This document shows, one piece after another, positions 1 to 43,029 of a DNA stretch of 43,029 bases. Under the pieces are notes generated by a model. The model was given only the letters and a program-made list of their open reading frames with translations, was not told where the DNA came from and did no database searches. The DNA lies in the NCBI GenBank assembly GCA_033901515.1, contig GCA_033901515.1_4984.1, one strand, 5' to 3'. This stretch comes from Escherichia coli. Lineage in GTDB: Bacteria; Pseudomonadota; Gammaproteobacteria; Enterobacterales; Enterobacteriaceae. The translations under genes and the position numbers were made by a program. Within the stretch, counting starts at the first letter, position 1. Each line of letters begins with the position of its first letter.

Positions 1-77
1 AGTTCCCTAAAACCCTCCTACTCCTGTAACATCATTTCTTAATAGCTTTCGAATGAAAGTAAAGGTGAAGGGATAGC
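1..77. repeat. Terminal direct repeat, left copy (identical to 42953..43029)
   Basis: Bases 1-77 (agttccctaaaaccctcctactcctgtaacat...aaaggtgaagggatagc) are repeated exactly at 42953-43029; the match stops at the window edges. Confidence 0.9.
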
Positions 78-296
78 CAAAGAGATAGCGCCGGATAGCG
101 CTGGATAGTGGGAGTGCGCCCTAGTGGGGAGCGCGCAGCGTAGCATAGAATCGGCACAATGTAAAGCACTAGCGATAGCACCACGGCGCACTAGGCGGCC
201 CGCTATGGCCCACACTATGGCCCCACAATGCTGGCACTGGAAGCCCGCAATAGGCGCACAAAATAAGCAAGACGGAGCGCGTCCCCACGGCCCACC

Positions 297-329
297 TAGT
301 GCCTCCCTAGTGCCTCCCTAGTGCCCCTA
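297..329. repeat. Tandem 11-bp repeat (tagtgcctccc x2 plus a degenerate third unit)
   Basis: Direct reading of 297-329; non-coding terminal region. Confidence 0.8.
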
Positions 330-440
330 CAAGGAGCGCATAGCAATAGGCATAGGATAGCACCAGCGATAGCCATTAAGCCGCGCAGCGAGCTTCTGCG
401 GCCCTCCTGGTGCGCCCTAGGCGGCCATATAGACGTCCAG

Positions 441-464
441 CCATCTAGCCATCTAGCCATCCAG
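441..464. repeat. Tandem 9-bp repeat (ccatctagc x2.5)
   Basis: Direct reading of 441-464. Confidence 0.8.
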
Positions 465-470
465 ACGGCA

Positions 471-481
471 CCCCCCCCCCC
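471..481. repeat. Homopolymer C run of about 11 nt
   Basis: ggca-ccccccccccc-tcc at 467-484. Confidence 0.8.
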
Positions 482-602
482 TCCTTTATACGCTAGACAC
501 CCCCTATGGGGGCAATTGGGCGCGTTGAGGGTGAGGGAGGGCCTCGCGTGAGTTTAATAAATTTCAGGTCCAGGTATAGACGTGCACCCAGAGCCCCTAC
601 AG

Positions 603-643
603 GGATACCCATGGATACCCCAGTAGTTGCCTAGTAGTTGCCT
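603..643. repeat. Paired short direct repeats (ggataccc x2; agtagttgcct x2)
   Basis: Direct reading of 601-647, just downstream of the last gene on the minus strand. Confidence 0.7.
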
Positions 644-649
644 AGTGCT

Positions 650-2659
650 TTACGAGGTCTTCAATATACCAGCAGTACGCAGACTAGCCATGAGGTTGTT
701 CACAGCTACACTAGCTGCGTCTGTACCAGAGCTATTACTTACTGCTGCAGCAGCATTAGGGCCGATTGCAATGAATCCAGCAGGAGCATCAGAGGTGGGT
801 TTAGTAGTACTAGCACGAAGCTGCCCAGTGCTAGACATCCAAACGTAATAACCGTTAAGCCGAATGTAACCATCCCGGTAGTCTCCTCGGAATTCAATAC
901 CACCTTTCTGCACTGGACCAGCCCAGCCGGAACCTGCATCAATTGTACCACGAAGGCTGTTAGGTTCCATGAACGGATTCGTTACGTTGTTGCCCAGTTT
1001 AATGCTCGCACTAACAGTGCTACGGTCACAGCACCCATTCAGGATAACGAAGGAGTCCTGCTGCGCAATTTGCAGGGTGATGGCGCTACTGCTAGTACTA
1101 TCACTTTGAATGCTGATACGGTTGCCTGTTCCCAGGTTATAGATCTCCCCGGTAACTGGGTTGCGCGAGCCACCGCCAAGACGACCTGCAATATTAGCGC
1201 TTGCACCGGTACCTAAACCATCTGTGCGGATACTGAACACGGTACTATCACAGCCCAGAGCTGTGAAGCTCTTAACGTGGCAGTCCTTAACAGTACAGCG
1301 CACCAAATCCCGTAGCTCCATAGGCCAGCGCGGAGTAGTTACATCACACAGAGTAGTGCGGAAGCACCCTTGCAAGAACACCTGCGCTCCCACGATGTCC
1401 TTGAACATACTATCGGCAGCACCATAGAACCACACACCTCGTGTAACTGGGCTACGAGGCGCCTCACAAGTCACACCCTGCAGCTGCATGTCCCGGTTCC
1501 AGGAGTAGTACGGGGTATAAAAAGCATCTACGAACACAGCATAATCACCCTGGGTACCTGTAGCCACAGTGTTCGTAACGGTAAGGCCACGAATCTGTGC
1601 ACCTGGGCAGGACATAAACTTGATCGCGGCATTATCTGTAACCGCTACACTACCACCGGCTTTGATATCCTGGACACGCATACGCCCAAAACAGTAGCTG
1701 TGGTTGATCGTACTGGGCTCCTGTACACCGCGGGCGTAAATACCGGTACTAACCAGTCCGTAAGTAAAGGCATAGATTAGTCGATCAATCTCCATACCCC
1801 GGACTTCTGGGTACGCCGCCTGACGAATCTCTAGACGCTTAATTCGCCCACCACCGTGTACACTAGACCGCCCAATCCAGCCAGTCTTAACCAGCCAAGG
1901 GTTGATGTGTTCATAATACAGTGCCTGGTCTAGTACTAATGCAGTACTGCTTACACTCTCTACTCTCGCAAACTCCATGTACGCAGTGTGGGCCTCAACG
2001 GAATCAGTGCCAGAGATATTCTCAACACGAATTATATCGCCCGCTTTAAACATACCCTCGAAATTGCCAGGTATGCTGTAGGTCCCGGCACTGATTGTAT
2101 CTGACAGTTGCACAGCAGCTTCAAGTCTACGGAACACCGGAGAAGTATATGTGTACCTGGTGCCTGTAGCAATAGTTAGGGAACTACTGCTAGCAGCGGC
2201 TACAACTGCGAAATCCGTACCAATCGCGTTCCCACGCACAGCACTGCCGCCAATGGTATCGTCCAAACTGATAGCGATAACATCACCAGCTCTAAATCCT
2301 GAGAAGTCTCCGAGGAACTCTGTGGTGCCGACTGGAACATCCTCCCATCCTAGGGAGGTTGCTACAGAATAATCTGAGCTAAAGTGTTCACCCTGCAGCA
2401 CGAGCGTAAAGTCCAGAAATGCACCTGGCGCTACCTCTACGTCTACACCGTAATCCAGAGTGATCTTATCACTGGTGTAAGTGCCCTCAGAGAACTTACA
2501 AGGACAGTTGCGGGACTTTGCTGCAGCTAAAGCATCTATGATACACGCAGCGTTAGCACTAGAGGAATTATCAGGGTTATAGCCATACTGCTCTGGGGTA
2601 GTGAATCCTAAAGGATCCAGTACCGGTGCACCTGCTTTTACCATTTTAACTAAAGCCAT
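650..2659 (-). CDS. Second receptor-binding protein / tailspike (candidate depolymerase), terminal gene
   Basis: 669-aa ORF; ATG at 2657-2659 preceded by AAGGTGGGAG. Lacks the T7 gp17-like N-terminal anchor seen in the 6626..8950 ORF. Call rests on size and position after the lysis cassette. Confidence 0.55.
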   Translation of the reverse strand: MALVKMVKAGAPVLDPLGFTTPEQYGYNPDNSSSANAACIIDALAAAKSRNCPCKFSEGTYTSDKITLDYGVDVEVAPGAFLDFTLVLQGEHFSSDYSVATSLGWEDVPVGTTEFLGDFSGFRAGDVIAISLDDTIGGSAVRGNAIGTDFAVVAAASSSSLTIATGTRYTYTSPVFRRLEAAVQLSDTISAGTYSIPGNFEGMFKAGDIIRVENISGTDSVEAHTAYMEFARVESVSSTALVLDQALYYEHINPWLVKTGWIGRSSVHGGGRIKRLEIRQAAYPEVRGMEIDRLIYAFTYGLVSTGIYARGVQEPSTINHSYCFGRMRVQDIKAGGSVAVTDNAAIKFMSCPGAQIRGLTVTNTVATGTQGDYAVFVDAFYTPYYSWNRDMQLQGVTCEAPRSPVTRGVWFYGAADSMFKDIVGAQVFLQGCFRTTLCDVTTPRWPMELRDLVRCTVKDCHVKSFTALGCDSTVFSIRTDGLGTGASANIAGRLGGGSRNPVTGEIYNLGTGNRISIQSDSTSSSAITLQIAQQDSFVILNGCCDRSTVSASIKLGNNVTNPFMEPNSLRGTIDAGSGWAGPVQKGGIEFRGDYRDGYIRLNGYYVWMSSTGQLRASTTKPTSDAPAGFIAIGPNAAAAVSNSSGTDAASVAVNNLMASLRTAGILKTS

Positions 2660-3268
2660 TTAAGCTCCCACCTTATTGAGTGCAGCTACAGCTGCGTTAA
2701 CATCCTTGAACTGGTTCCCAATGGCCTTGCTCTGCCATTGCCTGCGTTCCCACAGACCCCAGCACACTCTATTGCGCTGTCCATTGATGTGCTGGGAGCA
2801 GTCGAAGGTCCAGCGATTACGGCCCTTGTATACCCAACCGGCCCCTGGGGACTTCTGTTGGTACTTGCTAATGTAGCGCCAGTCCAGTACAGCCTTTCCA
2901 GCCGCTACATAATCTAGGTTTTTGAGATGCCGCTTCACGGCACTGCCGTTGAAGCCTGCTACACCTACATTATAAATGAAGTCTACTGACCCAATTAGAG
3001 CCACGTCAGAGAGCTGCATAGGAAGCCCATCAAGGGCCCTTGCATGTGCCCCTGCTGATTCTATCAGTTGCTTCTGACAATCGCTCAGAGAGGCTCTCTG
3101 GCCCATTTTGACGCCTTTAGTCTCCCCATAGCAGATTGTAGGAATGCCTGCACTGTCTTTGTATGCTGTAAGGCTCAAACCTTCATTGTGTTGGACTACC
3201 TCAGTAATAGCTCCGCCGAGCATAGTAGCCCCGGCGAGTGCCGCTATAACCCTAGTCCTTAAACTCAT
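2660..3268 (-). CDS. SAR endolysin (GH24 / T4-lysozyme-type muramidase)
   Basis: 202 aa; N-terminal Gly/Ala-rich signal-anchor-release-type segment RVIAALAGATMLGGAIT; catalytic spacing E-x8-D-x5-T in HNEGLSLTAYKDSAGIPT. Confidence 0.8.
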   Translation of the reverse strand: MSLRTRVIAALAGATMLGGAITEVVQHNEGLSLTAYKDSAGIPTICYGETKGVKMGQRASLSDCQKQLIESAGAHARALDGLPMQLSDVALIGSVDFIYNVGVAGFNGSAVKRHLKNLDYVAAGKAVLDWRYISKYQQKSPGAGWVYKGRNRWTFDCSQHINGQRNRVCWGLWERRQWQSKAIGNQFKDVNAAVAALNKVGA

Positions 3269-3503
3269 ATTTAATCGCCCCCTTACGTGCGTGCTCTTCT
3301 AGGAGCTTGTATGTGCGTCGTTTATAATATGCATTCCACGCCAGGGTTAGCACTGCGCATACCGTCGCAGTGATAAAGCTGATAACACTCCAGTTCCAGC
3401 TCATTAACTCCGCCAACCAGCCTCCTGAGACTGTAGCACCAGTAACAGCCGCCCCTGCCCGGGTAGCGAGGTCTGCCCCAACTCCATCTCCCACTTTAAT
3501 CAT
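3252..3503 (-). CDS. Holin-like small membrane protein (possibly pinholin-type)
   Basis: 83 aa; hydrophobic segment WSVISFITATVCAVLTLAW plus a weakly hydrophobic Gly/Ala-rich N-terminal segment; basic C-terminus; overlaps the spanin stop and endolysin start. Confidence 0.55.
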   Translation of the reverse strand: MIKVGDGVGADLATRAGAAVTGATVSGGWLAELMSWNWSVISFITATVCAVLTLAWNAYYKRRTYKLLEEHARKGAIKYEFKD

Positions 3504-3900
3504 CCTGCTGACCCTTCTTCCTAAACAGCTTACGAATCACCAGAATGGTCACTAGGAAGACCAAAGGAATGCTGGCCCCTGCTAATCCGGCGAGGATAAG
3601 GCTGTAACTATCATTGTTAACCACTTGTAGGCGCTCTGCCTGGATTGTGCCGGTACTAATAGTCTGCACTTGCTTCTTGCTAGAAGTATCCAGGGTACCC
3701 ACGTTAGAATCCTGTACATCAGTTTTGTTGGTGGTGCTGGAGTCCACCTTATTATTTAACCCAAGCATCTGCTTAGTATTCTCAGCACCCACCTGTGCAG
3801 ATACTTCCGGCTTAGAACCAACTAAGCCGGTAAGTGCAGAGGTCGCTGAGCAACCAGTCAGAGTAGCCACGAGTAGTAACCCAGCGACCAGCTTACGCAT
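3496..3900 (-). CDS. Unimolecular spanin (u-spanin)
   Basis: 134 aa; N-terminal lipoprotein signal with lipobox LTGC (MRKLVAGLLLVATLTGC) and C-terminal TM helix LILAGLAGASIPLVFLVTILVI followed by RKLFRKK. Confidence 0.7.
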   Translation of the reverse strand: MRKLVAGLLLVATLTGCSATSALTGLVGSKPEVSAQVGAENTKQMLGLNNKVDSSTTNKTDVQDSNVGTLDTSSKKQVQTISTGTIQAERLQVVNNDSYSLILAGLAGASIPLVFLVTILVIRKLFRKKGQQDD

Positions 3901-4082
3901 TAGCTAGCAGCCTTCACAGCGGTAATAGCTGTTTCTAAGGCAGCAATCTTGGCGTCGAAGGCGGCACCAGTCTGGGCTACGTCCTGTGGTTGTGTAAGGA
4001 TAACATACAGATCCTTACCTAGAATATTCAGCTGACGCAGTAGCTCCTGCTGTTGTGCTTGAGTTGCCTTTGCAATTGCCAT
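3900..4082 (-). CDS. Hypothetical protein (60 aa, Ala/Gln-rich, predicted helical)
   Basis: ATG at 4080-4082 with RBS AAGGAG; tightly packed between neighbours. Confidence 0.45.
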   Translation of the reverse strand: MAIAKATQAQQQELLRQLNILGKDLYVILTQPQDVAQTGAAFDAKIAALETAITAVKAAS

Positions 4083-4093
4083 GTGTACTCTCC

Positions 4094-4468
4094 TTATTCT
4101 TCCGCATCAGTAGCGACTACGAACGCACTTTGCAGTGCAGTGAATGATGTATCAAATGCCGTACCAGAGCCTTCACCTAGTGGCATACCTGTACCCGTAA
4201 GGGCAACGTAGCCAGTCTTCGAGAGCTGCGATAGCATGCTGAATAGGCGCGCCTGCAACGTCCCATCAGCCTTAAAGGCTGTGCCGGCGCGGGTGGCCGT
4301 ATAACCCTGGGATTGCATGTACGTAAAGAACGTATTCAGTGTGTCCAGAGCCGCAGTGCCGACAAAACCCACGTTGTAATCCGGAGATACTTGCTTTTCC
4401 AGATTCTGGGCCTTACCCACAATCTCATACTGTACATCTACAGCTTTAGCCGCGATGATTGATGCCAT
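4094..4468 (-). CDS. Hypothetical protein (124 aa)
   Basis: ATG overlaps the large terminase stop (TAATG); no recognisable motif. Confidence 0.5.
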   Translation of the reverse strand: MASIIAAKAVDVQYEIVGKAQNLEKQVSPDYNVGFVGTAALDTLNTFFTYMQSQGYTATRAGTAFKADGTLQARLFSMLSQLSKTGYVALTGTGMPLGEGSGTAFDTSFTALQSAFVVATDAEE

Positions 4469-6324
4469 TATCTTCTTCCTCTATGTTGTTTACCTCTGCC
4501 CCGGTTCTGCAACCGAGCCGCTACACCGCGAAGTCCCTTAGACAATTTGCTCTGTGCCCAATCTAGCGGGTTCTCAATGAAGGCCAGGGCCATCTTCTCG
4601 GACTCACGCTCAGCTACTACTTTCTCGTCTTCTACCAGGTGCCCATTCAGCACTGCCACCATCATAGCGATGGCGTCTGCCCGGTCATCCTTCGCTAGAC
4701 TTCCCCGGTCGTACGTAATACCTGCGAGCTGTGCGAACGCAGAGTATAACCATCGACGGTCTCGGGAGTAGAGCATACAAGTCCCGATATCATCTTGAAT
4801 AGCACGCTCATGCACCACCAGGCGATGTCGTCGAGTTACAGGGCTGATTGTGTCAATAATACGACGCTCTTTCTGCGTGGTGTTGTTGATATCGCGTACA
4901 CCGATACCGGCAAGGCGACGCTCCCTCAGGCGGTTCAGAATCAACATGGACACAGTACCGTGCCCCATGTTGCTCTCCACCACCATGTCAGAGATATCCA
5001 ACTCTACGCACAAATCAATGAGCTTATCAATATTCTCAGTGCTTACGCCTCCTTGGAAACCCCCAACGGAGAATAAGTGAATGTATGAGTTTGCAGCCCC
5101 ACCAGCAGCGTAGGACACTTCATCCCCACCACAACCCGCTGGGTCCACCACTAGCACCTTATGCTGATACGGTAGATGCATATCCCCATAGAATGCCGGA
5201 GAGTACATCTGCTGACCCATAATCCCCTCATGCTCGTGCTGGTACAAGTACCGACGGTCTGCGATGTAGGAGAAGGTCTCAGGTGAGGAATCTAGGCTAC
5301 CGGAGTACACAAGCATATCCGACAACTTGATACGGGTGCGCATCTGGTCAGACAAGGTTGTGTCGAGCATGTACTGCAGCTGGAAGCCCTCTGGGCCGAA
5401 GTCCAGCTCCTTCTCAATCAGCGCATCCTCGTCATAGCGACCGGTGTCTGTGCTCTCACCTAGTGTCCCGTCTACTCCGAACCCGGTACGTTTATAACCC
5501 CGCTCAATGAGCTGCAGTATATAAGGAGCAAGTGTACTTCCATATCGTTCTTCCATTTCAACTGACGGGATGCGCCCAGGCCACACTCGGACCTCGAAAC
5601 CACGCCCCGGCAGGGTTTTATAGATACTGTCCTTGGTCTGCGGTGTACCCAGGTACAGCGTATCCCCATGCGTACAGATAGCTGCGAAGTCTTTTGAAAT
5701 CATCAGCAACTGCTCACGCTGGGTTTGTGTCAAACCATTCTTAGTAGTCTCGATATCGTCTGGAATCAAGAGGTCAGCACGCTTACCTTGCAGGGATGCA
5801 GTGATACCGACACAGGCGACACTAGCAGACTTATCCAGCGGTTTCAGATCACAGTTGACATCATAACCTTCGAATGAAGTACGGTCCCCTCGAGTAGGGT
5901 CCGCCTTCAAGTAGCACAGTAGCGGCCAGGTTTCCAGCATACGAATGATTAAGTTCGCAACGTCGGACGCCTGTTTCTCCGCACCAGATACTATCAGTAT
6001 ACGGCAGGATTGGTCCTGGATGAGCCGCCAGACAGCATACAGCGCAGCCAGTGTAGACTTAGCTTCACCACGCTGTGCGGCTACCATGCGCTTCCTGGGA
6101 CCCTTCTGCATATACTCTGCGATATCGGCTTGCATGTCCGTCAGCGTAAAGCCCAAGAAGCGCATACCTATATATGCGAACTCCCTAAAATTGCTGAGGG
6201 TAGCCGCCATCATCATGGCGATATCCTCGCGCTCCTCTTTGGGAATACTGCGCGGATTCGCACTATAACCAGTAAGTTTCTGGTTGAGCATGCGCAGTCT
6301 TCGCGCAGTCTTCGCCGATACCAT
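4468..6324 (-). CDS. Terminase large subunit (DNA maturase B)
   Basis: 618 aa; deviant Walker A-like AAQRGEAKST; size and position after the small terminase match T7 gp19. Confidence 0.8.
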   Translation of the reverse strand: MVSAKTARRLRMLNQKLTGYSANPRSIPKEEREDIAMMMAATLSNFREFAYIGMRFLGFTLTDMQADIAEYMQKGPRKRMVAAQRGEAKSTLAALYAVWRLIQDQSCRILIVSGAEKQASDVANLIIRMLETWPLLCYLKADPTRGDRTSFEGYDVNCDLKPLDKSASVACVGITASLQGKRADLLIPDDIETTKNGLTQTQREQLLMISKDFAAICTHGDTLYLGTPQTKDSIYKTLPGRGFEVRVWPGRIPSVEMEERYGSTLAPYILQLIERGYKRTGFGVDGTLGESTDTGRYDEDALIEKELDFGPEGFQLQYMLDTTLSDQMRTRIKLSDMLVYSGSLDSSPETFSYIADRRYLYQHEHEGIMGQQMYSPAFYGDMHLPYQHKVLVVDPAGCGGDEVSYAAGGAANSYIHLFSVGGFQGGVSTENIDKLIDLCVELDISDMVVESNMGHGTVSMLILNRLRERRLAGIGVRDINNTTQKERRIIDTISPVTRRHRLVVHERAIQDDIGTCMLYSRDRRWLYSAFAQLAGITYDRGSLAKDDRADAIAMMVAVLNGHLVEDEKVVAERESEKMALAFIENPLDWAQSKLSKGLRGVAARLQNRGRGKQHRGRR

Positions 6325-6626
6325 TAGACAATTCCTTCTAGTAAGTCCTCAGAGTCTGAATCACTAATCTTGTTTAAAATCTCTTTCTTACGCGCCTCTC
6401 TGCGCGCCGCTAGTTCGTCATCAAATTCGTCGCGAAGGTCCTGCATCTCCTCGGAATCTGCATCCGCGGTGATATCATTATCCTTCAAGAACTTAGCAAT
6501 GACTGATTTATCTGCGGCGGGGAGCGGCACCTCGTCTTTTTTGGACTGCTTGATTTCTTCAATCAAGGCCTCAGTGAACATGCGGTGCAGCTCCGAGAGG
6601 CGACTGCGTTTAGCCGCCCCTGCCAT
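6324..6626 (-). CDS. Terminase small subunit (DNA maturase A)
   Basis: Tool ORF starts at TTG 6641. I prefer ATG 6624-6626 (RBS GGGGGA, overlaps tail-fiber stop as TAATG), giving about 100 aa with an acidic C-terminus. Position as T7 gp18. Confidence 0.6.
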   Translation of the reverse strand: MAGAAKRSRLSELHRMFTEALIEEIKQSKKDEVPLPAADKSVIAKFLKDNDITADADSEEMQDLRDEFDDELAARREARKKEILNKISDSDSEDLLEGIV

Positions 6627-8950
6627 TATATAGTCCCCCAAGCTTGTCTGTATACAGCGTAATGCAACGCACTATTTAGTAGGGATGTATAGTCCCCCGC
6701 TACGAACGCCTGACTAGCCTCATCCCACTTACGTACCACAGAGTAAGATGCAGCAACGCTGTGAACTTTATAGTAAGCACCTCCTACTAAAATAAACTCC
6801 CCAGCACTTAGTCCGGACGATCCCAATGCTATAACCGTCTCGTTTGCAACTATGCTGTTATATAGAGAGTAGGCTGGACCCCAACCGCTATTGGATGGAA
6901 GGGTCCCTTCCCCGCGTACGAAATTATCCTCCCCTACTGTAGCGGAGTACATGCAGTATGGCGCCTCTGCCTTAAACCTATAGAACCGGGTATTGCCACT
7001 GGATGGGTACCCCCTAGGCGTAGTATTGTATGGGATGCCGTTTGTTTGCACTCCCCGATAATATTGGCGCTCCATATAAGAGTAAACACAGCCATTTGAG
7101 GTCTTAGGCACATACAGGAAGCACCTACCGATATTCTCGTGTGTGTTCCTGCCTATATGTACATAAATCATCCCCCCGGTAGTCGCAATAGAATCTATAC
7201 AGTTACTGAACATGTTTGAGTCAATGTTGCAGTAACCGACAGCGTTCTTCATCCGTACACCTTGGCTTGAGGTCGAGGACGCCCCAATAAATGTATTAGA
7301 TTTAACGTTGACTTGATACGCAGCTGTGTTTATACGGTTTAAGAATACCCCCGAGTTTGAAAACATTTCGAACCTGCAGCCTACTACGTCTGCGTTACCG
7401 CAAGACTCTAGAAACACCCCCACGGATACGTTGCGAGCCACTACTCCGCTGATTACTACACTATTCGCATAGCCTTGAGTAGTGGATGAGCCCTCATTCC
7501 CGAAGATATCTATAGCATTGTCCGTAATATTCTGTAGGATACAATCTGATATGACTGCACCATCTGGACGCTCACACTGTATTCCTATGTACCCAGTGTT
7601 AGTCACTACACAACCACGCACTGTCAGATTAGAGCACCCATAGGTGCCTGCACCTGCCCGCCTAAAGTAGAGGCCCCCGGAAGGACTACTAAGTACGCGC
7701 ACGCCTTCACACACCACGTTAGTGGAGTCGAGTATATTAACGCACGTAATACCAGTACCAGCATTCTGTGCAACGTTACCGTCGAAGGTTATATTTGAGA
7801 TTGTGACAGAATCCGCACTGCCGTCCCAGTTGGTCAATATAGCCCCAGAAGAAGTTCCGCCAACACCGCCATTCAGGGTTATAGTCCCCCCACCGGTGAG
7901 AGTCACCCCAGAGCGTATATTTAGGGCGGACCGACCAGCAGATAGCTCACCAGCAACCGCCAAACTGTTAGAGTTTAGGGATACACGGTAATGCCCGGTG
8001 GCTAGCACCGTAGTAGGACCTGAACCTCTAACAGCATTAATATGTGCAGCATCCAGGGCAGCCTGCAAAGCCATACGCCAATCCCCGGTACTATCCGCAT
8101 AGGCTTCTGGATAGATGAATGGTACTCCACCTAAGTAGTTAAATCCATTATCCGAACTTAGCAGCCCTAAAATACTTGCAACTGCACCTGTGTCAACATC
8201 GGTATCTACACCAATAGTCATATCTACTAAGGTGCCTGCTGGTACAGTTTCTGCGAACGTCACTGTGCCGTTACGGATACTATAAGAATAGCCCGCGGTC
8301 TGAGTTACTCCATTTAACCTAATCTTAGCCTTAGTAAATGGTACTCCTGGGGTAATGGTGTTCGTGTCAGCTGGCACTACAGTCCACCACGGGAAGCTAT
8401 TAGTGTTAGCATTGAAGAACGTCTGCTCTAGGTTGGTAGTGCGTATATCCAGAGCGTCATCTGCAGCTTTGCGAGCAGCTGCCTCTGCGTCAATACGCGC
8501 GTCCAGGCGAGCATCCCCGGCATCAACATACTGCTTATTAGCAGCGTCGCGTGCATCCACAGGGTCACCCAGGTTAGTGATGCGGTAACGGTGCATGTTA
8601 ATATCGCCATAGAAACCCTCGATAGAGCGCCCTTCAACCAGCTCTTGAGCCAGGTGCAGGAACTGCGTATTCTGGGTATCTACGTTACCTTCAATGAACG
8701 GGGCACCACTAGCAAATTCAATGTAGAGGTACTCTCGTGCAGTCTTACGAATAAGAAGCACCACTGTCTCTGCAGACAGTGGGGAGTTCAGACGAATGTT
8801 GGTGGAGCTGGTCCAAGTGAAGGCTGTAGTCTCAGAACCATCTAAGTAAACGTGAATATAAGATTTATCCAGGTACTCGATATCACACTGGATATCCCGA
8901 GTACCTGTAGGCTTTACCGACTCTTGCCAGCTGTATGCCATATTAATCAT
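6626..8950 (-). CDS. Tail fiber / tailspike with T7 gp17-like N-terminal anchor and beta-helix-like body
   Basis: 774 aa; N-terminus (DIEYLDKSYIHVYLDG ... HRYRITNLGDPVDARDAANKQYVD) resembles the T7 gp17 N-terminal tail-attachment domain from memory; remainder is Gly/Ser/Thr/Asn-rich repeats (NITFDGNVAQNAG ...). Confidence 0.75.
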   Translation of the reverse strand: MINMAYSWQESVKPTGTRDIQCDIEYLDKSYIHVYLDGSETTAFTWTSSTNIRLNSPLSAETVVLLIRKTAREYLYIEFASGAPFIEGNVDTQNTQFLHLAQELVEGRSIEGFYGDINMHRYRITNLGDPVDARDAANKQYVDAGDARLDARIDAEAAARKAADDALDIRTTNLEQTFFNANTNSFPWWTVVPADTNTITPGVPFTKAKIRLNGVTQTAGYSYSIRNGTVTFAETVPAGTLVDMTIGVDTDVDTGAVASILGLLSSDNGFNYLGGVPFIYPEAYADSTGDWRMALQAALDAAHINAVRGSGPTTVLATGHYRVSLNSNSLAVAGELSAGRSALNIRSGVTLTGGGTITLNGGVGGTSSGAILTNWDGSADSVTISNITFDGNVAQNAGTGITCVNILDSTNVVCEGVRVLSSPSGGLYFRRAGAGTYGCSNLTVRGCVVTNTGYIGIQCERPDGAVISDCILQNITDNAIDIFGNEGSSTTQGYANSVVISGVVARNVSVGVFLESCGNADVVGCRFEMFSNSGVFLNRINTAAYQVNVKSNTFIGASSTSSQGVRMKNAVGYCNIDSNMFSNCIDSIATTGGMIYVHIGRNTHENIGRCFLYVPKTSNGCVYSYMERQYYRGVQTNGIPYNTTPRGYPSSGNTRFYRFKAEAPYCMYSATVGEDNFVRGEGTLPSNSGWGPAYSLYNSIVANETVIALGSSGLSAGEFILVGGAYYKVHSVAASYSVVRKWDEASQAFVAGDYTSLLNSALHYAVYRQAWGTI

Positions 8951-11900
8951 CTCCGAAGTTATTGATGATAGCTCGCGTAGGTGCGAATTCCTGGATTAAC
9001 GGGACCTGTTTAGTGAAGGTCTGGATATCCATATCCCCAGTAGCCAGGGCTTGCACTGCACCCAGCAGACCAGTGACGTAACCCATAGATGCCAGAGAGT
9101 GGCGCGGTGAGTCCCCAGTGAAGATATCCTGCAGAAGCGAGATACCGCCAATGGCGCTCATACCCATAACTGACTCAGCGACAAGTTTCTGAGTATCGAC
9201 CTCTTTACCGTCCATACCGTGCTTAGCCATAGTTGCTAGAAGCATCAATGGGAACTGGTATGCCATGATGTGTGCAACCCCAATCCACCCAGCATCGTTC
9301 AGCTCTCGGCGCAGAATCTTGTTGGTGGCAGCCAGGGCGAAGCTCTGGTAGCCGACAATTACTTTGCCGATAGGGTTGAACTGGGCGAAGTGTGAGGTCT
9401 CACCGGTACGTACCTGCTGTACCAGGTAGTCCATCATACGCGTACCTACCACCTCAACTTGCATTTGCAGGTCCGGCTGGAACATAGCACCAGGGTTAGC
9501 CTTGTTGGCCGCGATAGCACGGTCCGCAACGTCGCGAGTAAGCCCGAAACGTTCCAGACGCTTAAACGCCTCAGCGTCCCCTTTGAACATCCGCTGGAGC
9601 TCGTCCGCTACAATACCTGAGTTAAGGTTAACCTGCAGTCGATGTACCATACTCATTCCGTTGATGTGACGCGCAGCCTGTCCAATGTTCTGGGTGACGT
9701 TAAACCATGAGGCTTGACGGGTCAGATCCAAGTTATCGTCTGCATAGGTATTCAACCAACGGAAGCGCATCTCCTTCTGAATACTACCACGTAGGATTGC
9801 ATCCAGACGACTAGCCATATCCGGAGTGCGAATAGCTACGGAACCTTCTTTAAACCAAGGCTGCTCACGCATACCACGCAGCACTCGGGACATACCAAAC
9901 TCTTTCAGCGCTAGGGCGATGTCAGTAAGCTGGTACAACCCGGAGTTCTTGAGCATGGTAGCGTTGGCCATGTTACCAGCTGCACGGAGCAGGTCCGGCA
10001 TTTGACCGGCATCGGCTGGTGCCCCACCTAAGATAAAGTCGATGGTGTCATTAACGGTCTTCTCCCACTTACCGGAATCAGCCAGAGCGTGCTTGGACTC
10101 ATTAATCATCGTCTCTAGTGTTTTTAGGTCAGAGACTCCGGCATAAGCCATACCTACACGACCTGACATTCGGTTAGTGTAACCGTGCATAACCTTAGCT
10201 ACATCAGTATCCATCAGATCCTGCATGCGCATAACCTGGCCATCTACGATGTACTCTTTGTCCATGTTGAAGCGGGTACGTTGACGGAGGTTCTTAGCAG
10301 GCGAGGTAGCACCGGATTCTCGGACATTACCTGCCAAGAAACTCTGGATTGCACTCTCGTCTACGCCAGCATTACGCATAACCATGACTACTTCGTCGTT
10401 ACCCATACCGTTGATGAGTTGCTTCCACATAGGACCAGAAGCCGAGGAGCGCCCGTTATAGATACCGTCAACCATCTCCTTAGCAACGCGCTGAACAACC
10501 TCAGGTTCCATAGACGGGTACACATCACGCAATGCCTGGCGGAATAAATCTCGGTAGTTATCCAGGGAGCGACCGTTCGCAATACCTTGGCGCATCTTAT
10601 CGTAGCTGTACTGGCGCGGGAAATAGTAGTCTGATTTAACCAGAGTACCGTCATCCACTAAACCGGCAGCGGTCATGTGATCATGCCACTTACTGGCCCA
10701 ACCAGAGTTGCGATACGCCTCAACAAGCGGAACTAAGTCAGAGTCCGGCAGAGGCACGGGGCGTCCGTTAACCTCAGCACTGTATGCAGAGTCCAGGTAA
10801 CGGCCTAAGCGGTCTTCCAAGTCAGCTCGTGCTGCTCTGAAGTTGCTACGATGGAAGAAGCGGTCCAGGAAACCTACACCCTTATCCTTGAGGGCACCGA
10901 GTATAGCGTCTTCAACTATACTAGCACTAGCATCCATTTCCAAGGTAAGGTTACGCTTAAAGTCCACCACAGACGGTTTACGACCGCCTACAGCAGTAGC
11001 ATCAGATACTAGTAAGCGTGCGAGGTCCTCACTACCCTCTGCGATGTTATCATACAAGGAGAACATAGTGGCGAGCTTACGCTTAGCAGTGTCCATCATA
11101 GCTTGGGCCTGCAAGGCCTCGTTCTTAACTGATGTACCTGCCAAGTCCTGGAAGGACTCACTCCTGAAGCTCTGAGCTTGGTCTGCGTAGTCCTTTGCGG
11201 TCCACTTGACAGCGTCCTCGTACGCGTCCAGAACATCCTCCAGAGCAGACCCCTTGGTGCGAACCCCTAGGGCGTTCATGATGTATTCACCAATCTGGCG
11301 AAGCATGCTTTTACCAGTAGGGGATTTAGTTCTAGAGAGGTACTCTACCCACTCAGGGCTGTCTCCCAGCCCGGCCAGCATTTCGTGCACATCACTTGCA
11401 TAATACTTGAATTTATCACTAAGAGTTGAATCTGCTGCTATTGCAGCGCGCACCTCTTCCAGCTTACTGGCAATTTCCGGATTCTGCTTAATAGCTCTGG
11501 TGGTGGCAGCGTGAATCAGTTCGTGCACTGCTACTCGGCTAGTGTCCGCATCCATAGCACGCAGAGCATCCCCGGCAGTAGTCCAGGTACTTCCGTTCGC
11601 TTTCTTAGGGGCACGTAAAGATACAAAACCCCTATCAGTTGTTGATGCTGGTGAAAACCCGTAGTGGCTACGGTTAGAAGAACCGGCCACCAGTTTAAAA
11701 TCAATGTCCTGTACTGCATCACCCAGGGTGTCCAGGATAGCCTTCTGACCTTTAGATAAGTGTTCAGAGGTCTTGAGGAAACGGACTACATCCTGCGCTT
11801 TCATGTTAACAGCGGCGGTGTTATTTCGGCGAACTTGGATAGGTTCATCCAGTACCTTAGTGAGGATTGTGTCTCCCTCTCCTACTCCTGTAACATTAGC

Positions 11901-12641
11901 ATCCCTCGCTGTACGAGTTGTGGGCGCGTCCGGGTCAAACATAGGCTCACGCCCAGTACGCGCCTTTGCTGCCGCTTTAGCAGCCTTAGACATGTCCCAG
12001 AGCTGGTCTAGTCCAGCTACACCTGCTACCAGAGCAGTGACTGCAGCAGACTGCCCCAACTGGTCCTGCGCATAGACAGCTGTACCTACATCCGCTGCAC
12101 GGATAGCAGTGCGTACTGCTAAGCCAGCACGACCAGCAACACCTGCTGCCGACATCGGGGCCAGGATAAATGGGGCGTCCCCAGCCAACGCACCAGCGAA
12201 CCCAGCTACGGTGTTATCAGACATCTGACGGTCACGGTCACGCTGTTCTAGCATAGCCTGAATGCGGTAATTATAATCATCCAGGGACACCGCCCCGTGC
12301 AAGTAATCAATCTCTTCCTGATTCGGAGTATAGAGCTTAGCACGGGAGTCAGTGCTTAGTTGCTTCTTAGCATCAAAACCCTGCTCTGGAATGAATGCCG
12401 GGGCAGAGGCTTTGCGGATAGCTGCAGCGATGGTGCTATTGCCCATACCAGAAGCAAAGCTCTCTGCAGCTGTAGTAGCAGGAGTCTTGGCCTGCGCTAG
12501 TAAGGAGGCACGCTCCAGTGCATTTAATCCGTCGTCACCGGCATCGTTCCAATCTATACGCGCAGGCGCAGGTTTAAGGGTTGTACCCTTAGCAGAATCC
12601 TTTTCCTGTGGATTCGGTTCTTGGTTCAGAAATTGAGCCAT
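8943..12641 (-). CDS. Internal virion (ejectosome) protein, gp16-like
   Basis: 1232 aa, largest ORF; position after the gp14/gp15-like ORFs as in T7; contains a zincin-like VAVHELIHAA motif. Confidence 0.7.
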   Translation of the reverse strand: MAQFLNQEPNPQEKDSAKGTTLKPAPARIDWNDAGDDGLNALERASLLAQAKTPATTAAESFASGMGNSTIAAAIRKASAPAFIPEQGFDAKKQLSTDSRAKLYTPNQEEIDYLHGAVSLDDYNYRIQAMLEQRDRDRQMSDNTVAGFAGALAGDAPFILAPMSAAGVAGRAGLAVRTAIRAADVGTAVYAQDQLGQSAAVTALVAGVAGLDQLWDMSKAAKAAAKARTGREPMFDPDAPTTRTARDANVTGVGEGDTILTKVLDEPIQVRRNNTAAVNMKAQDVVRFLKTSEHLSKGQKAILDTLGDAVQDIDFKLVAGSSNRSHYGFSPASTTDRGFVSLRAPKKANGSTWTTAGDALRAMDADTSRVAVHELIHAATTRAIKQNPEIASKLEEVRAAIAADSTLSDKFKYYASDVHEMLAGLGDSPEWVEYLSRTKSPTGKSMLRQIGEYIMNALGVRTKGSALEDVLDAYEDAVKWTAKDYADQAQSFRSESFQDLAGTSVKNEALQAQAMMDTAKRKLATMFSLYDNIAEGSEDLARLLVSDATAVGGRKPSVVDFKRNLTLEMDASASIVEDAILGALKDKGVGFLDRFFHRSNFRAARADLEDRLGRYLDSAYSAEVNGRPVPLPDSDLVPLVEAYRNSGWASKWHDHMTAAGLVDDGTLVKSDYYFPRQYSYDKMRQGIANGRSLDNYRDLFRQALRDVYPSMEPEVVQRVAKEMVDGIYNGRSSASGPMWKQLINGMGNDEVVMVMRNAGVDESAIQSFLAGNVRESGATSPAKNLRQRTRFNMDKEYIVDGQVMRMQDLMDTDVAKVMHGYTNRMSGRVGMAYAGVSDLKTLETMINESKHALADSGKWEKTVNDTIDFILGGAPADAGQMPDLLRAAGNMANATMLKNSGLYQLTDIALALKEFGMSRVLRGMREQPWFKEGSVAIRTPDMASRLDAILRGSIQKEMRFRWLNTYADDNLDLTRQASWFNVTQNIGQAARHINGMSMVHRLQVNLNSGIVADELQRMFKGDAEAFKRLERFGLTRDVADRAIAANKANPGAMFQPDLQMQVEVVGTRMMDYLVQQVRTGETSHFAQFNPIGKVIVGYQSFALAATNKILRRELNDAGWIGVAHIMAYQFPLMLLATMAKHGMDGKEVDTQKLVAESVMGMSAIGGISLLQDIFTGDSPRHSLASMGYVTGLLGAVQALATGDMDIQTFTKQVPLIQEFAPTRAIINNFGDD

Positions 12642-12670
12642 AAGATCTCCTAAAAGAATTTTGATAAGGG

Positions 12671-12688
12671 GAGGCCCCGAAGGGCCTC
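12671..12688 (-). other. Stable RNA hairpin, 7-bp GC-rich stem with UUCG tetraloop (minus-strand RNA)
   Basis: Plus gaggccccgaagggcctc; minus-strand RNA GAGGCCC-UUCG-GGGCCUC, between the gp15-like stop and the gp16-like start; no clean U-tract. Confidence 0.5.
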
Positions 12689-12690
12689 TA

Positions 12691-15375
12691 TTAGTGTGTC
12701 ACCTCGAACATCCAGTTTCGCAGTCCTTGCTCCAGGTATTTCTTACGCTTAGGCTGTGCCTGCTTGTAAGCTGGGGTATTCCGTAGCGCTTGCCAGGCCT
12801 TACCCTGAGCCTCGGATACAGGGTACTGGTACGCCCCTACAGGGGTCTTGGATGCCTTACGTACCTGTGCCACGGCCTCTGCTACAGGGCCAGAACTCCC
12901 GTTGCCACCATGATAGTTCAAGTCAACCATGACCTTCATAGCATCTGCAGAGGCATTCAAGCCCTGTCCGCGCAACTGTTTGTTCACGTTCGGGATGTAC
13001 TGCTGCTCCAGGGAGGATTTCAGAATACTAATACCGTCATCGATAGTGACCTTCTTCGGAACAGGCATACCGGAGTTGTTGTGCAGACCGAAGCCTACAC
13101 TACCGTTGCCTTTACCCTCTCGGAATCCCTCAAACTGCATGGTGTTGGCGAGAATCTCACTAAATAGCGATGGCTCTACACCTGCCCCGTTACGTCCATT
13201 GACCCGCGTACTTACAACCCTGCCGTTGTCATGATCGTAGAAGGTAACTGGACGGACACCTACTTGCTCACTGCCAATCTTTATCTCACCGGCCAGAGCT
13301 TTGTCATATGCATCTTGCGCAGCGGTTTGAACGTCACGCAGATTCACCGACATAGTCTGGAAGGTCCCCTTCTTGTCGAATATGGTGACAGTCATGTTCT
13401 GCGCTGAGTTACCCGCTGTGGCAGCCTGCACCACTACCCGTTCAAGGTTGCTAGGGTCAGTTAAGGCGTTGACCTGGCTCTGAATCTGCTGTTGCAGAGA
13501 CGCCTTGAACTGCTCCTGGTCTCCTCGATAATCCCCCATTAGGGATTGGATAGAAGTCCCAGCTGGCAGGTACACATGCCGAGGTGCCCCAGATATATCC
13601 AGCTCTAACTTGCGGGCTTGGATATTACCTTTGAGCATAGTGTTAATGTCATCAGGATCCTTACCAACCAGGGACTCTGGGTTGTGATTGTATACGTATC
13701 GGTACTCTTCCTCCATAGCGGCGCGCGCTTCCTGGCGCTGCGCGTCAGCTGTGCCGAATAAGCTGAACCAATTAGCAGTGTGACTCGGATCCACCATTTT
13801 GTCTGTGGGGTTGCTACTGATGTTGCTGTAGCGCCCGCTAGCCTTGTTATGGGCCTGGCGACGCAGGTCGTCCAGAATGGTGTTACTAGCGTTATTGGGG
13901 TTCTGTGCAACGGCCTTCTGAACCACCCCCTGCCACTCAGATGGGACTTCAGACAGCAGAGCCATCTTACCTAAGTCGGTACTGGTACTATATGCCTGGG
14001 CCCACAGGTTGATGCTATTGACATTCTCCTTGGACACCTGCCCACCCTCACCTAACTGGTCCAGTGTAGTGAGGGTGCGCGCCATATCCGAGGACATGCG
14101 CTTGTGTGCTTCATTGATGGCCCACGCATCTTTACTATTGCTACCATAAGCCAGTAGCTGCAAGTTCCCCTCTGGAGTGTCTGGGAAGTTTTTGAGTACC
14201 TGTGACCGGGCCTTATCCAAATCCCCTTTAAACATACCCGCTAAGGTGGATGTAGGAAGGTTTCCTGTGATGGCACTACGTAAAGCCTGTGTATCGGCAG
14301 TCTTCTCCCTAATAGTCTGAGCCTTGTTCCAGAACTCCATACTGGTGCCGGGGCTTAGTACATCCGTAGCAGATAGCTCAATCACGCGGTTGCGGATACG
14401 CTGCATCGTCTGCTCCTGCTCCTCTGGGGACTGCCCCTCCAGAGACTGAATTGCATCTGAGATTTCAAAGCGAGCCTGAGTCTCAATCTGAGTCCCAGCA
14501 CGCTTAAATTCCTGATACAAGGCAGCATTAACGTCTACAGAGTTAACACCAAGCTCTTTAGTTGCCATTTCCTGCAATTGGTTGATGATTAGAGGGTCCT
14601 GGGTCTGCTGCGCTACACTGACCAGATACTGCTTGGCTCGGTCCAACTTCTTGGACTTATCCAAGTGTTCAGCCGCTAATATACTGTCTAGTCCTGTCTT
14701 AATTGACATCTGTGCAGCAGCGCCCTGCCCAGCATCCAGGCGCTGATAGAACTCATCAACAGAGGAGCTGAGCCCACGGTCCAGTGCACGATCTGCTTGC
14801 GCTACCGCAAACTCTGCGCGACCCTTCTGGAAGGCCGTATAGTTCGCTAGGCTGGTTGCACGGAGCTGCTGTAGTACCGTTGTAGCAGACTGTTTTGACA
14901 TATCCGGAAGGTACATACCGAGCTTGTCAGACATAGCCTGGACATGCTCTTGCTCCTGCTGGTGGAATTCCTCATCAGTCAGTCCGGCCTCGGCTGCTTT
15001 CTTAGCGCGGGTGATACTATCCATACGCCACTTAGCTAGAGAATCGTAGGCCGCAGCAGATACATAACCATCCCGGTAGGCTTCTCGTACAAATAGATTC
15101 TGCTTCTGTACTGCCTCATCTTTAGAGGCCATTGCATCTACTGCACCCTGGGCATCCATAGCACCCCGCACAGTGGCTGCTGCTGCATTTTCTTTTACTG
15201 CTGCATCAAACCCTATACCGAAGTCCTGGACGAAGCCAGAGAGTGCTGCAAGGCGGTTTGCTTTGGACGTGTCTACTACTACATCCCCGACTGTAGAGGG
15301 CAAGTTAACCTCGTTGGCCTGCAATTGCACGCCGCCGATATTTAGACCCTGTCGGTTGGGTTGAATTACAGGCAT
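12691..15375 (-). CDS. Internal virion protein, gp15-like
   Basis: 894 aa; synteny and size only. Confidence 0.65.
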   Translation of the reverse strand: MPVIQPNRQGLNIGGVQLQANEVNLPSTVGDVVVDTSKANRLAALSGFVQDFGIGFDAAVKENAAAATVRGAMDAQGAVDAMASKDEAVQKQNLFVREAYRDGYVSAAAYDSLAKWRMDSITRAKKAAEAGLTDEEFHQQEQEHVQAMSDKLGMYLPDMSKQSATTVLQQLRATSLANYTAFQKGRAEFAVAQADRALDRGLSSSVDEFYQRLDAGQGAAAQMSIKTGLDSILAAEHLDKSKKLDRAKQYLVSVAQQTQDPLIINQLQEMATKELGVNSVDVNAALYQEFKRAGTQIETQARFEISDAIQSLEGQSPEEQEQTMQRIRNRVIELSATDVLSPGTSMEFWNKAQTIREKTADTQALRSAITGNLPTSTLAGMFKGDLDKARSQVLKNFPDTPEGNLQLLAYGSNSKDAWAINEAHKRMSSDMARTLTTLDQLGEGGQVSKENVNSINLWAQAYSTSTDLGKMALLSEVPSEWQGVVQKAVAQNPNNASNTILDDLRRQAHNKASGRYSNISSNPTDKMVDPSHTANWFSLFGTADAQRQEARAAMEEEYRYVYNHNPESLVGKDPDDINTMLKGNIQARKLELDISGAPRHVYLPAGTSIQSLMGDYRGDQEQFKASLQQQIQSQVNALTDPSNLERVVVQAATAGNSAQNMTVTIFDKKGTFQTMSVNLRDVQTAAQDAYDKALAGEIKIGSEQVGVRPVTFYDHDNGRVVSTRVNGRNGAGVEPSLFSEILANTMQFEGFREGKGNGSVGFGLHNNSGMPVPKKVTIDDGISILKSSLEQQYIPNVNKQLRGQGLNASADAMKVMVDLNYHGGNGSSGPVAEAVAQVRKASKTPVGAYQYPVSEAQGKAWQALRNTPAYKQAQPKRKKYLEQGLRNWMFEVTH

Positions 15376-15390
15376 TTACTTCCCCTTAGT

Positions 15391-15972
15391 TTACCAGGTG
15401 TGTACTTTGCTATTACCCTTGCTGCCCCATAGGTCATACAAGAACGAATTATCTGCTGCAGGCTCCGGGGTGGTGTCGGTACTATCGGGAGTGCTCTTGG
15501 ATAGTTCATTCCCTATGTATTGCCCGAGCAGTTGCCCACCAAAGCCCAAGGCAGCATTAAACATCTTGTCGTATCCGCTCTCCAGGTCCATATTGGCTAA
15601 TCCGCTATCCACGGCCTTATCCACCATCATTCGGTAGCCCTCTTCCTGAGTGGCCTGCTGGGACCTGATTCCAGATACCTGACGATCTGCTACTGTATTC
15701 ACGGTTGCTACGGCATCCTTAACAGATGCCCCCATAGTACCGGACGCAGCAGCTTGCAGATCTACCTGACTCCGTGCTTGCAGCTTCTGCTGTTGAACGT
15801 TGAACAGGGCAACCTCGGTCCGATCCCTGGACTGAGCACGTTGCAGCGCAATGTCATTTAACTGCTTCGCTGTCTGCTGAATTACTGCTTTGTTACGTGC
15901 TTTGGCAACCTCAATCTGCGCCCCAGCACCAAGCAGTTTAGAGCCTGCTAAGGCGGCGACTGCCCACCACAT
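15391..15972 (-). CDS. Internal virion protein, gp14-like
   Basis: 193 aa (T7 gp14 is 196 aa); hydrophobic N-terminus MWWAVAALAGSKLLGAGA; synteny. Confidence 0.6.
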   Translation of the reverse strand: MWWAVAALAGSKLLGAGAQIEVAKARNKAVIQQTAKQLNDIALQRAQSRDRTEVALFNVQQQKLQARSQVDLQAAASGTMGASVKDAVATVNTVADRQVSGIRSQQATQEEGYRMMVDKAVDSGLANMDLESGYDKMFNAALGFGGQLLGQYIGNELSKSTPDSTDTTPEPAADNSFLYDLWGSKGNSKVHTW

Positions 15973-15973
15973 A

Positions 15974-18352
15974 TTAAATCCTCCGTCTGCGTTGGTTGTA
16001 GCGCAAGATATAAGAGATATCCAGCACGTTAAGCTCCTGGGAGCCCTTAGTATATAAAGTGATTTCAGTAGTATCAGCGTTAGTGCGGCACGGTACTGTG
16101 ATGGTAGCCAAGTCCATACGCAAGGTCTGCCCCAGCGTCAGCTCCTTGGAGTTCATCAAGATACCTGTGAGTTCTCCACTCCAATCAACATCCCGGGGCG
16201 TATCCGTCACGTGCACATCAAAGTGTCCAGAGTTACGTACAGCTACATCCAGACGCAACAAACGCACATGCCCACTACCAACTAGCTTATCATTCTGATC
16301 CCGAAGTACTGGGGTAGTCAGAGTGAATGCGCTATTGTACCTGCGACCCAGGATATACTGCCCATCAGGAACACCCCGCACTACACTGAGCTGGTTTGTA
16401 CCAGCAATATCCTTGAGACCCACCTCAGTAGGCCCCATGGGGCTATTGGCTGGATACGTAAGGATTAAGTCCTCTTTGTATGTATCTGCCCAACCAACCG
16501 GACGCAGCACTGCGGGCACATCTAGCACCCCCCCGCTTACGGTAACTTGCGTCTGCAAGTCCGAGTACGCATCCGTATACTCACTGCCGAGGTTGTACCC
16601 CTCGCGGGGGTCCATAGCTAAAATTAGAAGTTTATTACCGAGACTTGGCCCTTGTAGGTACAGGAACACCTCATCTTCGAGCGCCTGCACGCTCAGGATA
16701 TTATACGGGAATGTCCACTGGTGCCAGGCTGCTTGCACCTTACCGCCATCCTGTCCACCCCACATGAACTCATATACCAGCAGATTCTTGCGCTGGCCAG
16801 ACATACGCACAAACGCCATATTAGTGACGCTGGAATTTTGCATCTGCAGTACCCGCCCAGGGATATACCGAGGGAGATGCACAGTCGCATCCTGCGTAGC
16901 ATATTGTGAGGCAGTGTACGGGGATGGGATAAGCTCTAAAATACCAGCATAGCTACTGTTGCGCTTATTCGGGTAAATCACAGTCTGTCCAGCCATTACT
17001 GGCACTACTCGGCTGTCGCATTCGTAGGTGCTAGTGATGCTAATACTGGCGTTAGTCGGAGTAAGCACTACTGACCCAGGCACTACAGCTTGCATGCTAT
17101 TTGCAAACAGAACCAGGTCTCGGTTGAATTGTATAGCTGTACGGTACACGGAATCCTGGGCAGATGCCGAGCTAATGCTGATACGGTCTGTATCCAGCAG
17201 CGAGGTTACGGTAGAGCGATAGAATCGCTGATACAACCCAGAGGCTGACATATCCACTACACTACCACTAAGCAGCACCAGACGGCCCTGGAATGCTGCT
17301 ATACCTGTAATGTAACCATTCTCAATAAACCCAGGATCCTGATTGTTTTCGTCGTTCCCAGCGAGACGCCCCTCCCATTCACGAGCAATGATATTATCAT
17401 CAGATGCCAGTTCCCGGGGCATGTTAGTAATTTTGGAGATGCTGCCGTAGGCCCCAACCTCAGACCAGGTGCGAGAATTGTAGTCGAACTGATACCACGC
17501 TGTCTCAGCTGAAGCTGTACCCACTTGGCACATCGTACCGTGAGCCTGTGCCGGTAGCTGTGCAGGTAGGTCCTGTTCTTGATGAACCCTACTCTGCCCA
17601 GATGCCATGGCGTAGGTGTCTCCAGCAGACGTACTAACTACGAGATTAGGCAGCCCGGATATATACATATACCCCTCGAAACGGCTTATACTTCCACCAG
17701 CCGCTATAATAGCCGAGCCTATGCCCTGACCATTAGGATCCCCGTCGACTAAGGCCTTAACTACATATGGTGCGGAAATCCACGTTGAAGATTCTTCGTG
17801 GCCTGCGTCAGGGGCATTGTAATAGCCTGATACGGAACCCCCTGTCCAGGATACAGTAACTTCCCAACGCTTCTGGAAAGCTACTGTCTTGATGTAGAAG
17901 AACCCCGTGGTGCTCGGGTCAATTTTACCAGCGTTATCCACGGTTGTATTCGGAGCCATTTCCGTATTCAGGATGTAGGTCAACCCAGCAATACTCGCAG
18001 TCTGGATAGAGGTCTGCCCTACCGTTGTTACGAAGTACGGATCGTTCCCGCTGTTTACAATAGATTTACCGTCCTTGGACAATAACCACCAATTACCGTT
18101 ACTGGTGTTAATCAGCAGGTGCCTACCATCAGCACCACGCTCAACGTATTCTGTATACAGGGAGTCTAGGTCCGGATTGTCAATACTACTCTCCCATACA
18201 ATCTCTGCTGGAGGTCGTCTACGTATTCCGGATACCGGGTCACTGAGCATGTTCAGTTGCGCCCCAAGTTGCCCGGGCTGGCGCTCTCTTGGAATCTGCT
18301 GAGACACACCCTGGAGCAGGCTCTGAATAGTACCTTCTAGTGATTGCGCCAT
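15974..18352 (-). CDS. Tail tubular protein B (gp12-like)
   Basis: 792 aa (T7 gp12 is 794 aa); follows the tail tubular A ORF. Confidence 0.75.
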   Translation of the reverse strand: MAQSLEGTIQSLLQGVSQQIPRERQPGQLGAQLNMLSDPVSGIRRRPPAEIVWESSIDNPDLDSLYTEYVERGADGRHLLINTSNGNWWLLSKDGKSIVNSGNDPYFVTTVGQTSIQTASIAGLTYILNTEMAPNTTVDNAGKIDPSTTGFFYIKTVAFQKRWEVTVSWTGGSVSGYYNAPDAGHEESSTWISAPYVVKALVDGDPNGQGIGSAIIAAGGSISRFEGYMYISGLPNLVVSTSAGDTYAMASGQSRVHQEQDLPAQLPAQAHGTMCQVGTASAETAWYQFDYNSRTWSEVGAYGSISKITNMPRELASDDNIIAREWEGRLAGNDENNQDPGFIENGYITGIAAFQGRLVLLSGSVVDMSASGLYQRFYRSTVTSLLDTDRISISSASAQDSVYRTAIQFNRDLVLFANSMQAVVPGSVVLTPTNASISITSTYECDSRVVPVMAGQTVIYPNKRNSSYAGILELIPSPYTASQYATQDATVHLPRYIPGRVLQMQNSSVTNMAFVRMSGQRKNLLVYEFMWGGQDGGKVQAAWHQWTFPYNILSVQALEDEVFLYLQGPSLGNKLLILAMDPREGYNLGSEYTDAYSDLQTQVTVSGGVLDVPAVLRPVGWADTYKEDLILTYPANSPMGPTEVGLKDIAGTNQLSVVRGVPDGQYILGRRYNSAFTLTTPVLRDQNDKLVGSGHVRLLRLDVAVRNSGHFDVHVTDTPRDVDWSGELTGILMNSKELTLGQTLRMDLATITVPCRTNADTTEITLYTKGSQELNVLDISYILRYNQRRRRI

Positions 18353-18361
18353 AATTCCCCC

Positions 18362-18922
18362 TTAAATCATAAAACGAGCACGACGAATCCGACGTGCGAA
18401 TCTGGTCTTGCTGGTGCTGTACTTCTGGTTACGCAGATGCTCTCGCAACACCAGGGACCTGTACCGCTCCGCCTCTGCAGCGTAGTTGGCGTAGTTGCCG
18501 TCACTGCCAAGGTCATTCAGGTACACCTGTGCAGCAGTGTAGTTTGCAATCCACATGGCGGCGTGCTCCGGAAGATCCTCAAAGTTGAGGTCCAGTACCA
18601 CCTTAATCTTAACGGGGGAATCAAAGTACTCATCCTGCTCAACCAGGTTGTAAAGATTTCCGTCACGTACGCCGTACTTATTGTCTGAACACGCATCGTA
18701 CACAGCCAATTGGTTCCACGGAATCTTAATAAAACCATCAGCAGTAGGGGTAACCTCTCGCTCAACTACGTTGAACCAATAGCCCGTACTAAGCAGTCCT
18801 CGGCGATTGCGCGCGAGCGCAGAACGTGCTAACCCCGCACTAGGGTTTGAAGTGTTGATATCCATAACGCGAGACTCCCCCAAGGCTTCCAGCGTCAAAT
18901 TAATGGCGTCTAACTCTCTCAT
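18362..18922 (-). CDS. Tail tubular protein A (gp11-like)
   Basis: Tool ORF starts at 19039 and would run through the terminator. I prefer ATG 18920-18922 (RBS GAGGA), giving 186 aa starting MRELDAINLTLEALGESRVMDI, similar to the T7 gp11 N-terminus. Confidence 0.7.
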   Translation of the reverse strand: MRELDAINLTLEALGESRVMDINTSNPSAGLARSALARNRRGLLSTGYWFNVVEREVTPTADGFIKIPWNQLAVYDACSDNKYGVRDGNLYNLVEQDEYFDSPVKIKVVLDLNFEDLPEHAAMWIANYTAAQVYLNDLGSDGNYANYAAEAERYRSLVLREHLRNQKYSTSKTRFARRIRRARFMI

Positions 18923-18966
18923 ATTTGTTCCTCTATTAAAGACCCCTAGGACCCTTAAGACAGGGA

Positions 18967-19003
18967 CAAAAAAAGCCCCCGGCACCCGAAGGCACCAGGG
19001 GCG
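18967..19003 (-). terminator. Rho-independent terminator downstream of the capsid region (T-phi-like position)
   Basis: Minus-strand RNA GCCCCUGGUGCC-UUCG-GGUGCCGGGGGC followed by UUUUUUU (plus A-run 18968-18974); about 12-bp stem with G-U wobbles and UUCG tetraloop. Confidence 0.7.
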
Positions 19004-19007
19004 CATA

Positions 19008-19205
19008 TTACTCTTTAGTTTCTGTACCTGCTGCTGCATCAGCTACTGCATCAACAGCTTTGCGGGTACGCTTAGTAGCTTTACGGCCAGATTCTACCGA
19101 ACCTACTTGAATGTGCTTCGCTACCTCAGAGGCGGCTTTTACCGCCTCACGTTGAGCAGCGTTGGCCTGGAGAGTCTCCAGACCGAACACGGCGATCACT
19201 GCCAT
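19008..19205 (-). CDS. Small hypothetical protein (65 aa) between capsid gene and terminator
   Basis: ATG 19203-19205 with RBS GGAGG; Ala/Lys-rich. Confidence 0.5.
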   Translation of the reverse strand: MAVIAVFGLETLQANAAQREAVKAASEVAKHIQVGSVESGRKATKRTRKAVDAVADAAAGTETKE

Positions 19206-19216
19206 TTAACCTCCAA

Positions 19217-20236
19217 TCAGACTTTAGTGGTGAAGGTGAACTTAGTCACTGCCGCTGTATCTGGACGACGCAGGCCGATGTTGTACATCGCGTAGCAGTC
19301 CAGAACGTTGTTGAACTCGCGCTGGTCATCCCAGATACGAGAAGTGAACGGCTTAGCCTCTACCGTCACCAGGGTCTTGGACTTGCTGAAAGTTACCATG
19401 CGGCACTTCGCATCATCAGCGGTAACGGTGTAAGCCGAACCCAGCGGGTGCGTACCAGCTTCGGTCGGGAACTCAGTGCACTCTACTACCGGCACACCAT
19501 TCATCTTCACAACTCGGCGATTCTTATAGCCATCGTCGTTAGTTGCGCCGAACTCAATATTCAACAGCTTCGGATGTTCCAGCAGGCGCGAGTAGGTATC
19601 AACGTCCACCAGAGTAATCATATCCATCAGCGGAGTCTTACGCTTAATGAGCTCATCAATACCGGCCTTGTGTGCCAGGTTGATGTTCATTGCGTTAGCT
19701 TCCATCTCCGCCTGGGTCAGCTGTTTATCCGGCGTACTGCCTGCTACCAGGATAGAGGCCCCGACTTCGATACCGTCGTTGAAGGCAGGTTTCAGGTGCG
19801 CAGGTGCAACCCAGGAACGACCCTTGATGAGCTGAATCAGGTGCGCCTGGTCGAACGTCTCCGCGAACTCAGAACCGTTGTTCTGACCCATCTCAGAGAG
19901 GAAGTCCGGACCTGTCCAGTCGTCTTGATAATCGATTGGGTTACGGATGTACAGCACGGTATCCACCACGATAATCATCTTATCGTTACGGACCGGGGTG
20001 CTGTCCAGCGCCTCACCAGAACGACGACCCTTCACCGCAGAGGTATTCAGGCGATCAATACGGTAGGTGTTAGAGCCGCTGATAGAACGCTGGCTGGATA
20101 GGCCCAGGAACAGTGCCTGATACTGGAAGCGGGTATCCACCTCATTCTGGTACACTTCCAGGTGAATATCGACGTCAGACGCCGCGCCACCCCAATGCGG
20201 ACGAGTGTCACCAGCTTTGTAAATAGTATCTGCCAT
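19217..20236 (-). CDS. Major capsid protein (gp10-like)
   Basis: 339 aa (T7 gp10A is 345 aa); RBS AAGGAAAG; lies between scaffold and terminator as in T7. Confidence 0.8.
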   Translation of the reverse strand: MADTIYKAGDTRPHWGGAASDVDIHLEVYQNEVDTRFQYQALFLGLSSQRSISGSNTYRIDRLNTSAVKGRRSGEALDSTPVRNDKMIIVVDTVLYIRNPIDYQDDWTGPDFLSEMGQNNGSEFAETFDQAHLIQLIKGRSWVAPAHLKPAFNDGIEVGASILVAGSTPDKQLTQAEMEANAMNINLAHKAGIDELIKRKTPLMDMITLVDVDTYSRLLEHPKLLNIEFGATNDDGYKNRRVVKMNGVPVVECTEFPTEAGTHPLGSAYTVTADDAKCRMVTFSKSKTLVTVEAKPFTSRIWDDQREFNNVLDCYAMYNIGLRRPDTAAVTKFTFTTKV

Positions 20237-20260
20237 ATATTACTTTCCTTTTAAATGATA

Positions 20261-21133
20261 TTAAAGACCTACGCGTTTACCAGCTTCGCGGCGTGCGAGT
20301 AAATCATGATAACGTTGACTAAACTGCTTGGATTCCAGGCTTCGGTTCCCAGCTTCCTGGCGCAGCTTAGCGTATTCTACTTTGAAGTCCGCAGCGGACA
20401 ATGCGTTGTTACCAGGGACCCCACGTACCAATGGGTTTGTGGTCTTAATAAGACCCATATCGCGGCAGTAACCTGCCACCAACTCTGCTGCCTGTTTAAG
20501 CTCACCAGAATCAGCCAGGACTCGTGCAGCCTTACGCAGGGGTTCTGGGGCCTTGGAATTAAACAGCTGCGCTGCTACCTCCCAATTCTCCTTACCGCCT
20601 ACCAAGTCATACGCTTCCTGTACAGCCTTAGTAGCCTGGCCCACCTGGTCTTCAAGGTACGCCTTAGCTAGCAGCTCTGCATATGCAGCATGCTCACCGA
20701 AGCGCTCTTTGATGAAGGCCGTATCGATTAGGTTAGGATCCTGATACTCCAGGGCCTTACCTAGTGCCCGCACCATATCCGAGTCAGTTAACCCAGAGAC
20801 TTGCTTCAACATGGCTACACCGGCATCAATTGTCGGGTTGCCTGTTTGGGCCAGCTCCTGGGGCTGCTCTTTGGTGCTATCGCCACCCTTGTCATTAAGG
20901 GCCGCTTTTAGGGCTTCGATATCCAGAGGAATCTGCGCTGGGGCTGCTGGTGGAACTACTGCAGATGCAGGGGAATCTGTGCCCTGTTGCTGCTGCGTAG
21001 AGATCTGTGCATCCTGCACGCCCTGATTATTGGGGACGTTCAGAGGCGCACCTAGGCCCGGAATCTTAGGGCCTCCTTGGTTCTCTACTTGGGTAGTTGT
21101 TACGTTAGTTTGAGTGGTTTCTACACCGTCCAT
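20261..21133 (-). CDS. Scaffolding protein (gp9-like)
   Basis: 290 aa; acidic, Gln/Ala-rich, low complexity; between portal and capsid. Confidence 0.65.
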   Translation of the reverse strand: MDGVETTQTNVTTTQVENQGGPKIPGLGAPLNVPNNQGVQDAQISTQQQQGTDSPASAVVPPAAPAQIPLDIEALKAALNDKGGDSTKEQPQELAQTGNPTIDAGVAMLKQVSGLTDSDMVRALGKALEYQDPNLIDTAFIKERFGEHAAYAELLAKAYLEDQVGQATKAVQEAYDLVGGKENWEVAAQLFNSKAPEPLRKAARVLADSGELKQAAELVAGYCRDMGLIKTTNPLVRGVPGNNALSAADFKVEYAKLRQEAGNRSLESKQFSQRYHDLLARREAGKRVGL

Positions 21134-21147
21134 TTATACCTCTGTTG

Positions 21148-22743
21148 TTAGCCCGGTAACAGGCCTAGTTGTTGTCCTGCTACGGTAGGATCCGCTGCCT
21201 GGAGATCTTGTACCTGAGACTGTGCTTGTGCTGCTGATGCCGCCGCTGCATTATCTTGAACTTGCTGCTTCTCTTGCAGTTGCTCTTCTGTGAGCATGAA
21301 CGGTCCACTTACAATACCGTATGCATCCAAGTACCAATCTACGCATGCATCCTCATTAAAGCGGGGAGTAAGCTGTTTGAGCACAGGAATAGCCAGCTGC
21401 ATAGCCTGGGTAGCTTCTAGCAGTTTATCTGCTGCTGCTGCTTTAGCTAGTGCTGCAGTACCTACCATCACGTTGATATCCACTACACCCTCGGTGAGGT
21501 ACACCTTGAACTTAGGATATGCCACGATAGTATACAGGTACGCGAGCTTACGCAGCCAGGAGTTGCTGAGGATGCTGAATCCACCACCCATAGCGTACTC
21601 TGCCTCTTTAGCATTCTGACGAATCTCATAAGCAGTTACACGCTCACCCTGTCGAGCATTGCCGGTGTACATAAACGCACGAGCCAGTTTCTGCTCAAGC
21701 ACCTGAATGTCGCTAGCAATCCACTGAATCTTTTGAGCTGCACCACCCTCGTAAGCTGTTACAGGGGACTTGGTGTTACCATTACTACCACCACCACCAA
21801 CCTGTACGGCCTCACCAGTCTCGGCTTGAGAGAACTCGTCCACATCCAGTCCAGAACTAGCATCGACCATAGGGATAAGGCGTGAAGCCTCAATCTCGTA
21901 GTTGGTCAACGCTTCGGTCAGCACAGACAGTCGCGCAAAGTCGCCCGCATAGTCTTCCACCAGACCGCGTCCGTAGTGTTCACCGTTAACCAGGTTCCAC
22001 ACCAATACGTTATACGGAAGTTCCAGCTCAGGGTAGGTGCTGCTCTCGCCTAGGCGACGGCCATCAACTTCTTGATACACCTCATAGCTTACTGCTTCTT
22101 CTCCATTTGGAAGGTGCTTAATCTTACGACAAGCGGCAGTGTAGATATCAATGTCGCTGTATGGGTCTCGACCATTGTAGTGTGCTTTTTGAATGTCTTC
22201 TGGGAGGTCCTGGATGCTGGCGCGCTCTTTGATAATGAGTCGCAGCACGTTCCCGCTACCATCCCTTCGAACGGTAAAGTTACGGACCGAGTAGATAATA
22301 GACTTCCCGGTTCTTTCATCGATGTACTCCAATGCGTTCCCGGTGATAAGCAGCAACTTCACAGCTTGAAGCTTAGCGGCATACCCATCCTTCTCGAATA
22401 CCTTCTGAGAGGCAGTATTCTCTACCTCGGATAAACGGGATTCTGCAGTGCTAGAACTTCCTAGGCTACTAATAAAGTTGTCAAGGGCTGCACTCTTAGA
22501 GAACCGGAAGAAGCTAGTGCCTTGTGGGAACAACGCCCCTACAATTTTAGTCGCTGCAGTATTGACTAGCTGAGCACCTGTACTCTGATAGTCTCGACTA
22601 AGCTGCATGCGTCGCCCATCAGTGTAAAGCTCTCGGGTAAAGATTGTAGGTAGCGTCCACTCAGCAAATTTCTCTGACGCATCCAGTACGCCAGCATCCT
22701 GATCCCCCAGGAACAGCTCTGCTAATGTCTTTTTATAGTCCAA
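21148..22743 (-). CDS. Portal / head-tail connector protein (gp8-like)
   Basis: 531 aa (T7 gp8 is 536 aa); apparent TTG start at 22741-22743 with strong RBS AAGGAGGAAG; no in-frame ATG in the first ~60 codons. Confidence 0.8.
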   Translation of the reverse strand: MDYKKTLAELFLGDQDAGVLDASEKFAEWTLPTIFTRELYTDGRRMQLSRDYQSTGAQLVNTAATKIVGALFPQGTSFFRFSKSAALDNFISSLGSSSTAESRLSEVENTASQKVFEKDGYAAKLQAVKLLLITGNALEYIDERTGKSIIYSVRNFTVRRDGSGNVLRLIIKERASIQDLPEDIQKAHYNGRDPYSDIDIYTAACRKIKHLPNGEEAVSYEVYQEVDGRRLGESSTYPELELPYNVLVWNLVNGEHYGRGLVEDYAGDFARLSVLTEALTNYEIEASRLIPMVDASSGLDVDEFSQAETGEAVQVGGGGSNGNTKSPVTAYEGGAAQKIQWIASDIQVLEQKLARAFMYTGNARQGERVTAYEIRQNAKEAEYAMGGGFSILSNSWLRKLAYLYTIVAYPKFKVYLTEGVVDINVMVGTAALAKAAAADKLLEATQAMQLAIPVLKQLTPRFNEDACVDWYLDAYGIVSGPFMLTEEQLQEKQQVQDNAAAASAAQAQSQVQDLQAADPTVAGQQLGLLPG

Positions 22744-22752
22744 GCTTCCTCC

Positions 22753-23016
22753 TTACAGACCCAGGGGATTGCTCTGCCCTGCCTGTCGCCGTTTCTTCTG
22801 CTCAGACGTAATTGCATCTGCAGATGCAGAGGCCGCGCCGGATGGGTCTACCTCTGCAATATTATCAGCTGCGCTGTTAGCCCCTAAGGCTGCCTGCTGT
22901 TTTGCTGCTTCAGCCTGCTGCTCAGCCATGCGCTGCTGTTGCTCTAATCCTTCATTATCAGTAAGGCCGAGCATATCCGTGGCCTTACCTAATAGTTTAC
23001 CTAATCCACCACTCAT
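22753..23016 (-). CDS. Hypothetical protein (87 aa, Gln/Ala-rich)
   Basis: ATG 23014-23016, RBS GAGG; overlaps upstream stop as ATGA. Confidence 0.5.
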   Translation of the reverse strand: MSGGLGKLLGKATDMLGLTDNEGLEQQQRMAEQQAEAAKQQAALGANSAADNIAEVDPSGAASASADAITSEQKKRRQAGQSNPLGL

Positions 23017-23453
23017 TTTGACCTCACTAAATGATAAGTTGTTTTATACGTGTTCGGAGATACCCCACGACTTATAGCTATACGTCCAGCTCGCAGGCAC
23101 TCAGCCAGTATGTGCAGCCCCTTCATAACTACAGTCATTGCTCCACTATTCCCCGGTTTCAGTACGAAGAAGTCTGTGAACAATACGGGTTCTGCATAAT
23201 GGCAGTCCTTTACAGCTTCTGGGTAGTAACTGACAGCACCAACTAAACCACCTTGGGAGTCATAGACTCCTAGTATATGCTGTTTACCTAGTATACTTTC
23301 CAGTACTCTACAGTAGTGTTGCTCCAGGGACAGGCCCCGACTAATGCCGTGGCCTAGTTCGTGCAGTTGCTTCACTGCGTCTGTAATATCGTCAGACTTA
23401 TGCAGAACCTTGAGAGTATAGTCGGAAGTTTTACTAGTGTGTTTTAACTTCAT
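23013..23453 (-). CDS. Hypothetical protein (146 aa), first gene after the RNAP block
   Basis: I prefer ATG 23451-23453 (MKLKHTSK...) preceded by GGAGTAGGA; the tool start at 23516 would overlap the upstream gene by 40 nt. Confidence 0.5.
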   Translation of the reverse strand: MKLKHTSKTSDYTLKVLHKSDDITDAVKQLHELGHGISRGLSLEQHYCRVLESILGKQHILGVYDSQGGLVGAVSYYPEAVKDCHYAEPVLFTDFFVLKPGNSGAMTVVMKGLHILAECLRAGRIAISRGVSPNTYKTTYHLVRSK

Positions 23454-23475
23454 TCCTACTCCTGTAACATTAAAT
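23454..23475 (-). promoter_or_regulatory. Conserved 17-bp motif also present in the terminal repeat; candidate phage promoter or end-related site
   Basis: Plus 23454-23470 tcctactcctgtaacat is identical to plus 16-32 and 42968-42984; minus strand reads ATGTTACAGGAGTAGGA immediately before the ATG at 23453. Confidence 0.4.
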
Positions 23476-23476
23476 T

Positions 23477-23815
23477 TTAGTAGGGTGCCCAAACCGGTAT
23501 ACCGGCCTTCCTGCACAGTTCAACCATACCGGCGGTGCCTCTTCCTCCAGGAAAGGCGACACAGTATTCTGGAAAGGCTAGGGATATCATAGCGGCGTTC
23601 CTGCGCATACCTGCAGATTTACCTTGTGCATCCCACAGGGCAGGCATACGCAGAACAAAAATACCAGATTCCAAGGCCCACCTATCTGCCAGTGCGTCAG
23701 CTCCCCTGGCATTCCCGTGTATCACTACAGATGGTTTGTTGGGTAGCATATCCATTGCGGTCTTTAGCGCTAAGTAGTCTGTGTAATCGCGCCCGCCTGT
23801 TACTAGTACTCGCAT
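23477..23815 (-). CDS. SLOG/LOG-like Rossmann-fold nucleotide-binding protein (DUF2493-like)
   Basis: 112 aa; VLVTGGRDYTDY, GNARGADALADRWA and FPGGRGTAGMVE resemble SLOG superfamily signatures (LOG PGGxGTxxE-like). From memory, not verified by search. Confidence 0.45.
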   Translation of the reverse strand: MRVLVTGGRDYTDYLALKTAMDMLPNKPSVVIHGNARGADALADRWALESGIFVLRMPALWDAQGKSAGMRRNAAMISLAFPEYCVAFPGGRGTAGMVELCRKAGIPVWAPY

Positions 23816-23824
23816 ACAATACTC

Positions 23825-26293
23825 TCAGCAGAAGAAGAACGGAGATTCTAGCACTTGCCGGATGTCCAGAGTACCAACCGCAGGCATATCCAGGTCCGTC
23901 AGGTCTGCCCCCGCTGCAGCAGCAGCTCTAGTAATATCTCCCAGAAGGTCGTGCTCCTCATACAGCTTCACAAACTGTTCGCGGATGTGTCGGTGCAGAG
24001 CATCAACATCGGATGCATGAGTAGCCAAGGAGTCGTGAATAGGCACAATATCAAGTCCCTCCGCCGCGCAGAGTACCATCATCAAGTGCGTACTATCCAG
24101 ACTGTGCACAAAGTTCGGAGCGATCCCAGAGGCTGCCTTGCGCTTATTACACGTTTTAAAATCACGGTTATGCACCAGTACAGCGGATAGGTTCATACAG
24201 TCAATACGGACACGTACCTCTTCCCTCTGAGAGTACCGGTTCATCACCAGCCCGCCCAGCGGGGTCTTCCACTGCAGGTGCTGGCTAGCAGGTACGCGCC
24301 TAGCTAGATTCTGCAGATACCCCATAGCTGCGGCAGCTGCCGGGTTAGCTTCCTCAATAGCGCTACGCATTCTAGGGGCAAGGTAGCAGGATAAGTTCCA
24401 GAGACTGTGCGTGTCTGTTCCTTCATACCCCTCTTCACAGGCCCCTGCAAAGATGTAGTCGCTGCAGCTGCGCACCGTGGCGCTGTAGAAGTAGGTCATG
24501 CTAGGACGCTTGGTCATGCTTCGCGTGATTTCGTTCTCTCTCCAGTATGTGCTCTGGATAACGAAATCCTCTTTGTCCAGGTCCAGTATCACCTTCTCGT
24601 CCGTACGGCGCTTCACGTCCATATACAGGTCCGCTTTCTTGTCGTTACCCTCCCAGTACAGGTTAGTCAGGCGCCCGCCTACAGGGTCTCTCAGGAGCGC
24701 TGAGAGGTGCTGACCACCTGAGTTTGTAGCATCCATAGCAACTGGGATTCGGCTAATATACTCTTCTGGGCATCCAGAACGTACCGCATTAACCAAGTCA
24801 ATAGCGGCTGCCAGGAAGCACCAAGGGCTGTCGGCGGAGGTAAAAGCAGGGCAATCAAAAGGAGAATCCGCGAGCTGCTCAATCTCTGCAAAGTTTGCAT
24901 CAACCCAAGCTGCACGGTCTTCGAATAGGGTTTTGTCATAACCAAAGCAGGTAGCGACGTGCACTTTAAGCCAGAATAACCCCCTCTCTCCCAGAGGTTT
25001 ACCTCGTCCGAATTCAAGAAGTGCCTTCTGCAAATCAGAACCTTGTGGGTGCAGAGAGGACTTGAAGTACAGCCGGTACCGCCAATCCACACAGGTTGGG
25101 AAGTACAAGGCTTTCTCATCTTTGAATTCCTCTGCCATCTCTAGCGTGGTCAATAGGCTACGTAGTTGCGACACACGTTTACGGTCGGCGCTGTACCATA
25201 AGGACATACGCGTCTTCCACTCTCCGAAGCGGTCGAGTTCCTCCTCGGTGTAATTCTCTTTTGGTACACCATCTAAGTACCACTCAGGTTTCGGCTCTGG
25301 CACTGAGCGCGGCATACCTACACCAATACCTAAGGCCCGTGCTTCTTGTACCAGTTCCAGTACTCGCTTATTAATGCGATAAGGAGTTTCCTGCGCCTTA
25401 TTAAGTGCCTTCTTGATACCGTCCGCAGACTTAAATGCTTCCGCTACTTCACGCAGTCTGGCGCGGTCAATGTGCGAGTTGTGGTACGTCCCACGGTTAT
25501 CGATTGGGGTGAGGTATCCACCATCCCACAGTGTAGTATGCGACACCGGCGGTACCAGCATCGGAGGCTTCATAGTTACAGTATCAGCAGATTCCACTAA
25601 CTGCTGAAATGCTTCCATAACATTATCTGCGGGATAGAGCATACTCAAGTTCCCGCTACCAGTCTTCCACTGGAACAGCCCTGTCTCAAACACTGCGGAA
25701 CACAGCAGACGTCCCACAGAAATATTCTGAGCGTTGGTCCAAGGCTCATGCCCATAGTGCACGTTCTCAGCGCTGGCGCGGAGCGTACGCAGAATGTGCG
25801 TAGGCGACTTAGTACGGCGCTCAGTGAGGTATTCATATACCCGGTCCATATACGCTGGGGCAACATTACGTAGCTGCAATGCCAGCAGCTCTGATTGTAC
25901 GTTCCTACCCAGTGCAGACATTACCGCCTGAGCAGTCTGGCGGCGACTAGCGGACTCGCCAGGGGCAACACTGAACGCCTCAAACATTGTGCACAGGCTC
26001 AGGGTAGTCAGGACATCCAAGGGAACTAAGCGCAAGAACCGGCGGTACTTTCCGCCAATACCTGGGGCTTTGGTGTTTCGCATTTCATCAATAGCTGTAG
26101 AGGCCACGTCATACGCAGAGGTGAGCATGCGCTGAGTCATTGGCAGGTTCATAATCCCGCCGTTCTGCAGAGCATCAGTAATTAACTTACGAGCACGCTC
26201 AATACCTCGAATTTTATAGGTCTCTTCAAGCTCCAGCTGGCGCTGCACCAGTGCTTCCTCTGGTACTACAACCGTATTCAGGGCGCTAATCAT
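23825..26293 (-). CDS. Single-subunit DNA-dependent RNA polymerase (T7 RNAP family)
   Basis: 822 aa; PVAMDATNSGGQHLSALLRD aligns with T7 RNAP [20 protein letters not shown] (catalytic Asp); IVPIHDSLATH aligns with T7 HDSFGT (second catalytic Asp); RBS AAGGAG. Confidence 0.9.
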   Translation of the reverse strand: MISALNTVVVPEEALVQRQLELEETYKIRGIERARKLITDALQNGGIMNLPMTQRMLTSAYDVASTAIDEMRNTKAPGIGGKYRRFLRLVPLDVLTTLSLCTMFEAFSVAPGESASRRQTAQAVMSALGRNVQSELLALQLRNVAPAYMDRVYEYLTERRTKSPTHILRTLRASAENVHYGHEPWTNAQNISVGRLLCSAVFETGLFQWKTGSGNLSMLYPADNVMEAFQQLVESADTVTMKPPMLVPPVSHTTLWDGGYLTPIDNRGTYHNSHIDRARLREVAEAFKSADGIKKALNKAQETPYRINKRVLELVQEARALGIGVGMPRSVPEPKPEWYLDGVPKENYTEEELDRFGEWKTRMSLWYSADRKRVSQLRSLLTTLEMAEEFKDEKALYFPTCVDWRYRLYFKSSLHPQGSDLQKALLEFGRGKPLGERGLFWLKVHVATCFGYDKTLFEDRAAWVDANFAEIEQLADSPFDCPAFTSADSPWCFLAAAIDLVNAVRSGCPEEYISRIPVAMDATNSGGQHLSALLRDPVGGRLTNLYWEGNDKKADLYMDVKRRTDEKVILDLDKEDFVIQSTYWRENEITRSMTKRPSMTYFYSATVRSCSDYIFAGACEEGYEGTDTHSLWNLSCYLAPRMRSAIEEANPAAAAAMGYLQNLARRVPASQHLQWKTPLGGLVMNRYSQREEVRVRIDCMNLSAVLVHNRDFKTCNKRKAASGIAPNFVHSLDSTHLMMVLCAAEGLDIVPIHDSLATHASDVDALHRHIREQFVKLYEEHDLLGDITRAAAAAGADLTDLDMPAVGTLDIRQVLESPFFFC

Positions 26294-26434
26294 AGGCGCT
26301 TAGTCTCCTTGGTTATGTCCGATATTTCTAACTACTGGTTTCGACTTACCCAGAGATTATACATCGCCAGGTAATCATTAGCGGAGCTTTCGTCGCCCCG
26401 CTCGATTGCTTCTTGCCACATCTTGTGGCACCAC

Positions 26435-26671
26435 TCACTCGGTGTCAATACACTCCCCCTTGTGCTGCTCATACAGCTCTAAGTACTTGTCAGATTTAGC
26501 AATATCCTGCTCTAGCTTATCCTTGTTACCAGCACGGAGTCTGTACTTGAGCCGATTTCCCAGACAGTACCCGTAGAATTGCTCTTGTGTCATGCTGCGG
26601 GCAATCACAGAAATAGCTTCCAAGTCCGGAAAGAATTGGTAGTGTTTAGGCGAATTTACTGCGTCACTCAT
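26435..26671 (-). CDS. DUF3310-like small phage protein
   Basis: 78 aa; SPKHY ... CLGNRLKYRLRAG matches my recollection of the DUF3310 pattern. Confidence 0.5.
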   Translation of the reverse strand: MSDAVNSPKHYQFFPDLEAISVIARSMTQEQFYGYCLGNRLKYRLRAGNKDKLEQDIAKSDKYLELYEQHKGECIDTE

Positions 26672-27090
26672 TTAATAGTCTCCCGCGCTTTACGTCGAGC
26701 TCTGGCCTTGCGTGCCTTGAGCTTCTGTGCCTGTGCCTGTTCTTCCGGCGTCTTATATGTATAGTATAGCATATCCGTCGGTTCCCGGTCTAGGTAGTCG
26801 GCAACCCTACGCAGAGATTCAGCAATAGCCCTAGAAGATTGCATGCTACCAACAATCCAGCGCCCAGCGGCAGATGCCACCTTGCCCTCCCCTCCATTGC
26901 ACGAGCGATGAAGAGCACCCCGAATACGCCCAGTAATATGACAGTGGTCAACGACAACAGAATCACCAGTCACCCCCTTGATCGTGAAGTCCAAAGGTTT
27001 ACCACAAAGGAGGCATATACCTCCCTGGTCTTTGGCAAGTTTAATAGCCACAGAACGAATCTGTGCCCGTGTAATCTTTCTCAAGGTCAC
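26668..27090 (-). CDS. Endonuclease VII (T4 gp49-like junction-resolving enzyme)
   Basis: 140 aa; CLLCGKPL ... DHCHITGRIRGALHRSCNGGEG parallels T4 endo VII CLICQREL ... DHDHELNG..VRGLLCNLCNAAEG; apparent GTG start. Confidence 0.75.
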   Translation of the reverse strand: MTLRKITRAQIRSVAIKLAKDQGGICLLCGKPLDFTIKGVTGDSVVVDHCHITGRIRGALHRSCNGGEGKVASAAGRWIVGSMQSSRAIAESLRRVADYLDREPTDMLYYTYKTPEEQAQAQKLKARKARARRKARETIK

Positions 27091-27284
27091 AGTTCAATCT
27101 CCCCAACTAAATCCAACATAGCATTGTCGTGAATGAGAGAATCCAAATGCTCAACTGTTCTTCGATGTGTTTTGGGTGCTCGTTCACGCAACGCGTCCAG
27201 AATAGTTTCCAGTTCATCATGTTTCCCCTCGTAGTATAACTCAATCGCCCGCAGGCTCATTTCCTTCGCAGACATCTTCGCCAT
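27087..27284 (-). CDS. Hypothetical protein (about 65 aa)
   Basis: I prefer ATG 27282-27284 (MAKMSAKEM...); overlaps the 3' end of the exonuclease gene by about 44 nt. Confidence 0.35.
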   Translation of the reverse strand: MAKMSAKEMSLRAIELYYEGKHDELETILDALRERAPKTHRRTVEHLDSLIHDNAMLDLVGEIEL

Positions 27285-28209
27285 TGTCTGGGTGCTCCTG
27301 TATCCACTGTATGTGCTGTTTATGGTACTCGTGCAGCGACTGCACCCAGTCACGTAGACTGGGAGTAGTCAACAGTGACATCAGATACTGATAGGCAGAA
27401 TCTGATTGGGAGCGCCGCAGGAACAGGCATTCAGCCTCTGCGAGTACATCTTGGTTGTTTCTAGCATAAGCCGCTACAACGAACTCTGCGGCGTCTTGCT
27501 CTGAGGTAATAGGGTAGATAGCATCAAAGGCTGTTCGCTTGCCACAGAGCTTCCCATCAAGCAAGGTGATACCTTTGACGTTATCGGCATCGTCTCCAGC
27601 TAGCATCTGCCACCAGAAGAACTTCAACCCATGCGCTCGTACTGGCATGGCCTGGGTGTCGTCCCACTCAATCCAGCCGAAGGGATCCTTCAGTGCAGGC
27701 CACACTGTACCGGTTGGAATATCAAATCTAGCCATGGGGCTGAGCCAGGAATCTTTATCCTGTGACATCAGAATACCACGTTCTCCGAAAGTGTATGAAT
27801 CCATTACGAACAAGTCATCCGCCTCGAAGAAGTCACTACTAACTACCTGGATACCTTGCTCATAGTACTGGTCTGGATTCTCAATTAAGTGCCGCTTCAA
27901 TGGCGCCTTTAGAGGTAGCTCCTGCCGATTAATGCGCTGCCCCTGGTAGGGCTTAGCCGTAGGGAGGTGCCATCGCAAGCACTTGGCGCATCCCGTAGGT
28001 GTTAGATACGCCACTGCTTCTGAGCAACCAACCAGGAACATATCCTCAAGCACTAGTTGATAGAAGCGGCGTATTGCGGTATCCAGACGTTTCACTGTAG
28101 CAGCGGCTTTGTACACGCAAAAGTCCGCGTCGTACAACAGAATCTTCCCAGCGTTCTGCGGAGCTAACTGCTCTGGGAGCTGGGACAAGTCAACCCCGTT
28201 GATAATCAT
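27241..28209 (-). CDS. 5'-3' exonuclease (T7 gp6 / FEN-like)
   Basis: 322 aa; KILLYDADFCVYKA vs T7 gp6 GILVMDGDWLVFQA; SQDKD vs SCDKD; GDDADN vs GDITDG; RBS GGGGG. Confidence 0.7.
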   Translation of the reverse strand: MIINGVDLSQLPEQLAPQNAGKILLYDADFCVYKAAATVKRLDTAIRRFYQLVLEDMFLVGCSEAVAYLTPTGCAKCLRWHLPTAKPYQGQRINRQELPLKAPLKRHLIENPDQYYEQGIQVVSSDFFEADDLFVMDSYTFGERGILMSQDKDSWLSPMARFDIPTGTVWPALKDPFGWIEWDDTQAMPVRAHGLKFFWWQMLAGDDADNVKGITLLDGKLCGKRTAFDAIYPITSEQDAAEFVVAAYARNNQDVLAEAECLFLRRSQSDSAYQYLMSLLTTPSLRDWVQSLHEYHKQHIQWIQEHPDNGEDVCEGNEPAGD

Positions 28210-28367
28210 CAGACCCCCGTAACCTTCCTGGCTAACTTACGCGCCCAGTCAATCCAATGCCCCGGCCACTTTGCTTCTGTGAGCTTCTCTCCAAGATAGC
28301 ACACGCCAGCCAGGGGAAGCAGGGGAAGAATTAGGACTATGTAAATAACCCAAGTCACATATCGCAT
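28209..28367 (-). CDS. Small membrane protein (52 aa), below the ORF-track threshold
   Basis: ATG 28365-28367 overlaps the upstream stop (TAATG), RBS GGAGGGG; stop TGA overlaps the exonuclease ATG; translation MRYVTWVIYIVLILPLLPLAGVCYLGEKLTEAKWPGHWIDWARKLARKVTGV has one TM helix and a basic tail. Confidence 0.45.
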   Translation of the reverse strand: MRYVTWVIYIVLILPLLPLAGVCYLGEKLTEAKWPGHWIDWARKLARKVTGV

Positions 28368-28741
28368 TATTTCCCCTCCAGCTCAGACAGCACCAGCACA
28401 GTGCCAAGCATGTCACCAATCACTTCTGGAGTACGCAGGCTCTGGTCTACGTCGTAGATACAGGAACCAATCTCTGCCAGGCCAACACTGAGTGTGCCGA
28501 CTACGCGGATAACCGCTAGATCGTCCCCCTTCAACTTGTCGGCATGTGCTGCCAGGTCGTTGTGCTCCTTGAAGGCAGTAGCGGCCAGCTCCAGGTCCAT
28601 ACCGTACAAGGCGGCCAGTTCGTCTAGGGCATCATAGATGTTGTCCAGACTAATATCGTGTATACCACACGCTGCTGCATCATACACTGCGGCACCAACC
28701 GTAATAGCCAGGTTCTTATATGCTTCTAATACTTTATCCAT
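28367..28741 (-). CDS. Hypothetical acidic protein (about 124 aa)
   Basis: I prefer ATG 28739-28741 (tool start is TTG 28744); RBS GAGGAG. Confidence 0.5.
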   Translation of the reverse strand: MDKVLEAYKNLAITVGAAVYDAAACGIHDISLDNIYDALDELAALYGMDLELAATAFKEHNDLAAHADKLKGDDLAVIRVVGTLSVGLAEIGSCIYDVDQSLRTPEVIGDMLGTVLVLSELEGK

Positions 28742-28760
28742 CAATTATATACTCCTCTAA

Positions 28761-28776
28761 GGCCCCAGGTGGGGCC
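28761..28776 (-). other. GC hairpin (GGCCCC-ACCU-GGGGCC on minus-strand RNA)
   Basis: Perfect 6-bp GC stem downstream of the 28800..29633 gene; no U-tract. Confidence 0.4.
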
Positions 28777-28799
28777 GTATTAGTTTAGGTTATGGTTGA

Positions 28800-29633
28800 T
28801 TAGGCTTGAGGTGCAGCGGGCGCTGCTGGCGCTACAGGAGCTACAGGGGCCGCTGGAGCCACTGGTGCAGCCGGGGCTGCCGGAGCTGCCGGAGCAGCAG
28901 GAGCAGCAGGGGCCGCTGGGGTCTGCATAGACTGAGGACTCGGAACCGAACCGGCATTCAGCATAATATCCAACGCACTGCCTGGGAAGTCAACAGCCTT
29001 GTACATGTCTTCCTGAATCCAGTTTTTACTCTTACCATCGTCCTTGGTACCTTCGATATATAAGCTATCCCAGGTTTCTTTGGTCGGATTGTTCCACAGG
29101 AACAGCTTAATCTCGGAGGCATCCAGAGCCGGCATCTTAATAGGCTCACCGGTGTTCGGGTCGAACTTCGGAATCGGACGGATTGCCGCGAGGTCTACAA
29201 TGTTAGACTTCTTAACTGCTGCGCTGGTGTGCTCATCTACTGGGAATACAAATGCTTGTCCCAGTCGCTGTGCAGCGTGTTTAATGCTGCCATCATAGTT
29301 GAGCTTGTCGAAGAATTTCTTGAAGCCCGCACGCTCAAAGTTGCTGATGGTCATCGGATACGGACGGATACGTTTCACCTCACCGTTAGGGCCATACACT
29401 ACAATCCCGATACGCACATTCGCTGCTGCAGGCTTACCAGTAGGCTTACCGCCCTTGGTCGGCAGGCGCTTACCAATTTCCACATACTCGGTGAAGTAGC
29501 CATAGTACTCACCCTTCGGCAGCAGTACATCCTCGTACGCACCGCCCTGGGCGGTCTCGGTCATATCAACTTCTTGTGTTTTAATCGCAGCAGCAACCAG
29601 GGAGTTCAGAGTGTCCAGTGCATTCATAGTCAT
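28800..29633 (-). CDS. Hypothetical protein with Pro/Ala-repeat C-terminal tail
   Basis: 277 aa; C-terminal about 45 aa is PAAPAAPAAPAAPAAPVAPAAPVAPVAPAAPAAPQA, encoded by imperfect 9-bp tandem repeats at about 28803-28920. Confidence 0.6.
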   Translation of the reverse strand: MTMNALDTLNSLVAAAIKTQEVDMTETAQGGAYEDVLLPKGEYYGYFTEYVEIGKRLPTKGGKPTGKPAAANVRIGIVVYGPNGEVKRIRPYPMTISNFERAGFKKFFDKLNYDGSIKHAAQRLGQAFVFPVDEHTSAAVKKSNIVDLAAIRPIPKFDPNTGEPIKMPALDASEIKLFLWNNPTKETWDSLYIEGTKDDGKSKNWIQEDMYKAVDFPGSALDIMLNAGSVPSPQSMQTPAAPAAPAAPAAPAAPAAPVAPAAPVAPVAPAAPAAPQA

Positions 29634-29684
29634 ATAATTATGTCCTCGTTTAGTTTAAATAAAATTTATGTGCAGATGCAGGGC

Positions 29685-30665
29685 TTAACGGTTACGTCCA
29701 ACCCACCTGCCGGAATCATCGAGCAGCATCGGAATTAACTGCGGACAACCCTCTGTGATTACCAGTACGCCTAGGATTGGTTTCTTACGGGTCAGCCTAC
29801 CGTATGCAAAGGCCATACTCTTACGGTCAATCAAACACCCCGCGTATGCGCCGAAATACAACGCTGTAGAAGATGCTGCATATTGCACTTCGAATCTGCC
29901 ATGCTCATGCCCCAAGACCAAAGAAGTGCGCTCATGCGATGCATTAAGCATGAAGTCACCAGATACCTGATGCTGGAAGCGGACCGGTCCGAGCGGTGTA
30001 TTGAGCACCCAAGCATCGGCCCACGACCAGGACGGGGCACCGTGCTCAGGGAACAAGATATCGCGGTACTTCTTAATAAATTGCACCGGCAAACCGTGAG
30101 CCTTGGCGCGACGATATACCAGACTCCCGTGATTGGAATCGCAAACCAATAGATTCGGGAAGAGTTCATGCAGTTGCTCCAGTACTAACTTAGCCTTCTC
30201 CAGTTCCACCCCAGCACTATCTAGGTTAGGATCAGAGTCATGAAAGCTGATGGCATGTCCGTCAGTCTCATCACCTACCTGTACCACCATGTCCGGACAA
30301 TATTCATCCCGCACACTTTTCAGGAAGTCCATGGCATCTACGTGAGTATAAGGAGCATGCAAATCACCCACAACAAGAATACGGTGACAGGTACTAGGAA
30401 CGCTAGTATTTCCAATGTCGTCGGTTGGGCTCGGCTGAATAAGCTTACGAGCTTCCTGTAAACCACGGTTAGCATTCGCTTTACTCCCCTTGTTGTCCAT
30501 GAAGATGCTGCGCCAGTAACGCACAAGCTGGCGGGACACGATTACGTCTCCCTTGCGAAATTTGTTATTGTACGCAATAGCTGCATCAGTGTTATTGAGG
30601 AAGCTACCAAGAATTTGTTGGTGCTCTTCTTTGGTCCACAGTTTGATTAGACTAACACTTGCCAT
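29685..30665 (-). CDS. Calcineurin-like metallophosphoesterase
   Basis: 326 aa; VVGDLHAPYTH (D-x-H), VVQVGDETDGHA (GDxxD), VCDSNHGS (NH) in the canonical order of the family. Confidence 0.7.
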   Translation of the reverse strand: MASVSLIKLWTKEEHQQILGSFLNNTDAAIAYNNKFRKGDVIVSRQLVRYWRSIFMDNKGSKANANRGLQEARKLIQPSPTDDIGNTSVPSTCHRILVVGDLHAPYTHVDAMDFLKSVRDEYCPDMVVQVGDETDGHAISFHDSDPNLDSAGVELEKAKLVLEQLHELFPNLLVCDSNHGSLVYRRAKAHGLPVQFIKKYRDILFPEHGAPSWSWADAWVLNTPLGPVRFQHQVSGDFMLNASHERTSLVLGHEHGRFEVQYAASSTALYFGAYAGCLIDRKSMAFAYGRLTRKKPILGVLVITEGCPQLIPMLLDDSGRWVGRNR

Positions 30666-30667
30666 TA

Positions 30668-31096
30668 TTAGGCCTCCTTAATAATTTGACTGACGCGAGA
30701 TTGTACTACACCGTATTTCGCAGCAAGCACGTACTGATTAGCGTGTTTAGAACGAGGAACATACTCCCGGCGAATCTGCTCTACAGTAGACTTGGAAATC
30801 TTATGAGCTTCTCGGCCCCTATCTACCTTATCTTGCATGTTGTCTGCCCTGCTGCCCACCAGAAGATGCTCGGGATTAATACAACGGGGATTGTCACATG
30901 AGTGTCTAATCACCTGCCCGTCTATATCCGCATAGGTTATACCGTGGTGGCGGACGTAAACCACTCGATGATATAGGCGCATCTTTCCGTCACGTTTAAC
31001 TAACGCATACCCTCCTTTTAGAAGGCTCCGGCTTTTGCCGTGGTCTATACATTCTGACACTGCATGCCTCTCTTGTGTTGTTCCTACTCGTATCAC
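30668..31096 (-). CDS. HNH endonuclease (free-standing, homing-type)
   Basis: GGYALVKRDGKMRLYHRVVYVRHHG ... VIRHSCDNPRCINPEHLLVGSRADN is an HNH_3-like pattern, with a C-terminal HTH-like segment. Start uncertain: GTG 31096 or GTG 31060 (RBS GAGAGG). Confidence 0.75.
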   Translation of the reverse strand: MIRVGTTQERHAVSECIDHGKSRSLLKGGYALVKRDGKMRLYHRVVYVRHHGITYADIDGQVIRHSCDNPRCINPEHLLVGSRADNMQDKVDRGREAHKISKSTVEQIRREYVPRSKHANQYVLAAKYGVVQSRVSQIIKEA

Positions 31097-31223
31097 ATTA
31101 ATTCTCGGTAAATCACGGAATCAAGCCAGAGTCAACAAATAATTTTATTTAATTATCTACTTGACCCTGGTTAATTCTCATGTTACCCTAACCCCCCTAC
31201 ACCACCCAAGGGTCCACCTATCA

Positions 31224-31445
31224 TTACTCCACTATAAGTTTGTACTCCCCGGAGAAGAAGGTAATACCGTCCCCAGGCTTCTCTGAGTTATTATCTGGAT
31301 TGATTAATTCCACCTCCCAGAGTTCAGGGTCATAAGATATCACTCGATGCTGAGTGCCTGGTGCAAAGTAGTCACGATGTCTGGGCTCTAATGGTTCCGG
31401 CCCAAGTCCTAGTATTTCCACAATACTGCCTGGTTTAATAGTCAT
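31224..31445 (-). CDS. Hypothetical protein (73 aa)
   Basis: ATG overlaps the DNA polymerase stop (ATGA). Confidence 0.5.
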   Translation of the reverse strand: MTIKPGSIVEILGLGPEPLEPRHRDYFAPGTQHRVISYDPELWEVELINPDNNSEKPGDGITFFSGEYKLIVE

Positions 31446-33832
31446 TCTACTTTCTCCTTACTGTACATACTCATACCCATTTCAGCTTCCGCCGGGAACG
31501 GGACCTCACCAATGATGCCGTAGTTAGGCCAGAGCTGGTGGATACGCTTAGGTGCATCCTCCATACACTGCTTAACCAACAGGCTCGCCTCTCTGCCTAC
31601 TTCCGGATTAGCACTATCCAGATACAATGCATCGTGCACGTTCGTAATCAAGCACACCTGATTATCAAACCAATCACGTGCCAGCATTGCACGCAGAACC
31701 ATACCAGCTGCTACCGCCATCAGGAAGAACGCCTCGCCCTGACACCAGTAGTTAGCCATCTCGGTTTCCTTGTAGTCCATTACCTTCTGCTTACGCTGCC
31801 CAGGGACGACCTCCTTCCATTGCTCCTTCTGGCGGAAGCTGTAGCGTGCTCCTGCTGGACTAGTCCAGGTGCCGATGCGGTAGATGCGATAACTGCCATC
31901 ATCCGCTTGCTCCCGGTACATACGCCCCGCTGCCCCAGTGCGCTCTACCTCTTCCTTGACAACAGCGCGGAAGCCAATTGTTTGCGGGAACAGCGCAGCC
32001 TCGTTGTCCAAGAAAGCCTGTGCGAATTCCACCGTACATCCAGCAGCAAACGCAATCCCCTTAGCCGTAGCGCCATACTGGGCTGCAAAACTAGGAGCCT
32101 TAATACCTGTACGCATTGCCTTCCAAACCGGATGCAGCTCATGCTTCTTGTTGTGGCAGCGATCATATACTTCTTCATATGGTAATTTCTCACGGAAAGC
32201 TAGGCGGTAACAGTGCATATCGGTACCTGCCTGCAGCAACCCTAGTAGCTTAGTGTCTCCGGTGTGTACGCAGGACATGACCACTTCCAGCGCCGAGTAG
32301 TCAACTTCAGTGATGCGTCCGTTATCGCCGAATCGGCTGGTGAATACCTGCTTCACCTTGGATTTAGCCACCCCATCCCCATCCTCATCCGGGCGGGGTA
32401 GGTTCTGCAGGTTCGGGTTAGAACTGCTAAGGCGCCCAGTTACAGTGGCGCTGGTATTCAAACGGTGATGGATAATACCTGAACCGTCTTCTCGTTCTGG
32501 GATTACGTATTGCAGCATCCCCTTGCGCTCTTTGACACGTCCCTCAGAATCAAGAACCTCCCTTAAGTAGTAAGTTCCGGTGTCCTTCTCCAGAGCACCC
32601 AGCTCGTTCACCAATCGACAGAACTCAAATCCATGACGTGCTAAGGCTTCCATTGCATCTGTGCTGGTGCTGTAGACTGGTGTCCCATCCTGCAGGCACC
32701 GGGCTTGCCTGAACTCTCCACGCTCAGCATACTTCTCTCGAAGTACTTCAGGGAGTTCTTGGATGTTAACCAGGCCCGGACAGAAGTAAAGGTCGTCCTC
32801 CCACTTAAGTTTCTCCTCCTCTGTATCCATACGGAATACTTTGGGAAGTCCCTTGTTCTTACCGGACTTGTATAGCGCTCTCGGATACGTCCACTCCGGC
32901 TGCCAGTCGGACACATCAATGTACTGTACAGTTCCGTTGACGTCTGCTAAGTAGGCGTCGTACTTAACGTACTGCGGAGGGTCATAAGGAACCTTCTTGC
33001 GGTACTTGATAGGTCCACCGTATACCAGTGCAGACATATGAAAGTCCGAGCCGAAGTTGAAATCCAGTGTCTCCGGCAAGTCCTTCGGTATGTACTGCTG
33101 CAGCTCCTGTTTAATCTCCAGGATACGCTGCTCCTGCTCCTCTTGGTTCTTGCGAGCAATAGGCATATTCACGAACAGACCAAACCATTCACAGTATGCC
33201 CAAGCCAGCAGCGCGTCCATGCGTTCCCACACGTACTGCATCTGATTACGCTGGGCGAACGTAGCGCACTGGCCGTAGAAGCACAGGGCTGTGTTCGGGA
33301 TATCCCCGTTAACTAGGTAGTCGTGCAGCAGCACCGGGTCAATCTGGGAGGTTAACACGCCCTGCTCCCAGAGAATCTTAACCCCATCTACTTTGTGCGT
33401 ACCACCATACTTAGGAGCCGTCTCGTCCAGTGACGGATACATGCTCTGAAAGTCCGAGGCGATGTATTCCCCGTGCATTGTGCAGAACACCCTGCCGCCG
33501 CGCTTGAGGAAGGCTTCGAACTGTTGTCTCTGGTACGTGAGGAACCAGGAGATTTCGTAGGCGGCATTGTGCGCAACAATAAGCCAGCAGTCCTCCGGGA
33601 TATTGAGCCATCCCGCAGGTCCTCCTGCACTGTTCGCACGAATAAAGTCCTCTCGGGACTCGTAGCGTACTGCCTGTGTAATACCCACAGTTGTTGTTCC
33701 GTCTGCCTGCGTCGTATCAATGCGCCACGCTGACTCCACAACGTAGTTATCCGGGCAGTACGGGCTTGCTTTAGAGCCGTAATATTCATGGTTCTCTGTC
33801 TCTAAGTCAATGTGCATTATACTGGTTGTCAT
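31442..33832 (-). CDS. DNA polymerase, family A (T7 gp5-like) with 3'-5' exonuclease domain
   Basis: 796 aa; Exo I HIDLETEN; motif B RTGIKAPSFAAQYG; motif C ITNVHDALYLD; RBS GGAGGT. Confidence 0.9.
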   Translation of the reverse strand: MTTSIMHIDLETENHEYYGSKASPYCPDNYVVESAWRIDTTQADGTTTVGITQAVRYESREDFIRANSAGGPAGWLNIPEDCWLIVAHNAAYEISWFLTYQRQQFEAFLKRGGRVFCTMHGEYIASDFQSMYPSLDETAPKYGGTHKVDGVKILWEQGVLTSQIDPVLLHDYLVNGDIPNTALCFYGQCATFAQRNQMQYVWERMDALLAWAYCEWFGLFVNMPIARKNQEEQEQRILEIKQELQQYIPKDLPETLDFNFGSDFHMSALVYGGPIKYRKKVPYDPPQYVKYDAYLADVNGTVQYIDVSDWQPEWTYPRALYKSGKNKGLPKVFRMDTEEEKLKWEDDLYFCPGLVNIQELPEVLREKYAERGEFRQARCLQDGTPVYSTSTDAMEALARHGFEFCRLVNELGALEKDTGTYYLREVLDSEGRVKERKGMLQYVIPEREDGSGIIHHRLNTSATVTGRLSSSNPNLQNLPRPDEDGDGVAKSKVKQVFTSRFGDNGRITEVDYSALEVVMSCVHTGDTKLLGLLQAGTDMHCYRLAFREKLPYEEVYDRCHNKKHELHPVWKAMRTGIKAPSFAAQYGATAKGIAFAAGCTVEFAQAFLDNEAALFPQTIGFRAVVKEEVERTGAAGRMYREQADDGSYRIYRIGTWTSPAGARYSFRQKEQWKEVVPGQRKQKVMDYKETEMANYWCQGEAFFLMAVAAGMVLRAMLARDWFDNQVCLITNVHDALYLDSANPEVGREASLLVKQCMEDAPKRIHQLWPNYGIIGEVPFPAEAEMGMSMYSKEKVE

Positions 33833-33860
33833 ACTACTTATACCTCCTACACTGTGTACC

Positions 33861-33890
33861 TACATAGCGCCCTCTAGGAAGGCGCTAGGG
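33861..33890 (-). promoter_or_regulatory. Conserved hairpin element C, upstream of the DNA polymerase
   Basis: Plus tacatagcgccctctaggaaggcgctaggg; inverted repeat tagcgcc / ggcgcta; shares the CATAGCGCCC ... GCGCTA vocabulary with the elements at 41011 and 41805. Confidence 0.45.
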
Positions 33891-33893
33891 AAG

Positions 33894-34229
33894 TCACTTG
33901 ATTGGTGGAATATCAATAGACTCTAGCAGCGGCTGCTGCAGTAGGTAAGTGTTATACTCCTGTATCGCCTGCACCGCCAAGTCCCGCAGTCGCAACGCTT
34001 TGTTTACGTCCCAATCAGTACGAGAGAACACTGCACTGGGGGATACTAGGGAGAATGCCTCTGGGTTAAAGTGAAAGGTAGGTTCCTTTGATTCGACCAG
34101 CTGTATCATCGCCTCGCTTGCGTTACGAACGGTGTATACACCACCCCTATCCACACCGGTACGGTAAGCTGTCTCACGGGCTATGTCAGCATCTCGCCGT
34201 ACTTTATCACCAATTTTAAAATTACACAT
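33894..34229 (-). CDS. Hypothetical protein (about 111 aa) with N-terminal K(I/V)GDKV ... YTV module
   Basis: I prefer ATG 34227-34229 (MCNFKIGDKV..., RBS GAGGGG); shares an N-terminal module with the 36480..36968 protein. Confidence 0.5.
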   Translation of the reverse strand: MCNFKIGDKVRRDADIARETAYRTGVDRGGVYTVRNASEAMIQLVESKEPTFHFNPEAFSLVSPSAVFSRTDWDVNKALRLRDLAVQAIQEYNTYLLQQPLLESIDIPPIK

Positions 34230-35502
34230 TAATCTGCCCCTCATTAAATCGGCATCTACCTGGGTCGAATGCTACCTCGAATTGCAGTAGCGACTCCTTA
34301 CCTGATAGCGCCATCTTGTTCTTAGGTGTACTGATACCGCGGATGTTTTGCATGTGCGGCTGCTCGTTCCTGTCCAAGCACCCCATCATAATTGCCAAGT
34401 CCAAAGCACCTTGTACGCCAATCTTACTCTGCTTCATTGCCGTGAGCGGCGGAAACAGTAGGTTGTAACCTTCGAGTGAAAGCTGCATAGTACCGATAAC
34501 TGCACAATCGTTCTCGCACCCCAGGATACGTAGCTCCTGCCACTTCGCCTCTAGATTCTGGTGTTCACTCTCCATAGTACCGCCACGGATATTAGCCACC
34601 ATGTCTATGATTATTACCGCCGGGCGCATCTCTTCCATGAGCGTAGAGATTTGAGCCATAGTAAGAGAGTGTGCCGCCTTGATACGAATACGGTCGGCCC
34701 TGCCTACTTTCTCCAGATAGGCTGGCACAAACTCTTGCCTACTGTGCCTGTCCTTAATCTCAGCCAGAGTCCAATGCAGCGCCGCTTGATATACCCTCGG
34801 CACTGTACGCGTCGCCGGGCCTTCGTTAACCAACCACAGAATCGGGCGGTCCCCGTATACTTCAGGTTGTTGCTGCATCTGCTTAGCAAAGTCCACGGCA
34901 ATAGCAGCGAGTAGACTAGTTTTACCAGAATCAACAGGGGCAGCAACGGCGATGCAATCACCGCCGCGAAGCCCACGAATGCTATTAGACAGTTGCTCAA
35001 ACACACCCAGTTTAAGTCCGCCACTTTCATCAGTCGCGGCAAGTATTTCATCAACACTTCCGCTCTCCCATTCCAGTAGCGAATCATGAACAGCAGCACC
35101 ATCACCGTACTTGCGCTGGAGGTGTTTCATCTCCAGCAGATAATCAACCTCCTCGCCGTCTTGGTAGCGCTGCGTTAGCGCCGCCACCTCCCCGCTGTAT
35201 GCTAACTCATTCAGTGTCTGAACAATCCCCACCACAGAATCCTGTGGCACGGCTTGTACTCCCCGCATAAGCTCGTCCATAATCACCCGCTCTTCACGGG
35301 ATAGATGTCCAGCACGGAGGTTGAGCATACTCTGCATCGCATCCCACTGCACCTCCTGGTGCTCCGGGTACGTATTCCAGTACAACCCCACCCAGTCCAG
35401 TAGGTTCGAGGTGTCCGGCGCTAGCATGGACTTGGGTATCTGCTCTCGCAGTCGGTTCCAGACCTTCTGCGTGCACATCGCCTTAACTACTATTAGGTCC
35501 AA
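34222..35502 (-). CDS. DnaB-like replicative DNA helicase
   Basis: 426 aa; Walker A AAPVDSGKTSLL; apparent TTG start with RBS GGAGG. Confidence 0.75.
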   Translation of the reverse strand: MDLIVVKAMCTQKVWNRLREQIPKSMLAPDTSNLLDWVGLYWNTYPEHQEVQWDAMQSMLNLRAGHLSREERVIMDELMRGVQAVPQDSVVGIVQTLNELAYSGEVAALTQRYQDGEEVDYLLEMKHLQRKYGDGAAVHDSLLEWESGSVDEILAATDESGGLKLGVFEQLSNSIRGLRGGDCIAVAAPVDSGKTSLLAAIAVDFAKQMQQQPEVYGDRPILWLVNEGPATRTVPRVYQAALHWTLAEIKDRHSRQEFVPAYLEKVGRADRIRIKAAHSLTMAQISTLMEEMRPAVIIIDMVANIRGGTMESEHQNLEAKWQELRILGCENDCAVIGTMQLSLEGYNLLFPPLTAMKQSKIGVQGALDLAIMMGCLDRNEQPHMQNIRGISTPKNKMALSGKESLLQFEVAFDPGRCRFNEGQINV

Positions 35503-36284
35503 GTTAATGCCTCCAGTATCTCTTTGATTTCTGCGTCCTTAGGATCCGCAGCGAAGTGGTGTTCTCGGCACTGCATGAACGGGCGCAGTGCTCGGCGTGC
35601 TGCTGCTACCCCAGCATGCCCCGCTGGGTCGTTGTCCAACATTAGAATCACTTCAGGGCGATTCTGAATCAGCCAGGCCCTTAACTGCGTGGGCAAGCGT
35701 GTACCCAGCATAGCTATAGCCTGCACGTTCAACGCACTGTAGCTCGTAACTGCGTGCTGTATCTTCAGGGCTGAGAGTAAGTCCTCTGTGAGCACGACCT
35801 TTAGAGGAGCGCCCGCAGCTACACCCGGTGCTACGGCAGGTCCCACGGCAGCGAAGGGTATTGGCTGGCCGTACATTACCCACTTCGGTTGCTGTCGGGC
35901 ATGAACAGCACGGCCCAGTACAGCACCCCCGACACGGAATATTATCCGCTGTTTCTCTTTGCTCCATTCTGCATCCCCCACCATTTCAGGCATGATTCCT
36001 TTTGAAGCAAGGAATCCGTAAATAAAACTCTGCGTTTCCGCAGGCGCTTGGCTAATGCAAATTGCATCTGCAGGTGCAGAGGGCTGCACCCTCGGCTCTT
36101 CCTGTAACTGTATGCGCTGGTACTGCTTGCGCTCCTTGCCTACCTGTTTGCAGCGGTGGCAATAGTATTCCCAGGCATCCGGGTTATTGTAGAGCACCCC
36201 GGCGGCGTCCCTGCCGCAGCACCGAAAGCGTGCCCTCTGCCCCACGGCCAGGCGCTTGCACGCTCTAAGCCAGGGCTGGTCCAT
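35493..36284 (-). CDS. DNA primase (zinc-ribbon plus TOPRIM)
   Basis: 263 aa; N-terminal Cys cluster FRCCGRD ... YYCHRCKQ; TOPRIM-like VVLTEDLLSALK and ILMLDNDPAGHAG. Confidence 0.7.
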   Translation of the reverse strand: MDQPWLRACKRLAVGQRARFRCCGRDAAGVLYNNPDAWEYYCHRCKQVGKERKQYQRIQLQEEPRVQPSAPADAICISQAPAETQSFIYGFLASKGIMPEMVGDAEWSKEKQRIIFRVGGAVLGRAVHARQQPKWVMYGQPIPFAAVGPAVAPGVAAGAPLKVVLTEDLLSALKIQHAVTSYSALNVQAIAMLGTRLPTQLRAWLIQNRPEVILMLDNDPAGHAGVAAARRALRPFMQCREHHFAADPKDAEIKEILEALTWT

Positions 36285-36463
36285 TACTTAATCTCAATGC
36301 TATTAGCGTATGCTATGTCATCCCATAAGATTTCTTCTTCGGGCACATCCACCATCCGCCCATCTTCCAGACGGTATATGTCGCCATCCTATACCTTTAT
36401 AGCCCAAAAACTGCGTGATCCCCAAGTGAACGGAATACCAACCACAATGCTCTTAGGTGGCAT
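36284..36463 (-). pseudogene. Short ORF interrupted by a single in-frame TAG (possible pseudogene, recoding or error)
   Basis: Minus-strand frame MPPKSIVVGIPFTWGSRSFWAIKV-TAG-DGDIYRLEDGRMVDVPEEEILWDDIAYANSIEIK, terminating as TAATG on the primase start; TAG is plus cta at 36389-36391. Confidence 0.3.
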
Positions 36464-36479
36464 TTTGTACGTGATAATT

Positions 36480-36968
36480 TTATGCATTTGCTTTCTCCTT
36501 ACGTTTGATATCCATAGCCATGCGACGAAGATCGTGTGCCAGTTGCAGGGCTGCGTCGGGACTCATATTAATACCGATCTCCTGCTCTGCCCGGGGGCTG
36601 TTCTTTCTAGGAACTATTCCGATGTAGAGTAGGTTCTCATCAGTAAAACTACATCTATCTAGGACTAACCGCTGGTCATTGCCACGGTTGCGCTTGGAGT
36701 TCATGTAGGCTACGCTATCCGGAACTGGCGGCAGCTCGTCGTCCGGCTCTTGGTACAGCTCAAAGTCTTCAGCACGCCAGGGGGTGGGGTCACAATAACG
36801 CTGCATACCGTCAAGCTGCAACCAGTCACCACTAGCACTAATGTTTGTTACAGTATAATAATCCTTGACGCCTTGGTTATGTCGCAAGAGTGTCATAAAC
36901 CCGGTACCTGCTGCGCCTACTGCTACTACTTTATCACCAACTTTAAACTTAGATTTAAACTTAGACAT
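36480..36968 (-). CDS. Hypothetical protein (about 162 aa) with N-terminal K(I/V)GDKV ... YTV module
   Basis: I prefer ATG 36966-36968 (MSKFKSKFKVGDKVV..., RBS GGAGGG); the tool start is TTG 36974. Confidence 0.5.
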   Translation of the reverse strand: MSKFKSKFKVGDKVVAVGAAGTGFMTLLRHNQGVKDYYTVTNISASGDWLQLDGMQRYCDPTPWRAEDFELYQEPDDELPPVPDSVAYMNSKRNRGNDQRLVLDRCSFTDENLLYIGIVPRKNSPRAEQEIGINMSPDAALQLAHDLRRMAMDIKRKEKANA

Positions 36969-36970
36969 AA

Positions 36971-38005
36971 TCAACCCTCCACAATATTCTCGTATCCACC
37001 CCAGTCTTCTACAACTCGGGTGCCTAGTTCAATCAGTTCTTCTTTGAAGCCATAATCAGAATACACCATGATGTATTCCGCCGCCCTTGCCGGGTTATCC
37101 AACACCCAACTAATCAGTTGCTGCTTAGAAAGCTGTGACACCTCCTTGAATGCTGCCAGTAAATGCGGGTCTTCCGCACAGGGAACATCTAGTGACATAT
37201 CAAAAGAATACGCAGGGGCAGATAACCACGCATCTGGTTCCACTACCTTTGGATCCCGCTCAATCGGTAGGTACTTGAACGTGTCTGCTTGCAGTACGCG
37301 CTCAAGTACTTGTCCAAGAATATTCAAGTCCAGTACCTCATCCGGGGTGTGCTCGTGCATGTACCCTACGCCTACGTTGGTGCACTCAGGAATGATGCCA
37401 ACGAACTCGGCCGAGTCAGTGTATACCCCTTTCTGTAAGTGCGCCTCCGTTCGTCCTAGTCGGGCCGCGAGTTCCTTTGCGAACGTATCAGAGCAGCAAC
37501 GCTGGTATCGTTGATGCGTAATGATGCCATCACCTCGGCGGTCAAAGCTAATCATTGCCTTGACCCCAGTCCAGAAGCCAGTATCGTCCTTGGCTGATGC
37601 TCTGCTGCCCTCGCAGCCTACTTCTTCATCCACGAAGAAGCAGTAGCGTCCGTGCACCCCACGCTTAATCATCTCCAGCATCAGGTAGATACCAGCGCCA
37701 CAGTCTGCACCTAGACAATCCGCTGCTTGTGGGTTGCGCAGGAACATGACGCCCTTGTTAGTAATTGCAATGTCCGGCGCAGCACTGCCTGGCCGAGCCA
37801 CCGTATCAAGGTGTGATGTAAATGCTACATCACTCTGTTCAGAGTTTCCGATTAGCACAAAGTAGTTACCGTGCGCATCCCTTACATAGTGTTCTGCACC
37901 AGCAAGAGCGCTACTAAGTAGCGGCTCAAACCATTTGGTACTGCCCCAGCTAGGTCGGTGCGTTGTTAAGATCTTTGTCAGTAGTTTCAAGTCGATACCA
38001 TACAT
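36971..38005 (-). CDS. Putative metallopeptidase, clan MH (M20/M28/M42-like)
   Basis: 344 aa; ordered candidate metal/catalytic residues SHLDTV, ADCGAG, FVDEEVGCEG, FDRRGDG, HEHTPDE. Confidence 0.55.
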   Translation of the reverse strand: MYGIDLKLLTKILTTHRPSWGSTKWFEPLLSSALAGAEHYVRDAHGNYFVLIGNSEQSDVAFTSHLDTVARPGSAAPDIAITNKGVMFLRNPQAADCLGADCGAGIYLMLEMIKRGVHGRYCFFVDEEVGCEGSRASAKDDTGFWTGVKAMISFDRRGDGIITHQRYQRCCSDTFAKELAARLGRTEAHLQKGVYTDSAEFVGIIPECTNVGVGYMHEHTPDEVLDLNILGQVLERVLQADTFKYLPIERDPKVVEPDAWLSAPAYSFDMSLDVPCAEDPHLLAAFKEVSQLSKQQLISWVLDNPARAAEYIMVYSDYGFKEELIELGTRVVEDWGGYENIVEG

Positions 38006-39714
38006 TAAGCTGCCTCCTGTTCTGTTTTAGCTTCTTTGTCTTCTTCGGCTTCTTCAGCCTCATCGTTGCCGAGGTATGGCTCATCCAGCACCGACGCAGC
38101 ATACTCCGTGAGGATTATACCGTGCACTGGATGGCTTTCTGTGTGGATGCTCAGAACATCATACCCTTGTGCGTACTGCATCGGCTCTTCATCATGCACT
38201 GCACCCTCTACAGCACAATCTGCTGCGTCATCATTAAGTACCCAGGAATTATGGTAGTCTGACCATGAGCAATTCCATGATGGGTACACTACGCTGCGGC
38301 CCACTACCTGTACGTAAGTATCACCGATACAGTGCGGGCATACATAACCACCGTCACAAGCTACGTACATGTCATCCTCGTCGAAACGTCCCCCGCACTC
38401 GATGCAATCGCAGCGACCGTCATCAATCCAAATGTACCCATCAGCGTCCTGTGCTTCATAGTCATAGCAGTCGCAGATAACGAACGCGTTATCCCCCTTT
38501 TCATCCACGCCATCTTGATTCCCGTCTAAGTACGGCATAAGCACGGCACCCTCATTCTCTGGGAGCGGAATACGCGCCAGTAGTGCGCCATCTAAGCAGT
38601 CCGTATCGCGCTCGTACCCATTAGCACGTAGAATGGCGTCCGCAGCATCCCCATATGCACGGACATATTCATTGGTTTCGATGTTAACGATAGCACGGGC
38701 GTGTACTTTAAAGTCATCACCAAAAAGTTCCCCAGTATACTGGATGAACAGGCGCAGATTATTGTCCGGCAAGCCGTGACTAGTCGTGGCATATACACGC
38801 ACCGGGCTAGCCTCGAAGTCGTATCCAGTCATGCAGCTACTAGGGCCGTTCTCGTATGCGTAGTACCACTCCCGCTCGGTCTTACAAAGATATGTAGTAG
38901 GCTCCACGTTCATAGCTTTGAGGTCTTCAATACATTCCCGGAAGTCTACACCGCTTCCGTAATAATTAGCGAGCCACTTGCCTGCCCGCATCTCTACACA
39001 GCGATACTCAGTAACAGCGGCGTAGTCTTTGTGTAATCGCGGCTGCCCCAGCATTACTACAGGCTCACCGTTGCGGAAGCCGAAACCTAGTGGGATTGCA
39101 AATCTAGACACCACGAACCCGTGCAACTGCATAAGCAAGGTTGCTGCCCAGTAATCCCCATCATACACACTGTACCCACGAAGGTATTTGGCCCGGAGGG
39201 AGTGAGTAGGTGTTAGCATCATCTCTTCGAACAACTCTATAGCCTGTTTGTGCACCTTGTATCCGGTAAAGTATTGGACCGCTTCTACTACACGTTCTGT
39301 AACTACGTCAGGGCCATCATAGAAGGTTCTGCTAGATAAACCGAATGCTTGGTCGCAGGTACCTGCACAGTCAAAGAGCTTATGCAGGAGAGTGTCACTA
39401 ATATCAACCGTGCCCAGCGGCCCAACATACCCACCCAAATCCTCTCCTGCAGCTGTAAAGTTGCCGAGTGCTACAAGATGCCCCGGCAGCACCCTTGACA
39501 ACATATAAAAGCCATACAAAAGCGCACGGGTTTTGTTACTTTGCACGCGCGCACGGCCTTGAGTTGATAGGTAGGGAAGCTGGCACCAGTAATCCCCGGA
39601 AGAGTACATACTATCCTTCAGTGGAAGAGCATTGGCCCCTTCTGGAAATTTGATGGTCCAACTCTCATAGGCAGGTACTTTTACGTCTACAGTTACTTTA
39701 TTAGTCTCTTGCAT
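38005..39714 (-). CDS. Large early protein of unknown function, Cys-rich C-terminal region and acidic tail
   Basis: Tool ORF 38005..40008 (667 aa) overlaps the 39761..40105 ORF by 248 nt. I prefer internal ATG 39712-39714 (RBS GGAGA), about 569 aa. C-terminus has CDCYDYEAQDADGYIWIDDGRCDCIECGG ... CDGGYVCPHC and ends EEAEEDKEAKTEQEAA. Confidence 0.55.
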   Translation of the reverse strand: MQETNKVTVDVKVPAYESWTIKFPEGANALPLKDSMYSSGDYWCQLPYLSTQGRARVQSNKTRALLYGFYMLSRVLPGHLVALGNFTAAGEDLGGYVGPLGTVDISDTLLHKLFDCAGTCDQAFGLSSRTFYDGPDVVTERVVEAVQYFTGYKVHKQAIELFEEMMLTPTHSLRAKYLRGYSVYDGDYWAATLLMQLHGFVVSRFAIPLGFGFRNGEPVVMLGQPRLHKDYAAVTEYRCVEMRAGKWLANYYGSGVDFRECIEDLKAMNVEPTTYLCKTEREWYYAYENGPSSCMTGYDFEASPVRVYATTSHGLPDNNLRLFIQYTGELFGDDFKVHARAIVNIETNEYVRAYGDAADAILRANGYERDTDCLDGALLARIPLPENEGAVLMPYLDGNQDGVDEKGDNAFVICDCYDYEAQDADGYIWIDDGRCDCIECGGRFDEDDMYVACDGGYVCPHCIGDTYVQVVGRSVVYPSWNCSWSDYHNSWVLNDDAADCAVEGAVHDEEPMQYAQGYDVLSIHTESHPVHGIILTEYAASVLDEPYLGNDEAEEAEEDKEAKTEQEAA

Positions 39715-39760
39715 TTTCTTTGTCTCCGGTGTTAGTAGTATCTCATCATACCTTAAAAGT

Positions 39761-40105
39761 TCAGCGTGCATACCACGCAGAGAGTTGTCGCTGCTTGTAG
39801 TAGGAGCGGATGGCTCTTCTAAATTGCGTGTAAGCTCCGCGATACCCATACTTCCGTAGCGCTGCAACCACATCAAATGCGATATGCTCTTGCAGTTTCC
39901 GCGCGGCAGGTTCAGTATACTCCCGGTAAGCTCTGAGCACAGTGCCAACACCCTCTCTTCTAACGCGGAGTAGTCTACGTTCAACGGGTACAATTCCTTT
40001 GAGTTCATTAGGTACCTCTTTGAATATTTCCCACGGGCACCCGCACTTGCCCTGCGTTTCTAGCAAGCGCCAGCACAGTAGCGCTGTTTCGTCTACTGTG
40101 AGCAT
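39761..40105 (-). CDS. Hypothetical early protein (114 aa, basic)
   Basis: ATG 40103-40105, RBS AAGGA; abuts the next gene. Confidence 0.45.
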   Translation of the reverse strand: MLTVDETALLCWRLLETQGKCGCPWEIFKEVPNELKGIVPVERRLLRVRREGVGTVLRAYREYTEPAARKLQEHIAFDVVAALRKYGYRGAYTQFRRAIRSYYKQRQLSAWYAR

Positions 40106-40107
40106 AT

Positions 40108-40311
40108 TTAATCCTTGAATACTACGTTGCGGGCCACGAGTGTGCTATTGTCGCTGGATACTATACCGCCAACTGTGTGGCTTGACTGCAACCACCGCTG
40201 CAGGGGATTGCTATAGTGTTCAGCGTGCTCGTGCAGCGTACCATACAGCGGCACCCGGTACAGTAACCCGTTCGGGCGCTTGTACAAGTCATACTCAACT
40301 AGTTCATTCAT
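40108..40311 (-). CDS. Hypothetical early protein (67 aa)
   Basis: ATG 40309-40311; packed between neighbours. Confidence 0.4.
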   Translation of the reverse strand: MNELVEYDLYKRPNGLLYRVPLYGTLHEHAEHYSNPLQRWLQSSHTVGGIVSSDNSTLVARNVVFKD

Positions 40312-40487
40312 ACTACACCTCGCACATTAAAACGGTGACAGTAACCGCGCAGGGTCATACCCAGCCGCTTTGCTTGTTTCTCATAGTGCTGGCGCAGCGC
40401 TGCTTTTGCGCTGTATTCACGCGCCAGTCCGTCGATTGTTGGTTGCTGCTTACGCATCAGCAGCACCTCTGGATTCTTTCCGTACAT
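40308..40487 (-). CDS. Hypothetical early protein (about 59 aa)
   Basis: I prefer ATG 40485-40487 (RBS GAGGTGGG) over the tool GTG at 40493. Confidence 0.4.
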   Translation of the reverse strand: MYGKNPEVLLMRKQQPTIDGLAREYSAKAALRQHYEKQAKRLGMTLRGYCHRFNVRGVV

Positions 40488-40506
40488 ACCCACCTCAATA
40501 CTTACC

Positions 40507-40770
40507 TCAGATACCGTTGTTGCTTACACCGTCCACGGTCAGAGTTACAGCGATGTTGGGTTCTTGCTCTCGCACCGCCTTAAGTAGGCGAATACCCAAC
40601 GCCTTGTAACCGCCCTCTGGATTTTCAAAGAGGTCATACTCAGGGCGTGGTTGCTGCTCTTGGTGCTGCCCTTGTTGGACGTGTACAGTGCAATAAGGCA
40701 CTGGGTTATTCACGTCGTTGCCTAGCACCAGCATGGCGCTGGTAACAATGATATTGACAACACTAGTCAT
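40507..40770 (-). CDS. Hypothetical early protein (87 aa)
   Basis: ATG 40768-40770, RBS GGAGA. Confidence 0.45.
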   Translation of the reverse strand: MTSVVNIIVTSAMLVLGNDVNNPVPYCTVHVQQGQHQEQQPRPEYDLFENPEGGYKALGIRLLKAVREQEPNIAVTLTVDGVSNNGI

Positions 40771-40984
40771 AAAGTTGTCTCCAGTCGGTAATAATACCGA
40801 GATTCACGGCATCCAGCAAAGTACGCGCCGCTGCTTCGGTATAGGTGTCTACGAGATCTAAAGGGAATTCCTGATTGGTGTCGCGGTCAGAGAATATCAT
40901 CACAGTATAGTTATACTCTGCGTGCACTTGATTGCACCATAAGGGCCAGAGTATATCCCCCGGATAGATTAGCTTTGCTTTCAT
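40763..40984 (-). CDS. Hypothetical early protein (73 aa)
   Basis: ATG 40982-40984, RBS GAGG; element A lies about 30 nt upstream. Confidence 0.45.
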   Translation of the reverse strand: MKAKLIYPGDILWPLWCNQVHAEYNYTVMIFSDRDTNQEFPLDLVDTYTEAAARTLLDAVNLGIITDWRQLYD

Positions 40985-41010
40985 TTGAAACCTCGTTGTT
41001 AACGGTATTC

Positions 41011-41037
41011 ACATAGCGCCCCGCAGGACGCTATAGG
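41011..41037 (-). promoter_or_regulatory. Conserved hairpin element A
   Basis: Plus acatagcgccccgcaggacgctatagg; minus-strand RNA CCUAUAGCG-UCCUGCGGGG-CGCUAUGUG forms a stem of about 9 bp. Confidence 0.45.
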
Positions 41038-41172
41038 CTTACCATTATACGTATTCTCCCAATCCCTCATAGTGCCACCTGTTATGGCGGCCCCGGGTTG
41101 GCACATCAAAGGCGTCAGAGTCGTTAGCTGCCGGAATCAATGCCCACCACTTGATAGCTTGAATCTTATAAA

Positions 41173-41748
41173 TCATGCCGCTACCTTCAAAGTTGCATCC
41201 AGCACAGCGCGTACATCCACGCCCTGACTGATAAGCATAGATACCAAATCAGAGTCGCTCACCCCAGTTTCTTTAGCCTTCTTGATAGCGTTTTTAACGC
41301 GCCCCAGCGCTTGCAGGCGCACTGCATCGGCATCAAGGGCATCATTCTTCACTTGTTCCGCTTCAGCAGCGTACAGGGCCATACAAGCGCTGTAGAAGCT
41401 GGCAACAATCTCTTCCCGGCCTTGCTTGTCAGCTTGTTTATAATCCAGACGCACGGCGTCCAGTTCAATGCCCAGCTTTTCAGCCGATGCATAGCACTTT
41501 TTAGCGTGGAATGCGTACTTGCCGGATTCCTTGTTGAACTTGATAGGCAGCAGTGTACGCAGCACCATATCGAAATCAGCGGCATCACTGCGCTGCATAT
41601 CCGTCGCCCAAGAAACGTTGCTACTAATCAGGCCGTGGAACAGAGCGCTGATAGTAATATTGCGTTTTGCTTCCACCACGTCGCCCAGCGCCTTGCGAAT
41701 GCTGCCAGCAGCGGTTAATTTGAATACTTTACCAGTTGAACGAGTCAT
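41173..41748 (-). CDS. Hypothetical early protein (191 aa)
   Basis: ATG 41746-41748, RBS AAGAGGTG; no recognisable motif. Confidence 0.55.
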   Translation of the reverse strand: MTRSTGKVFKLTAAGSIRKALGDVVEAKRNITISALFHGLISSNVSWATDMQRSDAADFDMVLRTLLPIKFNKESGKYAFHAKKCYASAEKLGIELDAVRLDYKQADKQGREEIVASFYSACMALYAAEAEQVKNDALDADAVRLQALGRVKNAIKKAKETGVSDSDLVSMLISQGVDVRAVLDATLKVAA

Positions 41749-41804
41749 GATGCACCTCTTTGATTGGTTGTTTACTTAATGATTTACTTAAAAACGAATT
41801 ACTT

Positions 41805-41836
41805 CACATAGCACCCCCCATAGGATGCTATAGGCT
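41805..41836 (-). promoter_or_regulatory. Conserved hairpin element B
   Basis: Plus cacatagcaccccccataggatgctataggctg; minus-strand RNA CCUAUAGCA-UCCUAUGGGGGG-UGCUAUGUG; followed towards the gene by a direct repeat TAAGTAAA x2. Confidence 0.45.
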
Positions 41837-41840
41837 GTAA

Positions 41841-42056
41841 TTAGCGTCCGAACTGCCCAGCAGTATACCAGCCTTGTGGCGCTCTGCTACTACCTTTTGT
41901 TTTGGTTTTACCGCGTACATTCGTGCTGAATGTAGCGGATTGCTTCATCCGCATATACCCAGCACGATTCAGCGCATCCCGGCGTTTTCTCAATTCAGGA
42001 CCGGATAACTTCTCCAGCCCAGCAAATTGTTGCGCTAACTTCTCACGATATTTCAT
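41841..42056 (-). CDS. First early gene, small basic protein (about 71 aa)
   Basis: I prefer ATG 42054-42056 with strong RBS GAGGAGG (the tool start is TTG 42071, inside the RBS); Arg/Lys-rich. Confidence 0.45.
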   Translation of the reverse strand: MKYREKLAQQFAGLEKLSGPELRKRRDALNRAGYMRMKQSATFSTNVRGKTKTKGSSRAPQGWYTAGQFGR

Positions 42057-42324
42057 TGCGTACCTCCTCAAAGTTAATGGTTAACGCCCTAACAGAATCC
42101 AGTAGGACGCTAACTTTTAACCTTGTTACCCACTGCACAACCGTGGAACCTGTGGTTCAGGTCTCGGCGCTATTCTTTTAAGGGGCAGCGCCTCAGCGCC
42201 CCAGCCGTTTGTCATCTCGGCCCTTGATGTTACTTCTTTACTGCACTGATTATCTAGGATTGGTCGTCATCGTACCAGTCAAGGTACTGGGCCTCCCCGC
42301 AAACCAGCTTACTACTTTGTTCGC

Positions 42325-42360
42325 TATCTAAGTTACTAGGTGAATCAGAACTTGTCAAGC
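42325..42360 (-). promoter_or_regulatory. Candidate sigma70-type early promoter
   Basis: Minus strand TTGACA (plus 42353-42358), 17-nt spacer, TAACTT (plus 42330-42335). Confidence 0.25.
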
Positions 42361-42474
42361 GTTACTTCTTACTTTTAAGCCGTCCGGTTTGCGTGTCCGG
42401 TCACCTGTAGCGGCTTGCTACGTGGAAGTGTCCTATTTAACGGCCTGTCTTCAACTATCCTGCCGTACTGCTGG

Positions 42475-42510
42475 GATTCAATCTAACTTATGTTCTTCGC
42501 GGTGTCAACT
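42475..42510 (-). promoter_or_regulatory. Candidate sigma70-type early promoter
   Basis: Minus strand TTGACA (plus 42503-42508), 17-nt spacer, TAGATT (plus 42480-42485). Confidence 0.25.
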
Positions 42511-42724
42511 CTTTTTATTGAGTATCTAACCCTTCACACTATTTAGCTTTAATCCGGCGGAGTCTCCCGACTCTACCCCGTTCAGCACCTCAGCGCCTCC
42601 CGGTGATTGAACTATAACGCCAACAAACCAAAAGAAGCAAGTAATTTTTTAATGCTTTTTGCAATTATTTATCTCTAAGAGCAAAAAGAGTAAGCAGGGC
42701 AAATACTTAGACCATGCTTCTATT

Positions 42725-42787
42725 CTAGGGATAGCACTAGGGATAGCGCTATACAGCCAATGCTAACCAATACTAGCCAATGCTAAC
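42725..42787. repeat. Short direct repeats near the genome end (tagggatagc x2; agccaatgctaac x2)
   Basis: Direct reading of 42721-42790; GATAGC-type words also recur at 71-112 and 172-178. Confidence 0.7.
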
Positions 42788-42904
42788 TAATACCATCTAG
42801 CACTGCATAGAGCAGCACGCAGTGACGTAACGTAAGTGAAGTCACGGAGTGATGCGGTGACTATGTAGGTAATGCTTACTCCCTACGGTCGTAACATAGG
42901 GCAT

Positions 42905-42934
42905 TACTAGTGAATACTAGTGAATACTAGTGAA
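42905..42934. repeat. Tandem 10-bp repeat (tactagtgaa x3) abutting the terminal repeat
   Basis: Direct reading of 42905-42934, followed by degenerate tagtagtaagtagtatgt. Confidence 0.85.
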
Positions 42935-42952
42935 TAGTAGTAAGTAGTATGT

Positions 42953-43029
42953 AGTTCCCTAAAACCCTCCTACTCCTGTAACATCATTTCTTAATAGCTT
43001 TCGAATGAAAGTAAAGGTGAAGGGATAGC
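42953..43029. repeat. Terminal direct repeat, right copy
   Basis: Exact 77-bp copy of 1..77. Confidence 0.9.

Follow-up and report, generated by a model that had tools for sequence, protein, structure and literature searches.

The window, the whole stretch of 43,029 nt that was analysed, is a Drulisvirus (KP34-like; Autographiviridae, Slopekvirinae). Every long ORF lies on the minus strand, so the window reads as the reverse complement of how these genomes are conventionally shown. A megablast search against GenBank phages matched 265 records, most of them from Drulisvirus phages of Klebsiella and Escherichia, and the nearest relatives (Escherichia phages AV102, Minorna, EC22.5-2 and ZH5; Klebsiella phages Hope and KPV811) have ~91% identity. 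The Logan contig SRR23882985_18567 is 95.5% identical across the last 12 kb. Look-ups with the capsid and endolysin gave relatives of 89% and 95.5% identity only, and exact-protein look-ups with the 191-aa early protein and the 669-aa tailspike gave no match. The terminase large subunit (TerL; 4468-6324, minus strand) is 97% identical to gp51 of fHe-Kpn01 over 618 aa, and the small subunit (TerS, DNA maturase A; 6324-6626, minus strand) is 96% identical to gp50 of the same phage. A 277-aa protein (gene 28800-29633, minus strand) has a C-terminal (PAA/PVA)n tripeptide repeat, which is encoded by a 9-nt tandem array at 28800-28920 on the minus strand.

The two ends of the window carry the same 77 bp. 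Positions 1-77 match 42953-43029 with 100% identity when prefix and suffix are compared directly, as the initial annotation had reported, and prefix and suffix of the window agree at no other length. There is no third copy: words of 12, 15, 20 and 30 nt from the start of the repeat turn up at 1 and 42953 and nowhere else in the window. The chance probability of a match this long is about 10^-46, so the identity is not coincidental. Because the repeat reaches both ends of the window, its length is fixed by where the contig stops and is not extendable from the sequence alone. Neither copy is assigned a strand. The second adjoins an array of short tandem repeats (42905-42955), and dropping one of them leaves a non-redundant unit of 42,952 bp. 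An exact scan of IMG/VR for the 40-mer that begins the repeat found no match.

The 77-mer lies in a non-coding stretch of ~1.5 kb whose neighbours, both on the minus strand, are the last late gene (650-2659) and the first early ORF (~42071). It contains a strong promoter for the KP34-type phage RNA polymerase, TGATGTTACAGGAGTA, at 19-34 on the minus strand (duplicated at 42971-42986). This site is identical to the S2 "strong promoter" of KP34 (KP34 nt 475-490), which was defined by in-vitro transcription (PMC6834552), and its offset from the predicted left end discussed below is 503 nt in the window versus 475 nt in KP34. There are four KP34-type promoter sites in all, each on the minus strand: 19-34 (the same as 42971-42986), 11883-11898, 23457-23472 and 31085-31100. 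One is the S2 type (TGATGTTACAGGAGTA), two are exact S1 sites (TAATGTTACAGGAGTA) and one is degenerate (TAATGTGATACGAGTA); none is expected by chance (0 in 100 shuffles). Of the two S1 sites, one sits a short way downstream of the RNA polymerase gene, the other within the gene for the 1232-aa internal virion protein. Their re-oriented coordinates, 20017 and 31591, compare with 22197 and 33721 in KP34, in a similar genome order.

Relatives carry the 77-mer as internal, single-copy DNA. A junction query, made of window 41700-42952 joined to 1-700 with the 77-mer kept once, aligns with internal DNA of dozens of relatives, often as one BLAST piece. In AV102 a single HSP runs through both edges of the 77-mer, which is present in one copy. 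The 95.5%-identical Logan contig, built with a different assembler at k = 31, also has one copy; it extends from the tailspike gene across the 77-mer and on into the homologue of window 42925-42952. The AV102 record itself (GenBank OR352933) has an exact prefix/suffix overlap of 16 nt.

The physical ends of Drulisvirus genomes are found elsewhere. Eleven records of the genus, fHe-Kpn01 and KP34 among them, share a conserved start, (C)CCTCACCC...CCCCCATAGGGGG, with the common pattern (C)CCTCACCCT.A.CG....AATTGCCCCCATAGGGGGTG. Nine GenBank records (KpV74, SAA231, AttikonH5, cmc20192, Pokalde_001, AttikonH1, AttikonH1N2, JKT6 and FK1979) have one of their ends at coordinate 1787-1790 of the junction query, which corresponds to window 534-537. 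The termini of fHe-Kpn01 were mapped by restriction analysis, ligation with Sanger sequencing, and PhageTerm, and consist of blunt ends with a 222-bp repeat (PMC7291057). The minus strand of the window from 536 reads CCTCACCCTCAACGCGCCCAATTGCCCCCATAGGGGGTG, with the conserved start intact. The predicted left physical terminus, CCTCAC..., is thus at 531-536 on the minus strand; the same sequence starts the 11 Drulisvirus records and also isolate contigs in IMG/VR. These isolate-derived contigs of ~41-45 kb start 1-2 nt before CTCAC, whereas in metagenomic contigs of like size the CTCAC motif is internal, at no fixed place. A conserved terminal inverted repeat, CCCCCATAGGGGG (500-512, minus strand), lies ~25 nt in from the left end and is invariant in both alignments.

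The right boundary of the repeat is equally conserved. Annotated repeats measure 215 bp in AttikonH5, 216 in KP34, 222 in fHe-Kpn01, 247 in Pokalde_001, 267/268 in SAA231 and 311 in JKT6, and these length differences arise from internal indels. All six share the boundary GCGCTC|YGYCTT..TATTTTG, in fuller form ...GCGCTC(TG)|CCTTGCTTATTTTG. The window version, GACGCGCTC|CGTCTTGCTTATTTTG, is intact at 273-276, and is placed at 275 by the boundary of fHe-Kpn01 and KP34; boundaries in deposited records differ by 1-3 nt. From the alignments, and with both boundaries matching the six annotated records, the true direct terminal repeat of this phage is predicted to run on the minus strand from 536 down to 275 (each boundary +/-3 nt), ~262 bp, collapsed into one copy. 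It has both boundaries, a length within the range of the genus and the same terminase; TerL and TerS are so close to those of fHe-Kpn01 that the same cut sites are expected. No second, diverged copy of 275-536 exists within the window, and the single copy fits the collapse of two copies by assembly. The KP34 and fHe-Kpn01 repeats have a homologous region in the window, with the two conserved boundaries at 536 and 275, and the terminase genes are near-identical. Unlike them, the window holds one collapsed copy, ~262 bp long through internal indels. With such a repeat at both ends, the packaged DNA is predicted to be ~43,214 bp long. The initial annotation had supposed that a true repeat of a few hundred bp was collapsed in the non-coding region spanning the junction. 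Its size, its collapse and its place in the non-coding region agree with the prediction at 275-536 and its conserved boundaries, but it does not span the junction, being 198 bp off the 77-mer.

The predicted repeat contains a G11 homopolymer (471-481, minus strand; a C-run on the plus strand). A weak hairpin with a T-run lies at its right boundary (269-288, minus strand), and the homologue of this site is annotated as a "concatemer junction" in Pokalde_001. Apart from this hairpin, scans of the non-coding region for sigma-70 and terminator patterns gave no excess over shuffled controls and are given no weight as evidence. Short tandem arrays with units of 7-20 nt crowd the non-coding terminal region, both inside and flanking the predicted repeat (84-108, 295-325, 424-466, 622-646, 42725-42793 and 42905-42955).

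Two sets of annotations were set aside. In NKA196 (OR287808) the annotated 167-bp "LTR" extends from 86 nt upstream of the CCTCAC terminus to a point slightly beyond the G-run. It was dropped as an outlier that conflicts with the six annotated repeats and with further records starting at CCTCAC. The NKA196 annotation may be off the physical ends, and the disagreement means that annotations in the genus are not perfectly uniform. The "direct repeat" annotations of KP-Rio/2015 mark short repeats inside the genome rather than termini, and were left out.

The 77-mer resembles none of these ends. Its coding strand begins GCTATCCCTTCACC and not (C)CCTCACCC...CCCCCATAGGGGG, the boundary GCGCTC|YGYCTT..TATTTTG is at 275 and at neither of its edges, and 77 bp is outside the 215-311 bp of the repeats that share both boundaries. 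It is an ordinary internal regulatory sequence, 198 bp past the right edge of the predicted repeat. It does look like an assembler overlap: the prefix/suffix identity is exact, end to end and reaches the contig tips, the length equals a k of common assemblers, and with one copy removed the sequence is colinear with internal single-copy DNA of relatives.

SPAdes with 150-nt reads has a largest k of 77. Identical contig ends of 77 bp produced by SPAdes have been described in phage work (PMC9409062), repeats of 127 bp have been reported as artefactual (PMC9331655), and the direct terminal repeats of Autographiviridae are reported to be lost in short-read assemblies (PMC10438801). The most telling evidence is that two near relatives of the window show the same kind of overlap at other positions. 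EC22.5-2 (OR845139), deposited under the SPAdes-style name "NODE_2_length_42480_cov_16.6", has an exact 77-bp prefix/suffix overlap at the window equivalent of 547-471, and ZH5 (OM864357) has an exact 127-bp overlap at the equivalent of 480-352. By contrast, the overlaps of SAA231 and fHe-Kpn01, 268 and 222 bp, correspond to their annotated repeats. The public genomes of EC22.5-2 and ZH5 look as if they carry untrimmed assembler overlaps. Like that of the window, these overlaps are exact, of a standard k length, single-copy in relatives and placed without relation to the physical termini. The break points differ: each of the two overlaps starts or ends at the G-run of the true repeat, while the window is cut in the S2 promoter region, next to tandem arrays of 7-10-nt units. 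The initial annotation had proposed that the repeat marks a contig closure, and that 77 is a common largest k which leaves a k-bp overlap on closure. This reading is supported by the single internal copy in relatives, the conserved termini at 536 and 275, the overlaps of EC22.5-2 and ZH5, and the published reports of 77-bp and 127-bp overlaps.

The break points adjoin error-prone, low-complexity DNA in all three genomes, a G12-13 run in EC22.5-2 and ZH5 versus the 7-10-nt arrays at 42905-42955 in the window. The Logan contig also ends within this array. We infer that graph branching sets where an assembly cycle is cut.

The 77-bp end duplication is best explained, with a probability of about 95%, as an overlap left by a de Bruijn-graph assembler, most likely SPAdes with a largest k of 77, and not as terminal redundancy of the virion. 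Short reads from virions with a direct repeat of ~262 bp would merge both repeat copies into one, so that the genome would close into a cycle in the graph. Printed linearly from an arbitrary node, this cycle would have its last k = 77 bases repeat the first 77, and the first copy would be an artefactual duplicate of single-copy sequence. The break in the cycle presumably fell beside the short tandem arrays, in the region with the early S2 promoter. The phage itself would be a KP34-like podophage that packages its DNA in the T7 manner. By analogy with T7 and fHe-Kpn01, the T7-type terminase would cut concatemers so that virion DNA starts with CCTCAC and has the repeat at both ends; in this phage the start would be at CCTCACCC (window 536, minus strand).

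The overlap might also come from a source other than SPAdes at k = 77, such as another assembler or pipeline or manual circularisation, and it would still be an artefact. The assembler is not readable from the sequence, and AV102, for example, has an odd 16-nt overlap. This origin is unlikely, though, given that 77 is the top SPAdes k, is reported in phage work and is seen in the SPAdes-named EC22.5-2.

A genuine direct terminal repeat of 77 bp would imply that the cut sites moved ~460 bp rightward, so that the S2 region became terminally redundant. In such a lineage with shifted cuts, the ancestral terminal sequences would have been kept as internal relics and the 77-bp S2 segment would be the redundant one, which is just as hard to credit. 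In its favour, short direct terminal repeats occur in Autographiviridae, and an exact prefix/suffix match is also expected of a correctly finished record. However, the conserved terminal motifs are absent at the edges of the 77-mer and intact at 536 and 275; 77 bp, a standard SPAdes k, falls far short of the annotations of the genus (167-311 bp); both terminase subunits match those of a phage with mapped canonical ends at 96-97% identity; and relatives carry the 77-mer once, internally. A real repeat of this length is therefore highly improbable.

A genome without fixed ends, either circularly permuted by headful packaging or a circular replicon, would make the overlap the sign of a true circle with no collapsed repeat, and permuted genomes do also yield a circular path with a k-sized overlap (PMC9409062), but the T7-type terminase, 97% identical to that of fHe-Kpn01 with its blunt fixed ends and 222-bp repeat, and the presence of intact conserved terminal sequences make this very improbable.

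As an assembly by-product, the 77-bp repeat is no feature of the biology of the phage and reveals nothing new about it. Curation of the record calls for trimming one copy to give the 42,952-bp unit, taking the reverse complement with window 536 as the new start and, after confirmation by reads, appending the ~262-bp repeat to the right end. CheckV-type tools label any prefix/suffix match "complete with DTR", and k-sized overlaps such as those of the window, EC22.5-2 and ZH5 can therefore pass as real terminal repeats. Taken as such, they would distort statistics on packaging strategy.

The predicted ends also resemble those of T7 in several ways. T7 starts with TCTCAC and the window with CCTCAC, so that both have YCTCAC at nt 1-6, and the identical 13-mer CCCCCATAGGGGG occupies nt 26-38 in T7 and nt 25-37 in the window. 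Further shared features are short repeat arrays on the flanks of the terminal repeat (160 bp in T7), a phage promoter a few hundred nt in from the left end and, at the right boundary of the repeat, a T-rich element. The hairpin and T-run at 269-288 may, speculatively, act like the T7 concatemer-junction signal. Otherwise the two repeats are unrelated in sequence, that of the window is longer, and its boundary lacks ATCTGTT, the class II pause signal of T7. The combination of YCTCAC and CCCCCATAGGGGG suggests a packaging or end-processing signal that is conserved across subfamilies. Separately, 63 stretches in IMG/VR have the left-end pattern of YCTCAC with CCCCCATAGGGGG.

Follow-up and report, generated by a model that had tools for sequence, protein, structure and literature searches.

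A divergent P560dep/Dpo43-family protein as the probable second tailspike of a KP34-like podophage

Genes at the locus

The window, by which we mean the whole 43,029-nucleotide stretch that was analysed, is an assembly that was circularised with 77 nt of overlap (1-77 = 42953-43029), and it carries the backbone of a Drulisvirus (KP34-like podophage). There are 116 phage records that each cover at least 80% of its 17-kb structural and lysis block, the best with about 90-92% nucleotide identity, and the gene order is identical to that of KpV74, KPV811 and Hope. Among the closest backbones are many from drulisviruses of E. coli and Shigella, such as EC22.5-2, ZH5, Minorna and SFN6B. All features described below lie on the minus strand.

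The ORF at 650..2659 (ATG start, 669 aa) is predicted to encode a second receptor-binding protein or tailspike, "RBP2", which is also a putative polysaccharide depolymerase. It follows the lysis cassette (2660..3900), in which Pfam matches and the annotations of relatives identify a lipoprotein spanin (3496-3900; LPAM_1), a holin (3252-3503; PF04971, Phage_holin_2_1) and an endolysin (2660-3268; PF00959, Phage_lysozyme). The coding start of RBP2 (ATG, 2659-2657) is one base after the endolysin stop codon (TAA, 2662-2660). A Shine-Dalgarno-like sequence, AAGGTGGGAG (2665..2674), lies within the 3' end of the endolysin gene, with GGAG at 2668-2665, 5 nt 5' of the ATG. Translation of RBP2 may be coupled to that of the endolysin; in 50 related loci, the RBP2 start falls 0-12 nt past the endolysin stop.

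The ORF list contains no other credible ORF from 650 to the window end, and the first ~590 nt of the window match non-coding DNA at the left end of relatives with linear genomes (SFN6B 140-749 and ZH5 1-529). No gene therefore separates RBP2 from the genome end; it comes last, downstream of the endolysin, where the original prediction had placed it. A convincing intrinsic terminator was not found directly 3' of the gene. Its GC content (0.50-0.52) is the same as that of the genome and thus gives no compositional sign of recent import.

The gene for the partner spike, RBP1 (6626..8941), is separated from RBP2 by the terminase and lysis genes. It encodes a 771-aa primary tail fibre or tailspike, recognised by PF03906, PF13229, PHROG tail fibre families and its homologues, and is the probable carrier of the docking site. 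The ORF list gives it as a 774-aa ORF ending at 8950; translation almost certainly begins at the fourth codon (MAYSWQE), the start shared by every relative and by the L004 and L005 gene calls. A T7 gp17-like N-terminal anchor (8522..8944), expected to attach the protein to the virion, was identified by PF03906 at aa 3-143 (E 3.4e-16) and is near-invariant among drulisvirus anchors. The earlier claim that the 774-aa ORF has this anchor and the 669-aa protein does not was borne out: PF03906 was found only in the former, and not in the latter even at E 0.01, which argues that RBP2 is not a primary fibre.

The RBP2 body and its family

Homologues of RBP2 reach E values of 0 to 1e-206, and a phmmer search aligned aa 30-634 with PDB entry 7VUL (P560dep) at E 1.3e-155 and ~43% identity, indicating that the gene is real, far beyond chance. 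In Foldseek, the AlphaFold monomer model (pLDDT 85) matched 7VUL with TM 0.85/0.91, followed by further beta-helix tailspikes, namely LKA1 gp49, AP22 gp54, phi297 gp61, K1 lyase, K64-1 S2-4 and KP34p57. These matches agree with the suggestion, made from the DNA alone, of a depolymerase with a beta-helix or carbohydrate-active fold, and the model supports a right-handed parallel beta-helix, presumably trimeric. The predicted depolymerase body (aa 30-634; 758..2572), delimited by phmmer, Foldseek and the model, would consist of a helical neck, a beta-rich N-proximal part, a right-handed beta-helix and a short C-terminal domain; the model places the neck at ~aa 22-49 and the beta-helix at ~aa 255-560.

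RBP2 is 43% identical to Dpo43, and 43-46% identical to the group formed by the Dpo43-type RBP2s of IME205, SH-KP152226 and P560, RCIP0012 gp206 and Mimir124 TF2. The closest deposited phage protein among 50,697 phage genomes is at most 46% identical, and the gene had no megablast match in the 50,697 phage records, complete E. coli genomes or plasmids. The exact protein is present in NCBI under the label "hypothetical protein [Escherichia coli]", and four 669-aa orthologues with 76-99% identity are all intact. Pfam and PHROGs assign RBP2 to no family, the sole Pfam signal being a sub-threshold head-fibre match at aa 635-666, on the C-terminal helix. Bodies of the same type occur elsewhere fused to other anchors (PF18668, the P22 head-binding domain PF09008, and PF12708). 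Simple orthology with the RBP2s of neighbouring phages was rejected, since BLASTP against the RBP2 of Hope, the nearest backbone relative, found similarity only in the first residues. The expectation that the terminal tailspike would be the most variable gene agrees with this absence of nucleotide matches and with a comparison to relative L005, in which identity is 79% for RBP2, 93% for RBP1 and 98.7% for TerL. As judged from its sequence, RBP2 is a divergent, uncharacterised depolymerase-type tailspike of the P560dep/Dpo43 family, with an architecture that is itself already well described.

RBP2 keeps all of the residues that do not vary among 34 members of the family with identities down to ~20%: R211, E229, D342, D378, P383 and Y384. 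Of these, R211, E229, D342, D378 and Y384 may serve in the active site; for 7VUL itself no catalytic residues have been published (PMC11652154), so an intact RBP2 active site cannot be certified. The same gap in the definition of the family's catalytic residues leaves room for a binding-only or decayed spike that has kept its fold and lost catalysis, and the genus does include truncated or degenerate RBP2s (61-84 aa in L031, L034 and L040, and another in KP-Rio/2015; PMC6872550). We nonetheless consider decay highly improbable here, because the protein is full length, the six family-invariant residues are retained, and the four orthologues show no damage.

P560dep (PMC9437526) and Dpo43 (PMC7034173) are both experimentally active capsule depolymerases, and the specificity of the former is disputed (a K47 subset versus KL169; PMC13385381). 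At only 43% identity, the substrates of these characterised enzymes are not transferable to RBP2.

The candidate docking peptide and the RBP1 knob

Second receptor-binding proteins of KP34 viruses carry a docking heptapeptide, MALxxLV (PMC6872550). The candidate docking ("conserved") peptide of RBP2, aa 1-14 MALVKMVKAGAPVL (2618..2659), was assigned by its fit to this consensus, its conservation and its disorder in the model. Its core, MALVKMV (2639-2659), has Met at position 6 for the consensus Leu, a conservative change, and the orthologues P0003 and P0004 begin with MALDKLV, with Leu at that position. The conservation of the peptide was assessed on post-endolysin ORFs extracted from 50 IMG/VR drulisvirus loci. 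Of 18 RBP2 bodies at the same genomic position that are unrelated to one another, 15-16 start with MAL-x-x-[LMI]-[VI], the heptapeptide columns being M18, A15, L16, x, x, L13 (+M, I) and V14 (+I3). The original prediction had suggested looking for a short conserved N-terminal peptide of this kind. A tblastn search with the first 70 aa of RBP2 yielded no match, the conserved segment being too short for BLAST. The model shows residues 1-16 as disordered, a state that can be likened to that of KP34gp57, in which residues 1-26 are unresolved (PMC10653864); a PDB search with KP34 gp57 for a virion structure containing the docked peptide found nothing beyond the isolated protein (8BKE).

A beta "knob" or putative branching region of RBP1, placed by the model, an alignment and PDB adapters at aa ~183-243 of the 771-aa protein (8213..8395), is the candidate socket for the RBP2 peptide. 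The knob strands (183-243) have pLDDT values of 72-85, within a monomer model of low overall confidence (pLDDT 64). The region aligns with aa 186-242 of the KP34 anchor, annotated as a T4gp10-like fragment (PMC6872550); it is conserved with the KP34-type anchors, and a T4gp10-like nature of the RBP1 knob is putative. The knob is also covered by matches of RBP1 aa 4-293 to PDB 23sh_r ("tail fiber gp9"; E 5e-107) and of aa 4-259 to the HRP29 gp44 tailspike adapter (8ES4; E 1.5e-67).

Beyond the knob, RBP1 has a predicted beta-helix depolymerase-like domain of its own, together with a C-terminal domain (6626..8014), as indicated by PF13229, by Foldseek matches to the HK620 tailspike, AlgE4 and others, and by 46% identity to IME205 Dpo42 and 56-60% to RCIP0012 gp202. 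The RBP1s of group B KP34 viruses are long (530-948 aa) and carry their own enzymatic domain, unlike those of group A (PMC6872550); RBP1 belongs with the former in its 771 aa, its PF13229 (Beta_helix) match and its 46% identity to Dpo42. Because it combines an anchor, an adapter-like, putative branching region and its own beta-helix, we assign the two genes to the group B KP34virus dual-spike system.

Proposed mechanism

We therefore consider it very probable that the 669-aa protein is the RBP2 of a group B KP34-like (Drulisvirus) podophage, a beta-helix tailspike that docks on RBP1. The analogy to podophages with two tailspikes, from which the original prediction argued, matches exactly the model published for this genus, that of the group B KP34viruses, and RBP1 carries both the anchor and a putative adapter/branching region. 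The docking principle was later validated by phage engineering (PMC13352976).

In the sequence of events that we infer for RBP2, which takes in trimerisation, docking, virion incorporation, enzymatic activity and substrate, three copies of the protein would presumably assemble into a right-handed beta-helix tailspike belonging to the P560dep/Dpo43 depolymerase family. Lacking a tail-binding domain, this spike would dock in the branching/knob region of RBP1, ~aa 183-243, through the flexible, hydrophobic peptide at its N-terminus (MALVKMV...). RBP1, bearing its own beta-helix enzyme, would be fixed at the adaptor-nozzle junction via the T7 gp17-like anchor, and each of the six tail positions would then hold two different polysaccharide-degrading spikes. 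RBP2 would bind an enterobacterial surface polysaccharide, most likely capsule, and cleave it by either hydrolysis or beta-elimination, allowing the virion to reach the outer membrane, and would thereby set part of the host range.

The position of RBP2 after the lysis cassette, away from the other structural genes, could also be taken to mean that the protein is made late and is wholly or largely released at lysis as a soluble depolymerase, rather than being a structural part of the tail. It is in keeping with this idea that an engineered phage without the branching domain gave semi-turbid halos from free RBP2 (PMC13352976). However, a soluble enzyme would have no need of the hydrophobic N-terminal peptide that is kept across unrelated bodies, the branching/adapter region of RBP1 is conserved, and in group A drulisviruses the only RBP with an enzymatic domain is encoded at the same position and must there be virion-borne. 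We give a wholly or largely soluble role very little chance and retain the docked tailspike as the preferred reading.

Since NCBI attributes the exact protein to Escherichia coli, the receptor of the docked tailspike could be an E. coli K- or O-antigen and not a Klebsiella capsule. A substrate in the O-antigen/LPS of E. coli or Shigella, or in another exopolysaccharide of these hosts such as colanic acid, after the manner of the P22, HK620 and Sf6 tailspikes, would fit that label, the many E. coli and Shigella drulisviruses among the closest backbones, E. coli prophage homologues (P0013) with a P22-type head-binding domain (PF09008), and the homology of the N-terminal part of RBP1 to the adapter of Shigella phage HRP29. 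All of the experimentally characterised relatives (P560dep and Dpo43) are nevertheless Klebsiella capsule depolymerases, and the phage homologues of both RBPs come mostly from Klebsiella phages. We regard such a substrate as unlikely and capsule as the better prediction.

RBP1 and RBP2 as a pair

Both spikes are homologous, as a pair, to Dpo42/Dpo43 of IME205 (Przondovirus), at 46% identity for RBP1 and 43% for RBP2, and both spike families also occur together in the 160-kb phage RCIP0012 (gp202 and gp206). This pairwise relationship, read from sequence comparison, appears to be modestly new. Within the single capsule type K47, Dpo42 and Dpo43 are active on subsets that complement each other. 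The RBP1 and RBP2 genes are ~4 kb apart with ordinary drulisvirus terminase and lysis genes between them, so their presence together cannot be put down to one cassette swap. We suggest tentatively, and with more doubt than conviction, that the two spikes are a functionally linked pair rather than independent host-range modules. The stronger proposal that the pair always travels together was rejected: an RBP1-body homologue (P0029) occurs alone in a P2-like prophage, an RBP2-body homologue (P0006) occurs alone in another prophage, and Mimir124 has an RBP2-type body only.

If the spikes are linked, selection would favor phages that have both enzymes, for instance because two chemical variants (acetylation/pyruvylation) of one polysaccharide are then covered or because it is cleaved in sequence, and the pair would represent a conserved two-enzyme solution recurring in three phage lineages. 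As the pair recurs in three unrelated lineages, and in one of them is known to divide the strains of one capsule type into two subsets, the reason for having two spikes can be tested in a second system. RBP2 sits on a well-understood plug-and-play chassis, and depolymerase-type tailspikes serve as starting points for capsule-typing reagents, anti-virulence enzymes and the engineering of host range. The conceptual value is modest, as the architecture is exactly that of the published group B KP34virus model.

Comparison with known systems

The nearest known systems are the group B KP34viruses (KpV74 gp56 and KP34 gp57; the anchor-branch model of Latka et al. 2019, PMC6872550), which have the same genus-level backbone. 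As in those phages, RBP2 is the last gene, directly after the endolysin, with a MALxxLV-type peptide and no gp17 anchor, and RBP1 is long with its own beta-helix. In contrast, the catalytic body has no sequence relationship to those of KP34 gp57, KpV74 gp56 and the Hope and KPV811 RBP2s, and the protein differs from group B RBP2s in the Met at heptapeptide position 6 and an extra C-terminal helix module.

Peptide-in-socket attachment of the same kind as that proposed for RBP1 and RBP2 has been described in phiKMV-like Ar-KM, in which a short hydrophobic N-terminal helix of gp45 inserts in the trimeric gp44 anchor-fibre knob (bioRxiv 10.64898/2026.05.18.726046); the present case is known from genes and monomer models. 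Unlike Ar-KM gp44 and HRP29 gp44, the latter the homologue of its aa 4-259, RBP1 does not end after the knob but continues into its own predicted beta-helix enzyme. Phages K1E, K1-5 and SP6, as cited in PMC6872550, have two tailspikes per tail position, attached by short (7- or 11-residue) conserved N-terminal peptides. According to that citation a separate small adapter protein holds both spikes, whereas here the first spike itself would be the adapter.

In Przondovirus phages of the K47 type, the RBP2 depolymerases are P560dep (7VUL) and IME205 Dpo43, which DepoCatalog places in class 2D ("double insertion domain"). Like RBP2, with which they are homologous over its aa 30-634, they are anchor-less second RBPs of Autographiviridae podophages. 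Their docking segment is different (MLNNLNQPKGST, ~55 aa), their gene adjoins RBP1 before the holin rather than following the endolysin, and, given the 43% identity, their substrate may differ. They also lack the C-terminal add-on of RBP2 (aa 635-669; 653..757), which the model predicts to be a disordered linker followed by an amphipathic helix at 649-662 (...VAVNNLMASLRTAGILKTS; the helix is also given as ...NNLMASLRTAGIL). The helix motif recurs 2-3 residues before the C-terminus in short anchor fibres, in truncated RBP2s and in RCIP0012 gp206.

Identity and genomic context of RBP2

We interpret RBP2, the 669-aa product of the ORF at 650-2659 (minus strand), as the secondary tailspike of a group B KP34virus: a known kind of system carrying a new and divergent protein. 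The original prediction of a second receptor-binding protein concerned a real feature, and its interpretation is supported by gene position, the lack of PF03906, homology and structural similarity to the Klebsiella phage P560 depolymerase (PDB 7VUL), and a conserved N-terminus.

The window, about 43 kb long and read on its minus strand, is one complete podophage genome. Bases 1-77 recur exactly at 42953-43029 and the genome was assembled as a circle; this exact 77-nt direct repeat seems to be an overlap left by circularising a k=77 assembly and not the true terminal repeat of the phage. A 17-kb block of structural and lysis genes has matches in 260 phage records, 116 of which span at least 80% of it. 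The best matches, about 90-92% identical, are Escherichia phages EC22.5-2, ZH5 and Minorna, Klebsiella phages Hope and KPV811, and Shigella phage SFN6B, and all of these belong to Autographiviridae, Slopekvirinae, Drulisvirus (KP34-like).

The RBP2 ATG (2659-2657) directly follows the endolysin stop codon (2662-2660) with no spacer, and a GGAG lies 5 nt upstream of it, within the end of the endolysin gene. Upstream of RBP2 the minus strand carries, in this order, the endolysin (2660-3268, PF00959), holin (3252-3503, PF04971), lipoprotein spanin (3496-3900), terminase large (4468-6324) and small (6324-6641) subunits and the fibre ORF RBP1 (6626-8950); two conserved ORFs, phrog_7375 (3900-4082) and phrog_7128 (4094-4468), separate the terminase from the lysis cassette. 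No credible ORF was found beyond position 650, downstream of RBP2, and window positions 1 to about 590 align with non-coding DNA at the left end of linear relatives (SFN6B 140-749, ZH5 1-529); as predicted, RBP2 is therefore the last gene and follows the lysis cassette.

The non-coding end region (1-649) is GC-rich (0.575), matches non-coding sequence at the left end in SFN6B, ZH5 and Hope, and contains short tandem repeats (84-108, 295-325, 424-466 and 622-646) and an 11-nt C/G homopolymer run (471-481). Within 2660-4468 the lysis genes are ordered spanin, holin, endolysin. A lipobox and a C-terminal hydrophobic segment make the spanin resemble a u-spanin, and the Gly/Ala-rich, hydrophobic N-terminus of the endolysin (MSLRTRVIAALAGATMLGGAI...) recalls the signal-arrest-release endolysins of phiKMV-like phages.

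The anchor and the proposed docking peptide

In KP34viruses the receptor-binding proteins are encoded by two genes with maturase and lysis genes between them (Latka et al. 2019, PMC6872550). According to the same study, RBP1 combines a T7 gp17-like anchor with part of a T4gp10-like branching domain (aa 186-242 in KP34); RBP2 carries an enzymatic domain behind a universally conserved N-terminal heptapeptide, MALxxLV; and in group B members RBP1 is long (530-948 aa) and includes an enzymatic domain of its own. As had been predicted, the gp17-like anchor is carried by the 774-aa fibre, where PF03906 (T7 tail fibre N-terminal domain, E 3.4e-16) occurs alongside PF13229 (Beta_helix), and a Pfam domain search did not find PF03906 in RBP2. 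RBP1 residues 1 to about 258 are near-invariant among drulisvirus anchors; residues 4-293 match "tail fiber gp9" (PDB 23sh_r, E 5e-107), and residues 4-259 match gp44 of Shigella phage HRP29 (8ES4, E 1.5e-67), named a tailspike adapter in bioRxiv 10.64898/2026.05.12.724579. A low-confidence model (pLDDT 64) places an N-terminal barrel before a long helix (130-176), a beta knob (183-243) and a beta-helix (about 310-620). The ORF opens MINMAYSWQE, the extra codons occupying 8942-8950, and all relatives, together with the gene calls in comparison loci L004 and L005, start MAYSWQE or MAFSWQE (771 aa). The true start is probably the fourth codon, an ATG at 8941; it gives 771 aa and lies one base past the stop codon of the internal virion protein gene upstream (8943-12641).

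RBP2 begins MALVKMV. To test how well this start is conserved, 71 IMG/VR loci were fetched via the endolysin, and the ORF after the endolysin was extracted in 50 drulisvirus loci. The full-length proteins fell into 18 essentially unrelated body clusters, with BLASTP similarity in only 4 representative pairs, and a MAL-x-x-[L/M/I]-[V/I] start was present in 15-16 of the 18. The short conserved N-terminal peptide that had been proposed for docking is thus found. In the RBP2 model aa 1-16 are disordered and a helical neck follows (about aa 22-49). [quoted passage not shown] Cryo-EM of a phiKMV-like phage shows the next fibre protein plugged into the knob of the anchor fibre by a short hydrophobic helix at its N-terminus (bioRxiv 10.64898/2026.05.18.726046). 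By homology with these KP34-type and phiKMV-like systems, RBP2 would dock onto RBP1. That a protein with this N-terminus is instead a soluble, non-virion enzyme strikes us as very unlikely.

A putative enzymatic body of the P560 depolymerase type

A phmmer search of PDB sequences with RBP2 returned 7VUL alone (E 1.3e-155, aa 30-634), titled "Structure of Klebsiella Phage P560 depolymerase", and tblastn found just 21 phage records, every one below 60% identity. RBP2 is about 43% identical to the Dpo43/P560dep-type second receptor-binding proteins of Przondovirus K47 phages (IME205, SH-KP152226, P560 and others), 44-46% identical to gp206 of the 160-kb Klebsiella phage RCIP0012, and 44% identical to the second fibre of Escherichia Gamaleyavirus Mimir124. 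An AlphaFold2 model built from 26 homologues (mean pLDDT 85) superimposes on 7VUL with TM 0.85/0.91. The next matches are the tailspikes of LKA1, AP22 and phi297, the Klebsiella K1 lyase, K64-1 S2-4 and KP34p57, followed by GH110 and GH28 beta-helix enzymes. The beta-helix, carbohydrate-active fold whose absence would have told against a tailspike is therefore present in the model.

P560dep (PMC9437526) and Dpo43 (PMC7034173) are capsule depolymerases active in experiment. The main rival reading concerns only the substrate, which would be the O-antigen or another polysaccharide of an E. coli host, not capsule; we consider it improbable. The probable origin of the genome from an E. coli isolate assembly hints at E. 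coli as host. A complete lytic drulisvirus genome seems to occur there as a contig, either as a carrier state or as contamination.

The family is small, with 67 cluster representatives (E <1e-3) among 1.84 billion. Across 34 members, with identities down to about 20%, R211, E229, D342, D378, P383 and Y384 are invariant and E213, N214, N343, K347, Q370 and D545 near-invariant, and RBP2 has all twelve. Their conservation makes them candidates for substrate binding or catalysis. A spike that has lost catalysis is very unlikely. A review (PMC11652154) lists the 7VUL enzyme as a lyase with details "to be published"; its catalytic residues are unpublished.

Divergence and pairing of the two spikes

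The catalytic body is modular: it occurs behind PF18668 (TSP1/Gp66 N-terminal) in Klebsiella and E. coli prophages, behind the P22 head-binding domain PF09008 in E. coli prophage tailspikes, and behind PF12708 in other proteins. Four 669-aa orthologues (99, 89, 79 and 76% identity) come from drulisvirus contigs that likewise encode a 771 + 669 pair. Compared with L005, the window shows identities of 98.7% for TerL, 92.7% for RBP1 and 78.9% for RBP2, so RBP2 is the fastest-evolving of the three, as expected of a variable terminal tailspike. Nucleotide searches with its gene against 50,697 phage records, 5,426 complete E. coli genomes and 72,556 plasmids gave no match. NCBI lists an identical protein, MDX7531594.1 / WP_319852056.1, under the name "hypothetical protein [Escherichia coli]".

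The RBP1 body lies at 6626-8014. The C-terminal 494 aa of RBP1 are 46% identical to the first receptor-binding protein (Dpo42/Dep42 type) of Przondovirus K47 phages, and the RBP2 body (758-2572) is 43% identical to Dpo43, so the nearest characterised relatives of both spikes are the two spikes of IME205 (locus L078, 1421-5746). The two IME205 enzymes act on different, complementary sets of K47 strains that together make up the host range of the phage (PMC7034173). Both families also occur together in RCIP0012 (locus L077), as gp202 (4417-7248; 60% to the same 494 aa by tblastn, 56% over aa 220-771 by BLASTP) and gp206 (10385-12676; 44%). The two window genes are about 4 kb apart with typical drulisvirus genes between them, and a single recombination event therefore cannot have imported both; either two acquisitions or selection must account for finding them together. 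This points to selection for keeping the two spikes in one genome, which we treat as a lead rather than a finding. The two bodies are not always linked: prophages carry each of them singly as well, and Mimir124 has the RBP2 type only. The architecture is ordinary, and the value of the locus lies in a useful enzyme lead and the paired-module observation.

A C-terminal motif and small adjacent genes

A motif, ...D-V-V-x-x-L-N-A-L-L-A-[AS]-L-R-[AT]-[SA]-G-[VI]-[LI]-x-x-COOH, occurs 36 times in the loci scanned, always 2-3 residues from the protein end. It ends all the short, anchor-only RBP1s (289-329 aa) that group A drulisviruses carry (for example L001 3304-4260 and L003 14543-15499) as well as window RBP2 (653-757, aa 635-669) and its relatives, including RCIP0012 gp206 (10385-12676). 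A helix is predicted at aa 649-662, with a weak match to the phi29 head-fibre C-terminus, and the motif may be a portable trimerisation cap. In some drulisviruses with long RBP1s of 665-884 aa (L031, L034 and L040) the post-endolysin RBP2 has just 61-84 aa and consists of the docking peptide (MALVELVQAKAPVV...) fused to this C-terminal helix motif (L034 about 9604-9790) and nothing else. These proteins correspond to the group C truncation of Latka et al.; both ends appear to have been kept and the whole enzyme lost.

In myovirus, N4-like and prophage contexts, each tailspike family has its own small gene of about 85 aa after it (L077 7245-7499 and 12688-12951; L079 6067-6327; L080 9944-10198; L081 10838-11098). 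Such a gene is absent from the window (tblastn E >0.04) and after Dpo43 in IME205. RCIP_203 and L080_84, which follow RBP1-type bodies, are 57% identical; RCIP_207 is 53% identical to Mimir_86 and 43% to L081_86, all three following RBP2-type bodies. These small genes may encode spike-specific assembly factors.

Follow-up and report, generated by a model that had tools for sequence, protein, structure and literature searches.

The window, that is, the whole stretch of 43,029 nucleotides of DNA analysed here, represents a whole Drulisvirus genome and shows approximately 91% identity to AV102, Minorna, and ZH5, three phages of E. coli. On its minus strand, the gene encoding the large terminase (terL) is followed by two small ORFs, and then by a cassette of three overlapping genes in the order u-spanin (3496-3900), holin (3252-3503), and endolysin (2660-3268), with the tailspike gene located on the far side. 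As indicated by blastn, the cassette region is 85-89% identical to the corresponding region of KP34-type Klebsiella phages, and the GenBank records of these phages annotate an endolysin, a holin, and a (u-)spanin at the matching place. The homologies, the motifs together with their conservation, and the gene order reported below were observed directly. In line with an earlier note on this DNA, all features ascribed there to the three genes were found on the minus strand where they had been placed.

Directly upstream of the u-spanin gene we located a 60-aa ORF of unknown function (3900-4082, minus strand; phrog_7375, E=6e-37), the stop codon of which overlaps the start codon of the u-spanin gene (TAATG). 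The ORF is retained at this place in the genomes of KP34, Putnam, and Minorna; with its positional counterpart in Phimunavirus, it shares a match of only 16 amino acids. It may or may not act as a translationally coupled lysis regulator; it contains neither a hydrophobic nor a TM segment and belongs to no known family. A scan of positions 1-7000 for sigma-70 sites yielded no more matches than shuffled sequence (5 versus 6.7 expected). Likewise, we did not observe terminator-like matches on the coding strand within the cassette, and minus-strand terminator-like matches are located at positions 4965, 6817, 288/285, and 102. The lack of a coding-strand terminator inside the cassette fits a co-transcription with terL and the tailspike gene, as judged by pattern matching.

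The first gene of the cassette encodes a protein of 134 amino acids. Its N-terminus comprises a lipoprotein signal peptide (3850-3900, minus strand), in which the n-region MRK and a stretch of hydrophobic residues precede the lipobox LTGC with the codon for Cys17 at positions 3850-3852. The Pfam model LPAM_1 matches at 20 bits, which equals its cut-off. The residue at position +2 after Cys17 is a serine, and the Asp signal for inner membrane retention is not present; the serine predicts sorting to the outer membrane. Moreover, Cys17 is the sole cysteine of the protein, and consequently there is no periplasmic cysteine. At the opposite end, a hydrophobic segment with a peak Kyte-Doolittle value of 2.57 indicates a C-terminal TM helix at residues ~100-122 (3535-3603, minus strand), followed by the basic tail RKLFRKKGQQDD (RKLFRKK), which is predicted to be cytoplasmic. 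In an alignment of eight u-spanin homologues the residues G16-C17-S18 are invariant, and the hydrophobic segment and the R/K-rich tail are conserved in kind. This corresponds to the topology of a unimolecular spanin, a lipobox combined with a C-terminal TM helix, that had been proposed for this ORF, and homology to T1 gp11 points in the same direction.

The protein is 95% identical to gp54 of KP34 and matches PHROG 1804, annotated as 'Rz-like spanin', with E=1.9e-50. Moreover, it shares 40% identity with T1 gp11 across 126 of its 134 residues (E=7e-26). T1 gp11 is the prototype of the u-spanins (Kongari et al. 2018; reportedly also Summer et al. 2007). A protein counts as a member of the T1 gp11 family if its identity with an existing member reaches at least 40% across 40% or more of the length (Kongari et al. 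2018, PMC6139136). Judged by identity, lipobox, C-terminal TMD with basic tail, and absence of a periplasmic cysteine, the 134-aa protein belongs to this u-spanin family, in which KP34, F19, and NTUH-K2044-K1-1 have already been placed (PMC6139136, Table 5). The same survey found no periplasmic cysteine in any of 58 u-spanins, and a T1-like unimolecular spanin has been reported for Minorna (PMC6554615).

A single-sequence AlphaFold2 model of the protein (mean pLDDT 58) contains a helix at residues 97-129 with block-mean pLDDT values of ~50-82. Over most of residues 28-92, where the confidence is low (pLDDT below 50), the model comprises close to no secondary structure, with a helix at residues 37-40 only; the periplasmic domain of the T1 gp11 family has been predicted to consist mainly of beta-strands (PMC6139136). 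The support provided by the model is moderate and limited to the terminal helices.

A lipoprotein encoded by a phage might as well serve another purpose, such as superinfection exclusion or the blocking of a receptor, as known for Llp of T5 or Cor. In favour of a protein that is not a spanin, the search with NCBIfam models yielded only a sub-threshold match to spanin2_3 (19.9 bits versus a cut-off of 80). However, the identity extends over the full length of the protein to T1 gp11, reported to complement a lambda RzRz1 defect (PMC6139136), the two-membrane topology is the defining trait of u-spanins, and genes of this family always adjoin a holin and an endolysin gene, in podoviruses and siphoviruses alike. 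In addition, the genome offers no other spanin candidate. We therefore regard a function other than that of a spanin as highly improbable.

When the entire window was scanned for lipobox-containing ORFs, the coding strand yielded no further credible lipoprotein, which indicates that a separate o-spanin is not encoded. Two further hits, one antisense to terL and one in a 42-aa ORF starting with GTG, were rejected. An internal ORF of 45 amino acids (3582-3719, minus strand), considered as an embedded o-spanin, was rejected as well, since it does not contain a lipobox.

The start of the second gene overlaps the stop of the u-spanin gene by 8 nucleotides (ATGATTAA). It encodes a protein of 83 amino acids that is 94% identical to gp55 of KP34 and matches the holin family phrog_20 with E=1.3e-16, and a search with NCBIfam models yielded no match. 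Residues 27-67 match the Pfam family of the P21 holin S (PF04971) at 27.6 bits, which exceeds the cut-off of 26 by a narrow margin. The P21 holin S (S21) is the prototype of the pinholin family. Within the matching region, residues 38-56 (3336-3392, minus strand) form a strong predicted TM helix with a mean Kyte-Doolittle value of 1.81 over 19 residues, and the C-terminus of the protein is highly charged. Upstream of this helix, residues 16-31 (3411-3458, minus strand) represent a weakly hydrophobic segment of 16 uncharged residues (75% G/A/S/T, mean Kyte-Doolittle value 1.03), a candidate for a SAR-like TMD1; a comparable GGA-rich segment is found in the holins of the T1 family. In S21, the SAR-like TMD1 is overlooked by TM predictors.

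Taken together, these data indicate that the 83-aa protein is a holin and most likely a pinholin of the P21 type, a reading under which it would have two TMDs. Of what had been proposed for this gene, the small size and the weak first segment were confirmed; the designation as a pinholin agrees with the PF04971 match above the cut-off, yet it is still a prediction. The holin of KP34-like phages has been assigned to class III with one TMD, differing from the reading with two (PMC4411677), and a note in the KP34 GenBank record likewise mentions a single TMD. The single TMD was obtained in analyses with TMHMM, Phobius, and TOPCONS. A canonical holin, of the class III-like or another type, that forms large lesions would be in line with these predictions, with the shortness and low hydrophobicity of the first segment, with the mere 1.6 bits by which the PF04971 threshold is surpassed, and with the low identity to the T1 holin (26-34% locally). 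On the other hand, the score does exceed the gathering cut-off, the richness of the first segment in G/A/S/T is reminiscent of the SAR-like TMD1 of S21, and depolarisation alone suffices for a SAR endolysin. Moreover, a pinholin is paired with a SAR endolysin in almost all cassettes of the T1 gp11 family (PMC6139136). A holin of the canonical kind thus appears rather unlikely, even if it is the most serious competitor to the readings put forward here, and we favour the pinholin.

The third gene overlaps the 3'-end of the holin gene by 17 nucleotides and encodes an endolysin of 202 amino acids, 89% identical to gp56 of KP34. The protein matches the Pfam family Phage_lysozyme (PF00959) at 71.7 bits versus a cut-off of 22.3, as well as the endolysin family phrog_7 (E=2.6e-34); with NCBIfam models, we obtained only a sub-threshold match to the BgtA endolysin (39 bits versus 315). 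The best match in the PDB is the P21 lysozyme (3HDE; phmmer E=1.6e-9), and matches to 3HDF and to RrrD (4ZPU) were also obtained. The catalytic motif E29-x8-D38-x5-T44 is encoded at positions 3137-3184 (minus strand). All three residues are invariant in an alignment of eight endolysins, and when the endolysin sequence is shuffled, just 0.7% of the shuffles contain the motif at any position. The spacing typical of GH24 enzymes, which had been claimed for this protein, is thus present, and by profile and triad the 202-aa protein is a GH24 muramidase. A single-sequence AlphaFold2 model reached a mean pLDDT of 33; this value, like that of the u-spanin model, is too low for a fold search.

Ahead of the catalytic domain, the residues R4 and R6 are followed by the segment VIAALAGATMLGGAIT (residues 7-22; 3203-3250, minus strand), which consists of 16 uncharged residues with a G/A/S/T content of 62% and a mean Kyte-Doolittle value of 1.82. 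SAR domains are rich in these four residues. The alignment with P21 R begins at residue 2 and covers both the segment and the E/D/T triad (EG...D...T), in which the catalytic glutamate is located 7 residues past the segment. The segment is conserved in the endolysins of KP34, Putnam, Clickz_B7, and T1-type phages and contains no cysteine; the cysteines of the protein are found at positions 46, 64, 157, and 169 only. Hence, by sequence the N-terminus resembles that of an R21-type SAR endolysin, with a basic n-region and a candidate SAR segment rich in G/A/S/T that directly precedes the catalytic domain, and the Gly/Ala-rich N-terminus of the SAR type described in the earlier note was borne out by its composition and by the alignment with the P21 enzyme.

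The same residues could be read as a cleavable Sec signal peptide, in which case the enzyme would be a soluble SP-endolysin. The n-region MSLRTR, the h-region VIAALAGATML of 11 residues, and the c-region GGA with small residues at positions -3 and -1 result in a plausible site for signal peptidase (LGGA|IT), and a 'signal peptide' has been predicted for the homologous endolysin of JKP2 (PMC10194101). However, the segment can be aligned with the SAR domain of P21 R (3HDE), which has been characterised by experiment, and with endolysins of the T1 type annotated as SAR endolysins, its content of G/A/S/T is typical of SAR domains, the short distance to the catalytic glutamate is reminiscent of R21, and the partner holin falls into the pinholin family. 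Cleavage of the N-terminus is therefore improbable, and we prefer the interpretation as a SAR endolysin.

The SAR endolysins of the Autographiviridae branch (Drulisvirus and Phimunavirus) share a conserved insertion of ~30 amino acids (residues 139-168 in the window protein), which contains Cys157 and Cys169, as well as a C-terminal extension. Both are absent in the T1-type enzymes. In the holin gene, codon 4 is GTG with an AGGA sequence 8 nucleotides upstream. Dual starts that give rise to a holin and an antiholin have precedents in S107/S105 and in the 71/68 pair of S21. It is conceivable, though unlikely in our estimation, that the insertion provides an extra regulatory or peptidoglycan-binding element, or that two starts in the holin gene (M1-I-K-V4) give rise to a holin/antiholin pair. 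Each of these would refine a known system only slightly.

By sequence, the three genes constitute a real host-lysis module with a one-piece spanin, a small holin, and a lysozyme with a predicted membrane tether. Very probably, this cassette is the usual module with which a KP34-like phage (Drulisvirus, Autographiviridae) lyses its host in three steps. Its transcription would take place late, jointly with the genes for the terminase and the tailspike, and its translation from overlapping frames. The 202-aa muramidase would be exported via the Sec system of the host and kept inactive at the inner membrane by the SAR segment. Meanwhile, the 83-aa holin would build up in the inner membrane until it triggers at a set time and collapses the proton-motive force. 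The loss of the membrane potential would then free the SAR segment, and the enzyme would refold into its active form and degrade the peptidoglycan. Since the SAR segment contains no cysteine, this would be a conformational switch of the R21 type, not a disulfide switch as in P1 Lyz. In R21, the released SAR helix joins the active fold.

The u-spanin would be anchored in the outer membrane by lipidated Cys17 and in the inner membrane by its C-terminal helix, and the periplasmic link of ~82 residues would thread the murein. With the murein degraded, the u-spanin could collapse or oligomerise and fuse both membranes, which would result in the release of the virions. What is expected here for the lipidation of the spanin, the release of the SAR segment, the size of the pinholes, and the fusion of the membranes is drawn from the homologues T1 gp11, R and S21 of P21, and gp45 of phiKMV. 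The terms 'SAR' and 'pinholin' are predictions throughout, including the published descriptions.

The arrangement is an ordinary one. It has been in print since 2015, when Eriksson et al. (PMC4411677, section 3.7) described the order of u-spanin, then holin, then SAR endolysin as a hallmark of the "Kp34likevirus" (Drulisvirus) phages and contrasted it with phiKMV. The cassette confirms the assignment of the window to a Drulisvirus-type phage, and its value lies mainly in a correct annotation; the three annotated lysis genes are usable for engineering or endolysin mining.

Comparison with the cassette of KP34 and other Drulisvirus phages, composed of gp54 (u-spanin), gp55 (holin), and gp56 (SAR endolysin), reveals the same order, the same lengths of 134, 83, and 202 amino acids, the same overlaps, and the same position. 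There is no structural difference; the copy in the window resides in a Drulisvirus backbone of the E. coli type and adjoins a different tailspike gene. In T1, all three proteins (gp13 holin, gp12 SAR endolysin, gp11 u-spanin) are homologous in kind to those of the window. The T1 endolysin is 28% identical, with the triad and the SAR-type N-terminus in common, and the T1 holin is similar in its C-terminal half and in having a first segment rich in G/A, at the low local identity given above. However, T1 and other Drexlerviridae follow the order holin, endolysin, spanin, whereas the spanin comes first in the window, and the endolysin of the window differs from that of T1 by the additional ~30-aa insertion and a longer C-terminus.

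Outside Drulisvirus, the order u-spanin, holin, SAR endolysin was reported for Phimunavirus in 2018 (PMC6115819). As in the window, the Pectobacterium phages phiM1, CB5, and Clickz_B7 carry terL, a small ORF, and then the genes for the u-spanin, the holin, and the SAR endolysin. Their endolysin is 62% identical to that of the window, including the ~30-aa insertion, and their spanin is 44% identical. In contrast, these phages belong to the subfamily Corkvirinae, their holin is only 26% identical, and they contain one small upstream ORF where the window contains two. The spanin-first gene order occurs in two subfamilies of the Autographiviridae.

The cassette of phiKMV, said to have been described by Briers and colleagues in 2011, is likewise located in the late region of an Autographiviridae genome, directly after the large terminase gene. 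It comprises gp44 (pinholin), gp45 (SAR endolysin), and gp46 (Rz) with Rz1, and shares the logic of a pinholin combined with a SAR endolysin. It differs in the order holin, endolysin, spanin and in its two-component Rz/Rz1 pair, which takes the place of the u-spanin. The claim that the order in the window deviates from that of phiKMV, where terL is followed by holin, lysozyme, and Rz, is therefore correct, and sequence similarity between the Kp34likevirus and phiKMV cassettes is low (PMC4411677).

Finally, P21 provides with R21 (3HDE, 3HDF) the best solved relative of the window endolysin, and the holin of the window matches the Pfam family of the P21 holin S. The SAR segments of both endolysins are devoid of cysteine. 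The identity of the two enzymes is low, and in the window protein a shorter linker connects the SAR segment to the catalytic glutamate. The spanin of P21 is an embedded two-component Rz/Rz1 system.

Over its first 25 kb, the window shares approximately 91% identity with the E. coli phages AV102, Minorna, EC22.5-2 and ZH5, and the gene map is the same as that of Minorna (Autographiviridae; Slopekvirinae; Drulisvirus). Based on this identity and the common gene map, the window is thus a complete Drulisvirus genome, written as reverse complement. Positions 1-77 recur exactly as the last 77 nt (42953-43029). This repeat has the look of an overlap left by an assembler (k=77) when the contig was closed into a circle, and does not resemble the biological direct terminal repeat of approximately 216 bp annotated in the Klebsiella phage KP34.

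In this part of the window every gene is located on the minus strand. In the order of transcription, the large terminase (4468-6324, 618 aa) is followed by ORFs of 124 aa (4094-4468; phrog_7128) and 60 aa (3900-4082; phrog_7375), a lipoprotein with a C-terminal TM helix (3496-3900, 134 aa), the holin (3252-3503, 83 aa), a lysozyme representing the endolysin (2660-3268, 202 aa) and the tailspike (650-2659, 669 aa). The 60-aa ORF and the spanin gene share the sequence TAATG, in which the stop codon of the former overlaps the start codon of the latter; spanin and holin genes overlap by 8 nt (ATGATTAA), holin and endolysin genes by 17 nt, and the endolysin TAA is joined to the tailspike ATG without a gap. 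Each start is preceded by a Shine-Dalgarno-like purine run located within the upstream gene. The cassette region shares 85-89% DNA identity with more than 200 KP34-type Klebsiella phages, whose records label it endolysin, holin, and 'Rz-like spanin' or 'u-spanin'. The 60-aa and 124-aa ORFs between large terminase and spanin are conserved; both lack TM segments and Pfam matches. In the fHeKpn01 record three features of the terminase-to-spanin region are designated 'putative structural protein', and no feature of that record in the region is called hypothetical. Phimunavirus genomes carry a 62-aa ORF at the position of the 60-aa ORF, the common match comprising only 16 C-terminal aa.

The 134-aa protein starts with MRKLVAGLLLVATLTGC, containing the lipobox LTGC with Cys17, its sole Cys, and Ser at position +2, and ends with a strongly hydrophobic stretch (aa ~100-122), which reaches a Kyte-Doolittle peak of 2.57 and leads into RKLFRKKGQQDD. 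It matches Pfam LPAM_1 at threshold and PHROG 1804 'Rz-like spanin' (E=1.9e-50), and is 95% identical to KP34 gp54 and 40% identical to the prototype u-spanin T1 gp11 (126 aa, E=7e-26). In the alignment of podovirus and siphovirus homologues G16-C17-S18 is invariant, and all aligned proteins possess the C-terminal hydrophobic segment and basic tail. A scan of the entire window for lipobox ORFs revealed no other credible lipoprotein gene, and therefore no separate o-spanin. Together with the T1 gp11 homology, this supports the reading of the earlier note that a u-spanin rather than an Rz/Rz1 pair is encoded. AlphaFold modelling from single sequences gave low confidence, also for the region of the expected beta-rich periplasmic domain.

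The 83-aa holin contains one clear TM segment (aa 38-56), preceded by an uncharged stretch (aa 16-31) consisting of 75% Gly/Ala/Ser/Thr, in line with the small holin with a weak first segment described before. It matches PHROG 20 holin (E=1.3e-16) and scores 27.6 against PF04971 (Bacteriophage P21 holin S), above the gathering threshold of 26. The layout of G/A-rich segment, TM helix and charged tail is common to T1-type holins, the identity being only ~26%. The assignment as a pinholin is less firm, since published predictors call one transmembrane domain (class III), as would fit a non-pinholin. However, the Pfam match, together with the first segment rich in G/A/S/T, points to a two-TMD pinholin resembling S21, the pinholin of P21, and we consider a non-pinholin unlikely. 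Codon 4 of the holin gene is GTG, with AGGA 8 nt upstream (CAGCAGGATGATTAAAGTGGGAG; 3492-3512, minus strand). Use of this second start would remove M-I-K and thereby one positive charge; speculatively, it would be comparable to the dual-start motifs by which lambda S and S21 encode holin and antiholin.

The 202-aa protein is a PF00959 lysozyme (71.7 bits vs 22.3). R4 and R6 precede VIAALAGATMLGGAIT, after which comes E29-x8-D38-x5-T44, so that both the Gly/Ala-rich signal-anchor-release (SAR) type segment and the GH24 spacing noted earlier were recovered. Shuffling the protein sequence reproduces the motif, at any position, in only 0.7% of cases, and E29, D38 and T44 are invariant in the homologues (n=8). 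Among proteins of solved structure, the enzyme is closest to the P21 SAR endolysin (3HDE for the full-length form, 3HDF for the active form) and to RrrD of E. coli; because the phmmer alignment begins at residue 2, it covers the SAR region. The N-terminus might instead be a cleaved signal peptide, LGGA|IT being a plausible signal-peptidase site, a reading that we regard as improbable next to the alignment with the P21 SAR region. The P21 endolysin R21 is activated by a conformational switch, P1 Lyz by a disulfide switch. Since the SAR segment lacks Cys, activation of the SAR endolysin would be expected to follow the R21 type rather than the P1 Lyz type. Comparison of the Autographiviridae-clade enzymes of the window, KP34, Putnam and Pectobacterium Clickz_B7 revealed an insertion of ~30 aa (SPGxGWVxKGxNxWxFDCSQ...RNxVCWGLWERR; C157 and C169 conserved) and one of ~10 aa at the C-terminus, both within aa ~139-202 (2660-2860, minus strand) and beyond the region alignable to solved structures. 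T1-type SAR endolysins lack both.

The analysis directly shows the homology, the motifs with their conservation, and the gene order; by analogy to T1 gp11, P21 S and R, and phiKMV gp45, we infer lipidation, SAR release, pinhole size and membrane fusion. The Sec system would export the endolysin, which the SAR segment would hold inactive in the inner membrane. Holin triggering would depolarise the membrane, whereupon the SAR segment may exit the bilayer, and the enzyme would refold and degrade the murein. The u-spanin, anchored by its lipid in the outer and by its TM helix in the inner membrane with ~82 periplasmic residues between, would then be free to draw both membranes together and cause their fusion.

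DNA similarity to the KP34-type Klebsiella phages ends near the endolysin stop codon. The tailspike has no PHROG match, and its closest phage relatives, E. coli phage Mimir124 and Klebsiella phages including SH-KP152226, are only 43-46% identical; the SH-KP152226 depolymerase is described as K47-specific (PMC6901502). The tailspike has the appearance of an exchanged module for receptor binding or depolymerase activity. Downstream of it, pattern matching alone indicates terminator-like stem-loops on the coding strand at 87-102 and 269-288 (minus strand). They are the sole minus-strand matches of this kind after the cassette, and so may mark where the late transcript ends.

Taken together, all features listed in the earlier note are present, which confirms its observation and supports its interpretation. 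The cassette is unremarkable among KP34-type lysis cassettes, which have been described before, and this interpretation is already in print. Section 3.7 of Eriksson et al. (2015; PMC4411677) reported an 83-residue holin, a SAR endolysin with basic section and H-region, and a u-spanin in KP34, SU503, SU552A, F19 and NTUH-K2044-K1-1, and inferred these holins to be pinholins. The T1 gp11 u-spanin family includes KP34, F19 and NTUH-K2044-K1-1; nearly all its members occur alongside a SAR endolysin and a pinholin, periplasmic Cys is absent from all u-spanins, and T1 gp11 complements a lambda RzRz1 defect (Kongari et al. 2018, PMC6139136). A T1-like unimolecular spanin was noted in the Minorna announcement (PMC6554615), and JKP2 is a further Drulisvirus example (PMC10194101). 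The literature searched contained no experiment on any Drulisvirus lysis protein. The spanin-holin-endolysin order was explicitly set against phiKMV and taken as a genus character (PMC4411677), and was likewise reported for Phimunavirus (PMC6115819). The spanin-first order of the window, which the earlier note had correctly set apart from phiKMV, is that of Drulisvirus and Pectobacterium Phimunavirus, whereas phiKMV has the order terL-holin-lysozyme-Rz, and T1 and other Drexlerviridae have the order holin-SAR endolysin-u-spanin.

Follow-up and report, generated by a model that had tools for sequence, protein, structure and literature searches.

The portal, DnaB-like helicase and endonuclease VII genes of a phage genome very probably begin at TTG, TTG and GTG codons, respectively, and these are ordinary Shine–Dalgarno (SD)-led starts with near-cognate initiation codons. 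The genome was analysed as a single stretch of 43,029 nt (the window), in which the minus strand carries all long open reading frames (ORFs) and genes. In the initial annotation, several core genes were proposed to use TTG or GTG as start codon, each preceded by a ribosome-binding site (RBS); this is borne out by the position of these codons, by the SD energy and by comparison with relatives.

In all three genes, the proposed codon is the 5′-most in-frame initiator and has a close in-frame stop upstream (the nearest lies at codon −4 for the portal, −13 for the helicase and −2 for endonuclease VII). Each is preceded by anti-SD pairing 4–10 nt upstream that exceeds the background. The N-termini of homologues align at the proposed codons, where some relatives have an ATG, and coding-type conservation extends from the proposed start to the next ATG (codons 2–44 in the portal, codons 2–8 in the helicase). 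Taken over these three genes and three further genes in which a TTG start gives way to a downstream ATG, comparison at the DNA level with about 60 relatives per gene backs all six start calls.

Genome context and Shine–Dalgarno strength

Judged by nucleotide similarity and gene order, the window is the genome of a Drulisvirus (KP34-like, Autographiviridae, Slopekvirinae). An 8-kb segment (positions 20000–28000) shares 92–94% identity, over 95–97% of its length, with Minorna, SFN6B and KPV811; with many Klebsiella KP34-like phages it shares ~84%. The nucleotide similarity to type members of the genus is collinear, a single-subunit RNA polymerase lies beside the structural genes, and the gene order is that of the fully annotated Minorna genome. 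Minorna (NC_048172, Drulisvirus) is an Escherichia phage and SFN6B a Shigella phage; KPV811 and fHe-Kpn01 are Klebsiella phages. In a curated list of 47 window genes, for which the start at 27284 was corrected by hand, 43 genes start with ATG, two with TTG and two with GTG.

SD strength was calculated as the energy of the anti-SD duplex over positions −18 to −3, with all TTG and GTG triplets of the coding strand as background. The resulting energies were −12.1 kcal/mol for the portal TTG, −9.3 kcal/mol for the helicase TTG and −8.5 kcal/mol for the endonuclease VII GTG. About 2% of the coding-strand TTG and GTG triplets reach −9, and 2.5–3.6% reach −8. The portal TTG has the strongest SD energy of all 583 coding-strand TTG triplets.

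The portal gene starts at TTG

The portal gene and its start are defined by the following features:

21148..22743, minus strand: portal coding sequence (CDS), 531 aa, identified by PF12236, PDB 23sg and the lengths in relatives
22741..22743, minus strand: portal TTG start codon, the first ATG, GTG or TTG after an in-frame TAA (22755..22753)
22748..22754, minus strand: portal SD AAGGAGG, with a 4-nt spacer (AAGC), overlapping the TAA stop of the upstream 87-aa gene

At this start, the minus strand reads ...ctg TAA GGA GGA AGC TTG GAC TAT AAA... The initial annotation had located the portal start at this TTG, 5 nt behind an RBS. The position holds and the spacing does not: 4 nt separate the GGAGG core from the TTG, and AAGGAGGAAG, which spans 22754..22745, ends 1 nt short of this codon. 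A 4-nt spacer is close to the lower limit of what is usual. The portal had also been described as lacking an in-frame ATG for about 60 codons, which is incorrect, as an in-frame ATG first occurs at codon 46 (22608..22606).

We compared the portal gene across 64 loci, comprising the window and 63 related viral contigs, whose 5′ regions represent 57 distinct sequences. All loci have TTG at codon 1 (57 of 57 distinct Drulisvirus sequences), and the SD region in front of it reads TAAGGGGGTAGC or TAAGGAGGAAGC in the relatives. As ATG starts strongly predominate in the window (43 of 47 genes), one could argue that Met46 of the portal (22608) and, likewise, Met9 of the helicase (35478) are the real starts, and that the upstream TTG codons and their RBSs are coincidental. 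This is highly improbable. ATG46 is present in 6 of the 57 distinct relatives; in the remaining 51, the first 100 codons contain no ATG. Neither ATG has an SD, with duplex energies of −2.8 at portal ATG46 and −3.3 at helicase ATG9. In addition, the stretches upstream of both ATGs are conserved in the manner of coding sequence and have homology to annotated N-termini in other genera, and a portal beginning at Met46 would be without the first ~45 positions of its Pfam domain.

The conservation is particularly clear in the portal. Variable columns are distributed over codon positions 1, 2 and 3 as 14/10/35 in codons 2–44 and as 15/6/46 in codons 45–100; because the two patterns are alike, codons 2–44 are coding. 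This stretch of the protein (residues 2–45) contains TLAELFLGDQDAGVLDASEK and FAEWTLPTIFTR. A tblastn search of GenBank phages with the first 173 portal residues returned 1394 records, and the matches from distant genera reach query residues 1–6. In six other genera, represented by phiKMV, phiKDA1, KF1, AS11, Clickz_B4 and Aeromonas PS, the portal has an annotated ATG within ~5 codons of the aligned TTG and carries the motif ...LF...D....E.FA.WTLPT.F, which lies upstream of window Met46. The alignment with T7 gp8 begins at residue 22 of the window portal. The profile of the T7-type portal, PF12236 (Head-tail_con), is matched with 170.7 bits (cut-off 27), residues 24–477 corresponding to profile positions 23–484 of 489.

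The length of 531 aa is also that of Minorna gp20, SFN6B gp31 and a solved Drulisvirus-type portal (PDB 23sg, 'portal gp19'). Residues 1–530 of the latter align to residues 1–530 of the window portal, which shows only that the deposited sequence begins at the TTG-equivalent codon; a literature search for Drulisvirus cryoEM found no description of the portal N-terminus. We propose that AAGGAGG, overlapping the stop of the preceding gene, would place the ribosome at TTG 22743.

The portal lies in the reading frame of the upstream 87-aa gene, with only TAA GGA GGA AGC between the two (22741–23016, minus strand). The in-frame TAA at portal codon −4 is found in nearly all Drulisvirus loci (about four lack it, with a G-run upstream) and is not found in other genera. 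The shared frame is most likely incidental.

The helicase gene starts at TTG

The start of the DnaB-like helicase gene lies within the end of the primase gene:

34222..35502, minus strand: helicase CDS, 426 aa, matching PF03796 and PF13481 and as long as Minorna gp42, for which a TTG start is annotated
35500..35502, minus strand: helicase TTG start codon, with a 10-nt overlap with the 3′ end of the primase gene (stop 35495..35493)
35510..35514, minus strand: helicase SD GGAGG, 7-nt spacer, energy −9.3

The two Pfam matches score 37.9 bits (PF03796) and 48.6 bits (PF13481) against a cut-off of 27. A helicase start at TTG 35500–35502 behind GGAGG had been claimed from the initial reading, and this was confirmed without change: the spacer is 7 nt, and the aligned codon is TTG or ATG in all 62 loci compared (TTG in 58, ATG in four). 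The four ATG loci have another upstream gene. An in-frame TAA at codon −1 in 52 of the 62 loci means that no start is possible further upstream in these. Codons 2–8 encode D-L-I-V-V-K/R-A, with the amino acids kept and the nucleotide changes mostly third-position, synonymous ones.

The ATG at codon 9 (35478) is invariant in all 62 loci, which would favour a start at this position. It is not accompanied by an RBS, however, and SD energies averaged over 24 distinct upstream contexts amount to −10.4 in front of codon 1 and to −0.5 in front of ATG9. Distant helicases align with the window helicase from residue 1; in the Vibrio phage OWB the helicase has an ATG exactly at the aligned codon, and in Fri1 and RS1pmA it starts six codons earlier. 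Initiation at TTG 35502 would therefore be expected behind GGAGG, within the final 10 nt of the primase gene, and a minor second initiation at ATG9 may occur besides it.

GTG starts of the endonuclease VII gene and, probably, the HNH endonuclease gene

One endonuclease gene of the window has a GTG start codon and a second one probably does:

26668..27090, minus strand: endonuclease VII CDS, 140 aa, matching PF02945
27088..27090, minus strand: endonuclease VII GTG start codon, overlapping as GTGA the stop (27089..27087) of the small gene upstream
27099..27104, minus strand: endonuclease VII SD-like GGGGAG, 8-nt spacer, energy −8.5
31058..31060, minus strand: probable HNH endonuclease GTG start codon (gene 30668..), with GAGAGG 6 nt upstream

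The endonuclease VII start was likewise correctly placed at GTG 27088–27090 in the initial annotation; GGGGAG lies 8 nt in front of it. At the homologous codon, most relatives have ATG and five loci have GTG. The window GTG is preceded by an in-frame TGA at codon −2, and GGGGAG is kept in relatives that have the same upstream gene. The Endonuclease_7 profile (PF02945) is matched with 46.3 bits (cut-off 23.6), residues 17–101 corresponding to profile positions 17–81, one to one from the N-terminus. The sequence GTG ACC TTG provides a second in-frame initiator, so that the gene could instead start two codons downstream, at TTG 27084..27082. We regard this as very unlikely: codon 3 is a non-initiator (CTA or CTG) in most relatives, codon 1 is an initiator (ATG or GTG) in nearly all of them, and the SD would sit 14 nt away from the TTG. 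Translation of endonuclease VII would thus be expected to start at GTG 27090, within the GTGA stop/start overlap.

The HNH endonuclease probably starts at GTG 31060, and the GTG at 31096 given by the longest ORF is less likely. The SD energy is −7.6 for GTG 31060, compared with −3.0 for GTG 31096, which has no SD. Minorna has an ATG at the codon aligned to 31060 and a TAA in the stretch upstream of it. GTG 31060 would be a fourth non-ATG start in the window and was absent from the earlier list of such starts.

Longest-ORF starts that are too long

A mechanical choice of the longest ORF gives TTG starts for the small terminase (6641), the first early gene (42071) and a 164-aa ORF (36974). In each of these, an ATG lies a short distance downstream:

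6624..6626, minus strand: small terminase ATG start, SD energy −8.4, compared with +0.4 for TTG 6641
42054..42056, minus strand: first early gene ATG start, GAGGAGG 6 nt upstream, SD energy −13.5, compared with −2.5 for TTG 42071
36966..36968, minus strand: ATG start of the 164-aa ORF, giving 162 aa, in the context GGAGGG ttgatt ATG, in which TTG 36974 falls inside the SD spacer

These three TTG 'starts' are artefacts of the longest-ORF rule, and the earlier suggestion that a nearby ATG with an RBS explains each gene better proved right. For the small terminase, ATG 6626 is conserved and has an SD, and TTG 6641 has none; the start ATG GCA GGG (MAGAAKRSRL) is kept in 78 loci with many unrelated upstream contexts, each providing its own SD. 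ATG 42056 of the first early gene is favoured over TTG 42071 by SD energy, by its conservation in 44 loci with at least three different upstream contexts, and by the Minorna annotation. Conservation and the Minorna annotation also favour ATG 36968 over TTG 36974 in the 164-aa ORF. Thus, in all three genes the ATG is conserved and the upstream context varies, in distant relatives the 'TTG' position is separated from the ATG by a stop codon, and the curated Minorna annotation uses the downstream ATG of the homologue.

Several further observations were made on gene starts and small genes. At the 5′ end of the 164-aa ORF (36942–36965, minus strand), a 12-nt tandem duplication, in which tctaagtttaaa occurs twice, gives rise to SKFK-SKFK and is absent from 16 relatives. 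Between this ORF and the primase gene (36285–36487, minus strand) lies a small gene homologous to Minorna gp46, which contains an in-frame TAG (36391..36389) where KPV811 has GAG. The TAG is either a sequencing error or a sign that this small gene is nonsense-split or decaying. In the tail-fibre gene (8939–8950, minus strand), the longest-ORF ATG 8950 directly abuts GGAG, and ATG 8941 lies 9 nt after GGAG. ATG 8941 is the start annotated in Minorna, where the codon equivalent to 8950 is ACG. Longest-ORF starts on the minus strand are also over-long at GTG 23516 (region 23013–23516), GTG 27353 (27087–27353), GTG 40493 (40308–40493) and ATG 19039 (18362–19039); the Minorna annotation and the RBS positions favour ATG 23453, 27284, 40487 and 18922, respectively.

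Initiation, expression and significance

Least probable of all is that TTG initiation does not take place and that fusion proteins are made instead, either an 87-aa protein–portal fusion by readthrough of the TAA or a primase–helicase fusion by a −1 frameshift (compare the single T7 gp4 primase-helicase): the frame that the portal has in common with the 87-aa gene across TAA GGA GGA AGC in nearly all Drulisvirus loci and the 10-nt overlap of primase and helicase would favour such fusions, but the frame arrangement is not found in other genera (in-frame stops at −5 to −37), a search for a slippery heptamer in ...GCATTAACTTGGACCTAA at the primase/helicase overlap found none, and Minorna and many relatives with other genes between primase and helicase keep the TTG, the SD and the TAA at codon −1. 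Both fusions were rejected on the grounds that these arrangements are not conserved beyond close relatives and that there is no slippery site.

UUG and GUG are decoded by the initiator tRNA, although initiation is usually less efficient than at AUG. GUG accounts for ~14% and UUG for ~3% of E. coli gene starts, and near-cognate SD-led starts often occur at stop/start overlaps. If the portal, helicase and endonuclease VII starts are SD-led in the same manner, the initiator tRNA would read the portal TTG, the helicase TTG and the endonuclease VII GTG as fMet. A weak codon that follows a strong RBS or lies in a stop/start overlap may then give a modest, coupled level of expression. Such a level would suit a portal present in 12 copies and catalytic enzymes of replication and recombination that are needed in low amounts. 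A literature search found no N-terminal protein or ribosome-profiling data on start sites for the window phage or any Drulisvirus.

A further, rather doubtful idea is that the weak TTG codon is itself selected as a built-in attenuator of expression. Two observations bear on it: the portal TTG is invariant across the genus (57 of 57), and the helicase arrangement 'SD-TAA-TTG-GAC' is common to Drulisvirus and the distant Phikmvvirus (~33% identity). We do not claim selection on TTG from its invariance. Approximately 19% of third-codon positions in the portal set are invariant, so that the invariance of one base of the portal TTG (its T) is indistinguishable from chance and not statistically meaningful. 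If the attenuator idea were true, a change from TTG to ATG should over-produce the portal or the helicase and lower phage fitness.

The starts described here imply no new biology, and their main value is in annotation quality, in that they provide the right N-termini for the portal, the helicase, endonuclease VII, the HNH endonuclease, the small terminase and several small genes. Longest-ORF calls went wrong in both directions, being too long for six or more genes and inviting truncation in two. Accurate N-termini count when the portal structure is modelled and when expression constructs are designed.

Comparison with known systems

Compared with non-AUG initiation in E. coli generally, the window has the same kind of SD-led near-cognate start and nothing distinctive. 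Similar numbers of such starts are known from KP34-like phages. According to the parts of the published reports considered here, SU503 and SU552A have two to three TTG and two to three GTG starts (PMC4411677), and fHe-Kpn01 has four TTG starts (PMC7291057). Together, these correspond to 2–4 TTG and 0–3 GTG starts per ~55 genes, compared with two and two among the 47 window genes; the same parts of the two reports neither name the TTG and GTG genes nor test the starts. The annotated gene lengths of SFN6B and fHe-Kpn01 match those of the window portal and helicase. In fHe-Kpn01, g40 measures 1596 nt and was found in virions by LC-MS/MS; the supplement lists gene lengths and detection by mass spectrometry, and no start codons or N-terminal peptides.

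The closest counterpart is Minorna, in which the portal (head-tail adaptor gp20) and the helicase (gp42) are annotated from TTG codons homologous to those of the window. The two phages share the lengths of 531 and 426 aa, the portal RBS context ctgTAAGGAGGAAGC TTG GAC TAT AAA and ~93% nucleotide identity over 8 kb. They differ in the upstream context of the helicase, with two additional small genes separating it from the primase in Minorna, and in that Minorna endonuclease VII starts with ATG, whereas that of the window starts with GTG. Because relatives are annotated in this way and papers on the genus report two to four TTG starts, the TTG and GTG starts of these genes are already known and unremarkable.

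A more distant likeness is found in the Phikmvvirus helicases of phiKMV (ORF15) and LKD16 (gp15). In both, an SD is followed by TAA TTG GAC (in AAGGAGcctagTAA TTG GAC), aligned with the window TTG. They differ from the window in an amino-acid identity of only ~33% and in the RefSeq start, which is an ATG 25 codons downstream. The 25 helicase codons skipped in this way (NC_005045 8103–8178 in phiKMV and NC_009935 8445–8520 in LKD16) are homologous to the annotated N-termini of Fri1 and OWB. On the basis of this homology, the RefSeq helicase records of phiKMV and LKD16 are probably too short by 25 codons.

Follow-up and report, generated by a model that had tools for sequence, protein, structure and literature searches.

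The closest described system is that of Klebsiella phage KP34, the type species, whose RNA polymerase (RNAP) was purified by Lu et al. 2019 (Front Microbiol 10:2487, PMC6834552), with a transcription start site placed by 5'-RACE at position 22213, directly after the RNAP gene. The synthetic 16-mers S1 (TAATGTTACAGGAGTA) and S2 (TGATGTTACAGGAGTA) gave efficient in vitro run-off transcription by KP34 RNAP, the former representing KP34 positions 22197–22212 and 33721–33736 and the latter positions 475–490 (PMC6834552). A 14-mer common to S1 and S2 was much weaker, and a further, weak promoter W lay within the 3'-terminal part of the RNAP gene (PMC6834552). These assays covered selected KP34 fragments only (PMC6834552), and a literature search for start-site mapping in Drulisvirus returned none other than that of Lu et al. 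The PhageProm study catalogued 467 KP34-like promoters in 135 genomes (PMC11880802), and two specificity-loop groups have already been published (PMC4411677). An older "Kp34likevirus putative phage promoter", AGCCTATAGCGTCCTACGGGGCGCTATGTGAA, is a different sequence that was inactive according to Lu et al. (PMC6834552).

The window, i.e., the whole stretch of 43,029 nucleotides analysed here, is a Drulisvirus genome as judged from its database matches: the 7 kb around the motif matched 257 phage records, nearly all of them Drulisvirus (Autographiviridae, Slopekvirinae), with Escherichia phage Minorna and Shigella phage SFN6B as closest relatives (~93% nucleotide identity). Scanning the whole window for the 17-mer TCCTACTCCTGTAACAT returned exact plus-strand copies at 16–32, 23454–23470, and 42968–42984, exactly as an earlier note on this DNA had claimed, together with a fourth copy at 11880–11896 that the note had overlooked. 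The note had also suggested a scan with mismatches and had regarded recurrence by chance as very unlikely. Allowing up to 3 mismatches yielded five matches in the window, including the one at 11880–11896, vs. 0.09 expected, and five matches were reached in none of 100 shuffles. The recurrence of the 17-mer is genuine and not due to chance. Because all long open reading frames of the window lie on the minus strand, the relevant reading of the motif is the reverse complement, T(A/G)ATGTTACAGGAGTA with GG directly after it. Read in this way, 23472 to 23457 gives TAATGTTACAGGAGTA followed by GGAATG, 11898 to 11883 gives TAATGTTACAGGAGTA followed by GGAGAG, and both 34 to 19 and 42986 to 42971 give TGATGTTACAGGAGTA followed by GGAGGG. 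Every copy lies on the gene strand, no antisense copy was detected by scanning the window, and the 8-mer CCTACTCC is confined to the four places of the exact copies within the window. Because the ends of the window form an exact 77-bp duplication (1–77 = 42953–43029), the copies at 16–32 and 42968–42984 represent one locus, and the window contains three distinct promoter loci.

Each of these three loci has a single counterpart in KP34 (positions 475, 22197, and 33721), with the same orientation as the genes and with conserved flanks, which answers in the affirmative the question raised by the earlier note of whether the motif is kept at equivalent positions in related genomes. The 16-mer T(A/G)ATGTTACAGGAGTA followed by GGA is exact at all three. 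Because the copies in the window match KP34 S1, S1, and S2 and their flanks match the KP34 loci, the motif is an already characterised element, and its three strong copies are not novel. We therefore regard it as almost certainly the cognate strong promoter of a T7-like single-subunit phage RNAP of the KP34 type, with initiation at the following G. Promoter activity has been shown with KP34 RNAP on the identical sequence and is to be expected in the present phage as well. The proposal of the earlier note that a phage-RNAP promoter stands at the onset of the late region was borne out, the sequence there being the KP34 strong promoter at the homologous position. The two phages share the 16-mer, the GGA from +1 to +3, the three genome positions and their orientation, an RNAP that is 96% identical with an equal specificity loop, and a homologue of W at the matching place in the RNAP gene. 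They differ in their hosts, as the closest relatives of the window are the E. coli and Shigella phages Minorna and SFN6B, and in an extra 112-aa open reading frame of the window (23477–23815, minus strand) between the RNAP gene and the promoter. This open reading frame corresponds to Minorna gp23, annotated as "GTP-binding domain", and is present only in a subset of the relatives, in which the promoter follows the RNAP gene after ~356 nt vs. ~10 nt; some other relatives carry an HNH gene in its place.

Beyond the RNAP block, one copy of the strong promoter S1 (TAATGTTACAGGAGTA) occupies 23457–23472 on the minus strand, with the G at 23456 as predicted +1, and is identical to KP34 22197–22212, flanks included. 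The first late gene, a homologue of KP34 p38, extends over 23013–23453 with its ATG at 23453, leaving a 3-nt leader from the predicted +1. Among the IMG/VR relatives covering this junction, the element was found in 62 out of 62, upstream of the conserved first late gene and in the three variants TAATGTTACAGGAGTA, TAATGTTACCGGAGTA, and TGAAGTTACCGGAGTA. The second S1 copy (11883–11898, minus strand; predicted +1 at 11882) is located inside the gene for a 1232-aa internal virion protein (8943–12641), where it encodes N-V-T-G-V-G in frame. It is homologous to KP34 33721–33736 in p48 and present in 52 loci. Third-codon positions were invariant in 5 of 6 cases inside this intragenic motif vs. 6 of 38 in its flanks (Fisher p = 0.002); the sixth position was 98% conserved, and position −7 is the A/C switch described below. 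The left-end promoter S2 (TGATGTTACAGGAGTA) at 19–34 (minus strand; predicted +1 at 18) is printed again at 42971–42986 by the 77-bp end overlap; it is identical to KP34 S2 at 475–490 with conserved flanks and points rightwards into the early region. Three copies of TACTAGTGAA follow just downstream of S2. In Minorna, the left-end promoter (L187, 42737, minus strand) reads TGATGTTACACGAGTA, with a G to C exchange at −6, a position that is otherwise invariant. Finally, a homologue of the weak promoter W (ACTCTGGACATCCGGCAAGT, 2 mismatches) is present at 23853–23872 on the minus strand, within the 3'-terminal part of the RNAP gene and at an offset from the RNAP stop codon equal to that of KP34 22144–22163. 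Because this site lies within a coding sequence, its conservation may only be due to coding.

The cognate polymerase is encoded in the window itself. The single-subunit RNAP gene (23825–26293, minus strand) codes for 822 aa, and its product is 96% identical to KP34 RNAP without gaps and aligns end to end with T7 RNAP (E about 1e-67). The T7 enzyme reads the promoter major groove with the β-hairpin side chains R746, N748, R756, and Q758 (PMC11880802). In the alignment, residues 703–706 of the window RNAP correspond to T7 Q758–I761 and R696 corresponds to T7 N748, by which residues 703–706 are the base-reading tip of the specificity loop. They are S703–L706 (SAVL, as in KP34), encoded at 24176–24187. 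The comparative analysis drew on IMG/VR loci, 65 of them surrounding RNAP homologues and 57 surrounding the gene for tail tubular protein B. These loci were retrieved by protein anchoring, which replaced a motif scan of IMG/VR. The scan had been run with GTTACMGGAGTAGGA, and among the matches listed were mostly chance ones in unrelated contigs. An unrelated 10.7-kb metagenomic contig (L071, IMGVR_UViG_3300020435_000035) has GTTACMGGAGTAGGA three times on a single strand, all within 430 nt (2431–2874).

Across this set, promoter base −7 was A with SAVL at RNAP positions 703–706 and C with TI(M/L)R, and the post-RNAP sites split 30:30 without exception. The mutual information between −7 and residues 703–706 amounted to 1.0 bit, and this link is tighter than general relatedness because the best RNAP column outside the block reached only 0.66 bit. 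The covariation rests on essentially two loop types and therefore on few independent evolutionary events, although the other parts of the RNAP have visibly been reshuffled with respect to the loop. Among the loci spanning both the post-RNAP and the intragenic site, 19 combined SAVL with A at both sites, 19 combined TIxR with C at both sites, and none was discordant; the left-end site likewise has C in the C-type phages fHe-Kpn01, SU503, SU552A, and F19. The promoter has changed together with the DNA-reading residues of the RNAP in ~40–60 relatives and at independent sites. Covariation together with synonymous-site conservation is the behaviour to be expected of a DNA site read by a polymerase, and not of a coding or translational signal. 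Drulisvirus contains two natural RNAP/promoter specificity classes, SAVL with A and TI(M/L)R with C. This natural switch between −7 and residues 703–706 may be usable to engineer orthogonal RNAP/promoter pairs of the KP34 type. The covariation extends published observations (PMC4411677; PhageProm, PMC11880802) and opens no new question. Some C-type phages have the third upstream variant, TGAAGTTACCGGAGTA, both after the RNAP gene and at the left end; inside the virion protein gene, these phages retain TAATGTTACC. A more distant RNAP, 58% identical and with the different loop GLTKVVAY, is encoded on contig IMGVR_UViG_3300013307_000025 (L056), where two tandem copies of GAGACACGTT(G/A)TAGAG(G/A)GACA are located right after the RNAP gene (12451–12560) and a third one upstream (4423); this is presumably the contig's own promoter type.

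The same data bear on a reading of the motif as a translation signal common to several genes, consisting of a Shine-Dalgarno sequence AGGAG plus spacer. At the late-gene junction, the ATG at 23453 follows AGGAGTAGGA, and in the Minorna record a portion of the motif is annotated as a ribosome-binding site for the gene that comes next. However, the left-end copy is not followed by a start codon, the copy at 11883–11898 lies in frame within a long gene, and the conserved part reaches 10 nt upstream of any Shine-Dalgarno sequence and covaries with the RNAP. We give this reading practically no probability; as a general explanation it is ruled out by the intragenic and left-end copies, and at most one copy would double as a ribosome-binding site, namely for read-through transcripts. 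The AGGAG Shine-Dalgarno sequence of the first late gene is found inside the promoter at 23457–23472. An mRNA started at this promoter is predicted to be nearly leaderless for the first late gene, with the ribosome-binding site contained only in read-through transcripts.

With the motif taken as the KP34-type promoter, a transcription scheme can be proposed in which early and middle genes would be transcribed by the host RNAP, among them the phage RNAP gene, which closes the middle region. Once produced from this middle mRNA, the phage enzyme would bind the double-stranded part from −16 to −5, with its specificity loop reading −11 to −7, would melt the GTA/GG junction, and would start rightward (minus-strand) transcripts at three places. 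Transcripts starting at 23456 would cover the head genes as far as an intrinsic terminator (GCCCCTGGTGCCTTCGGGTGCCGGGGGC followed by a T run; 18975–19002, minus strand), which is conserved, lies between the two S1 promoters, and is the Kp34likevirus terminator tabulated in PMC4411677. The start at 11882 would serve re-initiation for the distal genes, i.e., what remains of the gene for the internal virion protein as well as those for tail fibre, terminase, lysis, and tail spike, and would reinforce their transcription. S2, located close to the left end and ahead of the early region, would fire rightwards from 42970 (= 18), in a manner comparable to T7 φOL. In T7, φOL is a phage promoter just inside the left terminal repeat that is linked to replication and maturation. 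This division of labour among the three promoters is inferred from their positions, and so is the extent to which the intragenic and left-end copies are used in vivo, along with their relative strength. For annotation, the late transcription map would consist of three phage-RNAP promoters and one terminator.

The proposed system resembles the T7 class II/III promoters and φOL in its compact sites (~17–19 bp), in using a single polypeptide, in initiating with G, and in having one promoter just inside the left terminal repeat (φOL in T7). The β-hairpin of the specificity loop would read about −11 to −7 in both (cf. PMC11880802). In contrast, the promoter sequences are unrelated, the present genome has three strong promoters vs. 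17 in T7, and the RNAP gene is located at the end of the middle region instead of the early region. The promoters of LUZ19 and phiKMV (GgtTATGTCACacACAnnGG; Putzeys et al. 2024, PMC10914365) occupy corresponding places, i.e., directly after the RNAP gene, within the gene for a large internal virion protein, and close to the left end, and an ATGTnAC block stands 14 nt from the GG start in both families. The region from −7 to −1 differs (ACACANN in LUZ19/phiKMV vs. AGGAGTA in the window). Copy number and orientation differ, too: in phiKMV, the experimentally supported LUZ19-type motif follows the RNAP gene as a tandem pair (20492 and 20678), is present inside gp37 (34956), and is antisense at the left end (727).

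The earlier note had counted two of the exact copies as lying in both copies of a terminal repeat and had considered an end-related site as an alternative to a promoter. The matches at 16–32 and 42968–42984 are exact, but they are not independent of each other, and the 77-bp duplication is most likely not the physical terminal repeat when compared with relatives. Terminal repeats have been annotated or mapped for KP34 (1–216, 216 bp) and fHe-Kpn01 (1–222, 222 bp). The KP34 repeat starts with CCCTCACCCTGAACGCGCC and ends with ...GTGCGCTC; in the window, the counterparts are CCCTCACCCTCAACGCGCC at 537 and ...GACGCGCTC ending at 275. The homology of both boundaries predicts a direct terminal repeat at about 275–537 (minus strand), of which the assembly contains one copy. 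By this homology to KP34 and fHe-Kpn01, the motif is located outside the physical repeat: S2 lies ~260 nt inward of the left repeat in both phages, and the motif lies ~241 nt inward of the predicted left terminal repeat in the window. We infer that the 77 bp are an assembler k-mer overlap of a circularised assembly; the window is probably such an assembly, opened at an arbitrary point and with the true repeat collapsed to one copy. That the ends of the window would be an assembly overlap rather than physical termini is relevant to annotation. A signal for packaging, for the terminal repeat, or for replication, postulated because one copy appears in the duplicated window ends, is extremely unlikely on these grounds. 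The T7 φOL precedent makes a secondary role of the left-end copy conceivable. Against an end-related signal, the mapped KP34 and fHe-Kpn01 repeats align to 275–537 with the motif ~241 nt further in, and the distance to the end amounts to 19.5 and 31 kb for the remaining copies, one of which lies inside a gene. The suggestion of an end-related site had relied on the 77-bp duplication being the terminal repeat, and the homology to relatives with mapped ends speaks against it. The non-coding ends are crowded with short tandem repeats (296–330, 440–470, 470–482, 42755–42793, and 42905–42944), comprising three copies of CTAGTGCCTCC, three of CCATCTAGCC, a C run of ~12, and 10-mers of the AGCCAATGCTAAC type.

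Apart from the three strong promoters, the window contains a degenerate copy, TAATGTGATACGAGTAGG, at 31083–31100 on the minus strand, in an intergenic region where the operon following the DNA polymerase block begins. Compared with S1, this copy is altered at −10, −8, and −6 and keeps the promoter parts from −16 to −11 and from −5 to +3. On the plus strand, it corresponds to 31082–31098 with 3 mismatches to TCCTACTCCTGTAACAT. The earlier note had correctly listed this copy, while the overlap with the HNH gene start that it reported applies only if the longest open reading frame (GTG at 31096) is used. A GTG at 31060, 23 nt downstream of the motif, is the likelier HNH start because of the homology to Minorna gp37 (MSMCIDHG vs. 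V/M-SECIDHG in the window) and a ribosome-binding site 6 nt upstream of it. The 24-mer TAATGTGATACGAGTAGGAACAAC was exact in 53 of the 57 loci where the site was found, whatever gene follows, and is also exact in KP34, Minorna, SFN6B, and fHe-Kpn01. Immediately upstream of the degenerate copy is a long AT-rich inverted repeat or hairpin at ~31108–31187 (RNA fold −45.5 kcal/mol, z = −3.7). The conservation clearly marks the site as functional DNA. No switching with the RNAP loop type was observed for it among the relatives, and a scan for σ70 consensus elements at this site returned nothing convincing (TAATGT as −10 with TTGATT as −35, i.e., 3/6 plus 4/6). Conceivable roles for the site are those of a weak promoter, a target of RNase III, or an element of the origin type. 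We consider it rather doubtful that it is a fourth, unreported phage-RNAP site, i.e., a promoter that has low affinity or is read in another way, with a possible coupling to replication initiation of the kind known from the T7 primary origin. A further related sequence from the earlier note, cctacggtcgtaacat at 42880–42895, is indeed present, but its similarity to ATGTTAC is specific to the window and absent from KP34, SFN6B, Minorna, and fHe-Kpn01. It was rejected as a promoter, being a similarity without conservation in relatives.

The last alternative is that the sites are recognised by a phage nickase, with single-strand interruptions in the virion DNA, either instead of or beside a promoter role. 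The earlier note had mentioned a nick consensus of the phiKMV group, and correctly so: it is given as 5'-CGACxxxxxCCTA/CTCCGG-3' (Kulakov et al. 2009, as quoted in PMC3517423). The antisense strand of the motif contains the 8-mer CCTACTCC, which is shared with this consensus, and that of C-type relatives has the 10-mer CCTACTCCGG, equal to its 3' half; moreover, both kinds of site occur on one strand only and in few copies per genome. The resemblance fails when the full consensus, the strand, the genomic positions, and the nick position of fHe-Kpn01 are considered. The full consensus CGACNNNNNCCTACTCCGG is absent from the copies; as the earlier note had already remarked, they have no CGAC part, the upstream bases being TAAA, TCTC, and AACT. 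When 3 mismatches to the complete phiKMV consensus were tolerated, the window gave a single match, at 13041 with 3 mismatches, which is at chance level. In phiKMV, the consensus is on the sense (plus, gene) strand at 6314, 13986, and 24128, in the intergenic regions after gp12, gp20, and gp31, whereas CCTACTCC of the window is antisense, i.e., on the opposite strand relative to the genes, and at different genomic positions. These phiKMV sites are the ones once annotated as putative phage promoters. The window sites are positional homologues of the phiKMV/LUZ19 promoters and not of the phiKMV nicks, and a nickase would leave the covariation with the RNAP loop unexplained. Finally, fHe-Kpn01, the one Drulisvirus examined for nicks, has three promoters containing CCTACTCCGG, yet its sole extra PhageTerm/S1 nuclease site is at nt 7873 in an unrelated motif, and no nick was detected at its promoter sites. 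A nick role of the motif, alone or beside that of a promoter, appears very unlikely from this comparison, which removes a tempting but wrong link to the phiKMV nick sites.

A 23-nt motif of a different kind occurs twice in the window, at 36060–36082 and 22810–22832 on the plus strand, in two unrelated genes, with the sense reading CCTCTGCA(C/T)CTGCAGATGCAATT. KP34, SFN6B, Minorna, and fHe-Kpn01 share both places, and the second one is conserved in 55 of 63 IMG/VR loci as well. The published nick and PhageTerm peak of fHe-Kpn01 at nt 7873 falls within the first copy of that phage (7866–7888), right at the position of the C/T difference between the two copies. The 23-nt motif is distinct from the promoter and represents a candidate for the nick motif of Drulisvirus.

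Follow-up and report, generated by a model that had tools for sequence, protein, structure and literature searches.

Small proteins of the YAcAr family (Pfam PF10686, formerly DUF2493, 'YspA, cpYpsA-related SLOG family'; PHROG 289) are already annotated in deposited phage genomes, including proteins that are 95-99% identical to the one described here. The orthologue of phage JKP2 is designated "YspA-related SLOG family" and is discussed in PMC10194101, that of KP1-1 is labelled "DUF2493 domain-containing protein" and RefSeq/Pharokka records say "GTP-binding domain"; the SLOG/DUF2493 assignment is correct and already known at the level of annotation. Among the described carriers of this domain, HelB of Vibrio phage ICP1 is an accessory SF1B helicase that supports replication and contains a C-terminal DUF2493. 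Within the wider SLOG (Smf/DprA-LOG) superfamily, single-stranded DNA (ssDNA) binding is described for H. pylori DprA, whose small ssDNA base pocket is gated by Arg52, part of the G-S/T/A-R motif; a single base is steered into this pocket by Arg143 and Asn144 of the x-x-R-N helix motif. Exchanges R52E and R143E reduce ssDNA affinity by 170- to 315-fold, and binding requires the dimer and more than 15-20 nt. A different role was predicted for viral YpsA-like SLOG domains by Iyer et al. 2022 (PMC9503650), namely the binding or cleavage of ADP-ribose-derived immune signals, and the anti-signal idea for SLOG domains is thus already in the literature of 2021-2022, including this paper. Literature searches returned neither experimental work on phage DUF2493/YAcAr proteins nor binding experiments on any YAcAr protein.

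The gene described here lies in a stretch of 43,029 nucleotides from Escherichia coli (the window), which is a complete collinear genome of a KP34-like Drulisvirus (Autographiviridae, Slopekvirinae) with every gene on the minus strand. Escherichia phage Minorna is the nearest record, with 92% nucleotide identity across positions 22700-26300. The SLOG ORF (23477..23815, minus strand, ATG start, TAA stop at 23477-23479) encodes a stand-alone YAcAr/DUF2493 domain of 112 aa, and its translation in the ORF listing of the window, MRVLVTGGRDY...FPGGRGTAGMVE..., is exactly that of the 112-aa ORF with VLVTGGRDY and FPGGRGTAGMVE reported in the first-pass annotation, which had been made from the sequence alone. 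Its placement beside the RNA polymerase was equally accurate, as the SLOG ATG is situated 9 nt past the polymerase TGA stop (23825-23827). The polymerase gene (23825..26293, minus strand) encodes a T7-type single-subunit enzyme of 822 aa (PF00940, E=1.8e-89; PF14700) with 94-98% amino-acid identity to the polymerases of other Drulisviruses. The spacer of 9 nt between the polymerase stop and the SLOG start (23816..23824, minus strand) reads GAGTATTGT, and a purine-rich GAGAG upstream of the SLOG start overlaps the polymerase stop codon. Judged by its sequence, this GAGAG is probably a weak ribosome-binding site for the SLOG ORF, and the Minorna record carries an annotated ribosome-binding site at the position equivalent to this spacer. 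Since no promoter-like or terminator-like sites were found on the coding strand between 22600 and 24400, the SLOG gene is taken to be read with the polymerase gene; it is probably part of the same transcript, and its translation is likely coupled to that of the polymerase.

By gene order in the window, the SLOG gene marks the end of the DNA-metabolism block, and is followed by a 146-aa ORF, an 87-aa ORF and the portal gene. The first-pass annotation had recognized both of these ORFs and left them unassigned; their existence stands, but neither is entirely without an assignment. The 146-aa core gene (23013..23453, minus strand), a homologue of KP34 gp38, has a GNAT acetyltransferase fold, and its ATG at 23453 is preceded by an AGGAG ribosome-binding site, which makes a longer 167-aa reading from a GTG start unnecessary. 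The 87-aa core gene (22753..23016, minus strand), a homologue of KP34 gp39, is annotated as encoding a virion structural protein (PHROG 3112, E=3.7e-25). Both genes are kept with or without the SLOG gene, the 87-aa gene in all eight genomes compared.

The SLOG ORF is a genuine and strongly constrained gene, far beyond a chance reading frame. The protein collection contains 3060 homologues at E<=1e-3, and homologues are present in 1124 phage records, in 1070 of which the tblastn alignment covers at least 80% of the query. Among seven Drulisvirus copies, every pair whose dS exceeds 0.2 has a dN/dS of 0.01-0.07, and the dS values of 0.24-0.56 are inside the core-gene range. This constraint is like that of the RNA polymerase gene (0.03-0.09) and tighter than that of the 146-aa neighbour (0.04-0.24). 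The product is a basic, single-domain protein with a pI of 9.4, as compared to a family median of 9.2.

Assignment of this product to the YAcAr/DUF2493 family with the SLOG superfamily fold is close to certain. The first-pass annotation had claimed SLOG membership and had proposed a comparison with DUF2493, LOG and DprA profiles and a structure prediction as ways to check it. PF10686 is matched with 53.7 bits against a gathering cut-off of 28.2 (E=1.9e-14), with residues 1-62 on positions 1-64 of a 66-position model that spans only the N-terminal half of the protein, while PHROG 289 is matched over residues 1-109 (E=2.9e-27). PF10686 is likewise found in all 120 best of the 3060 homologues, 119 of them with no other domain, and NCBIfam and PADLOC profile searches with the SLOG protein gave no matches. 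An AlphaFold2 model built from 60 homologues (pLDDT 97.8, pTM 0.90) shows a minimal Rossmannoid beta-alpha-beta core in a three-layer alpha/beta fold, whose nearest structural neighbours are SLOG proteins: ShosA (8zva, score 12.8), TM1055 (1rcu, 12.6), YpsA (2nx2, 12.5), DprA (3maj, 11.7), a type-II LOG (5wq3, 11.4) and the SLOG domain of ThsA with 3'cADPR (7uxs, 11.3). Foldseek with the same model gave weaker results, with the best TM-scores to the same SLOG proteins. SLOG superfamily membership is established because sequence and fold agree. A PDB search with the single sequence found nothing, a PDB profile search gave only non-significant matches (MoCo-carrier 3imk at E=0.11, ribosomal protein S3, DprA 3uqz at E=0.86), and no solved YAcAr structure was present among the PDB sequence, profile and structure matches. 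Within the family the window protein is a plain member, sharing length, position and motifs with the orthologues in Klebsiella phages F19, phiKpS2, JKP2 and KP1-1 and in Escherichia phage Minorna, without any material difference.

The conserved residues were defined using a close alignment of 60 homologues with 48-79% identity, and a wide alignment that adds mycobacteriophage, KVP40, ICP1 HelB and plasmid members. In the close alignment G7, G8, R9, G34, G38, D40, W61, G69, N73, G90, G91, G93, T94 and M97 are invariant, and D10, R72 and P89 are conserved in at least 90% of the sequences. In the wide alignment G34, W61, A68, N73 and M76 remain invariant and R72 and G38 are conserved at 90% or more, all of them present in the window protein. 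These residues fall into four motifs, all encoded on the minus strand. Motif 1, G7-G8-R9-D10 (GGRD; 23786..23797), follows strand 1 (residues 2-6), with G7, G8 and R9 invariant. Motif 2, G34-N-A-R-G38-A-D40 (GxARGxD; 23696..23716), follows strand 2, with G34, G38 and D40 invariant. Motif 3, W61...A68-G69-x-x-R72-N73-x-x-M76 (23588..23635), occupies the long helix 61-80 after strand 3. Motif 4, P89-G-G-R-G-T94-A-G-M97 (23525..23551), is a LOG-like glycine-rich loop after strand 4 that lacks the Glu of LOG. G7-G8-R9-D10, W61, G69, R72 and N73 fit the SLOG features described in PMC9503650, a loop after strand 1 and conserved helix residues. Motif 3 is the best-conserved stretch across the family, distant members such as ICP1 HelB, the plasmid fusions and the mycobacteriophage proteins included. 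PGGxGT decays in distant members (PLEESIGT, DGQSNGS, PGNGIT), whose other pocket motifs are retained. From the conservation in the wide alignment, it follows that motifs 2 and 3 are the true family core.

The glycine-rich loop had led the first-pass annotation to describe the protein as LOG-like and close to the PGGxGTxxE signature, and the LOG-like part is not supported by the comparison. PF03641 has no match at E<=1, and although PGGRGT is there, the position of the catalytic Glu of LOG is occupied by Met97, invariant among the 60 homologues; LOG membership was rejected on these grounds. The Glu that had been seen, E99, lies two residues out of register and is not conserved among these homologues. 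LOG chains were absent from the PDB profile search even at E<=10, and the domain of the LOG/PpnN phosphoribohydrolases (PF03641), which act on cytokinin ribosides or nucleotide 5'-monophosphates, comprises 170-210 aa, as compared to about 112 aa here. We infer that the SLOG protein is not a LOG-type hydrolase, and a LOG/PpnN-type N-glycosidase acting on nucleotide 5'-monophosphates, for salvage or for the removal of unwanted or modified nucleotides, is accordingly improbable. Such an enzyme would be in line with the likeness of the invariant PGGxGT loop to the LOG phosphate-binding loop and with the occurrence of some homologues near genes for dGTP diphosphohydrolase, ribonucleotide reductase and the 7-deazaguanine cluster, and the invariant R9, D40 and N73 together with D10 and R72 (at least 90%) could, from their conservation, build an active site. 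However, besides the profile results and the replacement of the catalytic Glu, distant YAcAr members lose PGGxGT yet keep the other pocket motifs. The other label in circulation, a GTP-binding protein according to PHROG 289 and Pharokka ('GTP-binding domain'), has the database label as its only point in favour and is hardly credible. The sequence contains neither the Walker A motif GxxxxGK[ST] nor NKxD, the GKS at 65-67 sits within the predicted helix 61-80 with Leu, not Gly, five residues upstream, and P-loop GTPases are absent from the Pfam matches and from the structure matches listed. With these P-loop motifs missing, the label is effectively refuted.

A different likeness emerges upon comparison with DprA. 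The motifs VVGSR, SGLARGID and FPRRNRII of E. coli Smf align with SLOG motifs 1-3, SGLARGID corresponding to motif 2, while the fourth Smf motif reads SGSLVT, and the position held by Glu in LOG is Met in the window protein and Cys in E. coli Smf. The residues that form the DprA pocket would have their counterparts in the conserved Arg9 and Arg72-Asn73. The motifs around these read G-G-R and G-x-x-R-N and differ from those of DprA in the central position of the first and the aromatic platform of the second: G-S/T/A-R of DprA is G-G-R here, the aromatic position of F/L/Y-x-x-R-N is Gly69, and SGSxxT is PGGxGT. Three of the four pocket motifs thus appear to resemble the ssDNA-binding motifs of DprA, suggesting a pocket that is DprA-like and not LOG-like. 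As for the profiles, the DprA comparison proposed at first pass fell short, as PF02481 scored 13.6 bits against a cut-off of 29.6 (E=0.038). Besides PF10686, the only other Pfam matches were this one and a sub-threshold RMMBL. Among the matches of the PDB profile search, none of them significant, are DprA 3uqz and a SLOG-type molybdenum-carrier protein, and no LOG. The PF02481 match and the PDB profile search are weak, independent signals that lean towards DprA, none at the level of family membership. Membership in DprA/Smf itself is not supported, given the sub-cut-off PF02481 score and the non-significant hhalign alignment of the family profile to the single E. coli Smf (probability 0.3%, 25 columns, with only GxARGxD aligned). 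The DprA/Smf domain (PF02481), as also in ShosA, the DprA-like antitoxin of the Shosta defence, exceeds 200 aa as compared to 112 aa here, and the window protein, unlike DprA, has neither a SAM nor a C-terminal domain, and no interface for dimerisation or for RecA is known in it.

On the basis of these correspondences we tentatively favour, at somewhat below an even chance, DprA-like ssDNA binding with an auxiliary role that acts on intermediates of phage replication or recombination. The SLOG protein would be a ligand-gripping module, whose pocket would take one nucleotide unit (base and phosphate), and the likeliest ligand would be single-stranded DNA, gripped as by DprA and ShosA. Gating of the pocket would fall to the Arg of motif 1, and orientation of the base to the Arg-Asn pair in the helix. 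The protein could then act as a small auxiliary factor beside helicase, primase or polymerase, or as an ssDNA shield, and might confer a conditional advantage in some hosts, not an essential function. The correspondence of motifs with DprA, the basic pI, and the contexts in replication modules and next to helicases speak for ssDNA binding and a replication role. Several observations speak against it: the 112 aa make up a minimal Rossmannoid core without the extra strands, dimerisation and RecA-binding elements of DprA, and a single pocket for one base means weak DNA binding.

The genomic contexts of the family in other elements bear on this proposal. In Pseudomonas phage Knedl the YAcAr gene lies between those for a polymerase processivity factor and DNA polymerase, in mycobacteriophage Maverick it is labelled "DprA-like" and found among genes for DnaB, a PRTase-like protein, endonuclease VII and primase, in Klebsiella phage KpTDp1 it overlaps a polymerase-annotated gene, and on two viral contigs of 48-55 kb it is flanked by helicase and primase-polymerase genes. 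Gene 0155 of KVP40 precedes a true Dda helicase gene (Dda SH3 domain, E=3e-63) by 42 nt, and in ICP1 HelB the YAcAr domain forms a C-terminal fusion with a PIF1/Dda-type helicase. The HelB fusion and the dda adjacency in KVP40 tie the YAcAr domain to Dda-type helicases. HelB and KVP40 0155 contain the same YAcAr domain, with 33% and 44% identity, respectively, in lytic phages and linked to replication; however, in these the domain is fused to or adjoins a helicase, whereas the window gene stands alone after the RNA polymerase, and no SF1B helicase was found in the genome map of the window. Among plasmids, the family is represented in 382 records, of which 194 are predicted to be conjugative, and in conjugative elements YAcAr genes are found beside toprim and strawberry-notch genes, or beside SprT and TrwC relaxase genes. 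A census of the two nearest ORFs on 70 dereplicated IMG/VR contigs (138 proteins; greedy longest-ORF calling) revealed neighbours that are mostly unannotated, those annotated being mainly DNA primase, DNA polymerase, endonuclease, helicase, integrase and terminase. Replication genes are in this sense loosely enriched near YAcAr across the census contigs. No neighbour is conserved across the 70 contigs, and the preponderance of unannotated neighbours without a conserved partner counts against the ssDNA proposal.

These contexts, which indicate DNA metabolism, also weigh on the notion of a host-takeover factor like Bacillus YpsA that, once its ligand is bound, would perturb FtsZ and cell division or some other process of the host. 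This idea was raised for the prophage YpsA-family protein YoqJ (PMC6459960), and GxD/E, the substrate-binding signature of the YpsA-like clade after strand 2 (PMC6459960), is present as G38-A39-D40, with G38 and D40 invariant in the 60 homologues. Yet there is no Pfam match to DUF1273 (the YpsA family) at E<=1, and the YpsA phenotype is documented in Firmicutes only (PMC6459960). B. subtilis YpsA (PF06908, the 'YpsA proper' clade) differs from the window protein in the lack of a profile match and in taxonomic range, and the residues for inhibition of cell division are not obviously common to both. Hence, a takeover role of this kind is very improbable.

Within Drulisvirus the SLOG gene is part of an optional cassette of 348 bp (23480..23827, minus strand), whose boundaries were obtained by comparing the junctions with KP34 and with an HNH-bearing phage. 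It supplies the RNA polymerase gene with a new stop, TGA, followed by the spacer GAGTATTGT of 9 nt and the SLOG ORF with its 336 sense bases, and this ORF terminates on the TAA that is the polymerase stop in KP34. The site is empty in KP34, the type phage, in which the polymerase stop is directly followed by the 146-aa gene; the junction there reads ...TTCTTCTGC TAA AAATTTAATGTTACAGGAGTAGGAATG..., and that of the window ...TTCTTCTGC TGA GAGTATTGT ATG...(SLOG gene)...TAC TAA AATTTAATGTTACAGGAGTAGGAATG... Other Drulisviruses harbour an HNH homing endonuclease at this site, whose ORF ends with duplicated 3' codons of the polymerase. When the SLOG gene alone was used as nucleotide query, 43 records with 88-92% identity were retrieved. 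With its flanks included the query retrieved 279 records, of which about 250 show Drulisvirus-level identity, and only the same 43 carry the gene. Occupancy is thus 43 of about 250 related Klebsiella and E. coli phage records (about 17%), the gene being absent from about 200, in counts of records in which some phages are entered twice (GenBank and RefSeq). Divergence is mosaic at the level of genes, since the genome nearest in its polymerase gene is that of Minorna, which is not the nearest in the SLOG gene, with the reverse for F19, and therefore the cassette moves by recombination within the genus. With dS values reaching 0.56, it is long-standing in the Drulisvirus gene pool. Comparison of the 49 window ORFs with four SLOG-positive and four SLOG-negative Drulisvirus genomes revealed no co-varying partner gene; as no ORF tracks the SLOG gene, its product acts either by itself or together with components of the phage core or the host.

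Occupancy at this level suits an anti-defence gene no less than it suits a replication helper, which is a further consideration against the ssDNA proposal. The main rival explanation, anti-defence, was also the leading idea of the first-pass annotation, next to nucleotide salvage; it is somewhat less likely than ssDNA binding, and holds that the pocket sequesters or N-glycosidically cleaves a host immune messenger, such as ADP-ribose-derived Thoeris signals, and so blocks the effector. The accessory nature of the gene (43 of about 250 related records), at a site that is a hot spot for swaps, speaks for such a role, and so do the strong purifying selection, the lack of a co-varying partner and the small size, which is like that of known sponge proteins. 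A Sequestin gene lies 2 kb from the YAcAr gene on one viral contig, the family is common in leading or transfer regions of conjugative elements, the SLOG sensor of ThsA serves as a precedent, and a role of this kind is the one predicted for viral SLOG domains in PMC9503650. However, the SLOG domain of ThsA, a Thoeris effector that binds 3'cADPR, is fused to a SIR2 effector and owned by the host, and has 13% identity to the window protein. ThsA-type SLOG domains retain the Glu of PGGxGTxxE, which is Met here. Neither neighbours nor fusions linked to NAD or ADP-ribose (Macro, NADAR, Nudix) were found in the neighbourhoods read fully or among the census families listed (25 of 41 Pfam and 25 of 108 PHROG families), and among the 120 best homologues PF10686 is accompanied by another domain only once. 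In addition, no PADLOC model was matched, a structure-guided survey of viral sponges contains no protein of the SLOG superfamily, DprA or YAcAr, a search of the anti-defence literature yielded no YAcAr protein, and the gene is located at the middle/late boundary and not among the earliest genes, the last being a weak argument.

The preferred reading of ssDNA binding and the anti-signal reading are compatible, and a protein that masks ssDNA could itself act in counter-defence. Stand-alone DUF2493 proteins as counter-defence factors of phages and plasmids in this broader sense, be it as a sponge or cleaver of immune signals, by masking ssDNA from host sensors or by standing in for a labile antitoxin of the DprA type such as ShosA, are a minority prospect, well short of probable.

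What is new here are the boundaries of the cassette, its occupancy of about 17%, the finding that no partner gene accompanies it, the measured strength of selection, a pocket that appears DprA-like rather than LOG-like, and the link to Dda-type helicases. These points are modest, and they narrow down the experiments for assigning a function to DUF2493. The family is large: about 2% of sequenced phage genomes have a member, among them those of mycobacteriophages, T4-like vibriophages, N4-like phages and ICP1, as do many conjugative plasmids. If the counter-defence reading were true, this would be the first member with such a role in a very large uncharacterised family, with at least 1124 phage and 382 plasmid records, and the natural polymorphism of phages with and without the gene, a clean 348-bp indel, would make this reading directly testable. 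Drulisviruses are common candidates for Klebsiella therapy, and should the SLOG gene determine whether a phage succeeds on hosts that have particular defences, it could serve as a useful marker in the choice of phages.

The site behind the RNA polymerase gene that holds the SLOG cassette (window 23816-23827) is occupied in some Drulisviruses by an HNH homing endonuclease, as in Klebsiella phage phi1_146033, where the endonuclease gene lies at positions 2229-2705 of the comparison sequence L002 and its ORF terminates in a duplicate of the final codons of the polymerase (TTCTGC TAA). Since an HNH ORF is found at the SLOG site and closes on duplicated polymerase codons, the 3' end of the RNA polymerase gene is an insertion hot spot, which exists in three states: empty, with the SLOG gene or with the HNH gene.

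Besides the SLOG gene, three small genes of patchy distribution are present in the window, all on the minus strand. These are a 116-aa ORF (33894-34244) assigned to PHROG 19629 and shared only with phage Kp2, a 142-aa HNH endonuclease (30668-31096) and a 78-aa DUF3310/gp1.7-like 'nucleotide kinase' fragment (26435-26671), found in only three of the eight relatives. The two receptor-binding genes, located at 650-2659 and 6626-8950 on the minus strand, have no counterpart at a coverage of at least 50% in the eight Drulisviruses compared. One of them encodes a 669-aa protein without a match in Pfam or PHROG, and the other a 774-aa protein that combines a beta-helix with the N-terminus of a T7 tail fibre. 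Both genes are swapped tail-spike/depolymerase modules, as capsule-specific host range would predict.

Within the SLOG protein, the otherwise invariant Gly91 of the PGGxGT motif is replaced by Val in the orthologue of Klebsiella phage vB_Kpl_K71PH129C1 (codon 91 in L017), a substitution that may abolish function or reflect a sequencing error. In alphaproteobacterial conjugative or mobilisable plasmids, YAcAr proteins are about 310 aa long (L005:6413-7354; L007:6431-7342), with the domain fused behind an N-terminal region of about 190 aa lacking annotation, and their genes form a conserved trio with those for a toprim protein and a strawberry-notch-like NTPase. In Mycobacterium phage Maverick (gp62-gp60, L009:3180-4375), the YAcAr gene is labelled 'DprA-like' and the second gene upstream of it is PRTase-like, as judged from weak Pribosyltran and PRTase-CE matches, an arrangement that echoes the ShosT (PRTase)/ShosA (DprA-like) pair of the Shosta defence system. 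On the IMG/VR contig Ga0485282_000039, the YAcAr gene follows a primase-polymerase gene, and a Sequestin-family gene (PF21825; L031:6192-6446) is found about 2 kb downstream of it.

Two vibriophages connect the domain with DNA unwinding enzymes. HelB of ICP1 (L032:1163-2848) carries a C-terminal YAcAr domain on a PIF1/Dda-type helicase, while in KVP40 (L033:2992-4640) a true Dda helicase is encoded 42 nt downstream of a stand-alone YAcAr gene. Because of this fusion in ICP1 and adjacency in KVP40, DUF2493 is linked to SF1B ssDNA helicases.

Follow-up and report, generated by a model that had tools for sequence, protein, structure and literature searches.

A 52-codon gene for a predicted small membrane protein of PHROG 7652 carries a divergence island between conserved phage genes

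The window analysed here is a single stretch of 43,029 nucleotides (contig GCA_033901515.1_4984.1 of an Escherichia coli assembly). On its minus strand a short open reading frame (ORF) runs from 28367 to 28209, with its ATG at 28365-28367, its TGA at 28209-28211 and 52 codons in total. The translation is MRYVTWVIYIVLILPLLPLAGVCYLGEKLTEAKWPGHWIDWARKLARKVTGV, and there is no in-frame start further upstream. The features of the locus, and the lysis cassette of the same phage, are as follows.

27241..28209, minus strand: downstream coupled gene for a 5'-3' exonuclease of 322 aa (phrog_107, E=1e-68)
28207..28211, minus strand: TGATG stop/start overlap of the small ORF and the exonuclease gene, read from the sequence
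28209..28367, minus strand: CDS of a 52-aa putative small membrane protein, PHROG 7652 (ORF listing, profile match, frame conservation)
28214..28220, minus strand: ACGGGGG, codons T50-G51 of the small ORF, doubling as the exonuclease ribosome-binding site
28218..28268, minus strand: predicted Trp-rich basic amphipathic helix, codons 34-50, WPGHWIDWARKLARKVT (helical moment, helical wheel, AF2)
28253..28380, minus strand: divergence island, about 13 nt before the ATG plus the first ~38 codons (identity to SFN6B)
28293..28358, minus strand: predicted hydrophobic, proline-kinked transmembrane (TM) helix, codons 4-25, VTWVIYIVLILPLLPLAGVCYL (Kyte-Doolittle, AF2, invariant columns)
28365..28369, minus strand: TAATG stop/start overlap of the upstream 125-aa gene and the small ORF, read from the sequence
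28367..28744, minus strand: upstream coupled 125-aa gene, phrog_6607, homologue of fHe-Kpn01 g29 (likely start ATG 28741)
28373..28379, minus strand: Shine-Dalgarno (SD) sequence GGAGGGG, 5 nt before the small-ORF ATG and within the 3' end of the upstream gene
2660-3900: lysis cassette of u-spanin (phrog_1804), holin (phrog_20, 83 aa) and endolysin (phrog_7)

The TAA of the 125-aa gene (28369-28367) gives its final A to the ATG of the small ORF, and the small-ORF TGA has one A in common with the exonuclease ATG (28209-28207). A first-pass annotation had described the 52-codon ORF, the coupling at both ends and the GGAGGGG ribosome-binding site, all of which are present on the minus strand. It also called the ORF unannotated, which holds for the ORF track but not for the related GenBank genomes, most of which have an annotated homologue. 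The same annotation placed the ORF between two DNA-metabolism genes. This is correct for the downstream gene, whose product is 98.8% identical to the SFN6B exonuclease, but the upstream 125-aa protein belongs to a family with no known function. The small ORF belongs to the gene block that precedes the phage RNA polymerase gene. KP34-type phage promoters are found only at 19-34, 11883-11898, 23457-23472 and 42971-42986, and none lies in this block. Counts of sigma-70 patterns (6, against a shuffle expectation of 8.5) and of terminator patterns (6 against 6.0) do not exceed expectation and therefore give no evidence of a private promoter or terminator.

ORF length by itself is no proof of a gene, because the 7-kb neighbourhood contains 76 ORFs of at least 30 aa; a 56-aa ORF overlaps the small ORF in another frame. 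The comparative set comprised 67 exonuclease-anchored Drulisvirus loci with 59 distinct DNA sequences. The small ORF is intact in all 67, which answers decisively the first-pass proposal that conservation of the frame be checked in related phages. Frame 0 is open in each of the 59 distinct sequences, and both other forward frames contain stops in every one of them. The median dN/dS is 0.18, and one identical protein is encoded by 17 distinct nucleotide sequences that differ at 24 synonymous sites. The small ORF adjoins the exonuclease gene directly in 60 of the 67 loci; in the other seven an HNH gene lies between the two, and the small ORF is intact. Based on these comparisons, the minus-strand ORF from 28367 to 28209 is almost certainly a genuine protein-coding gene.

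The translation signals are also shared among relatives. A GGAG-type motif precedes the small ORF at equal distance in nearly all of the 67 loci, the junction with the exonuclease reads TAATG (46 loci), TGATG (20) or TAGTG (1), and across the family the small ORF overlaps the 125-aa gene and the exonuclease gene by 1-8 nt. Codon 50 is ACG in 58 and codon 51 is GGG in all 59 of the distinct sequences, with no synonymous variation; the constraint on them acts on the nucleotides, since the exonuclease SD is made of these codons. In the literature we found no transcriptomic, ribosome-profiling, infected-cell proteomic or small-membrane-protein study of a Drulisvirus, and the "small membrane proteins" mentioned in PMC9902359 are holins in general only.

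The small ORF is not a newly found gene but, by its profile match, a member of PHROG 7652 (E=4.3e-23, residues 1-52 aligned to profile positions 2-53 of 53). Annotated members are fHe-Kpn01 Gp30 (QFG06577.1), SU503_27 (YP_009199911.1), SFN6B AVD98978.1, Minorna CPT_Minorna_031 (QBP07082.1) and Hope CDS0009, all of them labelled "hypothetical protein". The window protein shares with this family its genomic slot, length class, stop/start overlaps and PLxP and WxxWA motifs. The slot is constant, with a gene of ~125 aa followed by the PHROG 7652 member and then the 5'-3' exonuclease; the order g29-g30-g31 in fHe-Kpn01 matches it, and the distant members P0085 and P0083 occupy it as well. A word-indexed search recovered 81 proteins of 49-60 aa, on contigs that, where long, are mostly ~43-45 kb. 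A profile search run exhaustively over 1.84 billion representatives gave only eight matches, of which six are Drulisvirus-type small proteins or fragments of such proteins; apart from the family itself, the matches comprise two artefacts of fusion or truncation and one low-complexity false positive (P0088). PHROG 7652 is thus shown to be a small, lineage-restricted family of 49-60 aa, limited to Drulisvirus and a few close relatives, and it is present in essentially every Drulisvirus (KP34-like phage) examined. The related phages LIMElight, phiKMV-like phipa2, Vibrio OWB, PPWS1 and Petty have homologous exonucleases and lack the gene. Among 50,697 phage records no allele is more than 71% identical to the one in the window; the window protein is 98% identical to the metagenomic protein P0001.

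Searches of other resources returned little. Pfam gave only sub-threshold noise of TM type (DUF7535 and DUF412, E about 0.05), NCBIfam only noise (E=0.026, 14 bits against a cut-off of 259), and PADLOC-DB no family at E<=1 and no matching defence-system model. A sequence-profile search of the PDB returned photosystem small TM subunits only, at E 0.08 or worse, and a Foldseek search of the AF2 model against BFVD returned no matches.

The first-pass description of one TM helix and a basic tail is borne out. The best 19-residue Kyte-Doolittle window of the protein scores 2.47 (residues 7-25), the maximum lies between 1.9 and 2.5 in all 42 family proteins examined, and the tail has 6 K/R against 3 D/E. 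On the Hessa scale the TM helix is marginal (+0.5 to +1.4 kcal/mol) because of its two central prolines; the summed value in the window protein, +0.5 kcal/mol, equals that of the TM domain of this phage's own holin. Among 34 sequences including the window, L12, P15, W38, W41 and A42 are invariant, and P18, Y9, K28 and K44 are conserved in at least 90%. The window protein carries both family motifs, L-x-x-P-L-x-P in the TM segment and W-x-x-W-A in the tail. Codons 34-50 have a helical moment of 0.65-0.83, with W34, W38, W41, L45 and V49 on one face of the helical wheel and R43, K44, R47 and K48 on the opposite one. The AF2 model (mean pLDDT 81) has helices at residues 2-13, 16-31 and 34-50 with a break at 14-15.

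Taken together, these features indicate that the product is very probably a membrane protein. The number of K+R is higher on the C-terminal side in 41 of the 42 family members (mean 6.5 against 1.5), and by the positive-inside rule, on which the call solely depends, a C-in orientation is favoured; the protein is therefore likely to be a bitopic inner-membrane protein with N-out/C-in topology. A lipoprotein of the Llp/Cor type was considered and rejected. There is no lipobox ([LVI][ASTVI][GAS]C), the residue before the Cys is L in 57 and V in 2 of 59 sequences and never G, A or S, and the Cys is itself variable, being replaced by V (7) or S (1) among the 59 and by other residues in more distant members. 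Nor does the segment have the make-up of a SAR domain, which is weakly hydrophobic and rich in Gly, Ala and Ser: its core consists largely of Leu, Ile and Val, with Kyte-Doolittle scores of 1.9-2.5 across the family.

What is new here is that the first ~38 codons form a divergence island between conserved neighbours. Within 28253..28380 the identity to SFN6B is 27-57%, against 87-100% on both flanks, and, two indels aside, this is the sole dip in a colinear alignment of ~4.4 kb. At the protein level the small ORF is 45% identical to its SFN6B counterpart, compared with 97% and 99% for the neighbours. On average, pairs of phages share 65.6% identity in the small ORF, 83.2% in the upstream gene and 95.1% in the exonuclease; between phages the identity of the small protein falls as low as 26%, whereas the exonuclease is 90-99% conserved. 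One breakpoint falls on the start codon and another near codon 38, and N-terminal modules are joined to C-terminal ones in several pairings. The window allele looks mosaic, apparently combining an N-terminal/TM module of the "MRYV" type with a C-terminal module of the SFN6B type ("...WARKLxKKVTGV"). The allele classes are discrete and recombine, 28253..28380 being the module that is exchanged. Between allele classes dS is saturated (1.1-1.9), and therefore positive selection between them cannot be demonstrated. Since TM segments tolerate hydrophobic substitutions, part of the divergence could also reflect relaxed constraint rather than diversification driven by conflict.

In Shigella phage Buco the slot upstream of the exonuclease is taken by a gene for a non-homologous 65-aa protein (annotated as hypothetical or gp27), which overlaps both the exonuclease start and the gene homologous to the 125-aa one. 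Its layout is that of the window protein: basic residues at the N-terminus, a single TM helix (Kyte-Doolittle 2.14) and an amphipathic tail that is basic (8 K/R against 3 D/E). Unlike PHROG 7652, its TM helix is rich in Gly and Ala, and it has neither PLxP nor WxxWA. Homology between the two was rejected (hhalign probability 0.08%; no tblastn match), and among the 50,697 phage records the Buco protein is confined to Buco.

One homologue has been studied experimentally. Gp30 of fHe-Kpn01 was not detected in virions (Spruit 2020, PMC7291057). When it was cloned in E. coli, the relative number of transformants was 1.03 +/- 0.21 (0.82, 1.24), on a par with the non-toxic control, and it was scored as non-toxic, in a crude ligation-mix assay with expression unverified and for a protein 50% identical to the one in the window (PMC7291057). 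The assay is of the kind that the first-pass annotation had proposed, expression in the host to look for toxicity.

Among known proteins, the predicted architecture resembles that of E. coli AcrZ, which has 49 aa, an N-out/C-in topology and a proline-kinked TM helix that docks on AcrB. Both are ~50 aa long, with almost no extracytoplasmic N-terminus, a single proline-kinked TM helix and a short cytoplasmic amphipathic tail. AcrZ is non-toxic when expressed, and the homologue of the phage protein was scored so in the crude ligation-mix assay. Unlike AcrZ, the small protein is phage-encoded, and exhaustive HMM, Pfam and NCBIfam searches found no sequence relationship; the likeness is one of suggested mechanism only, not of membership. 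A second comparison is with the superinfection-exclusion proteins of virulent phages. T4 Imm and Sp, T5 Llp and Cor are small inner-membrane or envelope proteins of lytic phages that are made before the late genes, and genes of this type are non-essential, accessory, typically variable and lineage-restricted. The small phage protein is likewise a small, variable and lineage-restricted predicted membrane protein. It differs from Imm, which has two TM segments, from Sp, which has a periplasmic domain, and from the lipoproteins Llp and Cor in having a single TM segment and no lipobox. No homology to Imm or Sp was found in PHROG or in the exhaustive profile search of 1.84 billion representatives.

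Based on these features, we propose that the small protein is a non-structural, non-lytic accessory factor that would act like other bitopic regulators of ~50 aa. Its kinked TM helix and interfacial helix would bind a membrane-embedded partner belonging to the host or to competing phages, with the Trp-rich cationic helix of ~17 residues resting at the cytoplasmic membrane interface or docking on that partner. It could serve in superinfection exclusion at the inner membrane, or in neutralising or evading a membrane-associated host function. Binding of a partner by the N-terminal two-thirds would explain why discrete, internally conserved allele classes are swapped within a backbone that is 90-99% identical. 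We assign this explanation as a whole a probability of roughly 0.45. Its mechanism, a non-lytic membrane factor directed at the host or a competitor, is put forward tentatively, as somewhat short of an even chance. Two of the three roles suggested in the first-pass annotation, superinfection exclusion and host-membrane targeting, are plausible in that they fit the allelic hypervariability. The tight coupling to the exonuclease fits a role in DNA metabolism equally well.

Other explanations have to be weighed against this one. An opposite, N-in/C-out topology, with an N-terminal signal-anchor or a cleaved signal, would place the cationic Trp-rich helix in the periplasm, where it could block incoming phage DNA or ejection proteins, as T4 Imm and Sp do, or modulate release of the SAR endolysin. 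Cationic Trp-rich amphipathic helices typically bind membrane surfaces, and such a helix is what the wheel depicts. The 1-4 basic residues right before the hydrophobic core resemble a signal n-region, and the 15 membrane-proximal residues of the tail hold only 1-4 K/R across the family and are net acidic in the window protein. The excess of K+R on the C-terminal side in 41 of 42 members argues in the other direction, no conserved signal peptidase I motif of the AxA type (small residues at -3 and -1) is visible after the hydrophobic core in the family alignments, and the lipobox is absent; we regard this topology as unlikely. A membrane tether for phage DNA metabolism appears less probable still. 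Here the basic Trp-rich tail would bind DNA, the exonuclease or the 125-aa protein and keep intermediates of replication or recombination at the inner membrane, as phi29 p16.7 does. The gene lies within a DNA-metabolism block and keeps its position even in distant members, and its coupling at both ends favours stoichiometric co-synthesis with the exonuclease. The basic tail has a net charge between 0 and +5 in family members, the C-terminal module segregates together with the exonuclease allele, and a non-toxic, non-virion protein is compatible with such a role. However, identity down to 26% and swapped alleles beside an exonuclease conserved at 90-99% are unexpected for a fixed interface between phage proteins; LIMElight, phipa2, OWB, PPWS1 and Petty encode homologous exonucleases and no such gene; and the HNH gene parts the small ORF from the exonuclease in seven relatives with the ORF undisrupted. 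The tail of ~27 aa is also very short for a DNA-binding module; in p16.7, a protein of about 130 aa, the C-terminal domain is folded.

Of the roles named at first pass, three in number, the one in lysis timing is the least likely. As an antiholin or auxiliary holin-like protein, the small protein could bind the pinholin TM domain or tune release of the SAR endolysin. Like holins and pinholins, among them this phage's own 83-aa holin and T7 gp17.5, it is small and combines a single hydrophobic helix with a C-terminal tail that is charged; the TM segment is as hydrophobic as that of the phage's own holin, and non-toxicity would fit an antiholin. Eriksson et al. used small size, a TM helix and a charged C-terminus as criteria for the 83-aa holin, and the window protein too has a TM domain and a highly charged C-terminus, a generic feature that is not diagnostic of a holin. 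Unlike a holin gene, the small gene lies ~25 kb outside the complete spanin-holin-endolysin cassette, in the block before the RNA polymerase rather than the late region, and it is not needed as a holin because that cassette is complete. Cloning of a true holin should be toxic, and the homologue was scored as non-toxic in the crude assay in E. coli. Homology to the phage's own holin was rejected (hhalign probability 0.07%), phrog_7652 is the sole PHROG match, with none to a "lysis" family, and there is no Pfam match. The lysis proteins of KP34-like phages are >95% similar (Eriksson et al.), which is at odds with a partner that varies down to 26% identity. On this evidence we consider a role in lysis timing very improbable. 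The peptide might also be functionless, the ORF being kept as a spacer whose translation brings ribosomes from the 125-aa gene to the exonuclease and which contains the exonuclease ribosome-binding site. The final codons ACG GGG, fixed in 58-59 of 59 sequences as the exonuclease SD, and the universal stop/start overlaps agree with this, as does LIMElight, in which the homologue of the 125-aa gene is coupled directly to the exonuclease and the small ORF is absent. A spacer would scarcely account for the median dN/dS of 0.18, for 17 DNA variants that yield an identical protein, or for the preservation of TM character, PLxP and W38/W41/A42 across alleles of <50% nucleotide identity. Moreover, the ORF stays intact in the seven loci uncoupled from the exonuclease by the HNH insertion, and Buco maintains a different TM protein in the slot; the probability of a mere spacer is, in our judgement, minimal.

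A broader form of the preferred reading, conflict with a host or competitor, would treat the slot upstream of the exonuclease as a recombining "conflict cassette" of interchangeable bitopic membrane proteins of ~50-65 aa, each aimed at a particular inner-membrane factor of the host or at particular competing phages. It would hold at least three deeply diverged PHROG-7652 allele classes and the unrelated Buco protein. We consider this generalisation doubtful. If it were true, host range or exclusion between phages would depend at the strain level on the allele class, concealed within a DNA-metabolism operon that is otherwise conserved.

Among the phages that are candidates for therapy against Klebsiella, Drulisviruses are some of the most widely used. 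If the hypervariable TM module is a determinant specific to the host or a competitor, it could help to explain narrow or unpredictable host ranges beyond the effect of receptor-binding depolymerases, as well as interference between phages in cocktails, and a phage example would be added to the membrane regulators of ~50 aa. If the product is merely a tolerated accessory protein, the practical value is one of annotation only, in that gene callers with a length cut-off miss the gene. In phage engineering the 3' end of the small gene must stay intact, because the exonuclease ribosome-binding site is located there.

The small gene had been described by the first-pass annotation as a 52-codon ORF with a ribosome-binding site, a TAATG junction upstream and a TGATG junction downstream, and all of these are correct when read on the minus strand:

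28367-28209, minus: small ORF, 52 codons (ATG 28367-28365, TGA 28211-28209), MRYVTWVIYIVLILPLLPLAGVCYLGEKLTEAKWPGHWIDWARKLARKVTGV
28379-28373, minus: ribosome-binding site GGAGGGG, five bases 5' of the small-ORF ATG

The final A of the TAA of the upstream 125-aa gene is the first base of the small-ORF ATG, and the A of the small-ORF TGA doubles as the A of the ATG of the downstream gene, which encodes a 322-aa exonuclease. The small ORF is translationally coupled to these neighbours. Its length is unremarkable, as there are 76 ORFs of at least 30 aa in the surrounding 7 kb, and gene status must thus rest on comparison with relatives. A 56-aa ORF in a different frame overlaps it.

We therefore rely on 73 IMG/VR loci that were fetched with the exonuclease, not the small ORF, as the anchor. 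All 67 loci at Drulisvirus-level similarity encode an intact ORF of 52-54 codons; in 60 the stop overlaps the start of the exonuclease gene, and in the remaining seven an inserted HNH endonuclease gene occupies the exonuclease junction and follows the ORF directly. The GGAG-type Shine-Dalgarno is conserved among the relatives, as is the one-base stop/start overlap (TAATG, 46; TGATG, 20; TAGTG, 1). Across 59 distinct nucleotide sequences, which encode 38 distinct proteins, the frame is always open and the two other forward frames always contain stops. The median pairwise dN/dS is 0.18 (0.15-0.34 for the window against individual relatives), and the commonest family protein has 17 different coding sequences, with 24 differing sites, all synonymous. 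The small ORF is a real, conserved gene: loss of the frame in relatives, named in the first-pass annotation as the finding that would speak against it, is clearly not what these loci show. The codons for T50 and G51 (ACG GGG; 28214-28220, minus) have no synonymous variation in the 59 sequences because they form the exonuclease Shine-Dalgarno, a constraint at the DNA level, and this stretch must survive any engineered deletion of the small gene.

The HNH homing-endonuclease inserts (comparison loci L038, L042, L043, L044, L063, L066 and L067; about 2000-2520 in each) encode 144 or 168 aa and sit exactly between the exonuclease gene and the small ORF, which is intact in all seven. In L038 and L044, codons 1-11 of the exonuclease (MIINGVDLSQL...) also open the HNH ORF, which resembles a duplication of the exonuclease start.

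The gene is not unannotated in the wider sense. Its product matches PHROG 7652 ('unknown function') over the full length (E=4.3e-23) and has all tested defining features of that family, and homologues are annotated as hypothetical proteins in SFN6B (AVD98978.1), Hope, Minorna (where the ribosome-binding site is annotated too), SU503 and fHe-Kpn01, as well as in the majority of 166 phage records with a tblastn match. The family is already catalogued, and the window's mosaic allele is new; it is at most 71% identical to the alleles of isolates and 98% identical to one metagenomic protein. A profile search of a word-indexed set of 5.8 billion proteins recovered 81 proteins, every one of 49-60 aa; where the contig is long, its length is mostly about 43-45 kb. 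When 1.84 billion representatives were scanned exhaustively with HMMER, only eight matches reached E<=1e-3, including four divergent members with the same motifs (P0082-P0085, 51-55 aa). Two located divergent members occupy the same slot, overlapping, after a ~127-aa gene and before the exonuclease; in locus L083 the contig ends within the gene ahead, leaving 89 aa of its product. Phages further removed (Pantoea LIMElight, phiKMV-like phipa2, Vibrio OWB, Pectobacterium PPWS1 and Acinetobacter Petty) have an exonuclease homologue but no small ORF. This is a small family of restricted lineage.

In reverse orientation, the window spans an entire KP34-like genome (Drulisvirus, Autographiviridae), as shown by an exact 77-nt repeat at both ends (1-77 and 42953-43029). 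Among isolates, Shigella phage SFN6B, Escherichia phages ZH5 and Minorna, and Klebsiella phage Hope come closest (86-95% identity at the nucleotide level). The strong promoter of the KP34 RNA polymerase was experimentally defined as T(A/G)ATGTTACAGGAGTA (PMC6834552), and the window contains four exact copies, against 0.04 expected by chance:

19-34, minus: KP34-type strong promoter
11883-11898, minus: KP34-type strong promoter
23457-23472, minus: KP34-type strong promoter
42971-42986, minus: KP34-type strong promoter
23825-26293: RNA polymerase gene
3496-3900: u-spanin gene, lysis cassette
3252-3503: holin gene, lysis cassette
2660-3268: endolysin gene, lysis cassette

The outermost two promoters are one repeat-borne site counted at either end. 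Since phage promoters occur only at these sites, none lies between the left end of the genome and the RNA polymerase gene, and the small ORF is part of the early/middle block that precedes the polymerase. Around the small ORF, simple scans for sigma-70 promoters and terminators gave counts at or below chance. The promoter past the RNA polymerase gene is ~350 nt beyond its stop, behind a 112-aa ORF (23477-23815), whereas its KP34 counterpart is reported directly behind the polymerase gene. The lysis cassette is complete, lies away from the small ORF and follows the gene order reported for the genus, spanin-holin-endolysin (PMC4411677; PMC7291057). The last gene after the endolysin (669 aa; 650-2659, minus) is at the position of the KP34-type tail spike/depolymerase; its product had no match in a PHROG search at E<=1e-5 and could be a receptor-binding protein or depolymerase that has diverged.

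We infer that the small protein is a bitopic N-out/C-in inner-membrane protein, in which a proline-kinked TM helix would be followed by an interfacial, Trp-rich cationic helix. The best 19-residue Kyte-Doolittle window scores 2.47 (1.9-2.5 over 42 family members). Two central prolines leave the TM segment marginal on the position-independent Hessa scale (+0.5 kcal/mol), a value shared by the TM domain of the phage's own holin. Among 34 diverse sequences L12, P15, W38, W41 and A42 are invariant, and Y9, P18, K28 and K44 are at least 90% conserved. The AlphaFold2 model (mean pLDDT 81) has helices at 2-13, 16-31 and 34-50, with a break at 14-15 beside P15. Drawn as a helical wheel, the C-terminal helix (helical moment 0.65-0.83) places W34, W38, W41, L45 and V49 on one face and R43, K44, R47 and K48 opposite. 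Lys and Arg are more numerous on the C side in 41 of the 42 proteins (mean 6.5 versus 1.5), which predicts N-out/C-in by the positive-inside rule; the reverse orientation, which would put the cationic helix in the periplasm, is a less probable alternative that concerns topology alone. A lipoprotein was ruled out, as Cys is not invariant and lipobox context is missing.

The new observation is a divergence island with mosaic alleles. From ~13 nt 5' of the ATG to about nt 115 of the small ORF, the window and SFN6B share 27-57% DNA identity, against 87-100% on both sides. This is the sole dip caused by substitutions in ~4.4 kb of colinear alignment, the two others being indels. The corresponding protein identities are 97% (upstream gene), 45% (small ORF) and 99% (exonuclease). 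Across 465 pairs of loci the means are 83.2, 65.6 and 95.1% and the minima 74, 26 and 90%, respectively; homologues of the 125-aa neighbour stay at 83-99% identity throughout the best 120. The small proteins form discrete classes: 'MLYVS...' for the KP34 type, 'MRNFF...' for the SFN6B type and 'MRYV...' for that of the window. Sequences are conserved within each class, and the N- and C-terminal modules are paired in several ways (as in family proteins P0005, P0012 and P0024). In the window's protein, an N-terminal and TM module of MRYV type is followed by a C-terminus of SFN6B type, the breakpoint being near codon 38. In Shigella phage Buco, whose exonuclease is 66% identical, the slot holds a 65-aa protein with one TM helix and a basic tail (L059 2307-2504; MK562503.1 15887-16081), and its gene overlaps the exonuclease start (ATGA). 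It has no homology to the small-ORF family (hhalign probability 0.08%) and was found in no other phage among 50,697 records.

Spruit et al. (Viruses 12:544, 2020; PMC7291057) screened 22 hypothetical proteins of Drulisvirus fHe-Kpn01, including g30 (16815-16976, 53 aa), which sits between g29 (123 aa) and the exonuclease gene g31 and is the homologue of our small ORF (50% identity over 46 residues), of a different allele class. Its product was not detected in purified virions by LC-MS/MS, and cloning in E. coli DH10B gave relative transformant numbers of 0.82 and 1.24 against a non-toxic control, from crude ligation mixtures with expression unverified (PMC7291057), which places g30 outside the candidate toxic genes. 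The gene is non-structural, and non-toxic in this one homologue. A literature search found transcriptomic, ribosome-profiling or infected-cell proteomic data for no Drulisvirus.

Discrete, recombining, internally conserved alleles within a conserved backbone, together with the unrelated Buco analogue, point to a partner from the host or from competing phages. The most likely mechanism, put tentatively at a probability of about 0.4, is that the protein would bind a membrane-embedded partner instead of forming lesions, like other ~50-aa bitopic regulators, and might serve in superinfection exclusion, counter-defence or host takeover. By analogy only, the architecture is like that of AcrZ among the small bitopic regulators and that of T4 Imm and Sp among the small exclusion proteins of phages. 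Coupling to the neighbours speaks for a membrane tether for the exonuclease or DNA, which we consider unlikely given the hypervariability of the small protein and the lack of the gene in related phages with the same exonuclease.

A role in lysis timing is improbable, as the gene is remote from the lysis cassette, lacks similarity to the holin and is non-toxic in the one homologue. Least probable is a translated spacer devoid of function, against which stand the dN/dS, the motif conservation and the persistence of the ORF after uncoupling by HNH insertion. The product was rejected as a SAR protein and as a known defence component, and a holin was ruled out on position and similarity, the toxicity data being indirect and negative. 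As annotation the gene is ordinary; allelic hypervariability within a conserved operon is a concrete, testable lead.

Other features lie nearby. In relatives, a gene of 84-92 aa separates the 277-aa SSB-like gene from the 125-aa gene (L001 1227-1505 in SFN6B; g28 in fHe-Kpn01, where the product is virion-associated by LC-MS/MS). The window lacks this gene and has instead a 55-nt spacer (28745-28799, minus) with a perfect GC-rich palindromic hairpin, GGCCCCACCTGGGGCC, at 28761-28776, which has no T-tract on the coding strand. The 277-aa protein (phrog_862, listed as unknown function; named single-strand DNA-binding protein in Hope) ends in a long low-complexity tail, PAAPAAPAAP...PVAPAAP (28800-28920, minus). 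Upstream of ~29716 colinearity with SFN6B (L005) ends, and the region 29685-31096, which encodes a 326-aa metallophosphoesterase-like and a 142-aa HNH-like protein, is another mosaic boundary of the replication module. At 27080-27107, between endonuclease VII and another small ORF that overlaps the exonuclease 3' end, SFN6B has ~170-200 nt extra. That overlapping ORF (27087-27353, minus) encodes 88 aa in the window; it is labelled 'beta-galactosidase' in SFN6B, F19 and others, apparently a misannotation that has been propagated.
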